A stretch of DNA of 64,000 nucleotides, taken from positions 1 through 64,000 of the forward strand of contig JAYTHY010000074.1 of the NCBI GenBank assembly GCA_043732185.1. The letters run 5' to 3'. Under the pieces are notes generated by a model. It had not been told where the DNA came from. It was given only the letters and a program-made list of their open reading frames with translations, and ran no database searches. The stretch is from Fibrobacteria bacterium. GTDB lineage: Bacteria; Fibrobacterota; Fibrobacteria; UBA11236. Made by a program: the position numbers and the translations under genes. Below are positions 1 to 64,000 of this stretch, piece by piece (position 1 is the stretch's first letter; every line of letters begins with the position of its first letter).

Positions 1-3000
1 ATTTTTGCCATTCCATTTCCTCACCCAAGGTTGCATTGATAAGGTATGGGCTTTGACCCACCATCGGCCGTTTTAAAGAAGTGCTTTCTCTAGCCTGAGC
101 CGAATCCAAGCTGACCTCAGAGTGCATGACCGCCATATTTCCACCCAAGGTCCAGCCCTTTAAAAAATTGCCCATACCAAGATTGCGGCCAATTGATTCC
201 AAATCGATCATGGTTTCCACTTCAGCCCCACGGACATAGGCTGAAACCGCATTTTGAAAAGACTCGGAATGATTATTGTCGGCAACGGGCTCAACCGGAT
301 CTCTAAAATCTTTCCGGAACAATGAGAAAGACAAGATCTGACGGTTGGGCAAGTACCAGTCATACCTTAAGTCCAAATGCTGTACGCGAGTTTCCCGGAG
401 TTCGGTATTTCCCGTCACGGTACGATCTTTGATATAGTCGTTGTATCCATAAGGTGCGATTTCACGAAACTCGGGATGTATGGCCGTATTCGCGCGAATC
501 AAACGGAGTTTTGAATTTGAAGTCAGATCGACACTCATGCCCAGAGTCGGGAAGAAAGAATTTTCATCCAAATCGACGGTCCTAGCGGCGGCGGCGATTT
601 TGTCTAAATCCGTTCCGAAGTTTTGGCCGGTATAAGGAGCCTTAAGATGCAAATGATAATTTTCATAACGGATACCGATATCAAAGGTCAACGGGAATCG
701 TAGCATCGAGAACCCAAAGTTGGTGGCGGCATAACCTCCCGCGACTCTTTCCGAGGCTGAATATTCATCATAGCTTTTGGGCGCTGTGGAAAAATCTTGG
801 GGATGGGTTGGATCCAAAATATCCAAGGTCAATCGCTTTGGATCCCTTATTTGTTCCAGAGTCTGGTTTTTTTGAGCTTGCTGAACAGCTCCATATTGAT
901 AACGGGAAGCGGAAAAATCACGGCTGCGAAGAGTCGCGAACTGGCCGGTCTGGGCCGTCGGCAACCTTAAGTGGGAAATAAATCCAGGGCCTGTAAAGAG
1001 AGTATCGCGCCTAAAAATTTCCGGCGGCATCACTAGCGATTGATCCACCCTTGCAGAGAAATTGTCTTCGTTTAGCGTCTCGAAAATCCGCGTGCCCCAG
1101 ATATCGTTATTGGCATAGGTATTAACGGTTGTATCGGTTTCTCCGTAATATTTATACCTTCTGTTATCGGGCGCAGTGCCTTGGCTATGCGAATAACCGG
1201 AGGCCCAAGCAACCGAGTCCAGCGGCCCCAATCCTAAATAATGTCCGCCACCGGCTTGGGAGGCTAAGAGGCTCCGCTGACTGAAGTTTAAGAGATATCC
1301 TTCCTCAACCGGATTGTCCTGCCTTCCGCCTGGAAAAGCCTTGCTATGATTTCTGGAAGCTTCATCCGTACCGATATTAACGAAGAAATTTTTCCAAAAT
1401 ATTTTATTGTCCGGGCTCGAATAACCAAAATCGGCCATGCCGGACAATATGGCCTCATACGTACCCGTTGCAATGCGCGAGCTGACGCCTGTATCCAGTT
1501 TCTGAAGTTGTCGCATATTCGGGACGGGCAATCCATCCAACGTATCGCCGGTAAAGCCAGGCATGGTATCGGTAGGAATAACATGGAAGGTGACTTTTCC
1601 GATAATTGAATGGATATAGGTGGAGTCATATCCTGTCGGCACGGAAATCAGACTGATTTTTCGGATATCTTTTTCAATGTATTTGTTCTTGAATCCCGCC
1701 GTAACCAAATACCCGAATCGGGTGTCCTCATTTCGATTGCTTACATCTCCAAATGAAAGCGAGAAATTTTGATAAGGCAGAATCCGAGTTGTATCGATCG
1801 CATAGATATTGCGCAGTTTCAGTGCATAGTCCAGTCGTTCCTTGGTCGTATACCCTGGTAACCCTTTCGCATGGTATTGGTCCACATCTTTATCACTGAT
1901 ACCGGGAATGGAAGTCGGGAATCCCTTCGGCAAGCTTCTGGTGCCGTCATCTATGCCCCAGTATGTATTCCCACCATCATAGGTTAATTGATCGTTTCCC
2001 CAATTCAGAAATTTTCCGTCTCCAGAAAAATCCGTTCCACCGATTCCAACGGATAATTTCAAAAATGCTTTTTCCGGGATTCCCCGGGTAATCAATTCCA
2101 CGGATCCGCCCGCGAAATCGGAATAGAGTTCGGGTGAAAACGTTTTATGAATGGCAAAACTTTCAATGGTGGCCGCCGGAAAAAGATCCTGCGGGACTAC
2201 GCGCTTGTCCTTTTCAGGTGAAGGCACAGGCAAACCGTTTAAAGTCATATTGGTATAGCGCTCACCGAGCCCGCGCACGTAGATGTATTTTCCGCCGACC
2301 AAGGAGGTTCCCGTGATTCGCTTAGCCACAGCTCCGGCATCGGCATCGGTTGATTTGGAAATTTGTTCGGCGCCAACCCCTTCCATCACCCCGGAGCTCG
2401 ATCGCCTTGCAGCCTGCATGGAAGAAGCGCTTCCCGCATTTAATCCGCCTTTGGCTTCTATGACCTGGCCCTTAAGCACGCTTCGCTCTAAACGGATTTC
2501 CCGGACCGGATTTTCGCCTGCAAGCAGACTGATATCCTGTTGTTCAAAAACAGAAAAACCTTTCTTGCTGACCTTGATTTTATAGCTTCCCGGCTTTACA
2601 CCCTCAAGATGATAAATTCCATCCCGATCGCTCTGACAAGAAAATCTTTGGTTTGGACCCGATAGAATAACCATGGCTTTCTCCACTGGTTTTCCTTCCT
2701 CTGAAGAAAGCACCAACCCTTTTTCGATTGCGAGTCCTGTTTCATTTGGAGCATTACTGGACACGGATCCAGGTTCTGGAACGGATTTCTGAGTCCTATT
2801 TCTGAGGCTGTCGACGCCGGGCGATTGAGCGGATGGGCCCGCGACTTGACCGGAAGAATCCAGCAATTCCTCTATGCTTTTGACCGGAATCAAATCTGGA
2901 GTGGCATAAGTGGGCAGGATGTCCCCGGCTGCTTGAGCCGAGGACAGTGCGATGATGTTCAAGCTAAAACCTGCCCCAAACAAAACATGAATTAAAAAAC

Positions 3001-3025
3001 TAAGGGGTGCGAATTTCAAATACAT
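1..3025 (-). CDS. TonB-dependent outer membrane receptor with N-terminal carboxypeptidase-regulatory-like domain (runs off left edge)
   Basis: Not in ORF track because its stop lies outside the window. Manual translation from ATG 3025 (both ends read, middle not checked codon by codon): signal-like MYLKFAPLSFLIHVLFG, plug motifs EQISKSTDADAGAVAKRITG / YVRGLGERY / VPQDLFP / DFAGGSVEL, and barrel motif RPMVGQSPYLINA near position 1-70. Confidence 0.92.
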   Translation of the reverse strand, partial: MYLKFAPLSFLIHVLFGAGFSLNIIALSSAQAAGDILPTYATPDLIPVKSIEELLDSSGQVAGPSAQSPGVDSLRNRTQKSVPEPGSVSSNAPNETGLAIEKGLVLSSEEGKPVEKAMVILSGPNQRFSCQSDRDGIYHLEGVKPGSYKIKVSKKGFSVFEQQDISLLAGENPVREIRLERSVLKGQVIEAKGGLNAGSASSMQAARRSSSGVMEGVGAEQISKSTDADAGAVAKRITGTSLVGGKYIYVRGLGERYTNMTLNGLPVPSPEKDKRVVPQDLFPAATIESFAIHKTFSPELYSDFAGGSVELITRGIPEKAFLKLSVGIGGTDFSGDGKFLNWGNDQLTYDGGNTYWGIDDGTRSLPKGFPTSIPGISDKDVDQYHAKGLPGYTTKERLDYALKLRNIYAIDTTRILPYQNFSLSFGDVSNRNEDTRFGYLVTAGFKNKYIEKDIRKISLISVPTGYDSTYIHSIIGKVTFHVIPTDTMPGFTGDTLDGLPVPNMRQLQKLDTGVSSRIATGTYEAILSGMADFGYSSPDNKIFWKNFFVNIGTDEASRNHSKAFPGGRQDNPVEEGYLLNFSQRSLLASQAGGGHYLGLGPLDSVAWASGYSHSQGTAPDNRRYKYYGETDTTVNTYANNDIWGTRIFETLNEDNFSARVDQSLVMPPEIFRRDTLFTGPGFISHLRLPTAQTGQFATLRSRDFSASRYQYGAVQQAQKNQTLEQIRDPKRLTLDILDPTHPQDFSTAPKSYDEYSASERVAGGYAATNFGFSMLRFPLTFDIGIRYENYHLHLKAPYTGQNFGTDLDKIAAAARTVDLDENSFFPTLGMSVDLTSNSKLRLIRANTAIHPEFREIAPYGYNDYIKDRTVTGNTELRETRVQHLDLRYDWYLPNRQILSFSLFRKDFRDPVEPVADNNHSESFQNAVSAYVRGAEVETMIDLESIGRNLGMGNFLKGWTLGGNMAVMHSEVSLDSAQARESTSLKRPMVGQSPYLINATLGEEMEWQK

Positions 3026-3190
3026 GTCTGGATTATTGCTGCGCTGTTTCGGATAGCTTTAAGCAACCGGATGGTCATGACTATGCGAGCGGAAATCGGG
3101 AACCGTACGCCTAAGCCTAACTATTTGCGAGACTGGCCCTTTCCGTTGGCGCTTACGTTCCGGAAGGGAACGACAGGTCAACGGGAGGCA

Positions 3191-3264
3191 AAACTACCCT
3201 TATAGAATTTCAGAATTGTTTCTGAGTCATTTCAATTCGGGAACTTGTTTCGGGTAGGTTTCAA
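3191..3264 (-). promoter_or_regulatory. Pho-box-like array plus -10 upstream of the TonB-dependent receptor
   Basis: Minus strand TTGAAAC-N4-CCGAAAC (3264-3247) and TTGAAAT-N4-CAGAAAC-N4-CTGAAAT (3235-3207), then 10 nt, then TAGTTT (3196-3191). Confidence 0.75.
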
Positions 3265-3966
3265 TTATTGGGCTTCGTGACGACGTTCGGGAGAGATCCG
3301 ATTAACATGATCATCAGCATGATGCTTGACGACCTTAGCCTGGAGATGAAAAATGACTTCTTCAGCGACATTTGTTGAAAGGTCGCCAATCCGCTCCAAA
3401 TTACGGCTGATGCGAAGCAGCTCAAGTGCCATTTCAATCGAAGTCTTATCGGTTTTTACCAACTGGATGGCTTCGCGAGTATTGGCTCGATTCAGTTCAT
3501 CGATAATGTCATCCGTTTCCAATACGACTCGGGCAAGTTGTAGGTCTTTATTGAAAAAACTTTGACAGGCATCCTTTAACATGCCCTGACCGATGACGAT
3601 CATTTTTGGCAGTTCTAGAAGCCCGGTTTTTTGCTCGAACCCGGCATAGCTTATGGCGGATTGGGCAATATTGATACAATGATCACCAATGCGCTCCAGA
3701 TCATTATTGATTTTCTGAATGGCCAGCATAAAACGCAAATCAATGGCCACGGGTTGGAAAAGCGCAAAAAAATCCGCCACACCATGATCAATCTCTATTT
3801 CGAGTTGGTTGATAATCCTTTCATTTGTGAAAGTTTTCTCTGCTAGGGATTTGTCTTCTTCAATCAAGGCTCTCGTCGAAAAAACCAAGGACTCGTTGGC
3901 AAGTCTGGACATTGTTTCCAGCTTCGCCTTTAAATTATTGAGTTCTTTTTCAAAATGTCGTTCCAT
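3265..3966 (-). CDS. phoU: Phosphate signalling complex protein PhoU
   Basis: Two PhoU repeats (PVAIDLR..DLERIGDH; RNLERIGDLSTNVAEEVIF); last gene of pst operon. Confidence 0.96.
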   Translation of the reverse strand: MERHFEKELNNLKAKLETMSRLANESLVFSTRALIEEDKSLAEKTFTNERIINQLEIEIDHGVADFFALFQPVAIDLRFMLAIQKINNDLERIGDHCINIAQSAISYAGFEQKTGLLELPKMIVIGQGMLKDACQSFFNKDLQLARVVLETDDIIDELNRANTREAIQLVKTDKTSIEMALELLRISRNLERIGDLSTNVAEEVIFHLQAKVVKHHADDHVNRISPERRHEAQ

Positions 3967-3974
3967 TTGTGCTC

Positions 3975-4745
3975 CTAGCCAAATCTTCCGGTCACGTAGT
4001 CCTCAGTTTGCTTTTCTTTTGGAGAAGTAAAGATTTTCTCTGTAAAGTCATATTCAACAACCTGTCCCATATAGAAAAATGCGGTATAATCGCTAACCCG
4101 CGCGGCCTGCTGCATATTATGGGTTACGATTACGATAGTATATGTGTTTTTTAATTCGTAGACAAGCTCTTCAATCTTTGCCGTCGCAATAGGGTCCAAG
4201 GCACTGGCAGGCTCGTCCATCAGCAATACTTCCGGGTCCACGGCTAAGGCGCGGGCGATGCAAAGTCTTTGCTGCTGCCCACCGGATAGAGCCAAAGCGC
4301 TCTTTCCGAGTTCATCCTTTACTTCATCCCAGAGGGCCGAGCGACGCAAGCTCACTTCCACCAATTCATCCAATTTGGTTTTGTCCCGAAGTCCATGAAT
4401 GCGCGGTCCATAAGCTACGTTGTCGTAAATTGATTTTGGGAAGGGATTGGACCTTTGAAAAATCATGCCCACTTTTTTCCGGAGCTGGACTTCGTCCACC
4501 TTTTTATGGTAAATATCGACATTATCCACAAAAACGGATCCTGTGATTTTTACGTTATCAATCAGATCATTCATGCGGTTTAGGCTTCGTAAAAAAGTAG
4601 ACTTGCCGCAACCTGAAGGTCCAATCAAAGCCGTAACTTTATAGGCCTTCATATCGAGACTAATTCCCTTTAAGGCGTGCTTAGGTCCATAATGAAGATT
4701 GAGGTCTTTGGTATGCAATTTGGCATAAGGTGGGGCAGCTTCCAT
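3975..4745 (-). CDS. pstB: Phosphate ABC transporter ATP-binding protein
   Basis: [43 protein letters not shown] terminus. Confidence 0.98.
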
Positions 4746-4757
4746 AGTACTCCAATT

Positions 4758-5663
4758 TCAAGCGACGATTCGGCGCTTACGTAGCCGATAGCGCATAAAG
4801 ATAGCCGAGAAGTTTAACATAAAAGTCAAAAGTAGCAGGACCAAGGTGGTCGCATACTGGATACCCAGGGTCTTTTCAACGTCCGTGGACTGGGTTGTCA
4901 TTATATAGAGATGGTAGCCGAGTTCCATAAACTGATCGGTAAAGGCATGGGGAAGGCTGGGCAGGAAATAGGCCGCTCCAGTAAAAAGAATTGGGGCTAC
5001 TTCTCCGGCCCCGCGGCTCACAGCGAGGATTGCACCGGTTAAAATACCCCCGACAGAATTGGGCAATACCACGCGCCAAATGGTTTGCCATTTGGTGACT
5101 CCCAAAGCCAAGGACGCTTCACGTAAATCGCGGGGAACAGTTTTGATGGCCTCTTCAACGGATACAATTACAACCGGCAAGGTTAATAGTGCCATGGTTA
5201 GACTGGCCCAGAGAATATTGGGTTGGGCCCATTTCAATTGTCCGGGTGAAAAGATTTTATCCAGATTGCCGCCGGTGAACTGAACAAAGAAACCAAGCCC
5301 GAATAGACCAAAAACAATAGCCGGAATCCCCGCCAAAGTATTTACTGCAAACCGAATGAATTGAGCGATTTTTGATCCACGAGACGTATACTCGCTTAGG
5401 TAAATAGCCGTTATGGTACCTACCGGCACTCCTACCAGAGACATAATCACGACAAGGGCAAAGGTGCCGACAATGGCCGGATAAATGCCGCCTTCGGTCA
5501 TACCCGCTGAGGGAGCCTGGGTCAAAAAGGCCCAAGTCAAATGGCTATGGCCACCCCAAATAATGGTGCCCATTATCCAAATCACGGCCGCTACCGCTGT
5601 GAAAGCACAGATAGCGGTAAAAGAAACAACCGCATTGCCTACAATTTTTTTGGCGCGCGTCAT
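4758..5663 (-). CDS. pstA: Phosphate ABC transporter permease PstA
   Basis: GGIYPAIVGT, LAGIPAIVFGLFG, EASLALG EAA loop; operon position. Confidence 0.96.
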   Translation of the reverse strand: MTRAKKIVGNAVVSFTAICAFTAVAAVIWIMGTIIWGGHSHLTWAFLTQAPSAGMTEGGIYPAIVGTFALVVIMSLVGVPVGTITAIYLSEYTSRGSKIAQFIRFAVNTLAGIPAIVFGLFGLGFFVQFTGGNLDKIFSPGQLKWAQPNILWASLTMALLTLPVVIVSVEEAIKTVPRDLREASLALGVTKWQTIWRVVLPNSVGGILTGAILAVSRGAGEVAPILFTGAAYFLPSLPHAFTDQFMELGYHLYIMTTQSTDVEKTLGIQYATTLVLLLLTFMLNFSAIFMRYRLRKRRIVA

Positions 5664-6839
5664 CTAAATTCCCTTAAACTTTTTCATCAAGCGATTGCGA
5701 ATAAAGAATTCGGCTGTAGCATTGAGGCTAAAGGAAATTATGAAAAGCAAGGCACCTACAAAAAATAGAACGCGATAGTGGGTATCTCCAAATACAACCT
5801 CGGCCATTTCAGCTCCGATGGTTGCGGATAAGCTGCGCACCGGATCGGTTAAAGCCAAGGTCAATAATGCCGCATTGCCTGTGGCCATTAGAACAATCAT
5901 GGTCTCACCAAAGGCACGCCCGAAACCCAGAATCATAGCCGCAAATATTCCCGGAGTTGCCGATGGCAGGATAACGAACAATGCTGTTTCCCATCGCGTC
6001 GCGCCTAATGCCAGACTGGCTTCGGTCATCACCTTGGGTACGGCATTCAAAGCGTCCTCGGAAACAGTATAAATGATGGGAATAACAGCTAAAGCCATGG
6101 CAACACCACCCACAAAGGCATTCAAGCGAAAATGATAGCCAAACAAATTTTGGAGTAAGCTGGCCATGATCACGAGTGCAAAAAATCCAATCACAACCGA
6201 TGGGAATCCCGCCAGAATTTCAATGATGGGCTTCATACTTTCTTTGGCCCATTTCGGAGCAAAATTCGAAGTATATAAAGCCGCAAATATACCGATGGGC
6301 GCGGCCAAGAGTAATGCAATCAGGGTAACCTTTAAGCTACCTAATAAAAGCGGAATAATTCCAAACTGGGGATTCAAAGAAACCGGCTGCCAATTTTTAC
6401 TCACTAACGTTTTGGGTTGGAAATTTTCTTGACTTTGTTCCAATTCAGGAGCTTCTGCAACCAAAGGCGTGCCCGGGTCCACTCCGTACGTTTCTGCTTC
6501 TTCAACCTGGGATTGGTGCATGGCTGCTTTGACTTCGCCAAAAAACAGCGGGGTCGCTTCCTTGAAAATAAAAACAAAAATCAGAGCGATAAACAACAAC
6601 GATACAAAGGCCACGCCTTGGATGGATTTTTCAATCACATATTCGCCCCATCGCCTAGGCTTTTTCATATTGAGAACTTTACGAACCATGGTCGTAGGCT
6701 TATCTTCGGGGAAGGATGGACCAATACTTGAACTTAAACCAGAAACGGGAACAGCCCCATGAGGAGCTGCTCCGTCCGAACCATTCAAGCCGCCCTTTTC
6801 AGTGGCCGAATTCGGCCGCAAGGGAACAGGCTTTGACAT
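5664..6839 (-). CDS. pstC: Phosphate ABC transporter permease PstC (N-terminal extension)
   Basis: FGIIPLLLGSL, ILAGFPSVVIGFFA, GRAFGETMIVLM. Confidence 0.96.
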   Translation of the reverse strand: MSKPVPLRPNSATEKGGLNGSDGAAPHGAVPVSGLSSSIGPSFPEDKPTTMVRKVLNMKKPRRWGEYVIEKSIQGVAFVSLLFIALIFVFIFKEATPLFFGEVKAAMHQSQVEEAETYGVDPGTPLVAEAPELEQSQENFQPKTLVSKNWQPVSLNPQFGIIPLLLGSLKVTLIALLLAAPIGIFAALYTSNFAPKWAKESMKPIIEILAGFPSVVIGFFALVIMASLLQNLFGYHFRLNAFVGGVAMALAVIPIIYTVSEDALNAVPKVMTEASLALGATRWETALFVILPSATPGIFAAMILGFGRAFGETMIVLMATGNAALLTLALTDPVRSLSATIGAEMAEVVFGDTHYRVLFFVGALLFIISFSLNATAEFFIRNRLMKKFKGI

Positions 6840-6853
6840 AAGGAGATCCTTTC

Positions 6854-6873
6854 GCTTCCAAAGAGTTGGAAGC
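6854..6873 (-). other. Intergenic stem-loop between pstS and pstC
   Basis: Perfect inverted repeat GCTTCCAA-AGAG-TTGGAAGC with no U tract; position typical of pstS mRNA stabilisers. Confidence 0.55.
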
Positions 6874-6884
6874 TTAGATAATTT

Positions 6885-7718
6885 TCACTTTACAGGGAAG
6901 AATCCTACCTCAGAAACCACGGCCTGACCTTCAGCACCCAAAGTCCAATCGATGTAATCTTTAATCGCTCCGGTGGGACGACTCTTGAGATACATATAAA
7001 GGTAACGGGTTATAGGATAGGTACCATTTTTAACCGTTTCGAGATTAGGAGCATAAGCGGGTGAATTAGCATCCTTCTTAATTTTAGCAAACTTCAGTCC
7101 TTTGGCATAAGCAGCTCCTCCAAATCCAACGCCGAACTTATCCTTGGAAACCGCGTTAACAACCGCAGCCGTTCCCGGCAAAGATTGCATGCCAGGCGCG
7201 AAATCCGCACCCTTCAATACATTGTCCCGAAAATAGACATAGGTGCCGGAATTGTTTTCACGACCGTATAGGACGATTTTGGCATCGGGTCCGCCAACAT
7301 CCTTCCAATTAGTTGTCTTGCCGGTATAGATAGATTTAACTTGATCGAGGCTTAGTTCAGAAACGGGGCTGGCTTCATTCAAGTAAACAGCCAAACCATC
7401 ACGAGCTGAAGGAACTTCCACTCCCAAGCTGGCAAAACGCTCTTTCAGTTTTTCCCGTTCCGGCGCCTTCATTTTACGCGAAGCATCACAAATATCGGTG
7501 GTTCCATTAATAAGGGCGGAAATACCAGTTCCAGAACCACCACCTGTAACCTGAATGGAAACGCCCGGATGGCCGGACATATATTTCTCAGCCCAGCGTT
7601 GCGCTAGGATAACCATGGTATCTGAGCCCTTAACCGTAATAGTTTGAGCTGAAAAAGCCAAGGATGCAAAGGATGCCAAGGTAAAGGCCAAGGTCCCAAG
7701 TAATTTCGATTTCATCAT
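6885..7718 (-). CDS. pstS: Phosphate ABC transporter substrate-binding protein
   Basis: Signal peptide, KGSDTM, GGGSGTG, RENNSGTY, YPITRYLY; SD AGGAGG. Confidence 0.97.
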   Translation of the reverse strand: MMKSKLLGTLAFTLASFASLAFSAQTITVKGSDTMVILAQRWAEKYMSGHPGVSIQVTGGGSGTGISALINGTTDICDASRKMKAPEREKLKERFASLGVEVPSARDGLAVYLNEASPVSELSLDQVKSIYTGKTTNWKDVGGPDAKIVLYGRENNSGTYVYFRDNVLKGADFAPGMQSLPGTAAVVNAVSKDKFGVGFGGAAYAKGLKFAKIKKDANSPAYAPNLETVKNGTYPITRYLYMYLKSRPTGAIKDYIDWTLGAEGQAVVSEVGFFPVK

Positions 7719-7793
7719 TTAAATAACCTCCTAAATGTTTTTTTCGATGTGATTGCAAATGCAATCCAAGCTTATTGCACTGGATTGCGGAAA

Positions 7794-9203
7794 TTAGAAC
7801 TTCACCTGTACACGAAAGGTGAATACATTGTCATTTAAATCCGTGGTCCAAGGGGCTAAAGTTCCCGTAGCGGATGCATTCGCCTCTTCATTAGTAACCA
7901 TATCGTAATAGGCCACAAACTTAACGTTTTCATCCCAGTGGTAAATACCGCCCAAGCCCAGGGTGGTCATGGCTAAATCCGCGGCGGTAAGGTTGGATCC
8001 GGCAGTTCCTACTTCTTTTCCCTCTACCTTGGTATTGGGATCAAAAATATCGTACTTGGCAATAGCCTGAACCTTTGTTCCTAAATTCTGAACGAAGTTC
8101 ACATACATTCCCATCACTTCCCTATCCGCCACTTGAGGGGCAACCAGGACTCCAGTGGGTGTTCCCGTAAATAAAGCCGACGAGGTGCGCGTGGTAGGCT
8201 GGTTTCCCCAGATGTATTCACCGCGTAAAGCAAATCCGCCAATGACAGGTAGGTCATAATAAATTTGGGCATCGACACCCATAATATTGCGGTCCACGGT
8301 TTTATTCACATTTCCCTTGCTGGCTATCCAAGACTTGACGCCAGTCGCGGTTGTGCCCATGGCATAAGCTGTATCAACGATTGAAGTAGCGGTTCCCATA
8401 TAAGCAGAGAAGCCACCATCAATGGCCAAATTGATAGCATAAAAAGGCAGCTTGAAACCAAGGCGACCGATCATGTCCTGTTTATCATCGATTTCATTTG
8501 CATTAGGGCCCATGCCAGTAAATACACCGCCCTTGAAATTAAAGTATTGTGCGATCCCCATATCCGCACCGGGATTGATTTCAAGCTTGGCTCCCATATC
8601 CCGTTCCCCTGGGAAAAGGGTTTGGTACACGCGTGAACGCTCAGGGGATTCACGGCTCGAAGAAGAATAGCTGATTTCATATCCAAAGGGCCGGTCAAAA
8701 ACGCCCATGGTATAGCTGAAGGTATTCAGCCAGGGTTCCATGACGGTTAAATAAGCATCTTTAATGGAAACCCCTGTAGGAACGGCGTCCAACTGCAAAA
8801 CGTATTTGCTGGTCGGAGTTTCATAGCTGGTTTTCAAACGGCCGCGACGAACCATGAAACGTTCTCTTGAACCAACGGCAGTTGCGGACTTAGCTGGAAA
8901 ATTACCGCCCGCCACGGATTGAATTCCCACGCTGTCGGCATACTGCCACTGAGCCTGGATATATCCTGAAAGCTTGATCTTGGCTAATTTATCAACCGTT
9001 GTTTTCGTTTCCAAAAATGTCTCATTCAAGCCATCTAAGGCGCCCTTCACATTGGCAAGCCCTTCTTCTACTGTTTGGCCTTGGGTTGCAGACGGCGTGG
9101 CGGCGGAATCCGAATTTGTGGTCTCCCCATCAGCTCCGAAAGCGGCTCCATAGGCGGCTCCGAAGGCCAAAAACATGAGGGGCATTAACATCGACTTTTT
9201 CAT
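7794..9203 (-). CDS. Outer-membrane porin, OprO/OprP-like phosphate porin
   Basis: Start moved to ATG 9203 (SD AAAGGAG, signal peptide MKKSMLMP); coiled N-terminus, KLSGYIQ..RRGRLK, ERDMG, C-terminal Phe (RVQVKF); directly upstream of pstS. Confidence 0.8.
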   Translation of the reverse strand: MKKSMLMPLMFLAFGAAYGAAFGADGETTNSDSAATPSATQGQTVEEGLANVKGALDGLNETFLETKTTVDKLAKIKLSGYIQAQWQYADSVGIQSVAGGNFPAKSATAVGSRERFMVRRGRLKTSYETPTSKYVLQLDAVPTGVSIKDAYLTVMEPWLNTFSYTMGVFDRPFGYEISYSSSSRESPERSRVYQTLFPGERDMGAKLEINPGADMGIAQYFNFKGGVFTGMGPNANEIDDKQDMIGRLGFKLPFYAINLAIDGGFSAYMGTATSIVDTAYAMGTTATGVKSWIASKGNVNKTVDRNIMGVDAQIYYDLPVIGGFALRGEYIWGNQPTTRTSSALFTGTPTGVLVAPQVADREVMGMYVNFVQNLGTKVQAIAKYDIFDPNTKVEGKEVGTAGSNLTAADLAMTTLGLGGIYHWDENVKFVAYYDMVTNEEANASATGTLAPWTTDLNDNVFTFRVQVKF

Positions 9204-9257
9204 AATTTCTCCTTTATAAAGTTCAAAAAAGAACTGAGGAAAAGAGAGCATTCGGAT

Positions 9258-9286
9258 GTTTCATTTGTATTTCAGAGGCGTTTCTA
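9258..9286 (-). promoter_or_regulatory. Pho-box-like triple repeat upstream of porin-pst operon
   Basis: Minus strand TAGAAAC-N4-CTGAAAT-N4-ATGAAAC with 11-bp period; an E. coli-type CTGTCAT lies out of phase at 9301-9295. Confidence 0.7.
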
Positions 9287-9443
9287 ATCAATGTATGACA
9301 GCACCCCCTAGAATTAAATACAAGTCTATATTCTATAACGATTTACAGAAAATATCCTGGGTCATAAATAGCGCCTAAAATGGTGACTGACCCTTTCCCT
9401 CCTTTGGATGAGTCGGTCTTTTGACCAGAGTCTATTTCGAAAA

Positions 9444-10475
9444 TCACGTTCCAAGCTCGGCCATGGCCTGGCTGACTTCCATATCCTCCGGAAAAGCCGT
9501 TTTAATCCGAGCGAATACTTCCTTGGCTTTAACCAAATCGCCCTGGTTAAATAGCCGCTTTCCGACATTGAGCATACCGGTTAGGGCTCGGGCCTCGCCC
9601 AAGGTTGCCGCTTGTTGGAAACAGTCCAAAGCTGCACCATCTTGGCCAATGGAACAGTAAACCCGCGCCATTTCCATCAGGCTTTCACGGCGAATCGTTT
9701 CACGACTTGAAGCTTCCTTAAGGACGGATAAGGCAAGGTACGGGTTCCCCATTTCCTCATGTAAAGAAGCCAGTCGAAAGGGTATTTGCGTATTAGTGGG
9801 TTCTAATTCCAAACCGCGCGCATAGGCGGAGGCCGCCTGGCTCTTATCACCTGAAGCTTGAAATAATTCGGCAAGATAAAAGTGCAAGGACGCCTGATCT
9901 GGATTGCCTTCGACAGCCTGAGTCAAAGTGGCTTGAGCCGAAAGATAATCCTGCATTTTCACATAGGTTTCGGCTATTGCATAATACCAGTCAAGATTCG
10001 CAGGATCGGTCCTACGACCCTGATCAAAATAAAATAGGGCTTGGGCCTTATCCCCAATTTTTAGATAGCATTCCCCCAGCATTTTGATGGCCCCGACATT
10101 GGCCGGATCGAGTTCGAGGGCCTTGCGATAGCGAGCTAGGGCAAATCCAATTTGATCCAAACTGAAATAGATTCCGCCCGCATTGAGATAGGGACGGACA
10201 AAGCCCGGAGCCTCTCGGATGGCTTGCTCATAAACAGATAAAGCGCGGCCCGTTTGCTTCAGGACATAAAGACAATTGCCCATATTAAAAAGCGCCATCG
10301 GCCGGTTTTCACCCGATTCCAAGGCAGAGCGATAATGCGCCAGTGCTTGCGGATAATGCTGCTGCCCAAAGTCAGCATTGCCTAGATCCAGTTGCGAAGT
10401 ACCGGCTGCCTGGGCCACAGTGGCCAGCGCCGATAGCAAAATAAAAGACTCTTTATACGCAATCCTGAAACCCAT
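9444..10475 (-). CDS. Exported tetratricopeptide repeat protein (TtpD-like)
   Basis: Signal peptide, about 8 TPR motifs; follows tonB as in TonB2-type clusters. Confidence 0.85.
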   Translation of the reverse strand: MGFRIAYKESFILLSALATVAQAAGTSQLDLGNADFGQQHYPQALAHYRSALESGENRPMALFNMGNCLYVLKQTGRALSVYEQAIREAPGFVRPYLNAGGIYFSLDQIGFALARYRKALELDPANVGAIKMLGECYLKIGDKAQALFYFDQGRRTDPANLDWYYAIAETYVKMQDYLSAQATLTQAVEGNPDQASLHFYLAELFQASGDKSQAASAYARGLELEPTNTQIPFRLASLHEEMGNPYLALSVLKEASSRETIRRESLMEMARVYCSIGQDGAALDCFQQAATLGEARALTGMLNVGKRLFNQGDLVKAKEVFARIKTAFPEDMEVSQAMAELGT

Positions 10476-10504
10476 AGAACCTCCGCATTTTTTGAGCTCG
10501 AGAC

Positions 10505-11128
10505 TCAGAACTTGAATGGCTGCTCGATTTTTTGAGCCACCGGTATGCCGCCATTCATGGCGGGTTTATAGCGCCATTCCCGAACCGCATCACGAATGGC
10601 ATCCTCATAACCGAAATTACCCGGGACTTCCAAGAATCGAATATCGCTGACTCGACCGTCTACACCAATGGTGAGAATACAGCGGACCAATCCGCCGGCC
10701 CCGGCAGCTTCTGCCTTCTTAGGTTTTTTCGGTACGGTCTGGGACAAAGCCTTGGCATCTTCGTCGGTTTCACCCTCCTCATAACTTACTTGCTGCAAAT
10801 CGCCTTGCGCGACTCCAGCACCGGCGCCATTTCCGGAACCGCCTCCCGGCCCCAAATCCATGACAAAGCGTTGTCTTGAGATGGATTTTCCGGGCTCAAC
10901 GGTTTTCTTTTCCAGCGACTTTTTAGATTCGAGCGGTTTTGGTTTTTCTTTCTTTTTCTGAACCATGGTCATGGCAATCAAGTGCAGGTCTCGGTTTTTA
11001 CCGGAACTTGTCAAGCCACGATGCGCATTCCAATAACCCATCAGGGGTAAGAAACTGAACAAGCCAGCATTCAAAGCGAGACTGCCGGTAATAGCCAAGA
11101 TGGAAATAGTCAAACCCTTCAAATTCAT
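10505..11128 (-). CDS. tonB: Energy transducer TonB
   Basis: N-terminal TM anchor, Lys/Pro-rich linker, C-terminal domain (IGVDGRVSDI..AVREWRYKPA..G.PV). Confidence 0.88.
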   Translation of the reverse strand: MNLKGLTISILAITGSLALNAGLFSFLPLMGYWNAHRGLTSSGKNRDLHLIAMTMVQKKKEKPKPLESKKSLEKKTVEPGKSISRQRFVMDLGPGGGSGNGAGAGVAQGDLQQVSYEEGETDEDAKALSQTVPKKPKKAEAAGAGGLVRCILTIGVDGRVSDIRFLEVPGNFGYEDAIRDAVREWRYKPAMNGGIPVAQKIEQPFKF

Positions 11129-11535
11129 TTAACATCCTGATTGGCTGCTACGGAAACTTTATGCACGCCGGCGGAATTGCATTCATCCATGATATCCACC
11201 ACGACACCCATATCCGCATCTCGATCGGAGACAATGACTACGGCGCGATCCGCATCTTCAGCCAATTCCCGTCTCAATATAGCCTGCAGCATGGCCAAGT
11301 CCACCTGACGTTCATCCAAATGGATGGTGCCTTCCTTGCTCACGCCGACCATGATATTTTCCTTTTCCAGCTGGGCGGCCGAACCGGCCGAGGGCTTGGT
11401 AATATCCAGACCCGTCTCTTTGGAAAAGGTGGTGGTCATGATAAAGAAAATGAGAAGGATAAAAATCACGTCCACCAGATTAACAATGGCGATTTCAACA
11501 TCCCGCTTGGATCGTTTTCGAATCGTGGGAATCAT
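11125..11535 (-). CDS. exbD: Biopolymer transport protein ExbD
   Basis: NLVDVIFILLIFFIMTTTF TM segment with conserved Asp; periplasmic domain. Confidence 0.93.
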   Translation of the reverse strand: MIPTIRKRSKRDVEIAIVNLVDVIFILLIFFIMTTTFSKETGLDITKPSAGSAAQLEKENIMVGVSKEGTIHLDERQVDLAMLQAILRRELAEDADRAVVIVSDRDADMGVVVDIMDECNSAGVHKVSVAANQDVK

Positions 11536-12209
11536 GCGCGTAGTCCAATGATATGCGTGGAATTGGAGCTGGCTCTTTCCCGCCGATGCTTTGTCGGCGC
11601 CGCCGGAGCCAAGTGGTTAATCAAGCCATGCGCTGCCGCTAATGTACCCTGTTCAATGGCTTCGGCCCGCGAGGACAGAAAAACGTGCATGAGCAGCAGC
11701 GGAAAGGCTACCAATAATCCGTTCTGAGTAGCCATTAAGGATTCTGCAATGCTGTCGGACATGAGGGCCTGGTTTCCGGTTCCAAATGCGCTGATAACTT
11801 GGAAGGTACGTACTATGCCGGATACCGTTCCCAATAATCCCATCAGGGGAGCTGCCGAAGCCAGGATCGCCAAGGTGGATAAGGATTTTTCCAATTCCGG
11901 AATTTTGAATTTCATCACCTCATCGAGCTTGGCTTCCATTTCCATACGCCCTGAATGGCGTGCCGAATAAATGGCTGTCAAGGCTGCTCCGGCCACGGAC
12001 CGTTTTGCCCGTGGGGACAAAGATTCCAAAGTCAGGATTCCCTCCTTGGACCCCAACTGGCTTCGCCATTTGCCTAGGCCCGTCCAGGTCAAGCTCCGGA
12101 GCCCCATATAGCGATGGAAGACAATGAACCAGCCCGTAATCGAAGTCAGCATCAGGGGGATTAAAACCCAGCCAGCTTTAATCATGCCCTCCAGAATAGG
12201 TTCAAACAT
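11532..12209 (-). CDS. exbB: MotA/TolQ/ExbB proton channel protein
   Basis: APLMGLLGTVSGIV..SIAESLMATQNGL. Confidence 0.9.
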   Translation of the reverse strand: MFEPILEGMIKAGWVLIPLMLTSITGWFIVFHRYMGLRSLTWTGLGKWRSQLGSKEGILTLESLSPRAKRSVAGAALTAIYSARHSGRMEMEAKLDEVMKFKIPELEKSLSTLAILASAAPLMGLLGTVSGIVRTFQVISAFGTGNQALMSDSIAESLMATQNGLLVAFPLLLMHVFLSSRAEAIEQGTLAAAHGLINHLAPAAPTKHRRERASSNSTHIIGLRA

Positions 12210-13779
12210 GCTCTTCCACCCGCTTGGAGGTGGTGAATAGGGTATTCACCAGTCGCGCAGCGTATTTCTCCATATTCGCGATAATATGGCCCGACCAGTT
12301 GTCCAGAATATTATAAGCGATGAGCAAAGGGATTGCGACGCCCAAACCCCACTTGGTGGCAATCAAGGCTTCGGAAATCCCTCCGGCCATGAGTTTTGGA
12401 TTACCCGTACCGTGCACGGTGATCACGTCGAATAAGCGTACCATTCCCGTTACGGTACCTAATAAACCCACCAGCGGCGATGCCGCGGCTAAAATATTCA
12501 TGGTGGTAATCCGTTTTTCCAAAGCCGGAGATTCATGCAGCATCACTTCATGGGCTTTACTTTCAGCATCCTCACGGGATCCTTCCGACCTCTCCAGAAT
12601 GGAAAGCAATACGCGACCGACGGATCCGGGACTTTTCTTGCACAAAACAATGGCCTCGGGAATTCGGTTGGCTGCGGCATAGGCTTGCACCTTGGCGGAC
12701 AGCTTTTCCGCGGCTTGGTCTTTGCGAATAAATACGAATACCTTTTCGATGATGATGATCAAACCAGACAACATCAAGGCCATAATCGGAAACATAACCC
12801 ATCCGCCACCATCGAATTCATGCTCTATGGTTTTCAAGAAAGTACCACGCGCCTTGGTCGTAAAGCCTTCTCCCGTTGCCTTGGTCAATAAAACATCCAT
12901 AGGCAACATCACCATGGAGTCCAGTTGCAAATCTTGGCTTGAAGCCAAGCCCAATACCGCCGTTCTCAAATCTTTCCGGACATTATCCGGAAGGTCTTCA
13001 ATCCATTCCCAAGCCTGGCCGTCCAGCCTCCCGGTCTTACCCAAAATGGCGACATCCTCACTCTCCGTGCTCACAAAAGCCTGATAGGCCTGCCCCATGC
13101 GAACCACATAACCAGCCGCTAACTTGGCCTGCGAGGCCATGTCCAAGGGAGCGCCATTCTTTTCTTGGGATGCTTTGGCGGCGGCAATGCCTTTGACGGC
13201 AAGTTTTTCACGGGCAATGGATTTTGATTCCCCATCGACGAAATCGCCATAGGCTAAAGTAAAAAGCCTATCTAAAGCGGCCGAGGAGGAGGCATCCTCT
13301 TTTTCCAAAGATTTTTTGGCATTGGATAATGCACCTAATTTTTCCACTGACCGATAGGGAAAACCATTTTCCCATTCCTTACCCAACTCTCCGAGTTTAT
13401 CACGCACTTGCAGGCCGAATTGCTTTAAGCGATTCTGCTGTTCTTCGACCTCGCGACGTTTTTCCGATTCCTGATTCTGAAGTCTGAGAAGAGTTTCTTC
13501 CTTCTGATCCTTCATCTGCCCAAGCCGGTCGATATCAGCTTTGATTTCATTCCAAGCATCACTGAAGGCTTCTTGAGCCGCCACGGCATTACGTTTATCT
13601 TGCCACCTTTTGACGCGAACATCTTCCAACTGACGCTGGTAGAGTTGCACTTCTTGGCGCGCTTTATCCAGATCCTCCTGAACCTTTTGTTCTTCGCGCC
13701 GACGACTGGCTCCTTCGGTAGGATAAGGGAATAAAGCCGCCCATGTACAAGCCAAGGTTAATAACCAAATCTTCTTCAT
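12202..13779 (-). CDS. Large ExbB-family protein with periplasmic coiled-coil domain (TtpC-like)
   Basis: Signal peptide, long coiled coil, C-terminal SPLVGLLGTVTGM..GGISEALIATKWGL. Confidence 0.85.
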   Translation of the reverse strand: MKKIWLLTLACTWAALFPYPTEGASRRREEQKVQEDLDKARQEVQLYQRQLEDVRVKRWQDKRNAVAAQEAFSDAWNEIKADIDRLGQMKDQKEETLLRLQNQESEKRREVEEQQNRLKQFGLQVRDKLGELGKEWENGFPYRSVEKLGALSNAKKSLEKEDASSSAALDRLFTLAYGDFVDGESKSIAREKLAVKGIAAAKASQEKNGAPLDMASQAKLAAGYVVRMGQAYQAFVSTESEDVAILGKTGRLDGQAWEWIEDLPDNVRKDLRTAVLGLASSQDLQLDSMVMLPMDVLLTKATGEGFTTKARGTFLKTIEHEFDGGGWVMFPIMALMLSGLIIIIEKVFVFIRKDQAAEKLSAKVQAYAAANRIPEAIVLCKKSPGSVGRVLLSILERSEGSREDAESKAHEVMLHESPALEKRITTMNILAAASPLVGLLGTVTGMVRLFDVITVHGTGNPKLMAGGISEALIATKWGLGVAIPLLIAYNILDNWSGHIIANMEKYAARLVNTLFTTSKRVEEHV

Positions 13780-14609
13780 TTCATCTTGCCTTTAAATGCA
13801 GTTTTCCAAATCGGCAAGGCTACGAATCCAGGCAAGGCTTTGCCTTCGGCCGTGGCGATGGCCTGTTTAAGGGCTTGACGGGTAGCATGGTCCATATCTT
13901 TTTCGCGTACCCAGGCATAACCCATGGCGGGAGCCTCAGCGGATTTGAGTATACCGAGTTTGGTTCCATCCAGAGAACTAAAGGCCAACAATTGCTTACC
14001 GACCCGTAAATATTTCACTTGCACCGGATCCCCGGCATCCTCAGAAAAATCGCCCGAGTACACTTCCGCTTCCTGCGCCAAACGCCGTTCGTTTTGCTCA
14101 ATGCTCCATAAACGATTCATGCCCTCTTCAGGCGAGATGTTTCCGCCGGCAATGTCTCGGACCAATAGATCCAGCGCTTCCAGCCTTTTGTCCATTCGAT
14201 AGGGCAAGCCCGGTGCCATAGCTTCACGCAATTGCTGAGCCTTAGCCGAGAGCGTTTGACTGAGCTGCGTGAAACGAGATTGTAATTCACGTTCCTTGAA
14301 CTGATGTCCTTCCATTTTTGCCAAGTTGGCCTTTAGCTTTTCCTCTTGCCCAGCCAAAGTTTCCTGAAGTCTGAGTCTGTCTTGGCTGAAATCGGAAAAG
14401 CGCTTACGACGCCGGGATTCCGCTTCTTTCTCGCGCGCCGTTTCTTCGCTCCAAAGTTTTTCTTCTTGAGCAATTTCTTGATTAGTGCGCTCCACCAGCA
14501 TATTGGCCTCTACAACCGTATTGGGTTGATTCGACATGGAAGCCGGAGTCGTTGTTGGCATGGGTTCTCCGGCCATAAATGCGATGGAAAACCAAAGTAG
14601 GGTAGTCAA
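13776..14609 (-). CDS. DUF3450-family coiled-coil protein (TtpB-like)
   Basis: Start moved to TTG 14609 after SD GGAGG; GLPYRMDKRL, VKYLRVGKQLLAF, FVALP motifs; first gene of TonB2-type cluster. Confidence 0.8.
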   Translation of the reverse strand: MTTLLWFSIAFMAGEPMPTTTPASMSNQPNTVVEANMLVERTNQEIAQEEKLWSEETAREKEAESRRRKRFSDFSQDRLRLQETLAGQEEKLKANLAKMEGHQFKERELQSRFTQLSQTLSAKAQQLREAMAPGLPYRMDKRLEALDLLVRDIAGGNISPEEGMNRLWSIEQNERRLAQEAEVYSGDFSEDAGDPVQVKYLRVGKQLLAFSSLDGTKLGILKSAEAPAMGYAWVREKDMDHATRQALKQAIATAEGKALPGFVALPIWKTAFKGKMK

Positions 14610-14756
14610 TTCATCCTCCCAGGAATTTAAGGAGGTAAACGTAGGGCAAAGATGTTTCAATCTCTTTTCTATTCCATTGCATAACCGCGGCAATCGGTTT
14701 AAGATCTAGGGTATTTTTAGGGTCATTTACCCGTCCGAAACGTAACCTCCATGAGT

Positions 14757-14798
14757 CGGTAACAATATCGTTACCAATGTATTTCAATTTTGTTGCAT
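14757..14798. promoter_or_regulatory. Four-unit Pho-box-like array in the divergent ttpB / glycosidase promoter region
   Basis: Minus strand ATGCAAC-N4-TTGAAAT-N4-TGGTAAC-N4-TTGTTAC (11-bp period); contains palindrome GGTAAC-N6-GTTACC (14758-14775). Confidence 0.65.
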
Positions 14799-14860
14799 AC
14801 CCTAAATTGCAATAGAAAAGCAGGGATCTTTGTTTATACTCTGTGAACAGAATAGGAATA

Positions 14861-17305
14861 ATGCTAGAGAAACTCATACAGACGTATTTGAAATGGACCG
14901 GAAAAGGGTATCTCGTTCCCTTCATCAACGGCCTCGCCAATCTGGGCCGGCCTTCCACTGTATTTTTTCCCATGGAATTGATGGAACAAGGCATGGCCAT
15001 CATTCTCTCCGGACTCAACAATACCATGGCTATCCAGAGCAACCTGGATTGGATCTGGCCGCTTTGGGTGGAACGCCAAATGGATCCCGCTGGAGAGGAA
15101 TTCATTCCCACGGCCATCAACCTCATTAAAACAAACCTAACCTGCCGGAACTGGACCTCAGTTGGATTAGGAAATAGCCCCCGGGAAGCCATGGTCGATC
15201 CCGTTGGCATGCTGACCTTGCGACCTTATGGTTGGTCGGTGTTTCCCTATGTAAGACTCGAAGGGCGTAGCTTTTTTCCGCCTAGACTCATGCCTCGTTG
15301 GCAAGCCTTGCAAAGCCTCTTGGACGGTTCACTCCCCTGTGTCATAACGCAATATGAAGTCCGCCCTAATTTAGGTTGGAAATCCGAAATCATGGCCGTG
15401 GAGGTCAATGGTGAGGACTGCATCAGTTTTAGCCATACCCTCGTCAACCGATCCAACTCGCATCTGTCCCTAAAATTCGGCTTAGCCATCAGGCCCTATA
15501 ACCCTTTAACCGTGGGCCATATTAATTCCATTCAATACCACGAGGGGCTTTGGCGCATCAATGGCCATGACGGCCTTTACCTTTATGACACGCCGGATCA
15601 TACCATACTCTCCGATCGTCACCATGGAGATCCGCTTGTTAAAGACGTACTAATCGGTGGAAGACGGCAACTTAAATCACGATCGGGGATAGCCTGCGGA
15701 CAAGCCGAATACCATCTTGAATTGGGACCCGGTCAAGCGCGTACATTTGAAGCCTTAGGGTTCATGGGCAATAAGCGTCTCAAGCCTTTGAAGAAGGGTC
15801 CAGAAAAAGCGTCACTGAAAAGTCTGATTGAAATCAAGAATAGCCGCGTCAACGCATTGATCCAGGATCAAGAATCCGGATTGAGAATTTGCATCCCGGA
15901 TGAGAAAATACTGGAAGCTTTTCAGGCGGTCAAAAGTCATATTCATGTTTTTGATGATAATACCCATTTTTCACCCGGGACTTTTCTGTACCATAATCAT
16001 TGGTTCCGGGACTCGGCCTTTATCGCCCTAGCTTTTGAAAATATGGGTTGGGGCGAACGCGTAGCGCCAAAAATTCTCAACTACCCAAAGCACCAAACCG
16101 ATGATGGGTTTTTCAAAAGCCAACACGGGGAGTGGGACAGCAATGGCGAGGCCATGTGGACCATAGTCAATCACATTAAGCGAGGCGGGAACCCGACGCT
16201 CTTGAAACGGCTCTACCCTGCCTTAATAAAAGGCGCACGCTGGATAGCTAAAATGCGTGATGAAACTCGAGTCTCACCCTCTCCCCATTTTGGGTTGATG
16301 CCCTCTGGGTTTTCCGCCGAACACTTTGGACCCAATGATCATTATTACTGGGATAACCTATGGAGTTTGGCTGGCTTGGAGGCAGCAAAATGGGCGGCCG
16401 AAAAACTGGGCCATGCTAACGATGTCCTCTGGCTCCAAGATTTGCTTTTGGATTATCGCGGCGACCTGGCTGCCTCCATGGATTGGGCCTGGAAAAAATC
16501 CGGAATAAAGGCTTTACCCTGTTCTCCCTACCGTTCCTTGGATTCAGCCGCCATTGGTAATCTTGTCGGGCTATCCCCCCTGAACGTCATCGACATCGAC
16601 GAGACTTGGATCCGTGGCACCTTGGATTTCTTGCTTGAAAACAATCTACGCGATGGACTTTTTTTCCAGCGCATAGTCCATACCGGATTGAACCCCTACC
16701 TTTCCGCACAATTGGCCAGGACCATGATGGCGCTGGGAGATCCACGTTGGATCGGTATTTTGGAAGCCTTGCTGCAACGCGCATCTCCAACCTATACTTG
16801 GCCGGAAGCCATTCATCCCCGCATGTATGGCGGCTGCATGGGAGACGGTGACCATGGCTGGTCCGCGGCTGAATTCTTGAATTTGATCCGTGACATGCTG
16901 GTTACCGAAAGAAGCGGATCGCTATTGTTAGCTGAAGCGGCACCTGCGAAATGGTTCAAGCCCGGATTACGCCTCGAAGTGTTCGCCGCGCCCACCATCC
17001 ATGGAACTGTGAATTACTGCTTAATGCAAGGGTCATTTTCCGCGACATTGTCTTGGCGCATAACCCGCTCAGCCTTTCAGGATCCGGTGCCCTTATATTT
17101 CCATCTCCCGGCAAGTTCCGGTTTAAATCCAGGAATTTCGTGCACGGAGGTGGCTGGAATTTTCAAAATACTGCTCCCCACGGATTCTGGTGAACTCACA
17201 TTATTCGCTTCACGAATCCGTGGAGGTGGTTCCGTGCAACCACCGGACCTATTGAATGCCGCGGAGCCTTCAGTTAATCAAAGCCAAAGGACAAGAAATG
17301 CATAA
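14861..17305 (+). CDS. Cytoplasmic six-hairpin (alpha/alpha)6 glycosidase-like protein, substrate unknown
   Basis: HWFRDSAF, GEWDSNGEA, YYWDNLWSLAGL, TWPEAIHP motifs typical of GH15/GH63-like barrels; no signal peptide; ATG 14861 after AGGA (GTG 14843 is an alternative). Confidence 0.7.
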   Translation: MLEKLIQTYLKWTGKGYLVPFINGLANLGRPSTVFFPMELMEQGMAIILSGLNNTMAIQSNLDWIWPLWVERQMDPAGEEFIPTAINLIKTNLTCRNWTSVGLGNSPREAMVDPVGMLTLRPYGWSVFPYVRLEGRSFFPPRLMPRWQALQSLLDGSLPCVITQYEVRPNLGWKSEIMAVEVNGEDCISFSHTLVNRSNSHLSLKFGLAIRPYNPLTVGHINSIQYHEGLWRINGHDGLYLYDTPDHTILSDRHHGDPLVKDVLIGGRRQLKSRSGIACGQAEYHLELGPGQARTFEALGFMGNKRLKPLKKGPEKASLKSLIEIKNSRVNALIQDQESGLRICIPDEKILEAFQAVKSHIHVFDDNTHFSPGTFLYHNHWFRDSAFIALAFENMGWGERVAPKILNYPKHQTDDGFFKSQHGEWDSNGEAMWTIVNHIKRGGNPTLLKRLYPALIKGARWIAKMRDETRVSPSPHFGLMPSGFSAEHFGPNDHYYWDNLWSLAGLEAAKWAAEKLGHANDVLWLQDLLLDYRGDLAASMDWAWKKSGIKALPCSPYRSLDSAAIGNLVGLSPLNVIDIDETWIRGTLDFLLENNLRDGLFFQRIVHTGLNPYLSAQLARTMMALGDPRWIGILEALLQRASPTYTWPEAIHPRMYGGCMGDGDHGWSAAEFLNLIRDMLVTERSGSLLLAEAAPAKWFKPGLRLEVFAAPTIHGTVNYCLMQGSFSATLSWRITRSAFQDPVPLYFHLPASSGLNPGISCTEVAGIFKILLPTDSGELTLFASRIRGGGSVQPPDLLNAAEPSVNQSQRTRNA

Positions 17306-20090
17306 TCCTCAATACTTCCGCTCCGAAATCCGCCAAGACCTAGAGGCTTTTGTGAGGCGGCAGGAAGCGGTATTGGGTGGAGTGGACGGTGAAGACGTCA
17401 TGAAAATTGATTTGCATTGTCATGATCGCAATAGCGACGTACCGGATGAAACCCTAGGTCGACTCCTACGTATTCCGGAAACCTGGCTACCTACCGCAAA
17501 GTTGGTCCGCACCCTTAAAGCCAATGGGGCCGATGCCTTAACCATTACCAACCACAACAATGCCCGTAGCTGCTGGCAAGCCCAAGACCGGGGCGAGGAT
17601 ATCCTATCTGGCGCTGAATTCAGCTGCACAATGCCGGATATCGAGGTGGGCGTGCATGTGCTCACTTTCGGCTTTACGCCGAATCAAGAATCTAAACTCA
17701 ATCACTTGCGCAAGGATTTGTACCGATTTTTGGAATTCACGGCCGCCGAAGATATTCCCACGGTCCTGGCTCATCCTTTACATTTTTACAGCCCCAAAGG
17801 TGTGCCTTCCTTGGAATTGATGGATCGATTTGCTGTGCTCTTCGAACGGTTCGAAGGGGTAAACGGCCAGCGGGATTCCTGGCAGAATTTACTCACGATA
17901 ACCTGGTTGGAAGGTTTAGACCAGGAAGCGATTGAAACCGCGGCCAAACGAGTGGGAATCAAACCGGATGCCTATTGCCGTCGGCCTTTCAACAAACGGA
18001 TCACGGGCGGTTCAGATTGCCATATGGGCATTTTCCCCGGTTCCACGGGTACGCTGCTTAGAGTGCCTGGCTGGCGCACCAAAGACGAAAGTCGTTCCCA
18101 ACTTGCCTTGGCAGCGCTACGAGACGGCGACATCGCGCCTTACGGCAGCCATTGTGAAGAGGAAAAACTAACTGTTGCTTTCCTGGATTTCTTCTGCCAA
18201 GTGGCCTTACATATGGAAGACCCAGGATTGCTTCGACTACTCCTCCATAAGGGAACGACCACCGAAAAACTCCAAGCCTTGGCGATTTCCAATGCCATGC
18301 TGGAATTACGCCGCCACCGTTATACTTCGAAATTCCTCGGTCTATTCCACGAATGCCTGCAAGGGAGAAAACCCGGCTGGTTTACTTCCTTAATGACGAG
18401 CCAAGACTATAAACCATTACTGGGTCAAATGAATGCTATTGCTACTGCAAGGGCTCAATCACCAGAAAGACTGGTTCAAGTGCTCGGTGTTGCTTTGCCG
18501 GCCATGTTCGATCAATTAACCCGTCTATTGACGGACCGCATAAAGGCCAAGGTTCGAAAAATGGAAGACAAGGGCGTGAATATTGCCTCTTCGGAATTAA
18601 TCGGAAAAATAGAACTGCCCACCCACTTCCGCTCGCTATTTGGAGTCGATGGAGGTTCTCAAAGCAAGGACATCGGCGGCATTGATATTGGCAAGCTCAG
18701 CGATGGTCTTCCCTTTCCAGCTTTAGCCGCCGGCGTGCTCGGAGGCGCGGCCTTCGCCGCTTCCAAGGTGCTATATGGACATCGATCTTTTCTGCAGGGG
18801 CTCTCGGAACGGCTTGGCCGTTATCAACATCCCAAACGCATATTGTGGATCACCGATACGCTCGAAGATAGGAATGGCGTCTCACATGTATTACAGAACA
18901 TGCTCGGGGAAGTTAGGCGTAAAAACCTGCCCATTGACTTTCTGGCCTGCGCAACCGGCAAAGAAAACGGTTTAACCAGCGGCAGCCACCTCCAGATTAT
19001 CCCAGCGGTCTCGGAATTCACCTTGCCTTTTTACCAGGATCAAATCATCCGCATGCCGGGAATGCTGGAATTACAAAAAACCTTCCTGGAAGGCGGCTAT
19101 GACCGGATTATCTGTTCAACGGAAGCACCCATGGGGTTGTTTGCCTTATACTTGAAACATGCCTTCAACGTGCCGGCTTATTTTTATGCCCATACCGATT
19201 GGCTGGACTTCGCCCGTCGCACGCTAAAATATGATCAGCATAAATTAGATCGGCTTCGTCGCTTTTTACGGGCTTTCTACCGAAGGTTCGATGGAGTTTT
19301 TCTCCTCAATACCGAGCAAAAGGAAAATTTCGCCTCTGCAGCCATGGGCCTGGTCCCCGAACGACTTCACCTGACCGCCCACTGGGCAGATGCGCGATTC
19401 CACCCCCGGAACGTCAGCCGCAAGGATATTTATCCAACGGCTGAAGGACCGGTAGTCCTGTATTCAGGACGCCTTAGTGAAGAAAAAGGCGTGTTGGAAA
19501 TCCCCGATATCATTCGTTGCATCCAGGCCAATATACCCAGCGTCAAAATTGCCTTTGCCGGAACCGGCCCTTGCTTAGACAGCTTGAAAACACTTTGTCC
19601 AGATGCGATTTTTCTCGGTTGGTTGGATGCCGATAAACTTGCGGAAGCATACTCCGCAGCCGATTTACTCTTGCTGCCGTCCTGGTTCGATACCTTCTCC
19701 TGTTCACTCCTGGAAGCCCTCGGCTGTGGTCTCCCCGCCGTGGCTTTCAACACAAAGGGTCCCAGAGATATTCTGGCGGAGGAAAAAGGCGGCATACTGG
19801 TAGAGAGTGCCTCGGAAATGGCCTCAGTTGCCACGCATCTCCTGGAATCACGGGAAAACCTACTCCTCATGAAGTCACAGGCTTTGTCGCGAGCAGCGGA
19901 CTACCATGCCGAAACCATTATGCATGGAATGATGCAGGACACGGATTTGTCCGATGGGAAGCCTGCTCGGCGCAAAGTTTCAACTCGCTCGAGAACAAAA
20001 CGTAAGCCCTCCGCCTTGGATATTTCCCAAGAGGAAAACCACGCTTTTCTCGGGGAACTTTTTTCTCTAATGGGTGTAGAGCAAGGATAG
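17298..20090 (+). CDS. Fusion of PHP-family metallo-phosphoesterase domain and GT4 glycosyltransferase
   Basis: PHP motifs DLHCH, ITNHN, GAEF..VHVL, LAHP, GSDCH; GT4 motifs ITDT..NGVS, TEAPMG, HTD, GRLSEEKG, DTFSCSLLEA; ATG 17298 overlaps upstream gene by 8 nt. Confidence 0.85.
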   Translation: MHNPQYFRSEIRQDLEAFVRRQEAVLGGVDGEDVMKIDLHCHDRNSDVPDETLGRLLRIPETWLPTAKLVRTLKANGADALTITNHNNARSCWQAQDRGEDILSGAEFSCTMPDIEVGVHVLTFGFTPNQESKLNHLRKDLYRFLEFTAAEDIPTVLAHPLHFYSPKGVPSLELMDRFAVLFERFEGVNGQRDSWQNLLTITWLEGLDQEAIETAAKRVGIKPDAYCRRPFNKRITGGSDCHMGIFPGSTGTLLRVPGWRTKDESRSQLALAALRDGDIAPYGSHCEEEKLTVAFLDFFCQVALHMEDPGLLRLLLHKGTTTEKLQALAISNAMLELRRHRYTSKFLGLFHECLQGRKPGWFTSLMTSQDYKPLLGQMNAIATARAQSPERLVQVLGVALPAMFDQLTRLLTDRIKAKVRKMEDKGVNIASSELIGKIELPTHFRSLFGVDGGSQSKDIGGIDIGKLSDGLPFPALAAGVLGGAAFAASKVLYGHRSFLQGLSERLGRYQHPKRILWITDTLEDRNGVSHVLQNMLGEVRRKNLPIDFLACATGKENGLTSGSHLQIIPAVSEFTLPFYQDQIIRMPGMLELQKTFLEGGYDRIICSTEAPMGLFALYLKHAFNVPAYFYAHTDWLDFARRTLKYDQHKLDRLRRFLRAFYRRFDGVFLLNTEQKENFASAAMGLVPERLHLTAHWADARFHPRNVSRKDIYPTAEGPVVLYSGRLSEEKGVLEIPDIIRCIQANIPSVKIAFAGTGPCLDSLKTLCPDAIFLGWLDADKLAEAYSAADLLLLPSWFDTFSCSLLEALGCGLPAVAFNTKGPRDILAEEKGGILVESASEMASVATHLLESRENLLLMKSQALSRAADYHAETIMHGMMQDTDLSDGKPARRKVSTRSRTKRKPSALDISQEENHAFLGELFSLMGVEQG

Positions 20091-20108
20091 CCAGGGAATA
20101 CAATAATT

Positions 20109-20879
20109 CTAAATGGGCAAGCGGTTTATTTTTTCTAGCCCAGTAGAGACGGCTTGATGTAAGCTCTGAGCAAGTTCCTTTCTATCAAAACTTCGCACCG
20201 GTTCGCTGGAAAATTGAATGACGGCACTCATACCGGCCATACTGAAGAGTTGAATAAAATGGGGAAGCATGGTCATATCTCCCCACCAGCACATCGACTC
20301 AGAGGCCTTTATACAGCCCTGCGGAGCGATGTAGCGAATGGAAGCGCAATGAACCGGCATCCCTCGGTCGGCGGGATAGCACAATAAGGAGGAGCGAAAC
20401 GGAGCCACCTTCCGCCCATCTGTGCTCGTGCCTTCGGGGAAAAGCGCCAAGCTCCCGCTGGAAGAAAAATGCTTCTGAATCCGATCATTAACCCTTTTGT
20501 TATCTCGCATGGATTCTCGGTCAATGAAGAGTGTGCCTGAAAGTGTAGCCAAGGTTCCAAACAACGGCCATGAAGCCACTTCGGATTTTGCCACAAACGT
20601 GCACGGCAATTGGGACGCTATCAAAGGGATATCAAGATAGCCTAGATGATTGGTCACCAGAAAAAAAGGGTTTGTCGGCTTAGTGCCCTCCAGTGTGACT
20701 TTCAATCCTAGTAACCTTAGCGTTACCTTACTCCAAAGCATGCTATATCCAGCAGCAATTCTGGCCCTATTCGCCTTTGCGACCAATAGCCTCCGAAGGA
20801 TCCAAATAGAAATGACGAATCCTGACCAGACTAAGAAAAGCGCCAGACGGGCCCCGGTCGAGATTTTATTTCGTATCAA
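20109..20879 (-). CDS. Lyso-lipid O-acyltransferase (PlsC family), OlsA-like
   Basis: NHLGYLD (HX4D), FVAKSEV, FPEGT, CWWGDM; 4-nt overlap with olsB-like gene. Confidence 0.85.
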   Translation of the reverse strand: MIRNKISTGARLALFLVWSGFVISIWILRRLLVAKANRARIAAGYSMLWSKVTLRLLGLKVTLEGTKPTNPFFLVTNHLGYLDIPLIASQLPCTFVAKSEVASWPLFGTLATLSGTLFIDRESMRDNKRVNDRIQKHFSSSGSLALFPEGTSTDGRKVAPFRSSLLCYPADRGMPVHCASIRYIAPQGCIKASESMCWWGDMTMLPHFIQLFSMAGMSAVIQFSSEPVRSFDRKELAQSLHQAVSTGLEKINRLPI

Positions 20880-21766
20880 CCCAGCATTTTCCTAAACACA
20901 CCCTCCGGCATAGCATGGGTATCCAAAGCGACCAGGAAATCAATGGTTTTAAAGTGACGATCCAATGCGGGTTCGCCGCATACCAAGGCGCCCAAATTCA
21001 AATATCCTTCGAACAGTCTAGGTATCCGCGGGGTACCCGCACTCAAGATTTCGATAGGTTCCGCTACACAAGCGTAATCTGGTTTTGGCCATGCATAAAG
21101 GGTGGGATGAATCTGGTCCGCTTTCATTAGTTTTTCGTAAAGTGCAAGACCTTCAGACGGATCCTGGCTGGTCAGGGAACAACAGCCGAAAAGATGTCTT
21201 TTGCCATTCCAATCCATATACCGCGCTAAACCTCTCCAAAGCAATTGCAAAACCCTTCCATTCCGGTGTTCACGACCAATGCAAGCGCGACCTACTTCAA
21301 CGCAAACGTCCAAAAACGAATTCGGAAATTCTTCAAGGTAGAACTCTTGTTGGGAATAAAAACCCCGGTGCAATAAAGCCATGGCACCAGTTTGGATACG
21401 GTATGTTCCCACAACCGATCCACTGGAGCGGTGTATGACCATAAGGTGATGGCATTGCGAGTCGAACTCGTCTATGTCGCGACTGGTATCGAATGAAGAA
21501 TCCAAACCTTCTCCCAACTCCAGGTTATAAACTTCAAAGCGAAGCCTACAAACCGCGTCCAGGTCTTCACCACTCTTCGCGAAACGAAGGATATACTCCC
21601 CGGATTCCAGCGTGGTTGGTGGTATACCGCCGTGGTTCGAAGGATATTCACGGATAGGTAAAAGGGTTTCTTCTGGTTTTCTAACGAATCTGGATTGATT
21701 TGAGCGGTTAAAAACCGAATTTTCATAAACGGATTTTCCGATGACATTTGCGTTTATATTCTGCAT
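20876..21766 (-). CDS. GNAT amino-acid N-acyltransferase, OlsB-like (ornithine/aminolipid synthesis)
   Basis: RLRFEVYNLELG, DIDEFDSQCHHL, VVGTYR, EVGRACI, FGCCSL, GYLNLGA.VCGEPALD..FKTIDF. Confidence 0.85.
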   Translation of the reverse strand: MQNINANVIGKSVYENSVFNRSNQSRFVRKPEETLLPIREYPSNHGGIPPTTLESGEYILRFAKSGEDLDAVCRLRFEVYNLELGEGLDSSFDTSRDIDEFDSQCHHLMVIHRSSGSVVGTYRIQTGAMALLHRGFYSQQEFYLEEFPNSFLDVCVEVGRACIGREHRNGRVLQLLWRGLARYMDWNGKRHLFGCCSLTSQDPSEGLALYEKLMKADQIHPTLYAWPKPDYACVAEPIEILSAGTPRIPRLFEGYLNLGALVCGEPALDRHFKTIDFLVALDTHAMPEGVFRKMLG

Positions 21767-21825
21767 GCCAAACCTCTTTCTGGATACATGGCGTTCTGCC
21801 GGCAATCAATTTGTCGACATCAATA

Positions 21826-21859
21826 ATCTTAAGCCACGATTATTTCGAACCTATTTCAG
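21826..21859 (-). promoter_or_regulatory. Pho box plus -10 for olsBA-like operon
   Basis: Minus strand CTGAAAT-N4-TCGAAAT (21859-21842), 10 nt, TAAGAT (21831-21826); first unit overlaps the stop codon of the upstream gene. Confidence 0.7.
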
Positions 21860-23070
21860 TCCTTAATCAATTCTCTTCCATTAACATGATAATATCCGGA
21901 AGGAAGCCGAATTGTCATTTCTCCATTTTTCAAATCAATGCTTTTCCCTAATCGAATTGAGGGCTTGTCGCCGGAGCTTGCAGAATTTTTTTTAATTCCT
22001 ACTGCTCCAGCCCCGGCAACCTCAACTGAGTCGCGCAAAGTAGTGGGGGCCGTGGCAGCATCCAAAAAATATTTAGCATTTCCGTTATCTATATCATGTC
22101 CCTTACTCAATACATCAACTTTTCCGTTCGTATAAATATTTATTAAGGTGTATCCATGGTAGGCTGGTTTGGGACTAAGATTTGCGACCCAAGTGGATTC
22201 AACCTGACTACCGCCATTTCCGGCAATGATTTGCCAAGTTTTATTTGCATGAGGCTGAATTTTATCCCAGACATGCACGTGAGCAGCAAACATTGCCTCA
22301 CTCTGGTTGCTTTCTAAAACGCTCCAAAAGGCATCGCGATTTACGGGATATTTTGCCAGTCCGTCATTAAGTGTAGCTGTATTAATGCCAGGATAGGCTG
22401 GTTTATGTCCGATAAGAAAAATATGGCGGGCCCCATTTAACCTCGCTGTCGCTAAATCTGAGCCTACCCATAAAGTTGGAACACGCCAATCACGACCTAC
22501 GGGATCGGTATTCAACATTACAAAATGATCCCCTTTAAAATTGAATGAATAAGTCAGTTGACTTTGGTCGGTTTTCAAGGAATCTCCGTGAGTGGAATCA
22601 GCGGTCGGTCCATTGTTTCCAAGAATGTATGGCGCCATGATTTTTAGCCACGCGCTTTCATTATCCAAGAAAGAAAGCTTCCCAGCTTTTTTGTCTTGTG
22701 TTTCATGATTACCAGGAATTACGACTAGCTTGGTAGATTTACTAGCGAGGGGAGAGGCCTGATATAATTTAACCCACTCTCTTAATTGACGAGACACCTC
22801 TACTGTATCCTTAACATATCCTAAAATTAGATCACCTGCGATAAACAAATAGGAAGGTACTGGGTTTATATTAGAAACCTCTGAAAAGAGACGGTTTAAC
22901 GCTGGTACATTTGCTGTGCTTGGATTATTGACTGTATCTACATCATTTACGCGATTGCACCCAACAACCACAAAGGAATAGTCCAAGGTTTGACAAAATA
23001 TTTGAGTGGATAATATTCCCAATGCGATGGATAAAATTAAAAATAAGGTAAATGACGCGTGCTTCTTCAT
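21856..23070 (-). CDS. Secreted calcineurin-like metallophosphoesterase
   Basis: Signal peptide; AGDL, PGNHE, GHKP, AHVH motifs; short basic C-terminal tail; SD AAGGAG. Confidence 0.85.
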   Translation of the reverse strand: MKKHASFTLFLILSIALGILSTQIFCQTLDYSFVVVGCNRVNDVDTVNNPSTANVPALNRLFSEVSNINPVPSYLFIAGDLILGYVKDTVEVSRQLREWVKLYQASPLASKSTKLVVIPGNHETQDKKAGKLSFLDNESAWLKIMAPYILGNNGPTADSTHGDSLKTDQSQLTYSFNFKGDHFVMLNTDPVGRDWRVPTLWVGSDLATARLNGARHIFLIGHKPAYPGINTATLNDGLAKYPVNRDAFWSVLESNQSEAMFAAHVHVWDKIQPHANKTWQIIAGNGGSQVESTWVANLSPKPAYHGYTLINIYTNGKVDVLSKGHDIDNGNAKYFLDAATAPTTLRDSVEVAGAGAVGIKKNSASSGDKPSIRLGKSIDLKNGEMTIRLPSGYYHVNGRELIKD

Positions 23071-23240
23071 ACAAATCTCCTTTTATTTATGTTCATTCTC
23101 TGAGCGAGTAAAATCACCATTCAAAAATTCATTTCGATTTCAGTTGCATTACTGAATAAAATCAATCTTTAAACATTTAAACTATTGCGCACCTTTTTCA
23201 ATTACTCGAATAGGTTCAGCGCTTTCAGGCGCATAAATTC

Positions 23241-23285
23241 TGGTAATCGATATGAAACTTATTTGAAACAAGGCAACAGTAGATT
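23241..23285 (+). promoter_or_regulatory. Pho-box triple repeat plus -10 upstream of the phytase-like pseudogene
   Basis: TGGTAAT-N4-ATGAAAC-N4-TTGAAAC (23241-23269), 10 nt, TAGATT (23280-23285). Confidence 0.72.
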
Positions 23286-23352
23286 TTCTATCACGAAGCA
23301 TGCCTCCTCGTGTTTAAAATATCACTGTAAAATAAACCAGGAAAAAACGATC

Positions 23353-23756
23353 ATGATCAAATCAATAAAACTGCTGGGACTAATAACCATGGCCCATCTT
23401 GCGACCACCAGTTTCTGGTTTTAGAACGGGATGGCAAGGGCATGGGAGATGGATCCAGTGCCGTGACGAAACAAATCTGGGGTGTGGATTTAACCGGAGC
23501 ACTTAAAGCCTTTGGAATTCCCGACACCCAAATCCCCGCTAAATTGGAAGGCATGACCTTTGGAGCCGACGTCATTACTGCCGGAGTCGTTTACCATACC
23601 TTGTAAATCGCCAATGACAATGACCTTATTGCCCAGGACATTCAACCCGTACCCGAGCCCGGCACCTTGGGTTCAATGATATTCGGTCTATTTACTCTGG
23701 GTTTAGTTTTTAGACGCAAACTCACCTTAATCCAACCCAATCTGAAATCATCTTGA
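23353..23756 (+). pseudogene. Remnant of phytase-like esterase with PEP-CTERM sorting signal
   Basis: Signal-peptide stub MIKSIKLLGLITMAHL (23353), frameshift, then from 23403 DHQFLVLERDGKGMGDGSSAVTKQIWGVDLTGA..IPAKLEGMTFGAD..HTL*IANDND..VPEPGTLGSMIFGLFTLGLVFRRK; in-frame TAA at 23604. Confidence 0.8.
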
Positions 23757-23775
23757 AACATGGGGCGATTAATTT
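23742..23775 (+). promoter_or_regulatory. Pho box plus -10 for first ppk1
   Basis: CTGAAAT-N4-TTGAAAC (23742-23759), 10 nt, TAATTT (23770-23775). Confidence 0.72.
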
Positions 23776-23790
23776 TTCATTAAATTCGAG

Positions 23791-23830
23791 TTTGGCTTAG
23801 GTTGTCTCAGATTGCCCTAGGTTGCTTTAG
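23791..23830 (+). repeat. Four imperfect tandem decamers in the ppk1 leader
   Basis: TTTGGCTTAG / GTTGTCTCAG / ATTGCCCTAG / GTTGCTTTAG. Confidence 0.6.
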
Positions 23831-23860
23831 TTAGCCAAGATCGAATGGCGGAGATGGAAA

Positions 23861-26008
23861 ATGACGTCAGAAACGGAAGCGACTTGGCCTTTTCACGTTC
23901 ACTATATTGATCGTGATTTTTCTTGGCTAGCCTTCAATAGGCGGGTGCTTTCTGAAGCCCGCAACCACGAAAATCCGCTCCTGGAAAGATTGAAGTTTCT
24001 TTCCATAGTCGCCAATAACCTGGATGAATTTTTTGAAGTCCGCATTGCTGGATTATTACAAAAAGTGGAATCGGATGTTTCCACTGATGGTATTGCGCAT
24101 TTGGATTGTCGAGCCAAACTGAAAGGCTTGCTTCGAATAGTCCATGCGACCGTCGCCAACCAGTACCGTTGCTGGAATGATGAGATGATTCCCGATCTCA
24201 AGCGAAATGGAATCCATATCCTGTCTCCCGGCGACCTTAGCGACGAGCAAACCCAAGAACTGCGCAGTCGTTTCTTATCTGAAATTTATCCACTATTGAC
24301 CCCCATCAAGGTGGATCCGGCTCATCCCTTTCCTTGGGTTTTGAACAAGGCTCTCTGCCTAGGCGTTTGGCTAGAAGAATCGGATGGGCGAGGCCGAGGC
24401 AGTCTAGGCGTTTTAACCATCCCGCGTTGCTTACCTCGGGTATTGGCCCTCTCTGAAAAAGCCGGGAGCCATCAATTCATTTTCCTCTATGACCTCATCA
24501 AAATGTTCATGCAGGAATTGTTTCGTGGCTATCGGATTCATAGTATTGCCTGTTTCCGCGTGACTCGTAACAGCAATCTTTACGGTGCGGAGGATTTGGG
24601 AAACTTACTTGATACGGTAGAAGCCGTGGTGCATAATCGTCGTAAGGGTAATGTGGTCCGTTTGGAAATCGATGAGGACACACCTACCCGAATCCGCACA
24701 GCCTTGATGGAAAATTTCGGTTTGGATTCGGATCTGGTTTTCAGCGCGCCTGGACCCGTCAACCTGAATCGCCTCATGAGCCTTTATCAATTGCTTCCCA
24801 TTCCCGAGCTTAAGTTTCCCTTGCATATTCCCCGAGGTTTGCATCGAGGCGTCGAACCCCCGGATCTATTTGCCCGCATTCGGGACCGGGATATTCTGCT
24901 TCATCATCCTTTTGATGCCTTTGATCCCGTCACGGATTTTATCCGAAGCGCGGCTCGGGATCCTGATGTGCTCTGCATCAAACAAACCCTTTATCGGACC
25001 AGTGCGGAATCGCCGATCATGTTTGCATTGCTGGAAGCCGCGGAGCTAGGCAAAGAAGTGACCGCGGTTGTGGAACTTCAGGCCCGCTTTGATGAAAAAT
25101 CCAATATCCAATGGGCCCGCCAGCTTCAGGACAAAGGCGGCACCGTGGTCTATGGTTTGGTGGGACTGAAAACCCATTGCAAATTATCCTTGGTTTTACG
25201 GCGTGAACAGGGAAGCATGCGCGAATATGCCCATGTGGGAACAGGAAACTATCATCCGGAAACGGCCAAGCATTATACTGATTTGAGTTTGTTTACCGCC
25301 AATGCCGAATTGACCCATTCCATTTCCAATGTTTTTAATTTCCTCACCTCCCATTCCAAAACTCCTGATTTTCCAAATCTTTTGGTGGGCCCGGTGAATT
25401 TTTTGAAAGAGACACTTAGACTTATTCGAGTTGAAGTTGAGAATGCCAAAGCCGGAAAACCAGCCGGAATTACAGCCAAGATGAATGCACTAATCGATTC
25501 CGAAATCATCGACGCCTTGTACCAAGCCTCGGAAGCAGGTGTGCGAATTCGACTGGTTGTGCGAGGGATTTGCGCCCTGAAACCACGCATTCCAGACATG
25601 AGCGAGAATATCGAAGTAAAAAGTGTGATCGGGCGGTTTTTGGAACATAGCCGGATCTTCCGTTTTGAAAATGGGGGCAGCCCCAGGATTTATATTGGAA
25701 GCGGGGATTGGATGACACGAAACCTTCGGGAGAGAGTTGAGGTCTTGGTGCCGGTCTTTGATCCCGGCCACCGTACTCGACTGGAAAATATACTGAGTTT
25801 GTATTGGGCAGATAATACTCGGTCCCATCACTTACTTTCGAACGGAAACTATGCGAAAGTCAAAGTCAAAAGCGAAGAACTCCCCATTGATGCCCAGGCT
25901 TTGCTGCTGGTCAATGCGGATTTCCGACTAGATCCCGCCTTCGATCTTTTTCTAAACAGCCAAGTCAAAATCCCGGAATTGATGTTGGCTAACCCCGAAC
26001 TTCATTAG
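23861..26008 (+). CDS. ppk1: Polyphosphate kinase 1 (copy A)
   Basis: RDFSWLAFNRRVL, NLDEFFEVR, DPAHPFP, ARFDE, LKTHCK (phospho-His), RFLEHSR. Confidence 0.97.
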   Translation: MTSETEATWPFHVHYIDRDFSWLAFNRRVLSEARNHENPLLERLKFLSIVANNLDEFFEVRIAGLLQKVESDVSTDGIAHLDCRAKLKGLLRIVHATVANQYRCWNDEMIPDLKRNGIHILSPGDLSDEQTQELRSRFLSEIYPLLTPIKVDPAHPFPWVLNKALCLGVWLEESDGRGRGSLGVLTIPRCLPRVLALSEKAGSHQFIFLYDLIKMFMQELFRGYRIHSIACFRVTRNSNLYGAEDLGNLLDTVEAVVHNRRKGNVVRLEIDEDTPTRIRTALMENFGLDSDLVFSAPGPVNLNRLMSLYQLLPIPELKFPLHIPRGLHRGVEPPDLFARIRDRDILLHHPFDAFDPVTDFIRSAARDPDVLCIKQTLYRTSAESPIMFALLEAAELGKEVTAVVELQARFDEKSNIQWARQLQDKGGTVVYGLVGLKTHCKLSLVLRREQGSMREYAHVGTGNYHPETAKHYTDLSLFTANAELTHSISNVFNFLTSHSKTPDFPNLLVGPVNFLKETLRLIRVEVENAKAGKPAGITAKMNALIDSEIIDALYQASEAGVRIRLVVRGICALKPRIPDMSENIEVKSVIGRFLEHSRIFRFENGGSPRIYIGSGDWMTRNLRERVEVLVPVFDPGHRTRLENILSLYWADNTRSHHLLSNGNYAKVKVKSEELPIDAQALLLVNADFRLDPAFDLFLNSQVKIPELMLANPELH

Positions 26009-26046
26009 GAGCGAAATACCCATATAAACCTATATTTGTGGGCAAT

Positions 26047-26547
26047 ATGGAACTTCTTCTCATCCGCCATGGACTAGCCGGTAAGAAAAATTCGTCCAAG
26101 CACCCAAACGATGACCTGCGGCCTTTGAGTTCGAAGGGACGAAAATTATGCAAACGGGCCATGATTGGTTTAGCCGGGTTGGGAATCCGCCCCCAGGCCA
26201 TCCTTACCTCTCCGGCCTTGCGTTGTGTGGAAACGGCGAAGTTAGTCGCTCGGGAATTTGATCTAAATCCAAAAAAGACCCAGCACCTTCCGGCTCTTCA
26301 TCATAGCGTGGCCGCTTCAACGGCCCTTGGTAAACTTGCAAAGATGAACCTACCTAACTCGCTTATTCTTGTAGGCCATGAACCTTGGATTGGAGAAATT
26401 ATTTCCGTACTGATTTCGGGAAATGCCAAGGCCGGAATTGAGATGAGTAAAGGGGGCGCCGCCTTACTCAGGCTTGAGAGTTTGAAACCGGGACAGGGTC
26501 GACTAGAATGGCTCATGACCCAGGAGCAACTCGCGTCTCTAGCCTGA
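26047..26547 (+). CDS. sixA: SixA-like phosphohistidine phosphatase
   Basis: LIRHG, RPLS..G, TSPALRCVETA, LVGHEP. Confidence 0.88.
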   Translation: MELLLIRHGLAGKKNSSKHPNDDLRPLSSKGRKLCKRAMIGLAGLGIRPQAILTSPALRCVETAKLVAREFDLNPKKTQHLPALHHSVAASTALGKLAKMNLPNSLILVGHEPWIGEIISVLISGNAKAGIEMSKGGAALLRLESLKPGQGRLEWLMTQEQLASLA

Positions 26548-26579
26548 TTAGCCAGCCGGTTTTTTGTTACAATAGCAAC

Positions 26580-27554
26580 ATGCTCATCCGCATTATCGAC
26601 ATCGGCAGTAACTCCATAAAGTCCACCGTTTACGATGTCCAGAATCAGGACCACAAAGCCGTTTCCAAGGACAAACTGGCTTTTTCTATTGGAGAGGAAG
26701 TTTTTTCCCAAGGATCCATTTCCGAACACGCTCAGGATAAAATAGGCGCCTTCGTCCATGGGTTATCCGAATCAGCCGGTGGGGATAAAATTCATTTCAC
26801 CTTTGTACTGGCTACTTCAGCCGTTCGTTCCGCCAAGAACCGCGATGCCTTCACGCGAAAATTCCAGCAAAAAACCGGATTCCCGGTGCGCGTTTTGAGC
26901 GGTGAAGAAGAGAGTTATATCATTCATATGGGCATTGCCAGCAAGGCGGGTATTGGCCAGAACGATATCCTGAAAACGATTGATATTGGGGGAGGAAGCG
27001 CAGAAATCAGTTGCAGCCGCGGTTACGACTACCTTTTTGGCCATAGCTATGACCTAGGCGCCATTCGCCTAAGCCAACGGTTTCTTAAGGGTAAATCATT
27101 TTCACGCGAAGCCTTTGACCAAATTCAGGAATTGGCCCAGGAGGAGTTTCGGACACGTTTTGAAATCAAGTCCATGCCGGCAGCGCAATTGGCCATTGGC
27201 AGTTCCGGAAATATCCGCGCTATCGCCAAAATGGTCCAATGCGTGCGGGGTTTACCTTTTATAAAGCTGCTGCCCGAAATCACAACCGGCAGTCTGGAAG
27301 ATATCGCGGAAATCAGCCTGGGCAAATCTCACCAGGCCATCCAAAGTCTTTTTGATATCACTTTTGATCGCGCAAAAATCATCATGCCGGCCGTGGTTGT
27401 TCTGGGAACAGCCATGCGACACTTCGGTATTCCCCGATTGGCCGTCAGTGAAGCTGGTCTGCGAGAGGGCGCGGCTTTCTATTGGAGCCGCCATGGAAAT
27501 CTCTCCTTGCCCGTAAACGGATCGAGTTCCGAAGCCGGAGAGAAGCGCGGTTAG
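26580..27554 (+). CDS. ppx: Ppx/GppA-family exopolyphosphatase (short form, no HD domain)
   Basis: IDIGSNS, ATSAVR, LSGEEES, DIGGGSAE, GLREG; start moved to ATG 26580. Confidence 0.88.
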   Translation: MLIRIIDIGSNSIKSTVYDVQNQDHKAVSKDKLAFSIGEEVFSQGSISEHAQDKIGAFVHGLSESAGGDKIHFTFVLATSAVRSAKNRDAFTRKFQQKTGFPVRVLSGEEESYIIHMGIASKAGIGQNDILKTIDIGGGSAEISCSRGYDYLFGHSYDLGAIRLSQRFLKGKSFSREAFDQIQELAQEEFRTRFEIKSMPAAQLAIGSSGNIRAIAKMVQCVRGLPFIKLLPEITTGSLEDIAEISLGKSHQAIQSLFDITFDRAKIIMPAVVVLGTAMRHFGIPRLAVSEAGLREGAAFYWSRHGNLSLPVNGSSSEAGEKRG

Positions 27555-27567
27555 CGTTTGAATTGAA

Positions 27568-29646
27568 ATGGTAGAAGCGTCCGAATATGTGGGTAAAAAC
27601 GCATTCATCGACCGCGAATTTTCCTGGCTGAAATTTAATGGCCGCGTCCTTGAAGAAGCTTTAGACCCGGCCAATCCGTTACTGGAACGGATCAAATTTC
27701 TCGCCATCGTTGCCGGTAATCTCGATGAGTTTTTTGAAGTACGGGTATCCTCTTTACTTCAAAAAGTCGAATCTGGTTTGGCAGTAGATGGTATTGCCAG
27801 TCTGGATACGACGGCCAAGCTCGCTTCGGTGCTCAAGCTCTGCCAACAAACAGTGAAGCAACAATACCGATGTTGGAACCATGAATTCATACCACGACTC
27901 AAGGAAAACGGCGTATTTGTTGCATCCATGGCCGATCTTGGTCAGGATGATGAACGGTACCTGCATAATTACTTCAAAAAAGAAATCTACCCTCTTCTAA
28001 CCCCCATCAAAGTGGATCCAGCGCATCCGTTTCCTTGGGTCATAAATAAATCCCTGTGTTTGCTCGTACTCCTAAAAGGGGATCGCAAACAGGATGGTTG
28101 GGGCGTGATTACAATTCCCCGGAGCCTTCCACGTTTACTCAGTTTGCCATCCAAGGAAAAAACTTTTAGGTGCATTTTTATCCACGACGTCGTGCAGCAC
28201 TATATCAGTGAACTATTCAAGGGCTATATCATCAAGGGCTGTGCCCCATTTCGCGTCACTCGAAACAGCAACCTCTATCTCCAGGATGAAGAAGCGGGAA
28301 GCCTAATTGATGCTGTCGAAGCCGTGGTACACAATCGACGCAAAGGCGATGTTGTCCGACTTGAAATTCATAAATCCGCTTCCAAACGGATCGTGGACGC
28401 GCTCATCAAAACCTTCGACATTGATGGCACCGTGGTTTTTCGTATAGACGGTCCGATTAACCTAAATAACTTAGCCAGTCTGTATACCCTGATTCCGTTG
28501 GCAAACCTTAAATATCCACCCTTGCATCCCAGTCATGCAGCCCACTTTATGGACTATGAAGACCTTTTCCAGGAGCTCCGCCACCGCGATGTCCTGCTCC
28601 ACCATCCCTTCGATTCCTATGATCCGGTGGTTCGATTCATCCAAAGCGCTTCCGAAGATCCCAAGGTCCAGGTCCTTAAGCAAACCTTATATCGCACTAA
28701 TGAAGAATCGCCCATCATGTACGCCTTACTTGAGGCCGCGGAAAAAGGCAAGGAAGTGATTGCAGTAGTGGAGCTTAAAGCCCGCTTTGATGAAAAGTCC
28801 AATATCAGTTGGGCTCGCCAATTGGAAGAACAAGGGGTAACCGTAGTATTCGGATTGGTGGGTCTAAAAACGCATTGCAAACTTTCCTTGGCGATTCGTA
28901 AGGAAGGTATAGGTTTCGTCCAATACGCGCATATCGGCACTGGCAACTACAATCCCGAAACTGCGCGACGGTATACCGATTTAAGTTTGCTCACCAGCGA
29001 TCCTGAAATTACGGAAGGTGTTTCGGAAATCTTTAATTTCCTGACGGCTCAATCCCGCAGCCCGGATTTCAAAACCTTGCAAGTCGGCTCGGTTAATTAC
29101 TTGAGCGAAACCTTACGCCTTATCCGTCGTGAGCGAGACCATGCCGTGGCAGGAAAGCGGTCTGGCATTACGGCCAAGATGAATGCCTTATTTGACAAAG
29201 AGGTGATAGAGGCATTATACGAAGCGTCTCAGGCCGGAGTTGCCATACGCTTACTGGTAAGAGGTATTTGTGCATTACGACCCGGCGTCCGGGGTTTGAG
29301 TGACAATATCCAGGTGAAAAGCATAGTCGGGCGCTTTCTAGAACATAGCCGCATTTACCATTTCGAAAACGAGGGCGCACCAACCGTATTTATTGGAAGT
29401 GGGGATTGGATGGAAAGAAACTTGCGTGAACGCGTGGAAGCTACTATTCCAATTAAAGATTTGAATTTCATCCGAAAGATTGAAGAAATCCTGAACATCT
29501 ACTGGGCCGACAATGCCAAAGCCCGGGTTATGCGGGCCGATGGGAGCTATGTACGAGCAACTCTACCGCCTCGGGAGGCCGTCATCAATGCCCAGGAATG
29601 GTTTGTTCGTCGAACGGAAAATCCTGACCATCCAAAACTCCCCTAA
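27568..29646 (+). CDS. ppk1: Polyphosphate kinase 1 (copy B)
   Basis: REFSWLKFNGRVL, DPAHPFP, LKARFDE, LKTHCK, RFLEHSR. Confidence 0.97.
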   Translation: MVEASEYVGKNAFIDREFSWLKFNGRVLEEALDPANPLLERIKFLAIVAGNLDEFFEVRVSSLLQKVESGLAVDGIASLDTTAKLASVLKLCQQTVKQQYRCWNHEFIPRLKENGVFVASMADLGQDDERYLHNYFKKEIYPLLTPIKVDPAHPFPWVINKSLCLLVLLKGDRKQDGWGVITIPRSLPRLLSLPSKEKTFRCIFIHDVVQHYISELFKGYIIKGCAPFRVTRNSNLYLQDEEAGSLIDAVEAVVHNRRKGDVVRLEIHKSASKRIVDALIKTFDIDGTVVFRIDGPINLNNLASLYTLIPLANLKYPPLHPSHAAHFMDYEDLFQELRHRDVLLHHPFDSYDPVVRFIQSASEDPKVQVLKQTLYRTNEESPIMYALLEAAEKGKEVIAVVELKARFDEKSNISWARQLEEQGVTVVFGLVGLKTHCKLSLAIRKEGIGFVQYAHIGTGNYNPETARRYTDLSLLTSDPEITEGVSEIFNFLTAQSRSPDFKTLQVGSVNYLSETLRLIRRERDHAVAGKRSGITAKMNALFDKEVIEALYEASQAGVAIRLLVRGICALRPGVRGLSDNIQVKSIVGRFLEHSRIYHFENEGAPTVFIGSGDWMERNLRERVEATIPIKDLNFIRKIEEILNIYWADNAKARVMRADGSYVRATLPPREAVINAQEWFVRRTENPDHPKLP

Positions 29647-29909
29647 CCTAAGAATTTGCTGGTTAGGTTCGGAGCTCTTGGAGCGAACCCAAAAATCACA
29701 GCAGTCACGCTGATTTCCCCAACCCGAAAACAGCTAAAAAGCGTAAGTTGGAAACGGTACTTATTGGCCCGGTATTCTTAGAGGTACTGGATTTTTAGAC
29801 TTGTTTTGCGCATAACTGGATTTTGAGAGTAAAAGACGACAGAACCTCGAGGTTTTTGTGGATTGCATTGCCATATCCAGATGTGCAAAAATGGAGCAAT
29901 GGGGGTTGC

Positions 29910-32900
29910 ATGAAATATCCTGATTTTCGAAATCTGTCCGCCAATTTGGGGCTAAGCAGCCTTCTGGCATGTGTGCCCATTGCCGCGCAAACCATAGACT
30001 TTGAATCCCCCGCCTATCTCGCTGAAAAGACGATTGTAGGCATCGATGGCTGGGCCATGGCTGGAAGCGCGACAACGGACCTTCAGGATAATTTCACAAT
30101 CCAATCCGGACCTGAAAACAAATGGCTCCATTGCCTCACCAATGGCGCGACTTTCGTGCACCGTAATTTTCCAGACCGGCCCGGGATAATCGATTTGCGT
30201 TGGCGCTGGCGCGCGATGAATGACAGCGCCAGCATTTGCCTGGGAGCGTCCGGAAATACGGGGGGAAGTGGAATCGCCACCCGCGCCCAGATCTGCATCG
30301 ATCCATTCGGCCATTTCCATGGACTGGGACTTCAATCCATCACTTCCACGGAAAGATGGACAGTCCAAACCTGGTACTACATGCGCATGCGCATGGATGT
30401 TGCCAGCAACCAATACACCTTATACGTCTCCACTGATTCACTGCGCCTTGGCGAACATATTGCCATACCGATATCCGACATGAACGGCGTGGGCACATTG
30501 ACACGCTTGTTTCTTCGGGATCAAAATGGCGCCGGTGCAGCGGATGTGGATGACATCACTTGGGGTAACCTGTCTTTTTGGCGCGGTGAAGTGGACACCA
30601 CATGGTCGGATGGAAAAAATTGGAGCACGGGAACTGTGCCGGACAGTTTAACGCATGTACTCTTTGACGAAATATCGCCTAAAAATTGTTTTGTGGATAG
30701 GAACGCACAGGTCAATTCCATTTCAATGCCTCTCGCCTGGACAGGTACTTTTAATTTAGACGCTTCCACACTTACTGTTTTTGGAAACGCCGATTTTACC
30801 AGTGCCACGTTTGACTTCCTGCCTTCCGCCACTATCCACTTTTCTTCCCCGAAAGCCCAGAGCCTACAACCTGCGACTGAGGGCACCTTCCCGCACTTTG
30901 TGCACGACGGGGGCGGAACATTGCGCCTGGACACAAGGCCAATGTTTGCCAGTAACTTTACCCAGTTAGATGGCAGCCTGAACTTTAACGGCCAAGACAT
31001 ATACATGACCGGTAAGTTCCTCATCAAGAACGGTAAACCCGGTACCCTGCAAAATCTTGATGGACGATCGATTACCGTTGGAAAATCCGCGCATCTGGAA
31101 GGAACGTCCCAGGATACCTTGTTGGATCTGGTTTCAACGCCCAGGACAGGTCAACCCCTAAAGGGTTGGAGCATAACCGTGACTGCCACCGACACACTTT
31201 CGGCCAGATTTGCGACTATTGGGAATTCACGCGCAAACGGTGCGCCAGGCTATGCCCTATTGAGCGGAGATGCTGGAAATAATACCGGTTGGGTTTTTGG
31301 GATCCCACCGTCCATTTTAATTCCACCCCGGGACACGACGGTAAAAGTAGGGCAAAACGCCACTTTCAAAGTTTCCGTTTCAAGCAAGTTGGCCACTCTC
31401 TACCAATGGCTTCGCAATGACCAAATGATTTTGGGGGCCAGGGACTCCGTGTATACGCTTGTGGGCGCTAAACGCAGTGACAGCGGTACCGGTATCAGCT
31501 GCCGAGTAACCAGTCTCGGAGGTAGCGCAACTTCAGCTTCGGCAAAATTGAATGTGATTTTTCCCGCCCCTACTATACTGCCGGCACCCAAGACGTTTAC
31601 GGATTCCATATCGGTTAAACTTTCAACTACTGTTACTGGTGCTAAAATATTCTATTCGCGCAATGGCCTCCCATTTCTTGAATACAGCAGCGACATTGTT
31701 CTCAAGGATTCCACCAGACTTAAAGCCTTTGCCATGTTGGGTACGGATTCCTCCGGGTTGACCAACTGGAATTATCCTAAACTGCTCCTACCCCTAGCGC
31801 AGACTCCGGTTATCTCCCCCGACCCCTCTACCCCTTTTCAAGACTCCCAGGTTGTTACCATCACTGGGCCAACTTCGGGAAGTTCCATCTTTTACACCTT
31901 GGACCAATCGGATCCAGACTCCAGCAAATCCCGCTATACCACACCCCTTACACTCCGCGCAACTACGACCGTCAGTGCCCGAGCCTATAAGTCCGGTTAC
32001 CGGCCGAGCATCATTCGGACCAATATTTATATGCACAAAACTGTGGACACCGCCATCACACTTGGAAAACCGCAGGCCATCCCTCCCGGCGGCACTTTTC
32101 CGGACACCATGGTCGTATCCATGTTTCCTCCGGCATCCACACCGGACGCCGTGCTATACTACACCTTTGGAACGGCAGGCCTACTCAAATATGCGACTCC
32201 TATTACACTGCGTGCATCCGGTACGCTGAAAATTATCGCCATCAAAGGTTCCGTTTTCAGCGATACCATGTCCTATACTTTTACCCGTCAGTTAGAGGCA
32301 CCCATGGCCAATCCCAAAGGAAAAATATTTCATGATAGTCTGCTGATCAATCTCACTTCAAATACCCCAGGGGCAACCATACACTATACCTGGAATGGCA
32401 AAGACCCAATCTCAACTTCGCCCATTTATCCCGGCGTTCCAATTCTCCTTGATTCCAGCGCCAACCTGAAAGCCATCGCCATCAAGGATTCAAACGTCAG
32501 TGCAGTAATGTCCGAGACTTATACCTTAATTGCGGATACAGTGAAGGCATCCTATGGCAGCGGCGACTACACCTCTAGAATTCAGATACAATTGCAAACC
32601 TCCACGAAGCGCGCCCTCATCTACTATTCCTTGGACGGATCCACGCCCGGACCGGAAAGCGGAAGCCAACCGTATACCAGTCCATTCTGGATCGAGACCA
32701 CCGCTACGTTAAAAGCGGTCGCCGTAACTGGACAAGGGAGCCGTATCCAGCGCAGTCCAATGCTGACGGTCAATTACAGCTTTATCACGCCTGGCCTACG
32801 AGTCCTTGGACCAGGGCAAAAGATCGACCTCTCTAGCAATTACAGTTTAAACAGTATCCTTCCCGGGGCCTCATCCGTCAACGTAGAGGTGTTGCGTACT

Positions 32901-34727
32901 GACAGCTTGACCAGCCTGAAAGGCTTTCGCGACATTCAGTTCGCGATTCGATTATCCCTACCGCTGGGATCAACCGCTTTTCCTAGCATTGGATTCACCG
33001 CCCCCACGGGCGAACCGCGTGCACTATATAGTCTGGTTGGAACATCAACCGTGAACTATATCACCGATGCCGATGCTTACACGATCGGAAATCCAGGCAC
33101 TTATTTTCTTGCCTTGGATACGTTGGCGCCACAAATTATTCTATCCGGAGAATCTTTTGGAACCGAAGACTCCACCAAGGCGCTTTTTACCATTCAGGAC
33201 AATGTGTCCAATTTGCTGCTTGATGTAAGCCGCAGCGACAATCCCGCTCGCAATCTGGTGGCCAAATCCATAACCAGTCCCAATATTATGTCCGTGTCTC
33301 TGCGGAATCCTGCTGGCTCCATTCTGCCTTTAACCATCAAGTTAATGGTCGACGACCATCATTTGAAAACCACCTATCCCGCTGAGCCGGGCTCCTCGCA
33401 CTTACTGGCTCAAAAAAATTCTGCACCAGTCCGGACCCCTGCTGTATTCAACTTGGGAAGCCAGGTTGACAATCCATGGGACCTAATAGCCCTGCCTTTA
33501 TCATTGGATCCGCCGCTTACCATGGCGCAAATACGAAAAAACAATGCGGCACCTGGATTGGAAGCCGCAACCTGGGACATTCCTACTGGAAAATACCGCT
33601 ATTTAAAAGACATGGAAGTCCTGGCACCAGGCACCTCAATTTGGATGGCTTCCACATCCAGTATGGCCTCACTGGTTTTCCCCACGCTGCAAACTCTTCC
33701 TTACCAGGAAAAGGGCGTCTTTAAATTAGTGCTGCATAAGGGTTGGAATCAGGTGGCCAACCCTACTCTATCCACTCTGTACTGGCCCGTAACACGCACG
33801 CTAATGGGCATTTATGATCAGTCCCCGCTTAAAGGCTTGAACGGATACAACGCGACCACACAATTGTACGTGCATTCGGATTCACTGCTCCCTTGGCGCG
33901 GTTACTTTGCCTTTTATTTGGGAGGCCGCGATACCACTATTAATTTGAGCTTCAGCCCCATACAGCCTGAAGCCAACAATTCCATTGCGGCAAAGCCCGC
34001 TGCCGTTGCGGGCTTTGCCTTTTCGCTTGGCCTGGCAAACGTTCCCGCCCTGCGGCTTGGAGCTATATCCCAGGCCCAAGACGGAATTGGAATTGAAGAT
34101 GAAATGCGACCACCGGCACAGGGTGAGCAATCTTCTTGGTTGTGGGCAGCGCGAGACAAAAGCCAATTGGAAACAGACCTCAGGCATTGGATTCCCGGTG
34201 CGCTATATTCATGGAGGGTAGTGGCGCGGACCCCTACCGAGAGCCATCTCGTTGGCAATCAAAATCCGGTTCTTCCCGATGGGTATGCCGCCTGGGCGGT
34301 ATCTCGGACTCGTGGTTTGAGGTTCCGGATCCAGGCTGGCCTTGACATCCCCATGTATCCGGGTTTGGTCGACAGCTTTGAAGTTTGGGCCGGGCCCGCT
34401 GCGGAACTCGAAGCACGGCTCGCTGGGGTGCCACTATCGGTTCAGGCTTTTCAGCTCCAAATATCGACTACTGCCGGTGGTTTTGACATTCACCTACAGC
34501 TGCCTGAGGCAGCATTAGTCCGCTGGACTTTATGGGGCCTGGATGGCCGCGCCTACAAAACCAGCCGAATGAGTCTACCTGAGGGCATTTACCATTTAGC
34601 ACCGGCTGCGATCAAATCCCGACTCACAACTGGAATGTATGTGCTCTCTATGGACTGGACGAGCCGAGCTGGTTCCATCCGGTCGGGCGCCAACGGCCAC
34701 ATAAGCCGAAAAATCATCATTCCTTAA
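29910..34727 (+). CDS. Large secreted multidomain surface protein (Ig-like domain, five chitobiase/beta-hexosaminidase C-terminal-type repeats, CTD-like tail)
   Basis: Signal peptide from ATG 29910; WSDGKNWSTGTVP motif; DTTVKVGQNATF..YQW Ig domain; repeated P...P....F..S..V......GA.I.YT.DG..P units; tail with GLDGR..LTTGMYVL. Confidence 0.8.
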   Translation: MKYPDFRNLSANLGLSSLLACVPIAAQTIDFESPAYLAEKTIVGIDGWAMAGSATTDLQDNFTIQSGPENKWLHCLTNGATFVHRNFPDRPGIIDLRWRWRAMNDSASICLGASGNTGGSGIATRAQICIDPFGHFHGLGLQSITSTERWTVQTWYYMRMRMDVASNQYTLYVSTDSLRLGEHIAIPISDMNGVGTLTRLFLRDQNGAGAADVDDITWGNLSFWRGEVDTTWSDGKNWSTGTVPDSLTHVLFDEISPKNCFVDRNAQVNSISMPLAWTGTFNLDASTLTVFGNADFTSATFDFLPSATIHFSSPKAQSLQPATEGTFPHFVHDGGGTLRLDTRPMFASNFTQLDGSLNFNGQDIYMTGKFLIKNGKPGTLQNLDGRSITVGKSAHLEGTSQDTLLDLVSTPRTGQPLKGWSITVTATDTLSARFATIGNSRANGAPGYALLSGDAGNNTGWVFGIPPSILIPPRDTTVKVGQNATFKVSVSSKLATLYQWLRNDQMILGARDSVYTLVGAKRSDSGTGISCRVTSLGGSATSASAKLNVIFPAPTILPAPKTFTDSISVKLSTTVTGAKIFYSRNGLPFLEYSSDIVLKDSTRLKAFAMLGTDSSGLTNWNYPKLLLPLAQTPVISPDPSTPFQDSQVVTITGPTSGSSIFYTLDQSDPDSSKSRYTTPLTLRATTTVSARAYKSGYRPSIIRTNIYMHKTVDTAITLGKPQAIPPGGTFPDTMVVSMFPPASTPDAVLYYTFGTAGLLKYATPITLRASGTLKIIAIKGSVFSDTMSYTFTRQLEAPMANPKGKIFHDSLLINLTSNTPGATIHYTWNGKDPISTSPIYPGVPILLDSSANLKAIAIKDSNVSAVMSETYTLIADTVKASYGSGDYTSRIQIQLQTSTKRALIYYSLDGSTPGPESGSQPYTSPFWIETTATLKAVAVTGQGSRIQRSPMLTVNYSFITPGLRVLGPGQKIDLSSNYSLNSILPGASSVNVEVLRTDSLTSLKGFRDIQFAIRLSLPLGSTAFPSIGFTAPTGEPRALYSLVGTSTVNYITDADAYTIGNPGTYFLALDTLAPQIILSGESFGTEDSTKALFTIQDNVSNLLLDVSRSDNPARNLVAKSITSPNIMSVSLRNPAGSILPLTIKLMVDDHHLKTTYPAEPGSSHLLAQKNSAPVRTPAVFNLGSQVDNPWDLIALPLSLDPPLTMAQIRKNNAAPGLEAATWDIPTGKYRYLKDMEVLAPGTSIWMASTSSMASLVFPTLQTLPYQEKGVFKLVLHKGWNQVANPTLSTLYWPVTRTLMGIYDQSPLKGLNGYNATTQLYVHSDSLLPWRGYFAFYLGGRDTTINLSFSPIQPEANNSIAAKPAAVAGFAFSLGLANVPALRLGAISQAQDGIGIEDEMRPPAQGEQSSWLWAARDKSQLETDLRHWIPGALYSWRVVARTPTESHLVGNQNPVLPDGYAAWAVSRTRGLRFRIQAGLDIPMYPGLVDSFEVWAGPAAELEARLAGVPLSVQAFQLQISTTAGGFDIHLQLPEAALVRWTLWGLDGRAYKTSRMSLPEGIYHLAPAAIKSRLTTGMYVLSMDWTSRAGSIRSGANGHISRKIIIP

Positions 34728-34738
34728 AACTATTTAGC

Positions 34739-34756
34739 CTGTAACAGGATTGCAAC
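34739..34756 (+). promoter_or_regulatory. Pho box upstream of phoBR (autoregulation)
   Basis: CTGTAAC-AGGA-TTGCAAC with 11-bp period, close to E. coli consensus. Confidence 0.65.
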
Positions 34757-34804
34757 ACCCAACTACTTGTTAATCATCAACTGATGGGTGTAGATTTGCT
34801 CTAG

Positions 34805-35497
34805 ATGAATGCAATGAACATCCTGGTTACCGAAGACGATTCAGATATTCTCGAATTGATAGTCTACAGTTTAGAATCCGCTGGCTTTCACGTCCATGCG
34901 GCCAAATCCGGACTGGAAGCGTTGTCCATTCTTGCCGATGAGACCGTTGACCTTGCCGTACTCGATATCATGCTTCCGGACCTATCCGGAATCGACCTAT
35001 GTCGAAAAATAAAATCCGAAGAGCGATTGGAAAATATCCCTGTTCTTTTCCTTACCGCCAAAGATGGAGAAACCGACAAATTAATTGGTTTCAAAGTAGG
35101 TGCCGACGATTACTTGTGCAAACCCTTTTCCCCCAAAGAGCTGGTGGCACGGGCACAGGCCTTGATCAAACGCTCCACGGGCGGAAAGGGCCGTTTCGCC
35201 TTCCAGGATTTGGAAATCTTTTTCGATCGACATATCGTGGAAGTCGCACAGCAACGGGTCAACCTCACCCCCAGGGAATTCATGGTGCTCAAAGTGCTGA
35301 TCGAAAGTCAGCAAAGGACCATTGCTCGCGCAACATTGCTGGAACGCGCTTGGGGCATGGAATCCAAAGCTGGCTTACGTAGCGTGGATGTTACTGTGAC
35401 CCGACTCCGTGAAAAAATAAAACCCTATGGAAAATGCATCAGGACGGTAACCGGATTCGGTTATCAATGGGACCCGGAAGGGTACCAATCTGCCTAA
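34805..35497 (+). CDS. phoB: OmpR-family response regulator, PhoB/PhoP
   Basis: Receiver (LDIMLP, GADDYLCKPFSPKEL) plus winged helix (RSVDVTVTRLREK, RTVTGFGY); context. Confidence 0.85.
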   Translation: MNAMNILVTEDDSDILELIVYSLESAGFHVHAAKSGLEALSILADETVDLAVLDIMLPDLSGIDLCRKIKSEERLENIPVLFLTAKDGETDKLIGFKVGADDYLCKPFSPKELVARAQALIKRSTGGKGRFAFQDLEIFFDRHIVEVAQQRVNLTPREFMVLKVLIESQQRTIARATLLERAWGMESKAGLRSVDVTVTRLREKIKPYGKCIRTVTGFGYQWDPEGYQSA

Positions 35498-35530
35498 CCT
35501 AAAGCGTGACCCAAGCATGATGCCTGAATA

Positions 35531-37369
35531 ATGCGTGATCTGAACCGCCCCTATCCATCCCTGCGAGCTCATCTCATCGCCATGTTGGGTGTATTTGCTG
35601 CTTTGTTTTTAGGCCTCACGCTTTACCTTTATCTCACTTCCCGCACCCTCTTTGCTGAAGCCCTAAAACGTGAACTTTCCGGGGACCTAGAATGGATGGC
35701 CTCTTTAATCTCAAGTGACCCAGACCTATTGACAGCTCCCGTCCGCGCCGACTCGCTGTGCCGGGCCATTGCACGGTTTAAAGGGTTTCGAGTGACTATC
35801 ATCGACTCCGACGGTCAAGTGCGGGCCGATTCCCATGTTCCCCTTCACGAAACAGGCGCATTGGAAAATCACCGCCATCGACCGGAAATTATGGAAGCGG
35901 ACGCCAAGCTTTGGGGTTATGCCTGGAGGTATTCCAGTACCATCGACATGGAAATGCTGTACGTCGCTCGACGCTTGCCAAACCAAAAAGGCTACCTACG
36001 CATTGCCGCGGGACCCACTGCTCTTTGGAGTTTCCAGAAAGCTTCTCTGCGTATTTTCGCCTTGTTTCTAGGCCTGTTTATGTCCGGTTCCCTGGCCGTT
36101 ACCTGGTGGATTAGTAGAAAAATCAGTTCACCCCTGTTGCATCTCATTGGAACAGACTCCCGAGGGCCCGGTTCCCCCACTCCAAGGTGGGAGGCGGAAT
36201 TCCGGGAAGCGGACGTTTTAAATCAAGCCTTTCAAGGTTATGTGGAAGAAATCCGAAAATTGGGCGGCGCTGTCGAAACAGAACGCGATAAGCTGGTCGC
36301 CATCATGAATCAATTGGAAGAAGGTATTATCATCCTTTCCGATAACGGTTTAGTGATAGCCGCCAATCCAGCATCCATCCGCCTGATTGGGGCGAATACG
36401 AATGTGGCAGACCAAAGTCGCTCGACATGGCTCAATCGACCAGCAACCGAGCTCCTCAAGCATAAGGCACTGAACGACTGGATAAGCCGCATCAAGGAGA
36501 GCGATCGCCCGCCATTTCTCCATGTGGATAAAGGCTCGGAGGCGGAATACGATTTGCTTTGCCACATAACGAAGTTGGACGCCACTTCCATACCACGCGA
36601 GTACTTGCTTACTTTAATCGACGTAACCGAATTGCGAAATCTAGATCGGATAAAATCTGAATTTGTTGCCAATGCTTCGCATGAATTGAAAACGCCGCTT
36701 TCTTCCATCAAGGGTTATACGGAAACCCTATTGGATGGTGCACTAGAGGATGCAAAGGTTCGCGAACTTTTCGTAAAAAAAATTCACAATAACGCGTTAA
36801 GGCTGGAGCTGTTGATCTTGGACCTTTTGAGTTTATCGCAATTAGAAGCTCATCTGGAGTTAAAAGAAACCGAGCCATTGTCCTTACGGGTCTATGTGAA
36901 TGCGGCTGCCAACCTGCACAGACATGAACTGGACAGCTCCGGAATTCGTCTGGAAAACCAAATTCCCGATACTGTCATGGTGGTCGTAGAGCCCCGCGAC
37001 CTTGAACACATACTCAATAATCTGGTTGGAAATGCTATACGGTACAACAAACCGGGAGGCAAGGTGAGGGTGTGGGTGGAAAACGGGGACAGCTTGCAGC
37101 TTTATGTAAAAGACACCGGAATCGGAATTCCAGAAGACATGTTGCCAAGGATATTCGAGCGTTTCTATCGGGCGGCAAAGTCGAGAGCATCCAAGGAAGG
37201 CACCGGTCTCGGCCTGGCAATAGTCAAACATGCAGCGCACAAATACGGTATGACCGTTACGGTAGAAAGCATTCTCGGTGAAGGCAGCCGATTTCAGGTG
37301 AACATTCCATTAGGCCTGGTTGCAGGCGGGGGCTTGAACCGCGCCTTGGATTCGAAGCAGAACACTTAG
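35531..37369 (+). CDS. phoR: Sensor histidine kinase PhoR
   Basis: Two TMs, ENHRHRPEI extracytoplasmic motif, PAS, FVANASHELKTPL, FERFYR, GTGLGLAIVKH. Confidence 0.88.
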   Translation: MRDLNRPYPSLRAHLIAMLGVFAALFLGLTLYLYLTSRTLFAEALKRELSGDLEWMASLISSDPDLLTAPVRADSLCRAIARFKGFRVTIIDSDGQVRADSHVPLHETGALENHRHRPEIMEADAKLWGYAWRYSSTIDMEMLYVARRLPNQKGYLRIAAGPTALWSFQKASLRIFALFLGLFMSGSLAVTWWISRKISSPLLHLIGTDSRGPGSPTPRWEAEFREADVLNQAFQGYVEEIRKLGGAVETERDKLVAIMNQLEEGIIILSDNGLVIAANPASIRLIGANTNVADQSRSTWLNRPATELLKHKALNDWISRIKESDRPPFLHVDKGSEAEYDLLCHITKLDATSIPREYLLTLIDVTELRNLDRIKSEFVANASHELKTPLSSIKGYTETLLDGALEDAKVRELFVKKIHNNALRLELLILDLLSLSQLEAHLELKETEPLSLRVYVNAAANLHRHELDSSGIRLENQIPDTVMVVVEPRDLEHILNNLVGNAIRYNKPGGKVRVWVENGDSLQLYVKDTGIGIPEDMLPRIFERFYRAAKSRASKEGTGLGLAIVKHAAHKYGMTVTVESILGEGSRFQVNIPLGLVAGGGLNRALDSKQNT

Positions 37370-37381
37370 CCATCGATATCC

Positions 37382-38377
37382 CTAAGTTCCCAATAGACGC
37401 AATCCCATTCCAATTAAGTAGGCAACTATGGCGGAAGCGGGTATGGTCAAAATCCAGGCAATAGCCATTTGACCAGCAATTTCCCAGCGCACAGCCGAAA
37501 GACGTTTGGACGAACCCACTCCCATAATGGAACTGGATATCACATGTGTAGTGGAAACGGGAGAGCCAAAATGACTGGCCACTAGAATGGTAAGTGAGGC
37601 TGCGGTTTCGGCGGCAAAACCATTCACGGGTGTCAATTTGATCATGCGCACACCCATGGTCTTGATGATGCGCCAGCCACCGGCCGCAGTGCCCATGGCC
37701 ATGGCCGCGGCACAAAGCAAAATAACCCATTGCGGCACGGCAAAAGTGTGAATGAATCCCATTCCAAACAAAGCCATGGTGATAATACCCATGGACTTTT
37801 GCGCGTCATTGGACCCATGCGATAAAGCCATAAAAGCCGCGGAGACAAGTTGTAAATGTTTGAACCAACGGTTCACTTTCCCAGCGGGCCGTTTGTGGAA
37901 TATCCACATGATGGCAATCATGATGAGTAGCCCACCGACAAAACCCGCCAGCGGCGAAATAAGCAGGGCCTTGACGATTTTCCAAATGCCCTCGCCATTC
38001 AACTTGTGGAAGCCATGGTAGGCAATTGTGGAACCAATGATGCCGCCAATCAGAGCATGCGAAGAGCTGGACGGGATACCATAGAACCAGGTGAGAAGAT
38101 TCCAAAAGATGGCGGCCAATAGGGCAGCGGCCACAATACCATTAGTAACCAGAGCGGGATCCACAATTCCCTTGCCAATAGTCTTGGCAACAGCTGTGCT
38201 TAGGAAAGCACCCAAAAAGTTCAAGGAGGCGGCCATTAGAATCGCCTGCTTGGGCGAAAGCACACGGGTTGATACAACAGTGGCAATGGCATTGGCCGAA
38301 TCGTGCATGCCGTTGATGTAATCGAAAATCAAGGCTAGGACGACCAAGCCCAGTAGAATGGGAATCGACTCAGCCAT
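37382..38377 (-). CDS. pit: Inorganic phosphate transporter, PiT family
   Basis: NGMHDSANAIAT, PSSSSHALIG, HGSNDAQKSMG, PVSTTH. Confidence 0.95.
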   Translation of the reverse strand: MAESIPILLGLVVLALIFDYINGMHDSANAIATVVSTRVLSPKQAILMAASLNFLGAFLSTAVAKTIGKGIVDPALVTNGIVAAALLAAIFWNLLTWFYGIPSSSSHALIGGIIGSTIAYHGFHKLNGEGIWKIVKALLISPLAGFVGGLLIMIAIMWIFHKRPAGKVNRWFKHLQLVSAAFMALSHGSNDAQKSMGIITMALFGMGFIHTFAVPQWVILLCAAAMAMGTAAGGWRIIKTMGVRMIKLTPVNGFAAETAASLTILVASHFGSPVSTTHVISSSIMGVGSSKRLSAVRWEIAGQMAIAWILTIPASAIVAYLIGMGLRLLGT

Positions 38378-38996
38378 GCTTCAGCACAATCCCTTCGATA
38401 ATGCCGGCGACATGCTCACACATATCCGTGGCGGTCTCCAAATTGTCGTAAATATCGCGCCATTTCATGACATCCAAGGGATTTTTGTCTCCCTTAAATA
38501 GTTCCGCCACGGCCTCGCGAGCGATGCGGTCACCGAGGTTTTCCAGTCGGTTGATCTCGATACAGTGCGGGATTATTTTTTCGTATTTAAGCAGGGAAAT
38601 GACGGGCATGACCTTGTTAAGTTCAGCAACTTGCTTCACGAGTACATCCACCAAACCCTTCATGGGTGGTGTGATCTCCGTGAGGCCATAGAGGATCATT
38701 CTTTCCGTTACGGCTTCCATATAATCCATGCAATCGTCCAGGGCAACAGTCAACTGGTGGATATCTTCACGATCAATTGGGGTGATGAAACTCTTATCTA
38801 AAGCGATCAGAATCTCATGTGTCAGTACATCCGCATCATGCTCAAGCCGCTCTAGTCGCGCCGCTCCAGATTTAATGCTTTCCACTCCTCCCGCCATCAT
38901 TTCGCTCAGCACGTTGGCAGCTGCCTCTAAAATTTTGGCGCTTTGACCGAACATCTCAAAGAATTTGACGTTTTTGGGTATCAGATTTTTGAACAT
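38370..38996 (-). CDS. DUF47 (PhoU-like) Pit accessory protein
   Basis: LEHDAD, SFITPIDREDI, LENLGD, LETATDMCE; overlaps pit start. Confidence 0.93.
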   Translation of the reverse strand: MFKNLIPKNVKFFEMFGQSAKILEAAANVLSEMMAGGVESIKSGAARLERLEHDADVLTHEILIALDKSFITPIDREDIHQLTVALDDCMDYMEAVTERMILYGLTEITPPMKGLVDVLVKQVAELNKVMPVISLLKYEKIIPHCIEINRLENLGDRIAREAVAELFKGDKNPLDVMKWRDIYDNLETATDMCEHVAGIIEGIVLKHG

Positions 38997-39093
38997 TGGA
39001 CTACCTCGAACTCTCCAGGAATGGACCTATAAAGCTAGAAAAAGACTGTTGTTTGGTTTTATAATCATGCGTTACACTTTGGGAAAAAAAGTC

Positions 39094-39438
39094 ATGCCTA
39101 ACCTCCCTTATAAGTTTTTGTTGTTTGTAGCGGTAGGCGGCTTTTTCTATTTGCACGGCCTTCCCAAAAAGGCAGCATTCATTGCCAACTTTTTAAGTCG
39201 AACGAAAGAAAAAAGCCAGGAAGAACAAATCGAGGCTTTGGCCGAAGAGAAAGTGCGCGGCGAAATCTGTAGCCTAGCTGATTTGTGCGAATACCGGCCT
39301 ATTGCTTGGAAGGAATTCCACGCATCGGACACTGTAAGTGCCTCCATCGTCCACGAATTCTACAAGGATGGAAAAAAGTGCGCTGTATTGTTTCGTATGC
39401 GCTACGGCGCAATCAGTGAAATCATCGACCTAAACTAG
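39094..39438 (+). CDS. Hypothetical membrane-anchored protein
   Basis: ORF fills gap; single N-terminal hydrophobic segment; start uncertain. Confidence 0.5.
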
Positions 39439-41234
39439 GTGGAGGCTGGAGCATTCTGGGCTGCCAACACTTTTGGATCGATTTGAATATGCAATTCCCG
39501 GAGCTGTTTCAGTCCGACCTCGCCGGGGGCGTTCATCATCAAGTCCTGCGCTTTTTGATTCATGGGAAAGGCAATGATTTCGCGGATATTGCTCTCATCT
39601 GCCAATAGCATAACCATTCGGTCCACACCTGGGGCGATGCCTCCGTGCGGTGGGGCTCCCAATTTGAAGGCGTTGATCATGCCGCCAAATTTCTTATCCA
39701 CCACTTCCGGGCCATAACCGGCGATGGCGAAAGCCTTGTACATGATATCGGGGATGTGATTGCGAATAGCGCCGCTGGATAATTCCACGCCATTGCAAAC
39801 CAAATCGTATTGAAAGGCATTGATTTCCAGTGGGTTCTTGGTCAATAGGGCTTCCATCCCGCCCTGGGGCATGGAAAAGGGATTGTGTGAGAAGGCGATG
39901 CATTTGTTCTCTTCATCCCATTCGAACATGGGAAAATCGACAACCCAGCAGAAGCGGAACGCATCAGACTCAATGATATCGAGATCCTTGGCTACTTTAA
40001 CCCGCAACAAACCGGCAATTTTGGCAGCCAAATCAGCCTTATCACATACAAAGAAAATGGCGTCCCCCGGCCCCACTTCGCACTTTTGGCGCAGCGCTTC
40101 CAGTTGTTCCGGCTTCAGGAATTTGAACAGCGGTCCCTTTACGGTTTCGCCGTTCCAGACCAAATAAGCCAAACCTTTGGAGCCAACCGACTGGGCGTAT
40201 TCAACCAGCTTGTCAAAAAAGCTGCGCGGCTTATCCGCCACATTTTTAACAGGAATAGCGCGCACCACAGCACCAGCGGCCACGGCGGATTTGAAGGCAA
40301 CAAATTCCGATTCGGCAAACAAGGCACCCACATCCCTGATTTCAATTGGGATGCGCAAATCGGGCTTGTCATTACCGTATTTGAGCATGGAATCCGCATA
40401 GGTAATCCGCCGGAAGGGAGTAGTATCAACTTTCTTCTTGGCGAATTCGACGAAAAGCCCGCCAATCACGTGTTCCACCGCCGCAAAGACATCGTCCTGG
40501 GTCACGAAGGACATTTCAATATCAAGCTGGTAGAACTCACCTGGAGACCGATCGGCACGAGCATCTTCATCTCGAAAGCAAGGTGCGATTTGGAAATAAC
40601 GATCGAATCCGGCTACCATTAAAAGTTGTTTGAATTGCTGTGGAGCCTGAGGGAGTGCGTAGAATTTACCGGGATGGATACGACTCGGAACCAAATAGTC
40701 ACGGGCGCCTTCCGGTGAACTGCTGGTCAAGATGGGTGTTTGGAATTCCGCAAATCCAGCATCCGTCATACGGCGGCGCAGACTGGAAATAACTTGGGTG
40801 CGGAGCATGATGTTTTTGTGCAATTTGTCGCGGCGCAAATCCAAAAACCTGTATTTGAGGCGCAGGTCCTCGGCCGTGTCCTCTTTGCCGTCCACGAGCA
40901 TGGGCAGCGTCTCGGCCATGGATTGGATAATCAGTTCGTCCACCACGATTTCAATTTCGCCCGTATCCATGGAAGGATTAATGGTGCCTTCCGCCCTGGC
41001 AATAACCTTACCAGTGATAGTAATCACGCTTTCATATTTTAGATGCGTGGCCTTTTCAAAAAAGTCTCGCTCGGGATGGAAGACTACCTGGGCAATTCCG
41101 TAATGATCGCGCAAATCGATGAATAGGAAATGGCCGTGATCACGCCGGCGGAAGACCCAACCGGAAAGGCGAACGGTTTCGCCGACATGAGATTTTCTGA
41201 TTTCGCCGCAGGTATGAGTACGATATGGATGCAT
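39435..41234 (-). CDS. aspS: Aspartate--tRNA ligase
   Basis: [40 protein letters not shown]. Confidence 0.98.
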
Positions 41235-41351
41235 AAGGCCGGTAATTATAATAGAAAGACGGATTCAGGCCAATCCCTCTAGTCCGGGGATTGGGCCAGA
41301 GCCGCTTTTTACCTATTTTAAACGGTTCCCAATGCCCACGCCATACACAAC

Positions 41352-42680
41352 ATGAGAGACCTCGGATTCGAAGGACTCTTTATCCTCATCCTGATTCTGG
41401 GCAATGGCTTCTTCGCCATGACCGAAATCGCCGTCGTTTCCGCCCGTAAAGCCCGGCTGCAACAATGGGCCAACGAGGGCAATTTGCGCGCCAAAAACGC
41501 CCTGGCCCTTGCTAACGCGCCCAACCGGTTTCTCGCCACCATCCAGGTGGTCATCACGGGTGTTACCCTTTTAACAGGTGCATACGGCGGCAGCACCATC
41601 GCAGAAAAAATTTCCTCGCATATGGTGGGCTGGCCTATTATTGGCGAATACCGGGATCGCATTGGATTGACTCTGGTGGTGCTTGGCGTCACTTTTCTGC
41701 AGGTTATTTTGGGAGAACTGGTTCCCAAGACCATTGCCTTGCACAATGCCGAACGCATTGCCTCGCTAGTGGCCTGGCCCATGCAGGTTATCTCCAAAAT
41801 GGCCTATCCTGTCGTTTCATTTCTCGGGATTGTCACCGATTTCATTCTGCGCCTAGTAGGCAGTAAGCCTTCCGACGAACCTCCGGTAACCGGCGACGAA
41901 ATCAATGTCATGATCGCCCAAGGCACCGAGGCTGGAGTCTTCCAGGAATCCCAGCAGGATATGGTGGAAAGCGTTATCGAACTCAATGAACGCCGCATCA
42001 ACAGCATCATGACGCCTCGTCCGGAAATCTCCTGGATCAATGTGGAAGCCACGCCTGATGAATTACGCGAAATGATCCTCAGCAGCACGTATTCGCGCTT
42101 TCCGGTTTGCCAAGGCAATTTGGACCAGGTGCTAGGCATCATCCACACCAAGGATATGCTCGCGGATTGCATTTCCGGCCGGCCTATCGACCTTAAGGCG
42201 CGAACACGCAAAGCCTTGACCATTCCGGAAACTATTCCGGTGCTCAAATCCTTAGAGTCGTTTAAGGAAAGCGGCATCCATATAGCGCTCGTGATCGACG
42301 AATACGGAAGCCTGCAAGGCCTAGTAACCTTGAACGATATACTGGAAGCTATTGTCGGAGACATCGCCTCACATGACCAAAAGGACGGCAACCCTGGGGC
42401 CGTGCAGCGTGAAGACGGATCCTGGCTGGTGGACGGCATGCACACCATTGAGGACTTCAAGGATTTGATGTCGATTGAAAAGCTGCCGGAAGAGAACACG
42501 GATACGTACCAGACCTTGGGTGGATTTGTAATGATGCAGCTCGGCCGCATTCCCAAACCCGGCGATCACTTTCTGCAGGATTTTGTGCGCTATGAGGTGA
42601 TGGACATGGACGGGAACCGAGTAGACAAGGTTCTGGTCAAGAAGGAGGAGCCTCCGAAGCCGGATGCTCGCTCGACGTAA
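41352..42680 (+). CDS. Hemolysin-family / CNNM-CBS-CorC transporter protein
   Basis: NGFFAMTEIA, GELVPK, CBS pair (SRFPV, VIDEYG), CorC_HlyC C-terminus. Confidence 0.93.
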   Translation: MRDLGFEGLFILILILGNGFFAMTEIAVVSARKARLQQWANEGNLRAKNALALANAPNRFLATIQVVITGVTLLTGAYGGSTIAEKISSHMVGWPIIGEYRDRIGLTLVVLGVTFLQVILGELVPKTIALHNAERIASLVAWPMQVISKMAYPVVSFLGIVTDFILRLVGSKPSDEPPVTGDEINVMIAQGTEAGVFQESQQDMVESVIELNERRINSIMTPRPEISWINVEATPDELREMILSSTYSRFPVCQGNLDQVLGIIHTKDMLADCISGRPIDLKARTRKALTIPETIPVLKSLESFKESGIHIALVIDEYGSLQGLVTLNDILEAIVGDIASHDQKDGNPGAVQREDGSWLVDGMHTIEDFKDLMSIEKLPEENTDTYQTLGGFVMMQLGRIPKPGDHFLQDFVRYEVMDMDGNRVDKVLVKKEEPPKPDARST

Positions 42681-44217
42681 CAGAATTTGATTCCTCTTTT
42701 TTGCCGGCTTCTTCTTTTTTCGCGGGTACATCGGGCAGTATGGTTCTTCCGAGTAGCCCATCCGGAACCCAAACCCATTCCTGATTGGAATCTTCAGCTA
42801 GCAATTCGCGCGCATGGCCATACATATGCAGTTTTGCGCCCCAAATTATTTTTTCCGTCACCGTAAACGTGCCAATATGTTTGGGTGCTAGTTTAAGCAC
42901 CGCTTCGAATTTTTCCTTCTCCACCAGAATTACTTTTTCTTCGCCTTTTACAGCCATGTATTGATCCAGCACGGCCTTAAGATCCGCTTTGGACCTATCC
43001 GACATGGTGCCCCCGAACCGGGCGGCCATGATCTTCATGGCCTTCAAACGGGTTTCAATGGGAGCCACTTTAGCATGCATCGCTTCCATGGTTTTTTCAA
43101 TTTTCGCCAAGCCCGCTTTGGCGGCATCCGCATCCTTGTCCACGATAAAAATTTCGGTGTGGCAACCTTCCCCTCCCAAAGCCGCAATATGCACGTCGCC
43201 GAAAGCCTTGAAATCTCCGCCCACTACCGAGCAACCTGATGCGTCCGCCTTTACGGATTTGGCCAAAACGGAACAATTGCGCAAGGCTTTTTCCACCGTG
43301 AGCATTCCCGATTCGCATTCAATGCGTATGTCTTGGGCACCCATGATATTGATATTGCCCTTGGCAGCAATACGCCCGGTGCTGTGGCCAAAAACACCTG
43401 CTTTGATGGTCACGTCCCCTCCGTGTGACACAACCACACCAGCGTCTACGCTGCCCTCTATCAGAATGTTCCCCTGAGCTTCCACGGTAAACCCGGTGGT
43501 TACGTCGCCCAACACTTGAATGTCACCCTGGTAATGCAAGTTGCCGCTTTTAAAATCGACATCGCCCTTATGCACGTATATGACGCCAACGCAAATGGCT
43601 CCGGCAAGATGGTAAACATAGCCGCCGGTGCTAGCTATAAGGGTCAGGCCATCAGTCGAGACTTCTGTATTCACGCCCAGTTTAAACGAAACGTCTTTTC
43701 CCGGAGGCATGGGCTGGGATTTTCCGAAAATATCGCTGCCGCCATCGCCTTGCGTAGCGGGCGTTTTCACAGCCAATACATCACCCTTTTTAACTTGGTG
43801 GATATTGTCCACGTTTTTGTAATCGGCCTTGCCGTCTTTATCCAATACGGGCTTAACATCCGCATCAATTTTCAGTTTTTCCTGGATAAAGGCGTCTTTA
43901 CTGGGCTTAGGAGGTGATCCGCTGGCCACAACAATGCCGCGATCGTATTGCTTGCCGCTGATCATCCGATCCACAGCCGCCCAATCAATGCCAAAAGTGA
44001 CTCCAAGAGCGGTGAGTTTTTTGGCGATATCGTCCTGGGTCAGGGTTATACCGGCCAACACAATCGATCCCTTGATGGTCAACGTGGCTCGGATAGGCTC
44101 GGCTTTAAGTTCCAGATAGTCGGCGGCCGTGCCTACTTGTGGTGCAGGTTCGGGTTGGGCCCCCGAGGGTTGTGCCGTCTCAACTGGGGGCGATCCTTCT
44201 TTGGATGCCTCGGCCAT
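42637..44217 (-). CDS. FapA / DUF342 family protein
   Basis: DGKADYKN..VKKGDVLA..G.DIFG, GDVDFKSGNL, beta-solenoid, coiled coil. Confidence 0.85.
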   Translation of the reverse strand: MAEASKEGSPPVETAQPSGAQPEPAPQVGTAADYLELKAEPIRATLTIKGSIVLAGITLTQDDIAKKLTALGVTFGIDWAAVDRMISGKQYDRGIVVASGSPPKPSKDAFIQEKLKIDADVKPVLDKDGKADYKNVDNIHQVKKGDVLAVKTPATQGDGGSDIFGKSQPMPPGKDVSFKLGVNTEVSTDGLTLIASTGGYVYHLAGAICVGVIYVHKGDVDFKSGNLHYQGDIQVLGDVTTGFTVEAQGNILIEGSVDAGVVVSHGGDVTIKAGVFGHSTGRIAAKGNINIMGAQDIRIECESGMLTVEKALRNCSVLAKSVKADASGCSVVGGDFKAFGDVHIAALGGEGCHTEIFIVDKDADAAKAGLAKIEKTMEAMHAKVAPIETRLKAMKIMAARFGGTMSDRSKADLKAVLDQYMAVKGEEKVILVEKEKFEAVLKLAPKHIGTFTVTEKIIWGAKLHMYGHARELLAEDSNQEWVWVPDGLLGRTILPDVPAKKEEAGKKEESNSVTSSEHPASEAPPS

Positions 44218-44256
44218 AACTTATTATATGTCTAGGCGTCCAAAATTGACAAGACC

Positions 44257-45414
44257 TTAATGGGAGGCATCTACTAGCTGGGAAGCATTCACGAGGCGCA
44301 TACACTCTCCCGCTACAATTTCCGCCCCATTGCCAGTGCCTAATACTCTGCTAAGGCGCTCCTGGAGGGGTTCCCAAGCACGGTTCCAAGCCCAAAGATC
44401 TTGAAGAACTTTTTGAAATTTTACTTTTGTCAATTCTGCAGAAACACCCACCCATTCGGAAAATACCTCCTCTTCCAGGAGGAGATTGGGCAAGCCAAGC
44501 CGGGTGGAACGCAAAAGCCTTTTGCCAACAGCCAGCGTCAATGGATCCATTACGGCCAAAATTGCTGTAGGAACCTGACTTAAAGCGAGCTCTAGCGTCA
44601 AGGTACCTGGAAAGGCCAACGCCCAATCCGCATCCGCCAAGGCGGATTTTTTGTCGGTTTGAATTGTGACAAATGGAACAAACTTGCCTCCCTGAAACTT
44701 CCGTAGCCATTCCCGGGACATGGCTGCCAAATGAGCGGGCATAAGCACCTGAATCTCCGGCTGTGGAAATGCACAGTCAACTCCCAGCACATTCAGTTCC
44801 AGTAAACGCTCCAGCCAAACCGGTAGATTGCGACCCCACACCGGCACTCGGCTGCCAGGACAGAGAAGCAGAATGGGTCGCCTAGTCACGGGTGGCTTTG
44901 GCAATGCGGGGGCGGAGACCAGGAAGTGTCCAACCGTCACTTTTGATACAGACCCGGAAAAATATTTGGTTTCAAAGGGAAACAAAACATGCACGGAACA
45001 TCCCCGCAAGACCCGCACGGCGCGTTTGGTTCTTTGGCTTTGTGCCTGATAGGCCCAGGCTTGCGGTGGTGCTAGGTAACAGACGCGTTTACCCATGGCG
45101 TGAGCCTTGGCTGCAAGCCGCAGATTGAGGCCGGGATAATCCACCAATAATACCAGGTCAGGATGAAAATCCTTCAATACGGCCAGGGCGGTTCGATACA
45201 TGCGGAAAAGGAAAAACGCCCTACGCAAAACATCCCAGACTCCGCTTACTGCGGTTTTCTCCAATGGAAACAGGGGTGATAATCCATGCGACTCAGCTGC
45301 AGATCCACCCAATCCCCTAATCTGCAATTCGGGTAATGTTTCCCTCAGGCGTCCGAGCACGGCACCCAGCATTTCATCTCCGGAAACTTCACCAGCCGAA
45401 ACGAATATTTTCAT
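44257..45414 (-). CDS. lpxB: Lipid-A-disaccharide synthase
   Basis: MKIFVSAGEVSGD, VDYPGLNL, PPQAWA, PGSR, GTLTLELAL, LPNLL; ATGA overlap with upstream gene. Confidence 0.9.
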   Translation of the reverse strand: MKIFVSAGEVSGDEMLGAVLGRLRETLPELQIRGLGGSAAESHGLSPLFPLEKTAVSGVWDVLRRAFFLFRMYRTALAVLKDFHPDLVLLVDYPGLNLRLAAKAHAMGKRVCYLAPPQAWAYQAQSQRTKRAVRVLRGCSVHVLFPFETKYFSGSVSKVTVGHFLVSAPALPKPPVTRRPILLLCPGSRVPVWGRNLPVWLERLLELNVLGVDCAFPQPEIQVLMPAHLAAMSREWLRKFQGGKFVPFVTIQTDKKSALADADWALAFPGTLTLELALSQVPTAILAVMDPLTLAVGKRLLRSTRLGLPNLLLEEEVFSEWVGVSAELTKVKFQKVLQDLWAWNRAWEPLQERLSRVLGTGNGAEIVAGECMRLVNASQLVDASH

Positions 45415-46124
45415 GCAGGGGAGGCTGGATGGACCGGCGCGGATCCCGGGAGGTTTGGATCGACTCCAATCAAAGCAGCCGACGTTTGACCCAGCAGTCC
45501 AGACGTTAAGGATGGTGCATTGTGAGGCGGAATCCAGATGGTGTTCCAATTGAATTGTTCAGCTGTTCGCAGATTGTCCAGTCGGTCATCGGCAAAATGG
45601 ATCTCTACATTTTGGCCATGGCGATTGCGTAAATAGGCATCTACTTTGACATACGACTCCGGATGCGGCTTGCCTTGCCAATCCATGAAGGCGATGTCGA
45701 AAATTCCTTGCAGTTTAGTTCCGCCTAACTGGTTTTCTGATCCAGGCAGAATGGATTCAAGCCCCATGGACTTGAGCCCGCGCACCACCCAGTCCATGCG
45801 GGCGTTGGTGAAGATGTAAATCGGATGAGGAATCCGCCCAAGCCAGGCAGTGAGATCCGAATCGACTGGAGGCAAGTGATGGTCCTCGATAGCGTGGATA
45901 AAATCACAATAATGATGCCTATCCATTCCGTGTTGTTCTTCCAACCCCTTCAAGGTAGTGCCGTATTTCTCCCACAACTGAAGCCGGGCTGCATCTGCCG
46001 CCTCAGGCGAATAGCCTAGAAAGGTTTGGATATACAAGTTGATGCGTTCATCGACGGCTTTGAGTGTCGTCAAAGTGGATGGGTACAAGGTGTAGTCGTA
46101 ATCAAGAAGTAGAATCTTGGACAC
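45411..46124 (-). CDS. HAD-family hydrolase, pyrimidine 5'-nucleotidase-like
   Basis: DYDYTLYP, YGTTLKGL, FTNA, KPHP, DDRLDNL. Confidence 0.85.
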   Translation of the reverse strand: MSKILLLDYDYTLYPSTLTTLKAVDERINLYIQTFLGYSPEAADAARLQLWEKYGTTLKGLEEQHGMDRHHYCDFIHAIEDHHLPPVDSDLTAWLGRIPHPIYIFTNARMDWVVRGLKSMGLESILPGSENQLGGTKLQGIFDIAFMDWQGKPHPESYVKVDAYLRNRHGQNVEIHFADDRLDNLRTAEQFNWNTIWIPPHNAPSLTSGLLGQTSAALIGVDPNLPGSAPVHPASPA

Positions 46125-46125
46125 T

Positions 46126-46665
46126 TTAATTCAGTTCCAAAATGGAATTCAGCACGCCGTAGGTAAACCCCCAGATGGCTCCCGTACCCACACGTATGCA
46201 GGGAAACAGGACTTCCGGATGGTTGCCGCTCAAAGCCGCATTGCTGCGATTCACGGGGTCAAGAAGATAGCTGAGGGCCAGCCAATGGTACTCGGCGATT
46301 TCCTGATCTTGAAGAAAAAGTGGGGGCTTTTCTTCCACTTCAAATAGAAAAGGAGCAACCACCAATGGCCGCCCAAGCCAACCTCCGGCGATGGCCAATG
46401 GCAAAGGTTCAACCAGATGCCACGGTTTTAGAGCTATCCCGCACTCCTCAAAAGCCTCCCGGATGGCGGTGTCCAAGATAGCCTGGTCTTCGGTCTCACG
46501 CCGGCCTCCCGGAAGGGCAAAATGCCCGGACCAAGGGTCCTCAGGATGGACCGCACGCCTTAAAAGCAGGAATTCCGGGTCCGATCCAGACGTTCGGATC
46601 AATGCCACGGCAGCCTGGGGTTCATCCCCGGAACGGCCTTCGGATGTGATGGAGTCCTGCGACAT
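46126..46665 (-). CDS. Nudix hydrolase, CoA pyrophosphatase-like
   Basis: DPWSGHFALPGG, Nudix box TAIREAFEECG, IWGFTY. Confidence 0.88.
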   Translation of the reverse strand: MSQDSITSEGRSGDEPQAAVALIRTSGSDPEFLLLRRAVHPEDPWSGHFALPGGRRETEDQAILDTAIREAFEECGIALKPWHLVEPLPLAIAGGWLGRPLVVAPFLFEVEEKPPLFLQDQEIAEYHWLALSYLLDPVNRSNAALSGNHPEVLFPCIRVGTGAIWGFTYGVLNSILELN

Positions 46666-46789
46666 ATTGAGATTATAAAGTATAAATTGGAGGTGTATTC
46701 GATATTAGGCAGGTTTTTAAAGGCTTCCGATGCATTCATCCGCCCCGAGCACTAAGCAAGGTGGGTAATTTTTGTTAAATTCTGCGCGC

Positions 46790-47839
46790 ATGACCAAGCT
46801 GAACATTCTAGGTATGAGCCTTCCGGACCTGGAAGCCTTGGTCGTTTCCATGGACCAGCCCGCCTTTAGGGCCAAGCAAATCCACAATTGGGTCTTTCAG
46901 AACCTGGAAACCGATTTCCGGAAAATGAGCAATTTACCCAAACCTCTAATCGAAAACTTGGACGCCACCGCAAATTGCAGCGTACTTGAGGTTAAAACCT
47001 CCCAGCTTTCCAAGGACGGCACCCTCAAATGGGTCTTTGCCACGCATGAAGGGCACTTTTTTGAAACTGTCCTCATCCCGACTGAGGACCGACGTTCCGT
47101 ATGTGTTTCATCGCAAATCGGATGTGCTATGGGATGCACCTTTTGCCGAACGGCAACCATGGGCTTTATCCGCAACCTAACTTTGGGAGAAATCCTGGAG
47201 CAGGTTCATTTTGTAACCCGCTACCTGAAAGAAAAAGAAGGTCCAACCGCGCGCGTCTCAAATGTCATATTCATGGGCATGGGTGAGCCGCTGCTTAACT
47301 TAGAGAATGTGGCTCAAGCGTGTGACACACTCAATTCTCCAGAGGGTTTTGGGATAGCGAAGGACAAAATTACCGTTTCCACCTCCGGCATCGCTCCAAA
47401 AATTCTGGAATGGGCCGTGCGCGCACCAGACTTTAAACTCGCCATCAGCCTCAACGGAAGCAATGATGCGGTGCGTTCCGAAATCATGCCAGTGAATCGC
47501 CGCTATCCCATCGAGACCTTGCTCAAAACCGCGGATGAATATATTCACATCACCGGCCAAAGGCTTACTTTTGAGTACATACTCATTAAGAACAAGACCT
47601 GCACACCGGAAGCCGCGCGCGAACTCAAACGCATCGCCGCTAACCGAAATTGCAAAATCAATTTGATTCCATTGAACCGGGGCAATCCTGAAATGGAACC
47701 GCCGTCTGATGAAGAAATTTTAGAGTTTGAAAGAATCCTGGCGCAAGGCGACTTCCAAGTCCTGCGTCGGCGACCCCGCGGGCCCGATATCTATGCGGCT
47801 TGCGGACAATTGGCCACAGAACAGAAGAAGGTAGCCTGA
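46790..47839 (+). CDS. rlmN: Dual-specificity RNA methyltransferase RlmN
   Basis: CVSSQIGCAMGCTFC, MGMGEPL, AACGQL. Confidence 0.96.
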   Translation: MTKLNILGMSLPDLEALVVSMDQPAFRAKQIHNWVFQNLETDFRKMSNLPKPLIENLDATANCSVLEVKTSQLSKDGTLKWVFATHEGHFFETVLIPTEDRRSVCVSSQIGCAMGCTFCRTATMGFIRNLTLGEILEQVHFVTRYLKEKEGPTARVSNVIFMGMGEPLLNLENVAQACDTLNSPEGFGIAKDKITVSTSGIAPKILEWAVRAPDFKLAISLNGSNDAVRSEIMPVNRRYPIETLLKTADEYIHITGQRLTFEYILIKNKTCTPEAARELKRIAANRNCKINLIPLNRGNPEMEPPSDEEILEFERILAQGDFQVLRRRPRGPDIYAACGQLATEQKKVA

Positions 47840-48447
47840 TGCTGACTCAAAACTTGCCGGAATATTGGGAAGACTTGTACAAAGCCAAAAAGGATGTGTG
47901 GGATCTGGGAAAGGTCAGTCCCATCCTGGAGGAATTTTTCAAGCATGACTCCTGCCCCAAGACGGGTCGGGTGCTGGTACCCGGCGCAGGTCGAGGCTAT
48001 GATGCCGCCGCTTGGGCGCAACGCGGACATGAAACCCTGGCCGTGGACTTTTCCCAGACCGCGTTCGCGGCGTTGAATACGCTCACAGAAAAACAGCGCA
48101 AGCTCACGGTATTGAACATCGACCTCTTTGAACTCACGCCCAAAAGCACTCAGCCCTTCGACATCATTTTTGAATACGGCTGTTTCAACTCCGTGCATCC
48201 TGGCCGTCGCGATGAATACTTCGAAGTCTGGGACAGAATGTTGCAACCAAACGGAATCGTGATCGCAGCATTCTTTCCTTTAATCCGAACCACCTCATTA
48301 GATGGTCCTCCCCATCCAACCTCCGAAGGCGAGCTCATGGCCCGTTTGGATGGAGTCTTCGACGTGCAGGAAAAGATCATCCCCAAGAAGAGCATCAAGG
48401 AACGCGTTGGCAAAGAAGAGATTTGGATACTGACCAAACCAAAATAA
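47839..48447 (+). CDS. Thiopurine S-methyltransferase-like SAM methyltransferase
   Basis: WDLG, RVLVPGAGRGYDA, GPPH; TGATG coupling to rlmN. Confidence 0.85.
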   Translation: MLTQNLPEYWEDLYKAKKDVWDLGKVSPILEEFFKHDSCPKTGRVLVPGAGRGYDAAAWAQRGHETLAVDFSQTAFAALNTLTEKQRKLTVLNIDLFELTPKSTQPFDIIFEYGCFNSVHPGRRDEYFEVWDRMLQPNGIVIAAFFPLIRTTSLDGPPHPTSEGELMARLDGVFDVQEKIIPKKSIKERVGKEEIWILTKPK

Positions 48448-48459
48448 TACCGAAATCCT

Positions 48460-48492
48460 TTTAGCCCTTTGGGGTTTCCCCACAGGGCTAAA
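48460..48492. terminator. Stem-loop after rlmN-TPMT operon
   Basis: TTTAGCCCT-T-TGGGG-TTT-CCCCA-C-AGGGCTAAA inverted repeat. Confidence 0.55.
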
Positions 48493-48629
48493 CAATCGCA
48501 AACTTCCAAAACACCCTGCTAAAGCCATGGTTTCTAAGTAATTGGCCCGCAGCATCTGTACCTCCGCCACAAGTGGCGCTTGACCACAAGCCGTAGTATG
48601 CTCTAGGTCAAGGAGGCACAAGATACCCT

Positions 48630-49154
48630 ATGTCTTATTTCTCATCAAAATCCACCTGGCTGAGCCTTGTCGATTTCGCCGAACCGGAAATCAGCCCCGA
48701 TTTTCCGGCGTTGCACTACGGCACCACAACTCTGGAAAAACCCATTTCCATGACGGCGGAAGATTACGATTATATGCGCATTACGCGCGACCTTCGGCAT
48801 CGGCTGTTTTTCCATTTCAAGGAATGGGAATTTGGTCCGGCCCTGCTGGAAGACCATATCCAACTGGCGCAATCGGAATCCGAAATCGAAGAAATCCTCG
48901 CCCACTATTGTCATGCCCGTCACGTTGCTGTTACCCTCGTCACTCGCAACTGCCAGCCCTTCTATCTTATCGCATGGTTGGAAACCGATCAAAAAATTGC
49001 GGAGATGCATAAACATCTCGGCAATATCGACAGCTGCGCGCTCTATGCAAAAGAAGGGTTGAACACGATAAAGAAAAATAAATTCGCACCAGCTTTGGAC
49101 ATGCGCATCACAAAACTTGCCATTCAGTTTCGCGAAATGCTTGGACTTTCATAA
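48630..49154 (+). CDS. Hypothetical protein
   Basis: 174-aa ORF preceded by AAGGAGG; no family recognised. Confidence 0.6.
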   Translation: MSYFSSKSTWLSLVDFAEPEISPDFPALHYGTTTLEKPISMTAEDYDYMRITRDLRHRLFFHFKEWEFGPALLEDHIQLAQSESEIEEILAHYCHARHVAVTLVTRNCQPFYLIAWLETDQKIAEMHKHLGNIDSCALYAKEGLNTIKKNKFAPALDMRITKLAIQFREMLGLS

Positions 49155-49241
49155 TTTCCACATGGCGGCAGCCATCTTTACCGGAATCCGACTTCGTAGA
49201 CAAATGAGAGGGGCCGAATTGTGGTATAATAAATGCGTCTC

Positions 49242-50315
49242 ATGCAATCACCACGCATTATCATCGCCGATGATTCAATAGTTGTTCGAATGATATTGAA
49301 TCGCCTGTTGACAGCCGACCTACACGCGGAAGTCATCATGGCAGCCAATGGCGAAATTGTTTTGGAAAAAACAGCTGCGATGCTGCCGGATCTGGTGATT
49401 TTAGACGTGGAAATGCCAAGGATGAATGGGCTGGACACGCTGCGAACTTTGCGCAAACTGCATCCCCGTCTGCCCATTATCATGTTGAGCGCCGTGACCG
49501 AAGTGGATGCCGGGGTCACTATTTAAGCACTGTCTCTTGGGGCCACCGACTTCCTAAGCAAAGAGGGACATTTTAAAACCGGCGATGTCCCCATAGCCTA
49601 TCTCCGAAAGGAATTGATTCCAAAAATAACCGGGCTTCTTGAATCAAACTACCACGGCAAATCTACCGCCCCTACCCGCCCTTTAAGCCCAGACTCCCAC
49701 GTCCACATTCACAAAACTTTGGCCTCCAGCCCGAAGGCGCTCCACTCTATTTCGATTTTAACCGTAGCAGTTTCTACGGGCGGTCCATTAACTTTAGAGC
49801 GCATATTGAGCGCCTTGCCGGCGAGTTTAAGTATCCCGATTGTCATTGTCCAGCATATCCCCGCCGAGTTTTCCGGTCAGCTTGCTTTGAGCCTCGCAAA
49901 AAAATGCAGCATTAAAATCATGCATTGCCAGGACGGAATGGAGTTGGAAAAGGGCTGCGCCTATGTAGCGCAGGGCGGTCTGCATATGGAGGTTCGCAAA
50001 GAACTGAATCGGTTTTATCTTAAAATGCATTCAGGACCGCCCGAGAACTCTTGCCGACCCTCCGGGGATGTGCTTTTTCGTTCGGTTGCCATGGCCTTCG
50101 GCCCAAAAGTATTGGCTTTGGTTCTAACCGGAATGGGGCAAGATGGCCTTAAAGGCTGCGAAGCCATTAAAGGTATCGGCGGCTATGTTTTAGTCCAGGA
50201 TGAAGCCAGCAGCGTTGTATGGGGCATGCCCGGCGCCGTTTTCAAGGCCGGCCTTGCAGATGAAATATTGCCTCTGGAAAAAATCGCTGGCCGAATCCTG
50301 GCCCTATTGGAGTAA
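49242..50315 (+). pseudogene. cheB: Chemotaxis response regulator-methylesterase CheB interrupted by one in-frame TAA
   Basis: Receiver (IADDS, LDVEMP) VTI*ALSLGATDFLSK continues in frame into methylesterase (VSTGGP, VQHIP, RPSGDVLF, LTGMGQDG, WGMP); TAA at 49524-49526. Confidence 0.9.
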
Positions 50316-50354
50316 CCCAAAAGGCCAGGCAAGCGCCAACAGCAATGCTTCAGC

Positions 50355-53051
50355 TTACTTCTTAATTGCCAGTGCAGCGGCCTTGGGCAGAGTAGCCGGA
50401 TGAATCCGGCGACGGTCCCACCAAACTACAAACGGGCAGGCCACGGCGATAGTGGAATAGGTGCCTACTACGACGCCGATAACCATCGCGATGCTGAAGT
50501 CACGAACCGACGAGGCGCCCATGATGGAGAGAACCAGCACGGTGAAGAGCACAGTTAAATGGGTGATTATACTTCGGCTCAAGCATTGGTTATTGGCATT
50601 GTTTACGCGGGTTGCAAAACTTTCCTTTGAGCTTGCCACGCCGGTCAGTTCCCGGATCCTATCGAAGATAACGATGGAATCATTCAAGGAATACCCGATA
50701 ATGGTCAAGATAGCGGCCACAAAGTCCAAGGAGATTTCCATCCCAAATAAGGCGAACAAACCGAGCGTGATTATACTGTCATGGATAAGTCCCAACACGC
50801 CGCCTACGCCAAAGCCGAGTCCATTTCGCCCAAAGCGGAACCAGATATACAGCACGATAAGAACCAACGCGGCCAGAATAGACATGATGGCGGAACGCCG
50901 CAAATCCTTGCCAACCGAGGGCCCAACAGTATCTTCGCCTTCAATAGTGGCGCCGATAACGGCTTTCTCAACCAGAGCTTTGGTTTTAGCATCTTCACCG
51001 GTTTTGGGTAGGAAGATAAGCAGGCGATTTTCGTTTTGACTTCCTAGAGTCTGAACGCGTGGATCTTCAAGGCCAGCAGCCTCGATTTCCTTACGCACTT
51101 TTTCGATATCTGGCAGTTGCTCGAATTTAACGCGATAGACATTTCCACCGGTAAAGTCGATGCCGAAGTGCAAGCCTCTAACCGCAACGGCACCCAAAGC
51201 CAAGGCGAACACGGCGATGGACAAGCCCACATAATACCGGGCCCAGGGAATAACTTTGATGTCTACAGTATGAAACCAGGTAATGCCTTTTCCGATGGAC
51301 AAAACCTTTATATCGCGACGAGCCAAGATGTAATCGAATACTAAGCGCGACACTCCGATTGCCGTATATAAGGAGGCGGAAATACCCACCATCAAGGTTA
51401 GCCCGAAGCCTTTAATAGGACCAATGCCGATGTAGTAGAGAATTGCCGCGGTACCCAAAGTGGTCACGTTGGAATCGAAAATGGCACTGAAGGCTTTCTT
51501 ATAGCCTGCATCAATGGCAGCCCGCACGCTGCGACCGTTGCGAAGTTCTTCACGAATACGCTCAAAGATCAGTACGTTAGAATCCACAGCCATACCAATG
51601 GTGAGCACTATACCGGCAATGCCAGGCAAGGTCAACGTGGCATGAAAGGCGCTTAAAACTGCAAAGAGCAGAATCATGTTTAAAAAGAGAGCCAAGTCCG
51701 CGATGAGACCCGCGCCCTTATAATAGAAGGCCATGAAAGCCGCAACGAGCGCCAAAGCCACGACGGCGGCCAAGAGTCCCTTTTTAATATTGTCTTCACC
51801 CAAGGTAGGGCCTACAGAACGCAATTCAGCGATTTGCATCGGGGCCGGCAAGGAACCGGCACGCAAGGTCACGGACAATTGCTTGGCTTCCTTCATGTCG
51901 CCAATTCCAGTGATGGATGCACGCCCATTGGGAATACGTCCTTGAATAACAGGGGCGGAATACACCACAGAGTCCAGGACAATGGCCAGCTGACGGCCGA
52001 TATTGGCTCCTGTCACTCGGCCAAACTCCTTAGGACCCAACCCTTTAAAAGTTAGGCTGACTTCGGTTTCTCCAGCGTTCATTCCGCCGGAAAGCCTTTG
52101 GGGACGGGCATCGGCAATGGTTGCACCGGTCATTTCCGGACGGCGCTTTAGCAAATACAAGCGCCGGGTTTTACCCCCGCCTTGCTGCACTTCAACATCG
52201 CGTCCCCAGAGGAATTGATAACGCGCGGGGATGAGTTGCTGCACTTCCGGATCTTCCAAAATACGCTTAGCCTTATCGACATTCTCGGCCTTGACCGCAA
52301 TATCGCGGCCCATGCTAACTAAGAGTGAGCCAAAGGGGCGGTTCTTAAAAAATTCGGAGGCGGTTTCGCTGGTATCAGCAGCGGAATCGGTTTTTTTCAA
52401 GCTGTCATTGGCAGCAACTTTCGTGGTGTCTTTGGCCCCTATAGCACTGACCGATTTTGTGGAATCCGTAGCCATAACACGGCCGAACATATCAGCAACG
52501 GCTCGGGATGTATCACTAGCCTGTTTCGTGCCTGCCATAGGCTTGCCACCGGAGCGGCGATTGAGGAATCCGTCGATTTTATCCAGAACGGGTTTGAACT
52601 CCGTCGCTTCAGGAACCAATTTGAATTCAAGCAGCGCTGTGGCACCGATGAGTCTACGCGCATCCTCTGCGCCCATACCTGCCAAATCTGCTACAATGCG
52701 GTTTTCACCGGAACGGGTGATCATGGGCTCGCTCAATCCGTATTGATCGACGCGATTTCGGAGAATCTCCAAAGAACGATCCATCACGTCCTTCTGGGCA
52801 TCCTTATCCAGTTTATCCTTCTGCACTTCTACAATAATATGCGTACCGCCCGCTAAGTCCAGGCCTAGGTTGATAGCCTTGGCGGCCATTTCCGGATGTT
52901 CACGCTTATAAATTTCCCGAGTGCGCTGTTCCAGGGGTAGGTTGGCGTCATTCTTCTTAGAAAAGACCATCAAGGTCGGGAAGAGACTAATGCCACACAA
53001 TACCAGAACAACGATCAGCAATACGGTACGAAAACCTGTTTCCCTTTTCAT
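50355..53051 (-). CDS. secDF: Fused protein translocase subunit SecDF
   Basis: LGLDLAGG, GMAVDSNVLIFERIREE, GIDFTGG, GYSLNDSIVIFDRIRE. Confidence 0.96.
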   Translation of the reverse strand: MKRETGFRTVLLIVVLVLCGISLFPTLMVFSKKNDANLPLEQRTREIYKREHPEMAAKAINLGLDLAGGTHIIVEVQKDKLDKDAQKDVMDRSLEILRNRVDQYGLSEPMITRSGENRIVADLAGMGAEDARRLIGATALLEFKLVPEATEFKPVLDKIDGFLNRRSGGKPMAGTKQASDTSRAVADMFGRVMATDSTKSVSAIGAKDTTKVAANDSLKKTDSAADTSETASEFFKNRPFGSLLVSMGRDIAVKAENVDKAKRILEDPEVQQLIPARYQFLWGRDVEVQQGGGKTRRLYLLKRRPEMTGATIADARPQRLSGGMNAGETEVSLTFKGLGPKEFGRVTGANIGRQLAIVLDSVVYSAPVIQGRIPNGRASITGIGDMKEAKQLSVTLRAGSLPAPMQIAELRSVGPTLGEDNIKKGLLAAVVALALVAAFMAFYYKGAGLIADLALFLNMILLFAVLSAFHATLTLPGIAGIVLTIGMAVDSNVLIFERIREELRNGRSVRAAIDAGYKKAFSAIFDSNVTTLGTAAILYYIGIGPIKGFGLTLMVGISASLYTAIGVSRLVFDYILARRDIKVLSIGKGITWFHTVDIKVIPWARYYVGLSIAVFALALGAVAVRGLHFGIDFTGGNVYRVKFEQLPDIEKVRKEIEAAGLEDPRVQTLGSQNENRLLIFLPKTGEDAKTKALVEKAVIGATIEGEDTVGPSVGKDLRRSAIMSILAALVLIVLYIWFRFGRNGLGFGVGGVLGLIHDSIITLGLFALFGMEISLDFVAAILTIIGYSLNDSIVIFDRIRELTGVASSKESFATRVNNANNQCLSRSIITHLTVLFTVLVLSIMGASSVRDFSIAMVIGVVVGTYSTIAVACPFVVWWDRRRIHPATLPKAAALAIKK

Positions 53052-53084
53052 TAGGCTACTGATTCCTTCATCTCAAAACCGTTG

Positions 53085-53134
53085 AAAAAATCAACCATCC
53101 CGGGAAGATCTTCCTGGGCTAAGTGGTTGAAAAA
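53085..53134 (-). terminator. Intrinsic terminator-like hairpin between TPR gene and secDF
   Basis: Minus strand TCAACCA..CCCAGGAAG-AT-CTTCCCGGG..TGGTTGA followed by TTTTTT. Confidence 0.55.
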
Positions 53135-53225
53135 CCGGCAGGAATATAGAAAAGACATCCCTATTTGCCAGTCATCTTGAGCAATGGATTGGGGTTGGGC
53201 TGGAACAGAGCCTTTCGGCTTGTAC

Positions 53226-53921
53226 TCAGGTGAGCTTTTGTCGGTAGGACTGGAGCAGAAACTCAAATTCCGGATTTCGGCGTAAAAGATCCAGATCCGG
53301 ATCTTGGAGCAGCCAGTCAAAATCGGAGAATCCTTTGCACAACGCCATGGTTATGGCTGCTAAAGCCTGTTCCCGTTTGGATTGCAGAGAATAATAACAG
53401 GCGAGGTCGTAGTAGGCGGCCGTGCATTCTGGATCCAGTAAGATGGCCCGTTTACAGGCGACAACACTTTCTTCCATGTCACCGGGCTTTTTAAGGAGGG
53501 AACCAAGCAAAATAAAAGCCGGGGCAAACCGGGGATTCAGTGTCAAACTGCGGCGGCAATGAAATTCGGATTGAGAAAAATGCTGCAAACTTTTATACAC
53601 ACCGGCCAGACAGTAATGGGTTTCAAAGGTATCCAAACCGCTGTTCAACGCCAGCGACAGGCATTCCACAGCATCCTCATACAGATACGCATCCGCGAAT
53701 TCAAGTCCCCGATCAAATAACCACTTGGCTTCCGGGGCATCCGGGACGGGCGCACCCGCACTATTTGACGGAAGAAATTTTTCCAAAATGTTCATTGCCG
53801 CAGAAATCTTTCCCGCCTGGAAAAGAAGATCGGAAAGCTCCTGATAGAGCGCCCTATCCTCCCCGGAAGATTTGATTCTCTCCCTGAGAGCTCCGACTTG
53901 GTCCTTTAAGCAATCGTCCAT
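53226..53921 (-). CDS. Tetratricopeptide repeat protein
   Basis: TPR motifs; C-terminal YYDLACYYSL..DPDLDLLR motif; start uncertain (ATG 53921). Confidence 0.75.
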   Translation of the reverse strand: MDDCLKDQVGALRERIKSSGEDRALYQELSDLLFQAGKISAAMNILEKFLPSNSAGAPVPDAPEAKWLFDRGLEFADAYLYEDAVECLSLALNSGLDTFETHYCLAGVYKSLQHFSQSEFHCRRSLTLNPRFAPAFILLGSLLKKPGDMEESVVACKRAILLDPECTAAYYDLACYYSLQSKREQALAAITMALCKGFSDFDWLLQDPDLDLLRRNPEFEFLLQSYRQKLT

Positions 53922-54077
53922 AAACCCCGGCTTATGCCCTGTTTTCGGTTTGGGTCTAATCTCAAATAAAATATAGTGCGGGTAGGCGGGTACCGGGCGA
54001 CAAAAGTCGAAAAAGGCACTTTTTCTTAATTCAGCCCTAATTCCATTAGATTCACAAATAATTGACAAAAAAAGAAT

Positions 54078-54104
54078 TAAAGTCGACTCGAAATATGCCG
54101 ATAT
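54078..54104 (+). promoter_or_regulatory. Sigma28 (FliA)-type promoter
   Basis: TAAA-N15-GCCGATAT, 17 nt upstream of ATG 54122, with SD AGGAG. Confidence 0.8.
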
Positions 54105-54121
54105 ACTAAGCAGGAGTAGAC

Positions 54122-54502
54122 ATGAGTATGGTCGTCAACCCAGTCACCCGAAGCCTTAACCTCCCTCCTTCGCCAGTTGTGCCATCGGACACGGTGGGGG
54201 CAGATGAAGTCGCGGCAAAAGCAGTAGAAACCACCAAAGTGACCGCTGCACCTGAGTCTGGGAATCCAGCCCCTCACGGTGGCACTTCGGGTCAACCTGG
54301 CCTGGGTGATCATGTCGATGTATACGCTGCAGAGGCTGCAAAAATATCCGCGGAGAAAATCACACAAAGCCTGCTTGGAAAAGAGGGCGAGACCCCCAAA
54401 GGCATTGAACCCCCATCCAAGGAAGATTTTCCGTTCTTAACGCTTCTGGGTGATTCCACCCCACATAAAACTCCTGGCCACGTAATCGATACGACTGTTT
54501 AA
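54122..54502 (+). CDS. Small low-complexity protein with YjfB-like terminal motifs
   Basis: SD AGGAG; LGDHVDVYA and C-terminal PGHVIDTTV motifs. Confidence 0.65.
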   Translation: MSMVVNPVTRSLNLPPSPVVPSDTVGADEVAAKAVETTKVTAAPESGNPAPHGGTSGQPGLGDHVDVYAAEAAKISAEKITQSLLGKEGETPKGIEPPSKEDFPFLTLLGDSTPHKTPGHVIDTTV

Positions 54503-54546
54503 TATTTTGGTATCCTGAAGTCCACTCTATTGGTATCATCAGGGCT

Positions 54547-55371
54547 ATGCCATGGAAACGCCTGAAAAGGAGTCTTTTCCGTTTAATCGGTTCTAAAGGA
54601 TACCAGGCTGTTCATGCGGGTTACTTTTTTGCGCGCATGTTTCGGGCCTTGCGAATGCCCCAATATGCTCAAGGCTTTTTCGGAGCGGACTTGCTTGCGT
54701 TCGCCGCGCGCCTCAAACCCGGTGACCGCGTACTCGATATAGGTGCCTTTTTGGGCGCCTCGACCGTACTGTTTGCCAATGCTGTAGGGAAATCCGGCCT
54801 GGTTCTGGCTTTTGAGCCCGTTCACGGTAAGTTGTTAAAAAGGGTTTTGTTCCCCTTCCGACTTCGACAGGTTTCACTTCAACCCATTGGCGTCGGGGCG
54901 GAAAATATTTCCACCGATTTTTTGATACCCATTTATTTTGGTGTGCCGCTTTATTCGCAATCCGGATTTTCCAATTCCTACGCTGCCGAAAATATCGGTC
55001 CCGGATATTCCTTCCAAAAACGCAGGGTGGAAATTATCCGTCTCGATGATTTTTTAGCGCGCCAGAACCTGGCTCCCGAGTCCATAGCCGCAGTAAAAAT
55101 CGATGTGGAAGGATCGGAAATGTCCCTATTTGCCGGAGGGGAAAACTTCTTCCAACGATTCCAAGGATTGCTTCTATGCGAATTCTGGTTCAATCAAGTT
55201 CCGCCTCCGGGTTGGACCTGGCTTCGTGAACAAGGGTATCTTTGCCGTTACCTTGGTAAAAACGGACAATGGCTGCCTGCCAATACCTCAGATGAAATGC
55301 GGGAGATTTGCCACGGGGAAACGTATGGTAATTTCTTTTTTAGTTCAAGGCATGGGCATTTCTTCGCCTAA
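54547..55371 (+). CDS. FkbM-family methyltransferase
   Basis: LDIGAFLG, AFEP, RLDD, KIDVEGSE. Confidence 0.9.
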   Translation: MPWKRLKRSLFRLIGSKGYQAVHAGYFFARMFRALRMPQYAQGFFGADLLAFAARLKPGDRVLDIGAFLGASTVLFANAVGKSGLVLAFEPVHGKLLKRVLFPFRLRQVSLQPIGVGAENISTDFLIPIYFGVPLYSQSGFSNSYAAENIGPGYSFQKRRVEIIRLDDFLARQNLAPESIAAVKIDVEGSEMSLFAGGENFFQRFQGLLLCEFWFNQVPPPGWTWLREQGYLCRYLGKNGQWLPANTSDEMREICHGETYGNFFFSSRHGHFFA

Positions 55372-55854
55372 TCGGTAGAGCCACAGGGTGAGCTTGCCTA
55401 ATCGAGCCAAACTTTTGGCATCTTGAAGACCAATACCATCCGTGCAGGAAAAACAATTCTTGCAATCCAGCGACAAGGAATCGGTCTTAACTGAAAAAGC
55501 GTACCCATCGTTCTTGAGGCAAGTAAAATGCTGCACGCCCTTCCAACGCTGCGTGAGCGATAATAGGAGCTGAGCAGTATCTTTCTGCGTTGGAGAAAAG
55601 GCTTTTTTGTGTATGGCTCTTTCAAAGCCATTTTCTGTTTCCAGTTGGCTTTCGACCCCCATTCCGATCTTGCTGGATTCGATTTTCAAGACGCCAACGG
55701 AGTCCAAAGTGAATGCCATCAGGCGTTCCACGGTATCAGCTGAGCGCATCGCGTAGGCTACTTTAGCCTGTTCGGCGGCCAAAACCCGGCGAGCTGGGAA
55801 AGGCAAGGTCAAAAAACCTAACCCCAATAAAAAGAAAGCTCGTTTCAGGGGCAA
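55345..55854 (-). CDS. Hypothetical exported protein
   Basis: Signal-peptide-like N-terminus, four Cys; no family recognised. Confidence 0.55.
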   Translation of the reverse strand: MPLKRAFFLLGLGFLTLPFPARRVLAAEQAKVAYAMRSADTVERLMAFTLDSVGVLKIESSKIGMGVESQLETENGFERAIHKKAFSPTQKDTAQLLLSLTQRWKGVQHFTCLKNDGYAFSVKTDSLSLDCKNCFSCTDGIGLQDAKSLARLGKLTLWLYRLGEEMPMP

Positions 55855-56047
55855 AGGGCCTCGCCTTGTTTAAACAAAAAGTTGAGAACAAGTTAGTTCA
55901 GTTGTCGGAAGGGCACTACCAGGAGGTGATAAGCATCACATGCTTTTTAGGGCGTAAAGAGGGATTGTATTGTTTCGATTTGCCGAGTTGACAGAAACGC
56001 TGGAAAATGGTGTATTTACGGGATATCTTCGCAAGGAATTTTTCAGC

Positions 56048-57091
56048 ATGACCTTTAGTATTCGCCTTTCAAATATCGCCTCCGTGACTGTTTTAACTTT
56101 ATCCGTTTTACCCCGCATGACCTCGGCAGGAAATCTGGATGGCATTATCAAAGCCTTTGAAAACAACCGAGAATATGTGAAACCATTCGCTACACTTTTT
56201 GGGTCCATGACCAACTCCGGTTGGTATCAAAGCTCTGCCGTACCCGCAGGTTTTGGATTCTATCTGGGATTGCCGATTAATGTGACGGGGCTGTCCGATC
56301 AGGACCGTTCCTTTTCCTGGACGGCCGAAGACCCAGGTTGCAAGCTCTATCATACCGACAATCCAACCGGTAAACAAACTTGTAAGGAAAGCTCCACCTA
56401 TGATGCGCCCACGATCTTTGGACGTAAAAATGGGCCAATAACTTATTCCTCTGACTACAGTCCCATCAGCAAAACCATTTTTGACTCCACCGAAACCCCC
56501 TTGAGCGACGGCAAGCAAGAGTTGTCCAGTTTCAACTGGTTGCCGTTTGTAGAACCGCAGTTAAGTTTTTCATTCAAATACACGGAAATCAAGTTGCGGT
56601 ATATCGGCTTGCCTTTGGACGCCTATGCCTTTTCCATGCCCGGCCTTGGCATTCAACATGACTTGGCTTCATTCTTGCCTCCGCTTCCTTATCCCCTCAC
56701 CTTTTCCGTGGCCGCCAATTTCACCTGGCTTTCGGCATCCTGGAAACCGGGCGGAAATATTTCCGGCACAATGGACTTGACCGGACAATCCCAATTCTTT
56801 GGCGTCTTAGCGGGCTATACCTATAAAAAATGGCTCGAGGTCTTTTTGGAAACGGGCTGGGAAAGCGCCAGTTTGAAAAGCGGTGGATCGCTGATTATTC
56901 ATGACAACAGCACCACCAACCCGCAGCCGGATGAATCCGTTAAACCGAATCTCAACCTGGACGGTCGTAATGGCTTCCGTCTCAATCTCAATGTGGCTTT
57001 TCACCTAGGCTATGATGCCGTATTCGGTCAAAATATGGGCGCTCAATTTGGAAATCAAATCGGCCTGCTCGCTTATCGTTATAAGAAATAG
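56048..57091 (+). CDS. Outer-membrane beta-barrel protein, DUF6588-like
   Basis: Signal peptide; YVKPF..GSMTNSGWY, APTIFG, EIKLRY, GLGIQH. Confidence 0.65.
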   Translation: MTFSIRLSNIASVTVLTLSVLPRMTSAGNLDGIIKAFENNREYVKPFATLFGSMTNSGWYQSSAVPAGFGFYLGLPINVTGLSDQDRSFSWTAEDPGCKLYHTDNPTGKQTCKESSTYDAPTIFGRKNGPITYSSDYSPISKTIFDSTETPLSDGKQELSSFNWLPFVEPQLSFSFKYTEIKLRYIGLPLDAYAFSMPGLGIQHDLASFLPPLPYPLTFSVAANFTWLSASWKPGGNISGTMDLTGQSQFFGVLAGYTYKKWLEVFLETGWESASLKSGGSLIIHDNSTTNPQPDESVKPNLNLDGRNGFRLNLNVAFHLGYDAVFGQNMGAQFGNQIGLLAYRYKK

Positions 57092-57124
57092 GACTATTGG
57101 TATACCCTAAACAAGGAAACGACT

Positions 57125-57766
57125 ATGACTGCACTGAACCGGAACAAAACAACTGCGCGACTTGCCCTATATGCCTTCACCGCCATTGCGATTTTAGGTC
57201 TGGGAGCCTGTGCGATTCAAGAAGGTACGGATCCCAACATTAGCGGCGGCCTAGTGGTGGCTGTTAGCGACACGTCTTCCATCAATTTGACATTCGACAA
57301 TCTCGCGATGCAAACGTATTCCGATTCCGGCGAATTCAATCTGGATGATATCCGTGCCCGGCTGAAGGACAAAGGCATCAACCCGGACTCGGTTACAATC
57401 ACTGGCCTCAAAGTGACCTATGACGCCACCACTTCTGAATTCCTTACAGCCAATAGCGGTGTGCGTTATTACTTGGAAATTTTTACTCGGGATGGAATTG
57501 CCGGCCAAAAATTGCTCACTCTTCAAACCGGTAAGGATAGTGTAGGCACCTTAAAAGCCTTGAGCTTCGATCCTAAAATGGTCTTATTCGAATTGGAGAA
57601 ACAGATTTTCCCGGCCGAAGCGGGTTACCCTGCAGTGAAGGCCGCCATTAAGGATGTCAATAAACACAGCCTCAAAGTTATTGCCGAATTGACCTTGTTG
57701 GAAACCCTTAAAACCAAGGGCATGCTTAAGCTTAATCTCGTTGTAACCGTGGCCGGTAAAGTTTAA
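57125..57766 (+). CDS. Hypothetical lipoprotein
   Basis: Lipobox LGAC after hydrophobic stretch; SD AAGGA. Confidence 0.7.
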   Translation: MTALNRNKTTARLALYAFTAIAILGLGACAIQEGTDPNISGGLVVAVSDTSSINLTFDNLAMQTYSDSGEFNLDDIRARLKDKGINPDSVTITGLKVTYDATTSEFLTANSGVRYYLEIFTRDGIAGQKLLTLQTGKDSVGTLKALSFDPKMVLFELEKQIFPAEAGYPAVKAAIKDVNKHSLKVIAELTLLETLKTKGMLKLNLVVTVAGKV

Positions 57767-57794
57767 CCCACTTGGATTGGAATAAAGCTTTTAT

Positions 57795-58388
57795 TTAGCG
57801 ACGATTGAAGAGGTCTGCTTCGCTCTGGAATCTTCGCCAGTCCGACTCCAATAGGGCGTAGTGGTATTCATCGCACCATTCGCCTTTGACAAAACAATTG
57901 TGGACCATGTGGCCTTCGCGCCGCATGCCCAACCGTTCCATCAACTTCCATGACGCCTGATTGCGAATGTCAGAAACCGCCCAGATGCGGTAGGCTCCGA
58001 GCTTCCATAGGTATTCGATCAATCCCGTCACCGACTCTTGACCATAGCCTACGCCATGAAATGCGACATTGAAATGAAATCCGATTTCCGCTTGCCGCTG
58101 GACAGCATCATTGATCCTAAAGGAAATATTACCTATCACCTTGCCACTGGATTTTTCTCCTGGCTTCAGCACTACCGCAAACTCATTCCAAACCTCAAAA
58201 GTGCCGGGAAGCACCGCGGATTGGATTTCCAAATCGTCCCGAGTCTCTTCAAACGTAAACGCATTCCAGAATTCATATTTCGCAACTTCGGGTTCGGATA
58301 GGATTTCGAAGGCATCCTGCAAATCACTGGCCAAAAAACGGCGGATGAGAAGGCGAGGCGTTTCATACACTACTTCAATTTGGCTCAT
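57795..58388 (-). CDS. GNAT N-acetyltransferase, RimJ/RimL family
   Basis: ETPRLLIRRF, AEIGF, N.ASWKLMERLGMRREG, WCDEYHYALL. Confidence 0.9.
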   Translation of the reverse strand: MSQIEVVYETPRLLIRRFLASDLQDAFEILSEPEVAKYEFWNAFTFEETRDDLEIQSAVLPGTFEVWNEFAVVLKPGEKSSGKVIGNISFRINDAVQRQAEIGFHFNVAFHGVGYGQESVTGLIEYLWKLGAYRIWAVSDIRNQASWKLMERLGMRREGHMVHNCFVKGEWCDEYHYALLESDWRRFQSEADLFNRR

Positions 58389-58471
58389 GAGGTTAGTTTA
58401 AATAGAAAACAGAAAATCGGAAAGGGGCATGCCCTGCCTTTCCAATGACATAGCACCTCCTAGGAATCCAA

Positions 58472-59041
58472 ATGAAAATTACCGATAGTGGCATGCCCCC
58501 TGAAGACTTGTGGTCGAGTTTTTTTTCACCGCAAGAAATCCTCATAAAATTGGGCGCGGCCTCAAATATGGCTCGCTTTGTTGATTTAGGCTGCGGCTAC
58601 GGTACGTTTGCGATTCCGGCAGCCAAAATGTTTTCAGATTCTGAAATCATCGCGATGGATATCGAAAATGAAATGATTGAAACGGTGACACGAAAAGCGC
58701 AGATGGAAAATGTGTCGAACCTAGTGGCCGTGCGTCGTGATTTTATTGCCGTGGGCACTGGGTTGGAGGATCAAAGTGTGGATTATGTTATGCTTTTCAA
58801 TATTCTACATGCAGAAAATCCAATCAAGATTCTTGCCGAAGCCTTTCGCATTCTCAAAAAAGGGGCTAAAGCCGGAATCATCCATTGGATCCATGACAGC
58901 AGCACACCGCGCGGACCTGCACTGAAAATTAGGCCCAAGCCGGAACAATGCCAAACTTGGGCCATAGAGGCCGGATTTAAAATAATCGACGAGAATGTTT
59001 CTCTGCCGCCCTATCATTACGGCATGCAGATCGCTAGTTGA
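58472..59041 (+). CDS. Class I SAM-dependent methyltransferase
   Basis: DLGCGYGTF, LFNILH, TPRGP. Confidence 0.88.
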   Translation: MKITDSGMPPEDLWSSFFSPQEILIKLGAASNMARFVDLGCGYGTFAIPAAKMFSDSEIIAMDIENEMIETVTRKAQMENVSNLVAVRRDFIAVGTGLEDQSVDYVMLFNILHAENPIKILAEAFRILKKGAKAGIIHWIHDSSTPRGPALKIRPKPEQCQTWAIEAGFKIIDENVSLPPYHYGMQIAS

Positions 59042-59062
59042 GCGGGATTTTCGTCAGCCAGA

Positions 59063-60022
59063 TTAAACGCCCACGCCTTCGAAAAGAATACTGGAAATAT
59101 AGCGCTCGCCGGAATCCGGAAGGATGACCACAATGGTCTTGCCGGCATACTTTGGCTGTTGAGCCAAACGCACGGCTACCGCTGCCGCCGCGCCACAGGA
59201 GATGCCCGATAGAATCCCTTCCTCCAAGGTCAGCCTTTTTGCGAATTGAATGGCTTCAGCACTATCCACCTGTTCAACGCGATCCACCATGGATAAATCC
59301 AAATTATCAGGAACAAAGCCAGCGCCAATACCCTGGATTTTATGAGGCCCCGGTTTTATTTCTTCCCCGGCAAGTTTTTGGGAAATCACGGGGCTTTCTT
59401 TGGGTTCAACGGCGATGGACTCGATGGCCCTTCCCTTGTTTTTTTTGATGAAGCGCGATATTCCCGATAGCGTTCCACCCGTTCCGACTCCCGAGACCAG
59501 TACATCGATTTTGCCTTCCGTATCGTTCCAAATTTCCGGACCTGTGGTGGCTTCATGAATGGCCGGATTTGCTGGATTTTTAAATTGCTGAGGCATGTAA
59601 TACTCGTGCGGAGCAGCGGCAGCCATTTCTTCAGCGCGTTTTATCGCGCCCTTCATGCCTTCTGCGCCCGGAGTCAGTACTAGAGTTGCTCCAAAAGCCG
59701 CAAGTACCCGGCGTCTTTCCAAGCTCATGGTTTCTGGCATGGTTAACGTCAACGCATATCCGCGGGCCGCGGCCACAAAGGCCAATGCAATCCCTGTATT
59801 GCCGCTGGTGGGTTCAAGTATTTTTGTTCCAGGTTTGATCAGCCCACGTTTTTCTGCATCATTGATCATGGCTACACCAATACGGCACTTTACGGAATAG
59901 GCTGGATTGCGTCCTTCAATTTTGGCCAGCACAATCGCCTGACTGTTTCCTACAATGCGATTGAGTTTGATAAGCGGCGTATGCCCAATTGACTCGGAGT
60001 TGTCTTTAAAAATGTTTGTCAT
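59063..60022 (-). CDS. cysK: Cysteine synthase A
   Basis: [42 protein letters not shown]. Confidence 0.97.
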
Positions 60023-60204
60023 GGTGCGTCCTTATGAAAATTTTTGCGCGTGGTATCCTGTTAGGAATGTGCTTTTTTCCCCGATTTCTGGCAACACTTC
60101 AATATTCAAATGCGTCCGTCCACAAGCAAAACTTCGTTGCATATCGATGGCTGAGGAAGTAGGATAAGAATCAGTTGGCATTGGTATCAAGAATGGGGTT
60201 TCAA

Positions 60205-61650
60205 ATGTTAAAATATGCCTGCGCTTTGTCCCTTTTCATCTTGTTCTCCTTCTATGCCCTTTCAGCAAAACCGCTTTATGTTTCCGCTGCAGCAGCAGCC
60301 GGTGGCGATGGAAGTTTAAACAGGCCCTATGCAACATTGCAAAAAGCCGCGGATGTAACCCAGCCAGGCGATACGGTTTACGTTATGAACGGCACGTATT
60401 CCAATGGCGGAACGGATAATGTGGTTCTCCTTTCACATTCCGGAACGGCTTCACAATGGATTGTTTTTATCGCTTACCTTAATCACAAACCCCGCTTGTC
60501 GTTTACAGGCTGGGGCGGATTCAGGAGCCAAAGTGCGGCTTACATTGAAATCAATGGCTTCGAAATTGTCGGAAACCGAGACAACCTTACCTTAGATTTC
60601 GCCAAGTCTCATGGAGGGACGGCGGAGACGGGTGGATCGGGCATCGAGTTCGATGGGCGTGGACAACAAAATCATCCACATCATATCCGCATCCTTAACA
60701 ATTCCATTTTCAAATGTCCGGGAGCAGGCATCAGCATGATCCAAAGCGACTATATCACGGTGGATAACAATAAAATCTGGGGCAACGCCTGGTACTCGCA
60801 ATGGGCGCATAGCGGTTGTACGATATACCAAAGCTGGGGAATCGATACGAATACCACCACCAAAATTTTTGTGACACGCAATTTAGTTTATGATAATCGG
60901 TCCCTAGTCAATTGGGTTGTCACCAGCGCATTATCAGACGGCAACGGAATTATTTTCGACGATTCCAAACACACCCAGAATGGCTCCACCCACGGCGTGT
61001 ATGCGGGCAGAACCCTTATCGCGAATAATATTTCCTTCAATAACGGAGGCGCTGGCATCCATTCCTTTTCAAGCGCACATGTGGATATCGTGAATAACAC
61101 CGGCTATTACAATGGGCAGGTGGTCAATTATGCCAACATTTATGCGGTGGACAGCAAGGACGTACGGGTTTTGAATAATGTGATGGTTTCCGCGCCTGGC
61201 AAACCGTTGACATGGAATAGCGGTGACACAAATGTAACGTACGATTACAACGTCTATTACGGAGATCAGCAACCTATCGTCATGGGCCCGCATGACATTA
61301 AGGAAAATCCACTTTTTGTTAATGCCTCCATCGATCCATTGGTGGCGAACTTCCACATCTCTCAAGGAAGCCCCGCCATTGATAAGGGGACGTCTGCGCT
61401 GACTCTTGTTTCCGATTATGAAGGCAGGCCCAGGCCGCAAAACGGCCTTATGGATATCGGGGCTTATGAGTATACTGCGGCTTCCCTAGTACGCATGCCA
61501 CATGCTAATTTTGGTTCAACTAGGCGCGAAGAAGCGGGAGCGCAGGATGCATTCCGATTTAGTCATGGGAAATCGCAGGTGCTTTTTTTTGAAAATGGGA
61601 TGTGGTTTAATTTAATCGGCAACCTGAATGCCACGTTTAAGTCGCCATAG
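60205..61650 (+). CDS. Secreted right-handed parallel beta-helix protein (pectin-lyase-like fold)
   Basis: Signal peptide, GDGS..PYATLQKA..PGDTVYV..GTY, SDGNGII.D, SPAIDKG..DIGAYEY, short C-terminal tail. Confidence 0.85.
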   Translation: MLKYACALSLFILFSFYALSAKPLYVSAAAAAGGDGSLNRPYATLQKAADVTQPGDTVYVMNGTYSNGGTDNVVLLSHSGTASQWIVFIAYLNHKPRLSFTGWGGFRSQSAAYIEINGFEIVGNRDNLTLDFAKSHGGTAETGGSGIEFDGRGQQNHPHHIRILNNSIFKCPGAGISMIQSDYITVDNNKIWGNAWYSQWAHSGCTIYQSWGIDTNTTTKIFVTRNLVYDNRSLVNWVVTSALSDGNGIIFDDSKHTQNGSTHGVYAGRTLIANNISFNNGGAGIHSFSSAHVDIVNNTGYYNGQVVNYANIYAVDSKDVRVLNNVMVSAPGKPLTWNSGDTNVTYDYNVYYGDQQPIVMGPHDIKENPLFVNASIDPLVANFHISQGSPAIDKGTSALTLVSDYEGRPRPQNGLMDIGAYEYTAASLVRMPHANFGSTRREEAGAQDAFRFSHGKSQVLFFENGMWFNLIGNLNATFKSP

Positions 61651-61746
61651 GTGAGGTGGTTCAGAATTTTATTCACAATCAAAAAATAATGGGTACCTTT
61701 TCCAAAAAAAATGGTACGGTTAGCTAACCACTGGAATTGGGATTTT

Positions 61747-63342
61747 ATGAAAACACGAATGAATGCGTTTTTGGGAGTATTAGTAAGCATCGGATTTGCC
61801 AACAATATTAATACGGGTGGCCTTTCTGGGGTCAACACCACCTACTCTGCGTATAGCATTGGGCAGGGCAGTTATCAATTGGGTTTGTCGCTCAAAGGTG
61901 AGTATGGGAACAAGGCCTTGGAGGAATTTTTGCCCTCCGGCTCCCACAATATTGCAGACGTCAATTTATTTACCCAAGACCTGAGTATCGCCTTGGGTGT
62001 AACCAATTGGATGGATATCGGACTGGATGTCCCCTTTTTCGAAGACGTGATTCCCGGGTTTGAAAATGGCACCACCGGTTTGGGCGACATGGCAGTGGCC
62101 TTGAAGTTGATGCATCCGGGAATGGAACCGACAGCCTTGATTCGTTTGGCCTACATCATGCGAGTCAGCCTTCCCACGGGAGATCCAGCGGCGGGTTATT
62201 ATGCACGAGATCCCCAGTATTCGCATGTGAGCGTTTTCAATACGAGTGGCGCATTTACTTCCGATGGGTACAGCCTCAATCCTATGTTGGCATGGACTTT
62301 TGATTTTACTCGACTCAAAACACCAAAGCCCTTGCTTGTGCATGTCAACTTCGGTATGGATGCTTTGATTTGGACGAAAAAAGCTGCAAACATTCCAGAG
62401 GAGAACTCCGCCATGCTGGGTGGTCTCGCGTTGGAATGGTTGGCGCACAAAGACTGGAGTTTGTTCCTCGATTTCTATGGCAAGTCCCGTATCATCAATG
62501 TGACTGCCGGTCCATTTTTGGATATTTTCGCCAGAGACCAGCTCAACTTGGCCATCGGAACCAAAAAAGTGTACGCATCTGGATGGTCGACGGCGCTGTC
62601 CTTTGAAGGCAGCCTATCTACGCAGGAAAACCGAACCAAATGGTCCACCAATCATAGCGGGGATGGCGTTAAAAACTATATGCTTCAGCCCACTCCCATC
62701 CTTGCAGCCACGCTGAGCATTGGCTTTGGAGGTGTCGGTAAAAATGCGGATTCAGACTTTGATGAAAACCCCAATGCCACTGACAAGTGCCCGAATGATG
62801 CGGAAGACTACGACGGCTACCAAGATGAAGACGGTTGCCCCGATCCCATCCATATTCCCATTGCCCCAGTGGTAGTGCGGGACACCGTGGTGCAGACCAT
62901 TCGTGACACGGTTAGACTAGTCCGCAGTGATACAGTGCGTGTTGCCGTTGTCGACAGCTTAGCTTACAAAACGCAGCAGGATCCCAATGCCATTTTCGGA
63001 TTTGGAAAGACGACTTTTCCATCCATCACTTTCCGGACAGCATCGGATTCACTCAATCTAACGTCCTTTAAAACCTTGAACGATATTGCACAATCCATCA
63101 AAAACTTCCCGGATGTAACTCTTCAGGTTATCGGCTATACGGACAAAACCGGCAGCGAGGAGACCAACATGGCCTTATCCAAGGCTAGAGCAGAAACCGT
63201 GGTCCGCTACCTGGTCAGTCATGGGGCGGATGCAAATCACTTGCAACCCATTGGATTGGGGGCGACCAACCCCGTAGGCAGCAATACTTCGGCTGGAGGT
63301 CGATTCTTAAATCGCCGGGTGGAATTCAAGCGCATCAAGTGA
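61747..63342 (+). CDS. OmpA-family outer membrane protein (beta-barrel, TSP3-like Ca-binding repeat, OmpA domain)
   Basis: DKCPNDAEDYDGYQDEDGCPD; GYTD..N..LS..RA..V; NRRVEF. Confidence 0.9.
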   Translation: MKTRMNAFLGVLVSIGFANNINTGGLSGVNTTYSAYSIGQGSYQLGLSLKGEYGNKALEEFLPSGSHNIADVNLFTQDLSIALGVTNWMDIGLDVPFFEDVIPGFENGTTGLGDMAVALKLMHPGMEPTALIRLAYIMRVSLPTGDPAAGYYARDPQYSHVSVFNTSGAFTSDGYSLNPMLAWTFDFTRLKTPKPLLVHVNFGMDALIWTKKAANIPEENSAMLGGLALEWLAHKDWSLFLDFYGKSRIINVTAGPFLDIFARDQLNLAIGTKKVYASGWSTALSFEGSLSTQENRTKWSTNHSGDGVKNYMLQPTPILAATLSIGFGGVGKNADSDFDENPNATDKCPNDAEDYDGYQDEDGCPDPIHIPIAPVVVRDTVVQTIRDTVRLVRSDTVRVAVVDSLAYKTQQDPNAIFGFGKTTFPSITFRTASDSLNLTSFKTLNDIAQSIKNFPDVTLQVIGYTDKTGSEETNMALSKARAETVVRYLVSHGADANHLQPIGLGATNPVGSNTSAGGRFLNRRVEFKRIK

Positions 63343-63367
63343 TTCAAATTTTAGACGCGGCGGCCTT

Positions 63368-64000
63368 TCAACGGCCGCTCGTTTTCACGCTCCATGCATA
63401 GCCCAAATGCATGTGCATCGATTCCGCTGTAATGGAACCCCTTAAGCCCGACATTAAGGATTGTGGTTCCCGCTTGGTATCGAGCCCCATAAATACCTCC
63501 CCACCACCCAACTGATGCCCGTATTCTAATCCCAAGAGCCGTCCAGAATGCGTGGATCGATATTCGACATAGGGCCTGTTGTCATAGGGTTCACTATCTA
63601 CAGTCCACGCCACATCGCCACGATCAAGAGCCGCGCGGAATACACCAATTTGCACCTGAAAATGCTGAACTTGGCTGTACCAACCCATGCCGAGCAACAA
63701 TGGCCAAATTGTGTAACTCAATTCCGTATTGGATTTTAAAGTATGTGGAAAGGGATTGCCGGGAAAGCTTACGGTTTGTTCCTGGGTTTTTAAGCCATAC
63801 ACTTCTCTTCTGGGCGCAAGCGTCAAAGTAATACCATGCTTCCAACGCGCCGACACCATGGCTCCAAAACTGGATGAAATGTCCATATCTGCTTGCGCTG
63901 GAGCGGGCTTTATCAAAGCCTCGTAATCTGGTGAAGTAATGAATTTAGAGGCGGTAACCCCAATGTGCGGACCGAAAAGAAATTGCACCGGCAACCATCC
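63368..64000 (-). CDS. Probable outer-membrane beta-barrel protein (N-terminus probably outside window)
   Basis: Alternating beta-strand pattern, FGPHIG, aromatic-rich final strand MHLGYAW. Confidence 0.55.
   Translation of the reverse strand, partial: GWLPVQFLFGPHIGVTASKFITSPDYEALIKPAPAQADMDISSSFGAMVSARWKHGITLTLAPRREVYGLKTQEQTVSFPGNPFPHTLKSNTELSYTIWPLLLGMGWYSQVQHFQVQIGVFRAALDRGDVAWTVDSEPYDNRPYVEYRSTHSGRLLGLEYGHQLGGGEVFMGLDTKREPQSLMSGLRGSITAESMHMHLGYAWSVKTSGR

Follow-up and report, generated by a model that had tools for sequence, protein, structure and literature searches.

The window analysed here, a stretch of 64,000 nucleotides from a Fibrobacteria bacterium, carries two adjoining plus-strand genes amongst genes of phosphate metabolism. 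Gene 1 runs from an ATG at 14861 to a TAA at 17305 and encodes a protein of 814 aa, predicted from its structure model to be a cytoplasmic six-hairpin (alpha/alpha)6 glycosidase-like enzyme. Gene 2 runs from an ATG at 17298 to a stop codon at 20090 and encodes a protein of 930 aa, whose domains and motifs indicate a PHP phosphoesterase domain, a helical linker, and an Agt-type GT4 glycosyltransferase. An upstream GTG at 14843 is a possible start for gene 1, although the 97% identical database protein P0123 is also 814 aa long, and the start of gene 2 is backed by the 99% identical P0003 (930 aa) and by homologues beginning at the same methionine. The two reading frames overlap by 8 nt, with an AGGA upstream of the gene 2 ATG, and gene 2 appears from this arrangement to be translationally coupled to gene 1. 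By inspection and Kyte-Doolittle scan, both proteins lack a hydrophobic, signal-like stretch at the N-terminus. The coordinates, the homologue starts, and the hydropathy scan bear out the first-pass annotation, which had described a coupled pair with an 8-nt overlap and without signal peptides.

Upstream of the pair, the minus strand between positions 2 and 14693 holds genes for a TonB-dependent receptor, phoU, pstBACS, a porin O/P-like protein, a TPR protein, TonB, ExbD, ExbB, a long ExbB, and a DUF3450 protein, with phoU, pstB, pstA, pstC, pstS, and the porin O/P-like gene forming the core of a Pho island (3265 to 9251). Convergent with gene 2 lies an olsA-like lyso-ornithine-lipid O-acyltransferase gene (20109 to 20879, minus strand; 136 bits against an equivalog cut-off of 300), followed by an olsB-like ornithine N-acyltransferase gene (20876 to 21805, minus strand) with a Pho-box-like dimer just upstream (21842 to 21858, minus strand). 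Beyond these are a gene for a calcineurin-like phosphoesterase (21856 to 23070, minus strand) and, on the plus strand, ppk1, a His-phosphatase gene, ppx, and a second ppk1 (23861 to 29646). With its N-terminal signal peptide, the calcineurin-like phosphoesterase is an exported enzyme and no equivalent of PlcP. The neighbouring genes within the window agree with the earlier placement of the pair in a Pho island, convergent with olsBA.

Four degenerate hexamers (TGCAAC, TGAAAT, GGTAAC, and TGTTAC) with a period of 11 bp form a Pho-box-like array on the minus strand at 14748 to 14797. The array reported in the first pass is real, however it is directed at the divergent DUF3450/ExbBD/TonB operon, and the motif scan found no copy in plus orientation before gene 1. 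Across the window, TGAAAY-N5-TGAAAY with up to one mismatch occurs at 11 sites compared with 2.39 ± 1.49 expected, a count reached in none of 100 shuffles, and 10 of the 11 are situated immediately upstream of Pho-type genes. A -10-like box, TATACT (14835 to 14840, plus strand), is positioned 20 nt before the start of gene 1 within a TTATACT block kept before the gene 1 orthologues (window, L002, L004, and L006), and may act as a promoter element of gene 1. The gene 1–gene 2 operon may be regulated by Pi. Conservation of the neighbourhood with phosphate and ols genes, which the first pass proposed to test, is seen in several phyla: 10 of 60 loci have three or more of pstS/C/A/B/phoU within a distance of 10 kb, these loci being drawn from Fibrobacterota, Leptospirales, other Spirochaetia, Acidobacteriota, and Bacteroidota, and olsB and/or olsA are near in 9 of the 60.

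The PHP domain of gene 2 (about residues 30–285; 17385 to 18152, plus strand) gives no match to the Pfam PHP model (PF02811) at E ≤ 0.01, and the NCBIfam PHP models score below their cut-offs (CehA/McbA, 20.9 bits against 80; nucleoside bisphosphate phosphatase, 17.3 against 400). The AF2 model of residues 1–510 (pLDDT 88.6) nevertheless contains the distorted (beta/alpha)7 barrel characteristic of the PHP superfamily, with Foldseek ranks 1–14 all occupied by PHP proteins and the fold matches covering residues 27–302. The best of these are to PsfC (7rty; Z 16.8, rmsd 3.3, 220 aligned residues), BVU_3505 (Z 15.8), and BAD_1165 (Z 15.2), with TM0559 (Z 14.2) and RNase AM (Z 13.4) following. The metal-ligand motifs named in the first pass (DLHCH, TNH, E..H, AHP, and SDCH) are present as D38-L-H40-C-H42, T84-N-H86, E107, H120, H159-P160, and S239-D240-x-H242, the assignment of residues to metal sites following motif order. 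All 41 aligned family members (41 of 41) keep D38, H40, H42, H86, E107, H120, H159, D240, and H242; one relative (L072, from genome G001) lacks the first motif. Fold and motifs together identify the domain as a divergent member of the superfamily, and the domain looks active. Known PHP structures (PsfC, 7rty; TM0559, 2anu; BVU_3505, 3e38; RNase AM, 7ug9/9etk; Cv1693, 2yb1) share with gene 2 the distorted barrel and the full His/Asp/Glu ligand set, however their identity to gene 2 is only 15–22%, and none of them is fused to a glycosyltransferase.

The conserved, all-helical linker that follows (about residues 286–510; 18153 to 18827, plus strand) sets gene 2 further apart from these proteins, as this appended domain finds only generic helical matches among known structures (Z about 6). 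It holds a disordered stretch (438–461) and a moderately hydrophobic, Ala/Gly-rich helix (470–493) with a Kyte-Doolittle value of 1.53, which is borderline and does not exceed that of buried helices in the GT4 of gene 2. No clear membrane anchor was found in gene 2 by the Kyte-Doolittle scan.

The C-terminal GT4 domain (GT-B fold; 18828 to 19937, plus strand) is matched above cut-off by the Pfam models Glyco_transf_4 (42.6 bits), Glycos_transf_1 (71.9 bits), and Glyco_trans_1_4 (79.2 bits), and carries the motifs TDT..NGV, TE.PMG, HTD, and DTF....LEA listed in the first pass. Its key residues include G527, and the columns of H632, R725/K730, and D798-T-F-S-C-S-L-L-E806 are invariant or nearly so, with the family pattern reading D-T-F-[GS]-x4-E. 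In GTcp the counterpart residues are Asp256/Thr257/Phe258/Gly259/Glu264, His104, and Arg190/Lys195, and the section describing them gives Asp in place of the usual GT4 Glu (the first Glu of EX7E) as a trait of the GTcp/Agt group (PMC8231724). The GT4 of gene 2 has this Asp-for-Glu exchange together with the catalytic His and the R/K pair. Beyond its own family, the next short matches are the Bradyrhizobium proteins P0362–P0364, with P0362, named by JGI ‘1,2-diacylglycerol 3-alpha-glucosyltransferase/glucuronosyltransferase’, aligning at 104 bits (BLASTP; E 2e-29, 33% identity over 263 columns). Other GT4 families are weaker: no NCBIfam model exceeds 52 bits, and no solved GT4 (PDB chain) exceeds 39. 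Models of SPS- and MshA-type phospho-acceptor enzymes fit poorly, sucr_P_syn_N reaching 25.4 bits (cut-off 576) and MshA 33.1 (cut-off 462.5). Among named families, Agt-type enzymes thus appear nearest to this GT4, the reference being the JGI-named Bradyrhizobium proteins. Of the ‘Agt, SqdX, MgtA’ subgroup proposed earlier, the affinity to Agt stands (104 bits, 33% identity, DTFG signature), the comparison having covered Agt only. The deep forks that separate the gene 2 subfamily from that of Desulfobacterota and from the Agt-like proteins are weak in the GT4 tree and distorted by long outgroup branches.

Gene 1 has no match in Pfam, NCBIfam, or PDB sequences, the GH15 model PF00723 included, and among 27 distant family members only sub-threshold GH15 matches (2 of 27; 17 bits against a cut-off of 22) were seen, alongside Bac_rhamnosid6H (5 of 27) and GDE_C (2 of 27). 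Its model (pLDDT 86.5, pTM 0.90) comprises an N-terminal helical extension, a beta-sandwich, an (alpha/alpha)6 barrel, and a C-terminal beta-sandwich. The N-terminal beta-sandwich and barrel are the architecture of the GH15 bacterial glucoamylase, glucodextranase, and dextran dextrinase (1lf6, 1ulv, and 9ju0), compared with which the helical extension and the C-terminal beta-sandwich are extra. GH15 structures align with Z of 32.5, 30.7, and 30.6 (rmsd 3.2–4.2 over 541–555 residues), and the folds of GH94, GH116, and GH65 follow only a few Z units below. Gene 1 belongs to the six-hairpin clan, in a family that Pfam does not cover. The acidic residues E424, D426, E487, D493, D498, D561, E649, D662, and D664 are invariant, and the likewise invariant W381-x-R383-D384 resembles region 1 of GH15.

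Across 40 loci with both flanks readable, gene 1 lies upstream of the gene 2 homologue in 19 and a GH13 alpha-glucosidase gene, the partner in other lineages, lies downstream in 15, so that one or the other is present in 34 of 40 and both together in none. The best match of the GH13 partner is TreC/oligo-1,6-glucosidase, although its 455 bits stay under the cut-off of 799. GH13 and GH15-like enzymes usually act on soluble alpha-glucosides. Gene 1 would most likely have as its substrate an alpha-glucoside linked with the gene 2 pathway, with turnover or trimming of an alpha-glucosyl head group being our favoured guess. A hydrolase co-translated with a synthase sits awkwardly with a model of pure synthesis.

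The PHP-GT4 fusion recurs in Fibrobacterota, Spirochaetota, Bacteroidota, Acidobacteriota, and Desulfobacterota, and in one Bacteroidales family, that of genome G004, its GT4 also occurs without the PHP domain. The GT4 is found in 50 of 90 genomes of this family, with the standalone form (385–440 aa) adjoined in 22 of 24 loci by a 284-aa cytoplasmic LpxH/PlcP-like metallophosphoesterase. This enzyme is present in none of the 7 fused-form loci of the family, and a close homologue is found nowhere in the 5 fused-form genomes. Among the first 60 loci, 59 are fused and lack the enzyme, the sole match, L041, being itself a standalone form. Conversely, the PHP-linker region is missing in G004 and was found in 0 of 5 other standalone-form genomes, the same query being positive in 4 of 5 genomes of another check. 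In PMC9239053, LpxH is used as the outgroup to PlcP. The window’s genome encodes one true LpxH, which scores 137 bits (cut-off 134), and neither another LpxH-type paralogue nor a PlcP-like enzyme was found in it with this query. The exchange between PHP and the PlcP-like enzyme is in effect a single evolutionary event, as the standalone forms fall into one clade (99/98) inside the fused forms, and the locus counts are not independent. The mutual exclusion of the two phosphoesterases suggests that PHP most likely replaces PlcP. The Bacteroidales locus also has a second GT4, for which alpha-monoglucosyl-diacylglycerol synthase is the top NCBIfam model, although at 95 bits it stays under its cut-off.

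One distant member of the family has a printed lipid phenotype. Dde_3613 of Desulfovibrio (Oleidesulfovibrio) alaskensis G20 appears in its published description only as an ‘Agt homolog’, and under Pi limitation its transposon mutant grows poorly and is without all glycolipids (MGDG and GADG); the supplement annotates the protein as PHP plus GT, and the main-text account of it is silent on a PHP domain or any phospholipase (PMC5193443). Of 301 genomes sampled from the family of G151, 138 encode a PHP-GT4 protein of Desulfovibrio type, and the G151 protein itself belongs to a cluster that includes NCBI records named Desulfovibrio. This protein aligns with gene 2 over the full length at 25% identity (871 columns, 195 bits, E 1e-55), with the PHP motifs in register. 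By annotation, Dde_3613 would be a distant homologue of gene 2, an assignment that draws on the annotation string and on the fusion’s spread in its family. The likeness lies in the requirement of Dde_3613 for MGDG and GADG under Pi limitation, as reported in PMC5193443, and in the full-length alignment of Desulfovibrio-type homologues with gene 2. The Dde_3613-type subfamily differs in its identity to gene 2 (~25%), its pattern (DLHVH...GSDDH...PSTTDT[FY]G), and its length (about 800–880 aa), and has gene 1, GH13, or pst adjoining in 0 of 18 loci. The role proposed for a ‘new’ module in the first-pass annotation gains support, however the printed phenotype of one family member makes the module less new.

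We consider it likely, with a probability of roughly 70%, that gene 2 encodes a single-polypeptide converter of phospholipid to glycolipid under phosphate scarcity. The PHP domain would be a trinuclear-metal phosphoesterase that cuts the phosphate-bearing head group off a membrane glycerophospholipid to leave diacylglycerol, a phospholipase-C-type reaction that is our first choice, or alternatively one that yields diacylglycerol by dephosphorylating phosphatidate. The helical linker would tether the two catalytic domains to one another, perhaps at the membrane surface, and the retaining Agt-type GT4 would transfer glucose and/or glucuronic acid from a UDP-sugar onto the diacylglycerol to give alpha-glycosyl-diacylglycerol. 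The PHP module would play the part of the metallophosphoesterase PlcP in the PlcP-Agt pathway of proteobacteria. The lipid substrate of the PHP domain, the sugar donor, and the product are those that we infer. We adopt this lipid reading because of four independent lines of evidence: the affinity of the GT4, the Dde_3613 phenotype, the exchange of PHP for a PlcP-like enzyme, and the recurring link to pst/phoU and ols genes. The suggestion that the PHP domain supplies the dephosphorylation step for the Agt-type GT4 in the same polypeptide is supported, with the exchange, the Agt affinity, and the phenotype reported for Dde_3613 (PMC5193443) all pointing that way.

Gene 2 could instead belong to a soluble alpha-glucoside cycle, in which the GT4 would act on a phosphorylated small acceptor (like sucrose-phosphate synthase or MshA), the PHP domain would remove the phosphate, and the GH15-like or GH13 enzyme would hydrolyse the glucoside, a compatible solute or carbon store being made or turned over, or Pi being freed from sugar phosphates in starvation. 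A synthase-phosphatase fusion with a cognate hydrolase is the usual layout of soluble glucoside pathways, which gene 2 and its glycosidase fit, and both partners come from soluble alpha-glucoside families (GH13 near TreC; gene 1 near the GH15 glucoamylase/glucodextranase fold). The best PDB sequence matches of the GT4 include sucrose-phosphate synthase (6kih, 37.9 bits), and the want of a clear membrane anchor in gene 2 also suits a soluble product. However, the GT4 reaches 104 bits with the Agt type compared with 25–33 bits for SPS and MshA (cut-offs 462–576) and bears the DTFG signature, the replacement for PHP is LpxH-like and so of a lipid-working family, the second GT4 of the Bacteroidales locus is nearest to a diacylglycerol glucosyltransferase, olsBA lipid genes adjoin gene 2, and the Desulfovibrio-type homologue is linked in PMC5193443 to glycolipid loss. 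This soluble-glycoside alternative, raised in the first pass, is weakened by these points and appears unlikely.

It is similarly improbable that the GT4 makes glycosyl-diacylglycerol with the PHP domain not being the source of the diacylglycerol, acting instead on released head groups (phosphoethanolamine, glycerol-3-phosphate) for the recovery of Pi or on another phosphoester, or serving a regulatory or scaffold role. No PHP enzyme is known to act on a lipid, and a literature search found no paper tying ‘PHP domain’ to phospholipid and glycolipid. Known PHP enzymes act on soluble phosphomono- or diesters, such as histidinol phosphate, nucleoside bisphosphates, RNA ends, and phosphotyrosine, a clear membrane-binding element did not emerge from the Kyte-Doolittle scan of gene 2, and the relative L072 dispenses with the first metal motif. 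A mere scaffold is opposed by metal ligands invariant in 41 of 41 sequences, whilst the finding that PHP and the PlcP-like enzyme exclude one another genome-wide, with synteny otherwise conserved, argues for the PHP domain as the diacylglycerol source; another source would otherwise be needed, because the window’s genome has no PlcP-like paralogue with this query. Far less probable is a cell-envelope glycan switch, comparable to the phosphate-regulated teichuronic-acid switch, in which the GT4 would use a polyprenyl-phosphate-linked or wall-polymer acceptor and the PHP domain would be a (pyro)phosphatase or CpsB-like tyrosine phosphatase. Weak NCBIfam matches to TuaC and other envelope GT4 families, and PHP tyrosine phosphatases (YwqE/CpsB) among distant fold matches (Z 6.2–6.9), could be read this way, however TuaC scores 43.9 bits against a cut-off of 550, the CpsB-type matches fall far under those of PsfC/TM0559 type, polysaccharide export or polymerase genes are absent at the locus, and all of the Agt-type evidence counts against it.

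The preferred conversion of phospholipid to glycolipid finds its closest parallel in the PlcP-Agt pair of Sinorhizobium/Agrobacterium, SAR11 (GTcp), Phaeobacter, Pseudomonas, and Methylosinus. Both systems pair a phosphoesterase with an Agt-type GT4 in a phosphate-starvation context and share the GT4 motifs (DTFG...E, His, and R/K), and the Bacteroidales relatives of the gene 2 GT4 adjoin an LpxH/PlcP-like metallophosphoesterase just as in PlcP-Agt. In contrast to PlcP, which has a different, unrelated fold and is encoded by a separate gene, the phosphoesterase of gene 2 is a predicted PHP barrel fused to the GT4 via a 220-residue helical linker, and the gene 2 type has a near-constant third member in its GH15-like or GH13 glycosidase. 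The hosts also differ, with PlcP-Agt found in Alpha- and Gammaproteobacteria and the gene 2 type in the five phyla listed above for the fusion. The gene 2 system would therefore work like PlcP-Agt whilst strictly being no member of it, as PlcP is absent from the window and from the 59 fused loci. If this reading is true, phosphorus-free glycolipids would be made from phospholipids by one protein, without a separate PlcP.

The most economical account of gene 2, to which we assign a probability of roughly 0.7, is that its product combines in one chain functions analogous to those of PlcP and Agt, the proteobacterial metallophosphoesterase and GT4 pair that swaps phospholipid for glycolipid. The PHP module would produce diacylglycerol from phospholipid (or phosphatidate), and the GT4 module would convert this to alpha-glycosyl-diacylglycerol. 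Gene 2 (17298-20090, plus strand, 930 aa) is coupled to the glycosidase-like gene 1 (14861-17305, plus strand, 814 aa), with its ATG, preceded by AGGA, placed 8 nt ahead of the gene 1 stop codon. The same lengths are found in near-identical database proteins (P0123 for gene 1, 97%; P0003 for gene 2, 99%), and inspection of the N-termini of both proteins revealed no signal-like sequence.

Pfam matches on gene 2 are confined to GT4 domains, at residues 526-680 and 715-850. Among shorter proteins, the GT4 part is closest to standalone relatives lacking the PHP-linker (380-440 aa, 45–50% identity), followed by the Bradyrhizobium proteins P0362-P0364, with P0362 carrying the JGI name 1,2-diacylglycerol 3-alpha-glucosyltransferase/glucuronosyltransferase, i.e. 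Agt activity. BLASTP against the Bradyrhizobium Agt-type protein gives 104 bits at 33% identity, compared with at most 52 bits for competing NCBIfam families and at most 39 bits for solved GT4 enzymes. The gene 2 family has in common a D-T-F-[GS]-x4-E motif, a catalytic His, and an R/K pair, and the available text of a mutagenesis study of GTcp describes D-T-F-G-x4-E, the catalytic His, and R/K residues as essential, and the GTcp/Agt group as carrying Asp in place of the usual GT4 Glu (PMC8231724).

The N-terminal part of gene 2 gives only weak NCBIfam matches to PHP-type hydrolases, with the ligand residues D38, H40, H42, H86, E107, H120, H159, D240, and H242 invariant in alignments of 16 and 41 members. 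The AF2 model of residues 1-510 (pLDDT 88.6) matches the PHP structures PsfC (7rty; Z 16.8, rmsd 3.3, 220 aligned), BVU_3505 (Z 15.8), BAD_1165 (Z 15.2), TM0559 (Z 14.2), and RNase AM (Z 13.4), and the PHP domain proposed in the first-pass annotation is thus borne out at the level of a predicted fold. Residues 290-510 form a conserved helical segment, for which no convincing structural match was found (Z about 6). A Kyte-Doolittle scan of gene 2 for a membrane anchor picked out no more than an Ala/Gly-rich helix of borderline hydrophobicity within this linker (470-493; 1.53 at 470-488); among 40 relatives the top window falls in the linker segment in 17, in a buried GT4 helix in 22, and elsewhere in the GT4 domain in one (L052). 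One related locus, L072 (G001:C1:4419629-4422010), begins at about gene 2 residue 93 and is missing the first D-x-H-x-H motif, which may reflect a degenerate PHP module or a wrongly read start.

Evidence that the PHP module stands in for a PlcP-like enzyme comes from the Bacteroidales family of genome G004, where the GT4 is present in 50 of 90 genomes, mostly in the standalone form (385-440 aa) and in seven cases fused (897-945 aa); a class-level search of Bacteroidia for the standalone GT4 returned 1 of 401 genomes, the query itself. A cytoplasmic, LpxH-like metallophosphoesterase of 284 aa lies divergently beside the standalone GT4 at 22 of 24 loci, with one of the two remaining loci sitting at a contig end, and scores 52.6 bits against the LpxH model, under the cut-off of 134. 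This enzyme was found at none of the seven fused loci of the same family, nor was a close homologue present anywhere in five fused-form genomes (best E 7.7e-5, 21% identity). It is likewise missing from every one of the 59 fused loci within the best 60 relatives of gene 2, the sole match, L041, being a standalone form. Reciprocally, no PHP-linker module was detected in G004 or in five more standalone genomes, the same query being positive in four of five other genomes. The remaining genes of the locus are shared by both forms: a GH13 enzyme, a 405-aa second GT4 with MGlc-DAG synthase as its best match, and, at some loci, a CHAD protein or adjoining pstS and porin genes. In the conserved Bacteroidales set (L041, 1523-8183; L145-L164; L172-L174) the second GT4, the LpxH/PlcP-like enzyme, and the gene-2-type GT4 are accompanied by GH13, a 152-aa protein of unknown function, and the CHAD-domain protein. 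The available text of a PlcP phylogeny takes LpxH as outgroup (PMC9239053). In a GT4-domain tree, which did not resolve the deep forks and which we use solely for this point, the standalone forms make up one clade (99/98) nested among fused forms, and the exchange therefore represents one displacement event kept in many species rather than many independent ones. The genome of the window encodes a true LpxH (137 bits against the cut-off of 134), and the same query found no second LpxH-type paralogue there. A reading in which the PHP domain has some role other than supplying diacylglycerol has to be set against this exchange, and we regard it as improbable.

Relatives of the gene 2 fusion number at least 610 in contigs representing one genome per species, and the best 60 of these span Fibrobacterota, Leptospirales, other Spirochaetia, Bacteroidales, Holophagae/Acidobacteriota, and ‘Deltaproteobacteria’ MAGs. 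A second, more distant PHP-GT4 subfamily occurs in 24 further genomes of 301 from the phylum of genome G001 (794-879 aa as longest reading frames), with the signatures D[LIM]H.H, GSDDH, and PS.TDT[FY]G found in 23 of the 24 frames examined; its Desulfobacterota loci (L073-L096 and L097-L126) encode proteins of about 800-880 aa carrying DLHVH, GSDDH, and PSTTDT[FY]G. The representative from genome G151 clusters with NCBI records named Desulfovibrio, and 138 of the 301 genomes sampled from the G151 family carry this type. The alignment of gene 2 with the G151 protein covers 871 columns, starting at the first PHP motif and continuing through the whole GT4 (25% identity, 195 bits, E 1e-55). Clusters of 574-648 aa from Actinomycetota, listed in a protein atlas, combine Pfam PHP, PHP_C, and Glyco_transf_4, and may on their domain content be a third, shorter PHP-GT4 form.

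A probable member of the Desulfovibrio-type subfamily has a lipid phenotype. According to the available text of Bosak and colleagues, a transposon mutant of Dde_3613 in D. alaskensis G20 contains no MGDG or GADG when phosphate is limiting, and its growth is poor (PMC5193443). The gene is named there an ‘Agt homolog’, and the main text of that paper, as available, contains no reference to PHP, PlcP, or phospholipase; we place Dde_3613 with the PHP-GT4 proteins on the basis of the annotation in the available part of its supplement (PMC5193443).

Gene 1 has no sequence match in Pfam, NCBIfam, or the PDB. Its AF2 model (pLDDT 86.5, pTM 0.90) consists of N-terminal helices, a beta-sandwich, an (alpha/alpha)6 barrel, and a C-terminal beta-sandwich, so that the barrel fold anticipated from sequence is recovered in the prediction. 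GH15 enzymes rank highest by VIA-align (dextran dextrinase 9ju0, Z 32.5; glucodextranase 1ulv, Z 30.7; bacterial glucoamylase 1lf6, Z 30.6), followed at a distance of a few Z units by GH116, GDE, GH65, and GH94, and Foldseek places GH94 phosphorylases at the top. A profile search retrieved 3794 clusters at 50% identity, 988 of them at E <= 1e-30, and 27 distant relatives show only sub-threshold matches to six-hairpin families (Bac_rhamnosid6H in five, GDE_C in two, GH15 in two); gene 1 is therefore a representative of a large six-hairpin family without a name.

By tblastn over the best 60 loci, gene 1 immediately precedes the fusion in 28 (24 of 48 with enough flank), and a GH13 enzyme immediately follows it in 21 (20 of 51 with enough flank), the latter matching the Alpha-amylase domain and being nearest to TreC/oligo-1,6-glucosidase, under cut-offs. 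Where both flanks are readable, 34 of 40 loci carry gene 1 or GH13, none carries both, and six carry neither, two of these six being second copies in genomes that also hold the gene 1 / gene 2 pair. At least three of pstS/C/A/B/phoU lie within 10 kb of the fusion in 10 of 60 loci, from five lineages, with ols genes nearby in nine and ppk/ppx in six. Among Desulfovibrio-type fusions, none of 18 loci has gene 1, GH13, or pst adjoining. At L030 (8798-9844) and L033 from Leptospira biflexa (8871-9836), a 321-348-aa protein with faint alpha/beta-hydrolase matches lies directly upstream of the fusion, in the position held by gene 1 in Fibrobacteria.

The GH15-like and GH13 partners, being mutually exclusive, suggest that this subfamily has an alpha-glucoside step of its own, in which the partner might remove the head group when Pi returns, trim it, or act by transglucosylation. 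A mycobacterial GH15 trehalase reportedly needs Pi for activity, which by analogy would fit a Pi-gated reversal of remodelling. These partners are also what a pathway to a soluble glucoside, instead of a glycolipid, might be expected to contain; set beside the Agt affinity of the GT4 and the missing glycolipids of the Dde_3613 mutant, such a pathway seems to us about as improbable as a PHP domain unconnected with diacylglycerol. The fused PlcP-Agt analogue remains our preferred reading.

The pair lies within a Pho island. On the minus strand, 2-14693 holds a TonB-dependent receptor, phoU-pstBACS, a porin O/P-like gene, and a TonB/ExbBD/DUF3450 set; convergent with genes 1 and 2, also on the minus strand, are olsA-like and olsB-like genes and an exported calcineurin-like phosphoesterase; and ppk1, a His-phosphatase gene, ppx, and a second ppk1 follow on the plus strand (23861-29646). 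Against the OlsA and OlsB models, the two ols-like proteins reach 136 and 113 bits respectively, both under equivalog cut-offs. The calcineurin-like protein (21856-23070) was considered as a cytoplasmic PlcP and rejected because it carries a signal peptide. The receptor has CarboxypepD_reg and Plug domains, with the TPR/TonB/ExbD/ExbB/long-ExbB/DUF3450 set alongside, behind Pho-box-like repeats, and this dedicated set suggests energised uptake of a phosphorus compound. Both ppk1 genes are full-length, and the His-phosphatase between them is short and SixA-like. After the polyphosphate genes, 29823-34727 encodes a 1634-aa protein with three CHB_HEX_C_1 plus Fn3_assoc repeats and an Ig-like domain.

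The direct repeat TGAAAY-N5-TGAAAY (<=1 mismatch) was found at 11 places in the window, where 2.39 +/- 1.49 would be expected, and none of 100 shuffles gave 11 or more. Sites lie upstream of the receptor, porin, olsB, exported phosphoesterase, and ppk1, each oriented with its gene (3207-3263, 9258-9285, 21842-21858, and 23126-23142 on the minus strand; 23253-23269 and 23743-23759 on the plus strand), and TGAAAY repeats with an 11-bp period also precede porin genes at the related loci L002 and L004, making this repeat a candidate Pho box of this Fibrobacteria lineage. The exported phosphoesterase and ppk1 genes are separated by an unusually long stretch of 790 nt (23071-23860), which contains two Pho-box-like dimers and perhaps also a small ORF without annotation. 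The ‘Pho-box array’ noted beside gene 1 in the first-pass annotation does exist, as four degenerate copies at 14748-14797 between gene 1 and the DUF3450 gene; however, it lies on the minus strand facing the TonB operon, and that region contains no plus-strand copy ahead of gene 1. The array is therefore no proof of Pho control over genes 1 and 2. The 12 sequencing runs checked for 14600-20200 are all DNA metagenomes, with none from RNA. A -10-like TTATACT block is conserved ahead of gene 1 in four loci.

Glycolipid substitution under phosphorus stress by a phosphoesterase and an Agt-type GT4 is already known, and one member of the present family has a published lipid phenotype. Within the literature searched, subscription-only papers being outside its scope, we found no described PHP-GT fusion or PHP lipid enzyme; new on this basis are the recognition of a widespread PHP-Agt fusion, the evidence for PHP as a replacement of PlcP, and a conserved glycosidase partner whose family had not been described. 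A wider and more doubtful proposal is that the PHP barrel is an unrecognised class of membrane-lipid phosphoesterase, forming with the Agt-type GT4 a self-contained phospholipid-to-glycolipid enzyme that serves as the main remodelling route in Fibrobacterota, Spirochaetota (with Leptospira among them), Bacteroidales, Acidobacteriota, and sulfate reducers without PlcP, with its obligate partner, of the new six-hairpin family or GH13, acting as a glycolipid alpha-glucosidase or nucleotide-free transglucosylase. Were the partner such an enzyme, remodelling would be reversible, or the head group could be extended without phosphorus cost.

Replacement of phospholipid by glycolipid is a major bacterial phosphorus saving and a marker of phosphorus limitation in oceans and sediments, and the MGDG of sulfate reducers serves as an environmental signal. 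To our knowledge PlcP, described mainly in Proteobacteria, is the only known route to the diacylglycerol precursor. The conserved pairing flags a large GH15-like family without annotation and points to unknown glycolipid or alpha-glucoside chemistry, and the Dde_3613 mutant is reinterpreted through a PHP domain unremarked in the available text of its description. If the PHP domain does the job proposed here, a lipid substrate would be added to the PHP superfamily, a single gene could be used to trace or engineer phosphorus-free membranes, and membrane remodelling in PlcP-less lineages, including sulfate reducers, would be explained.
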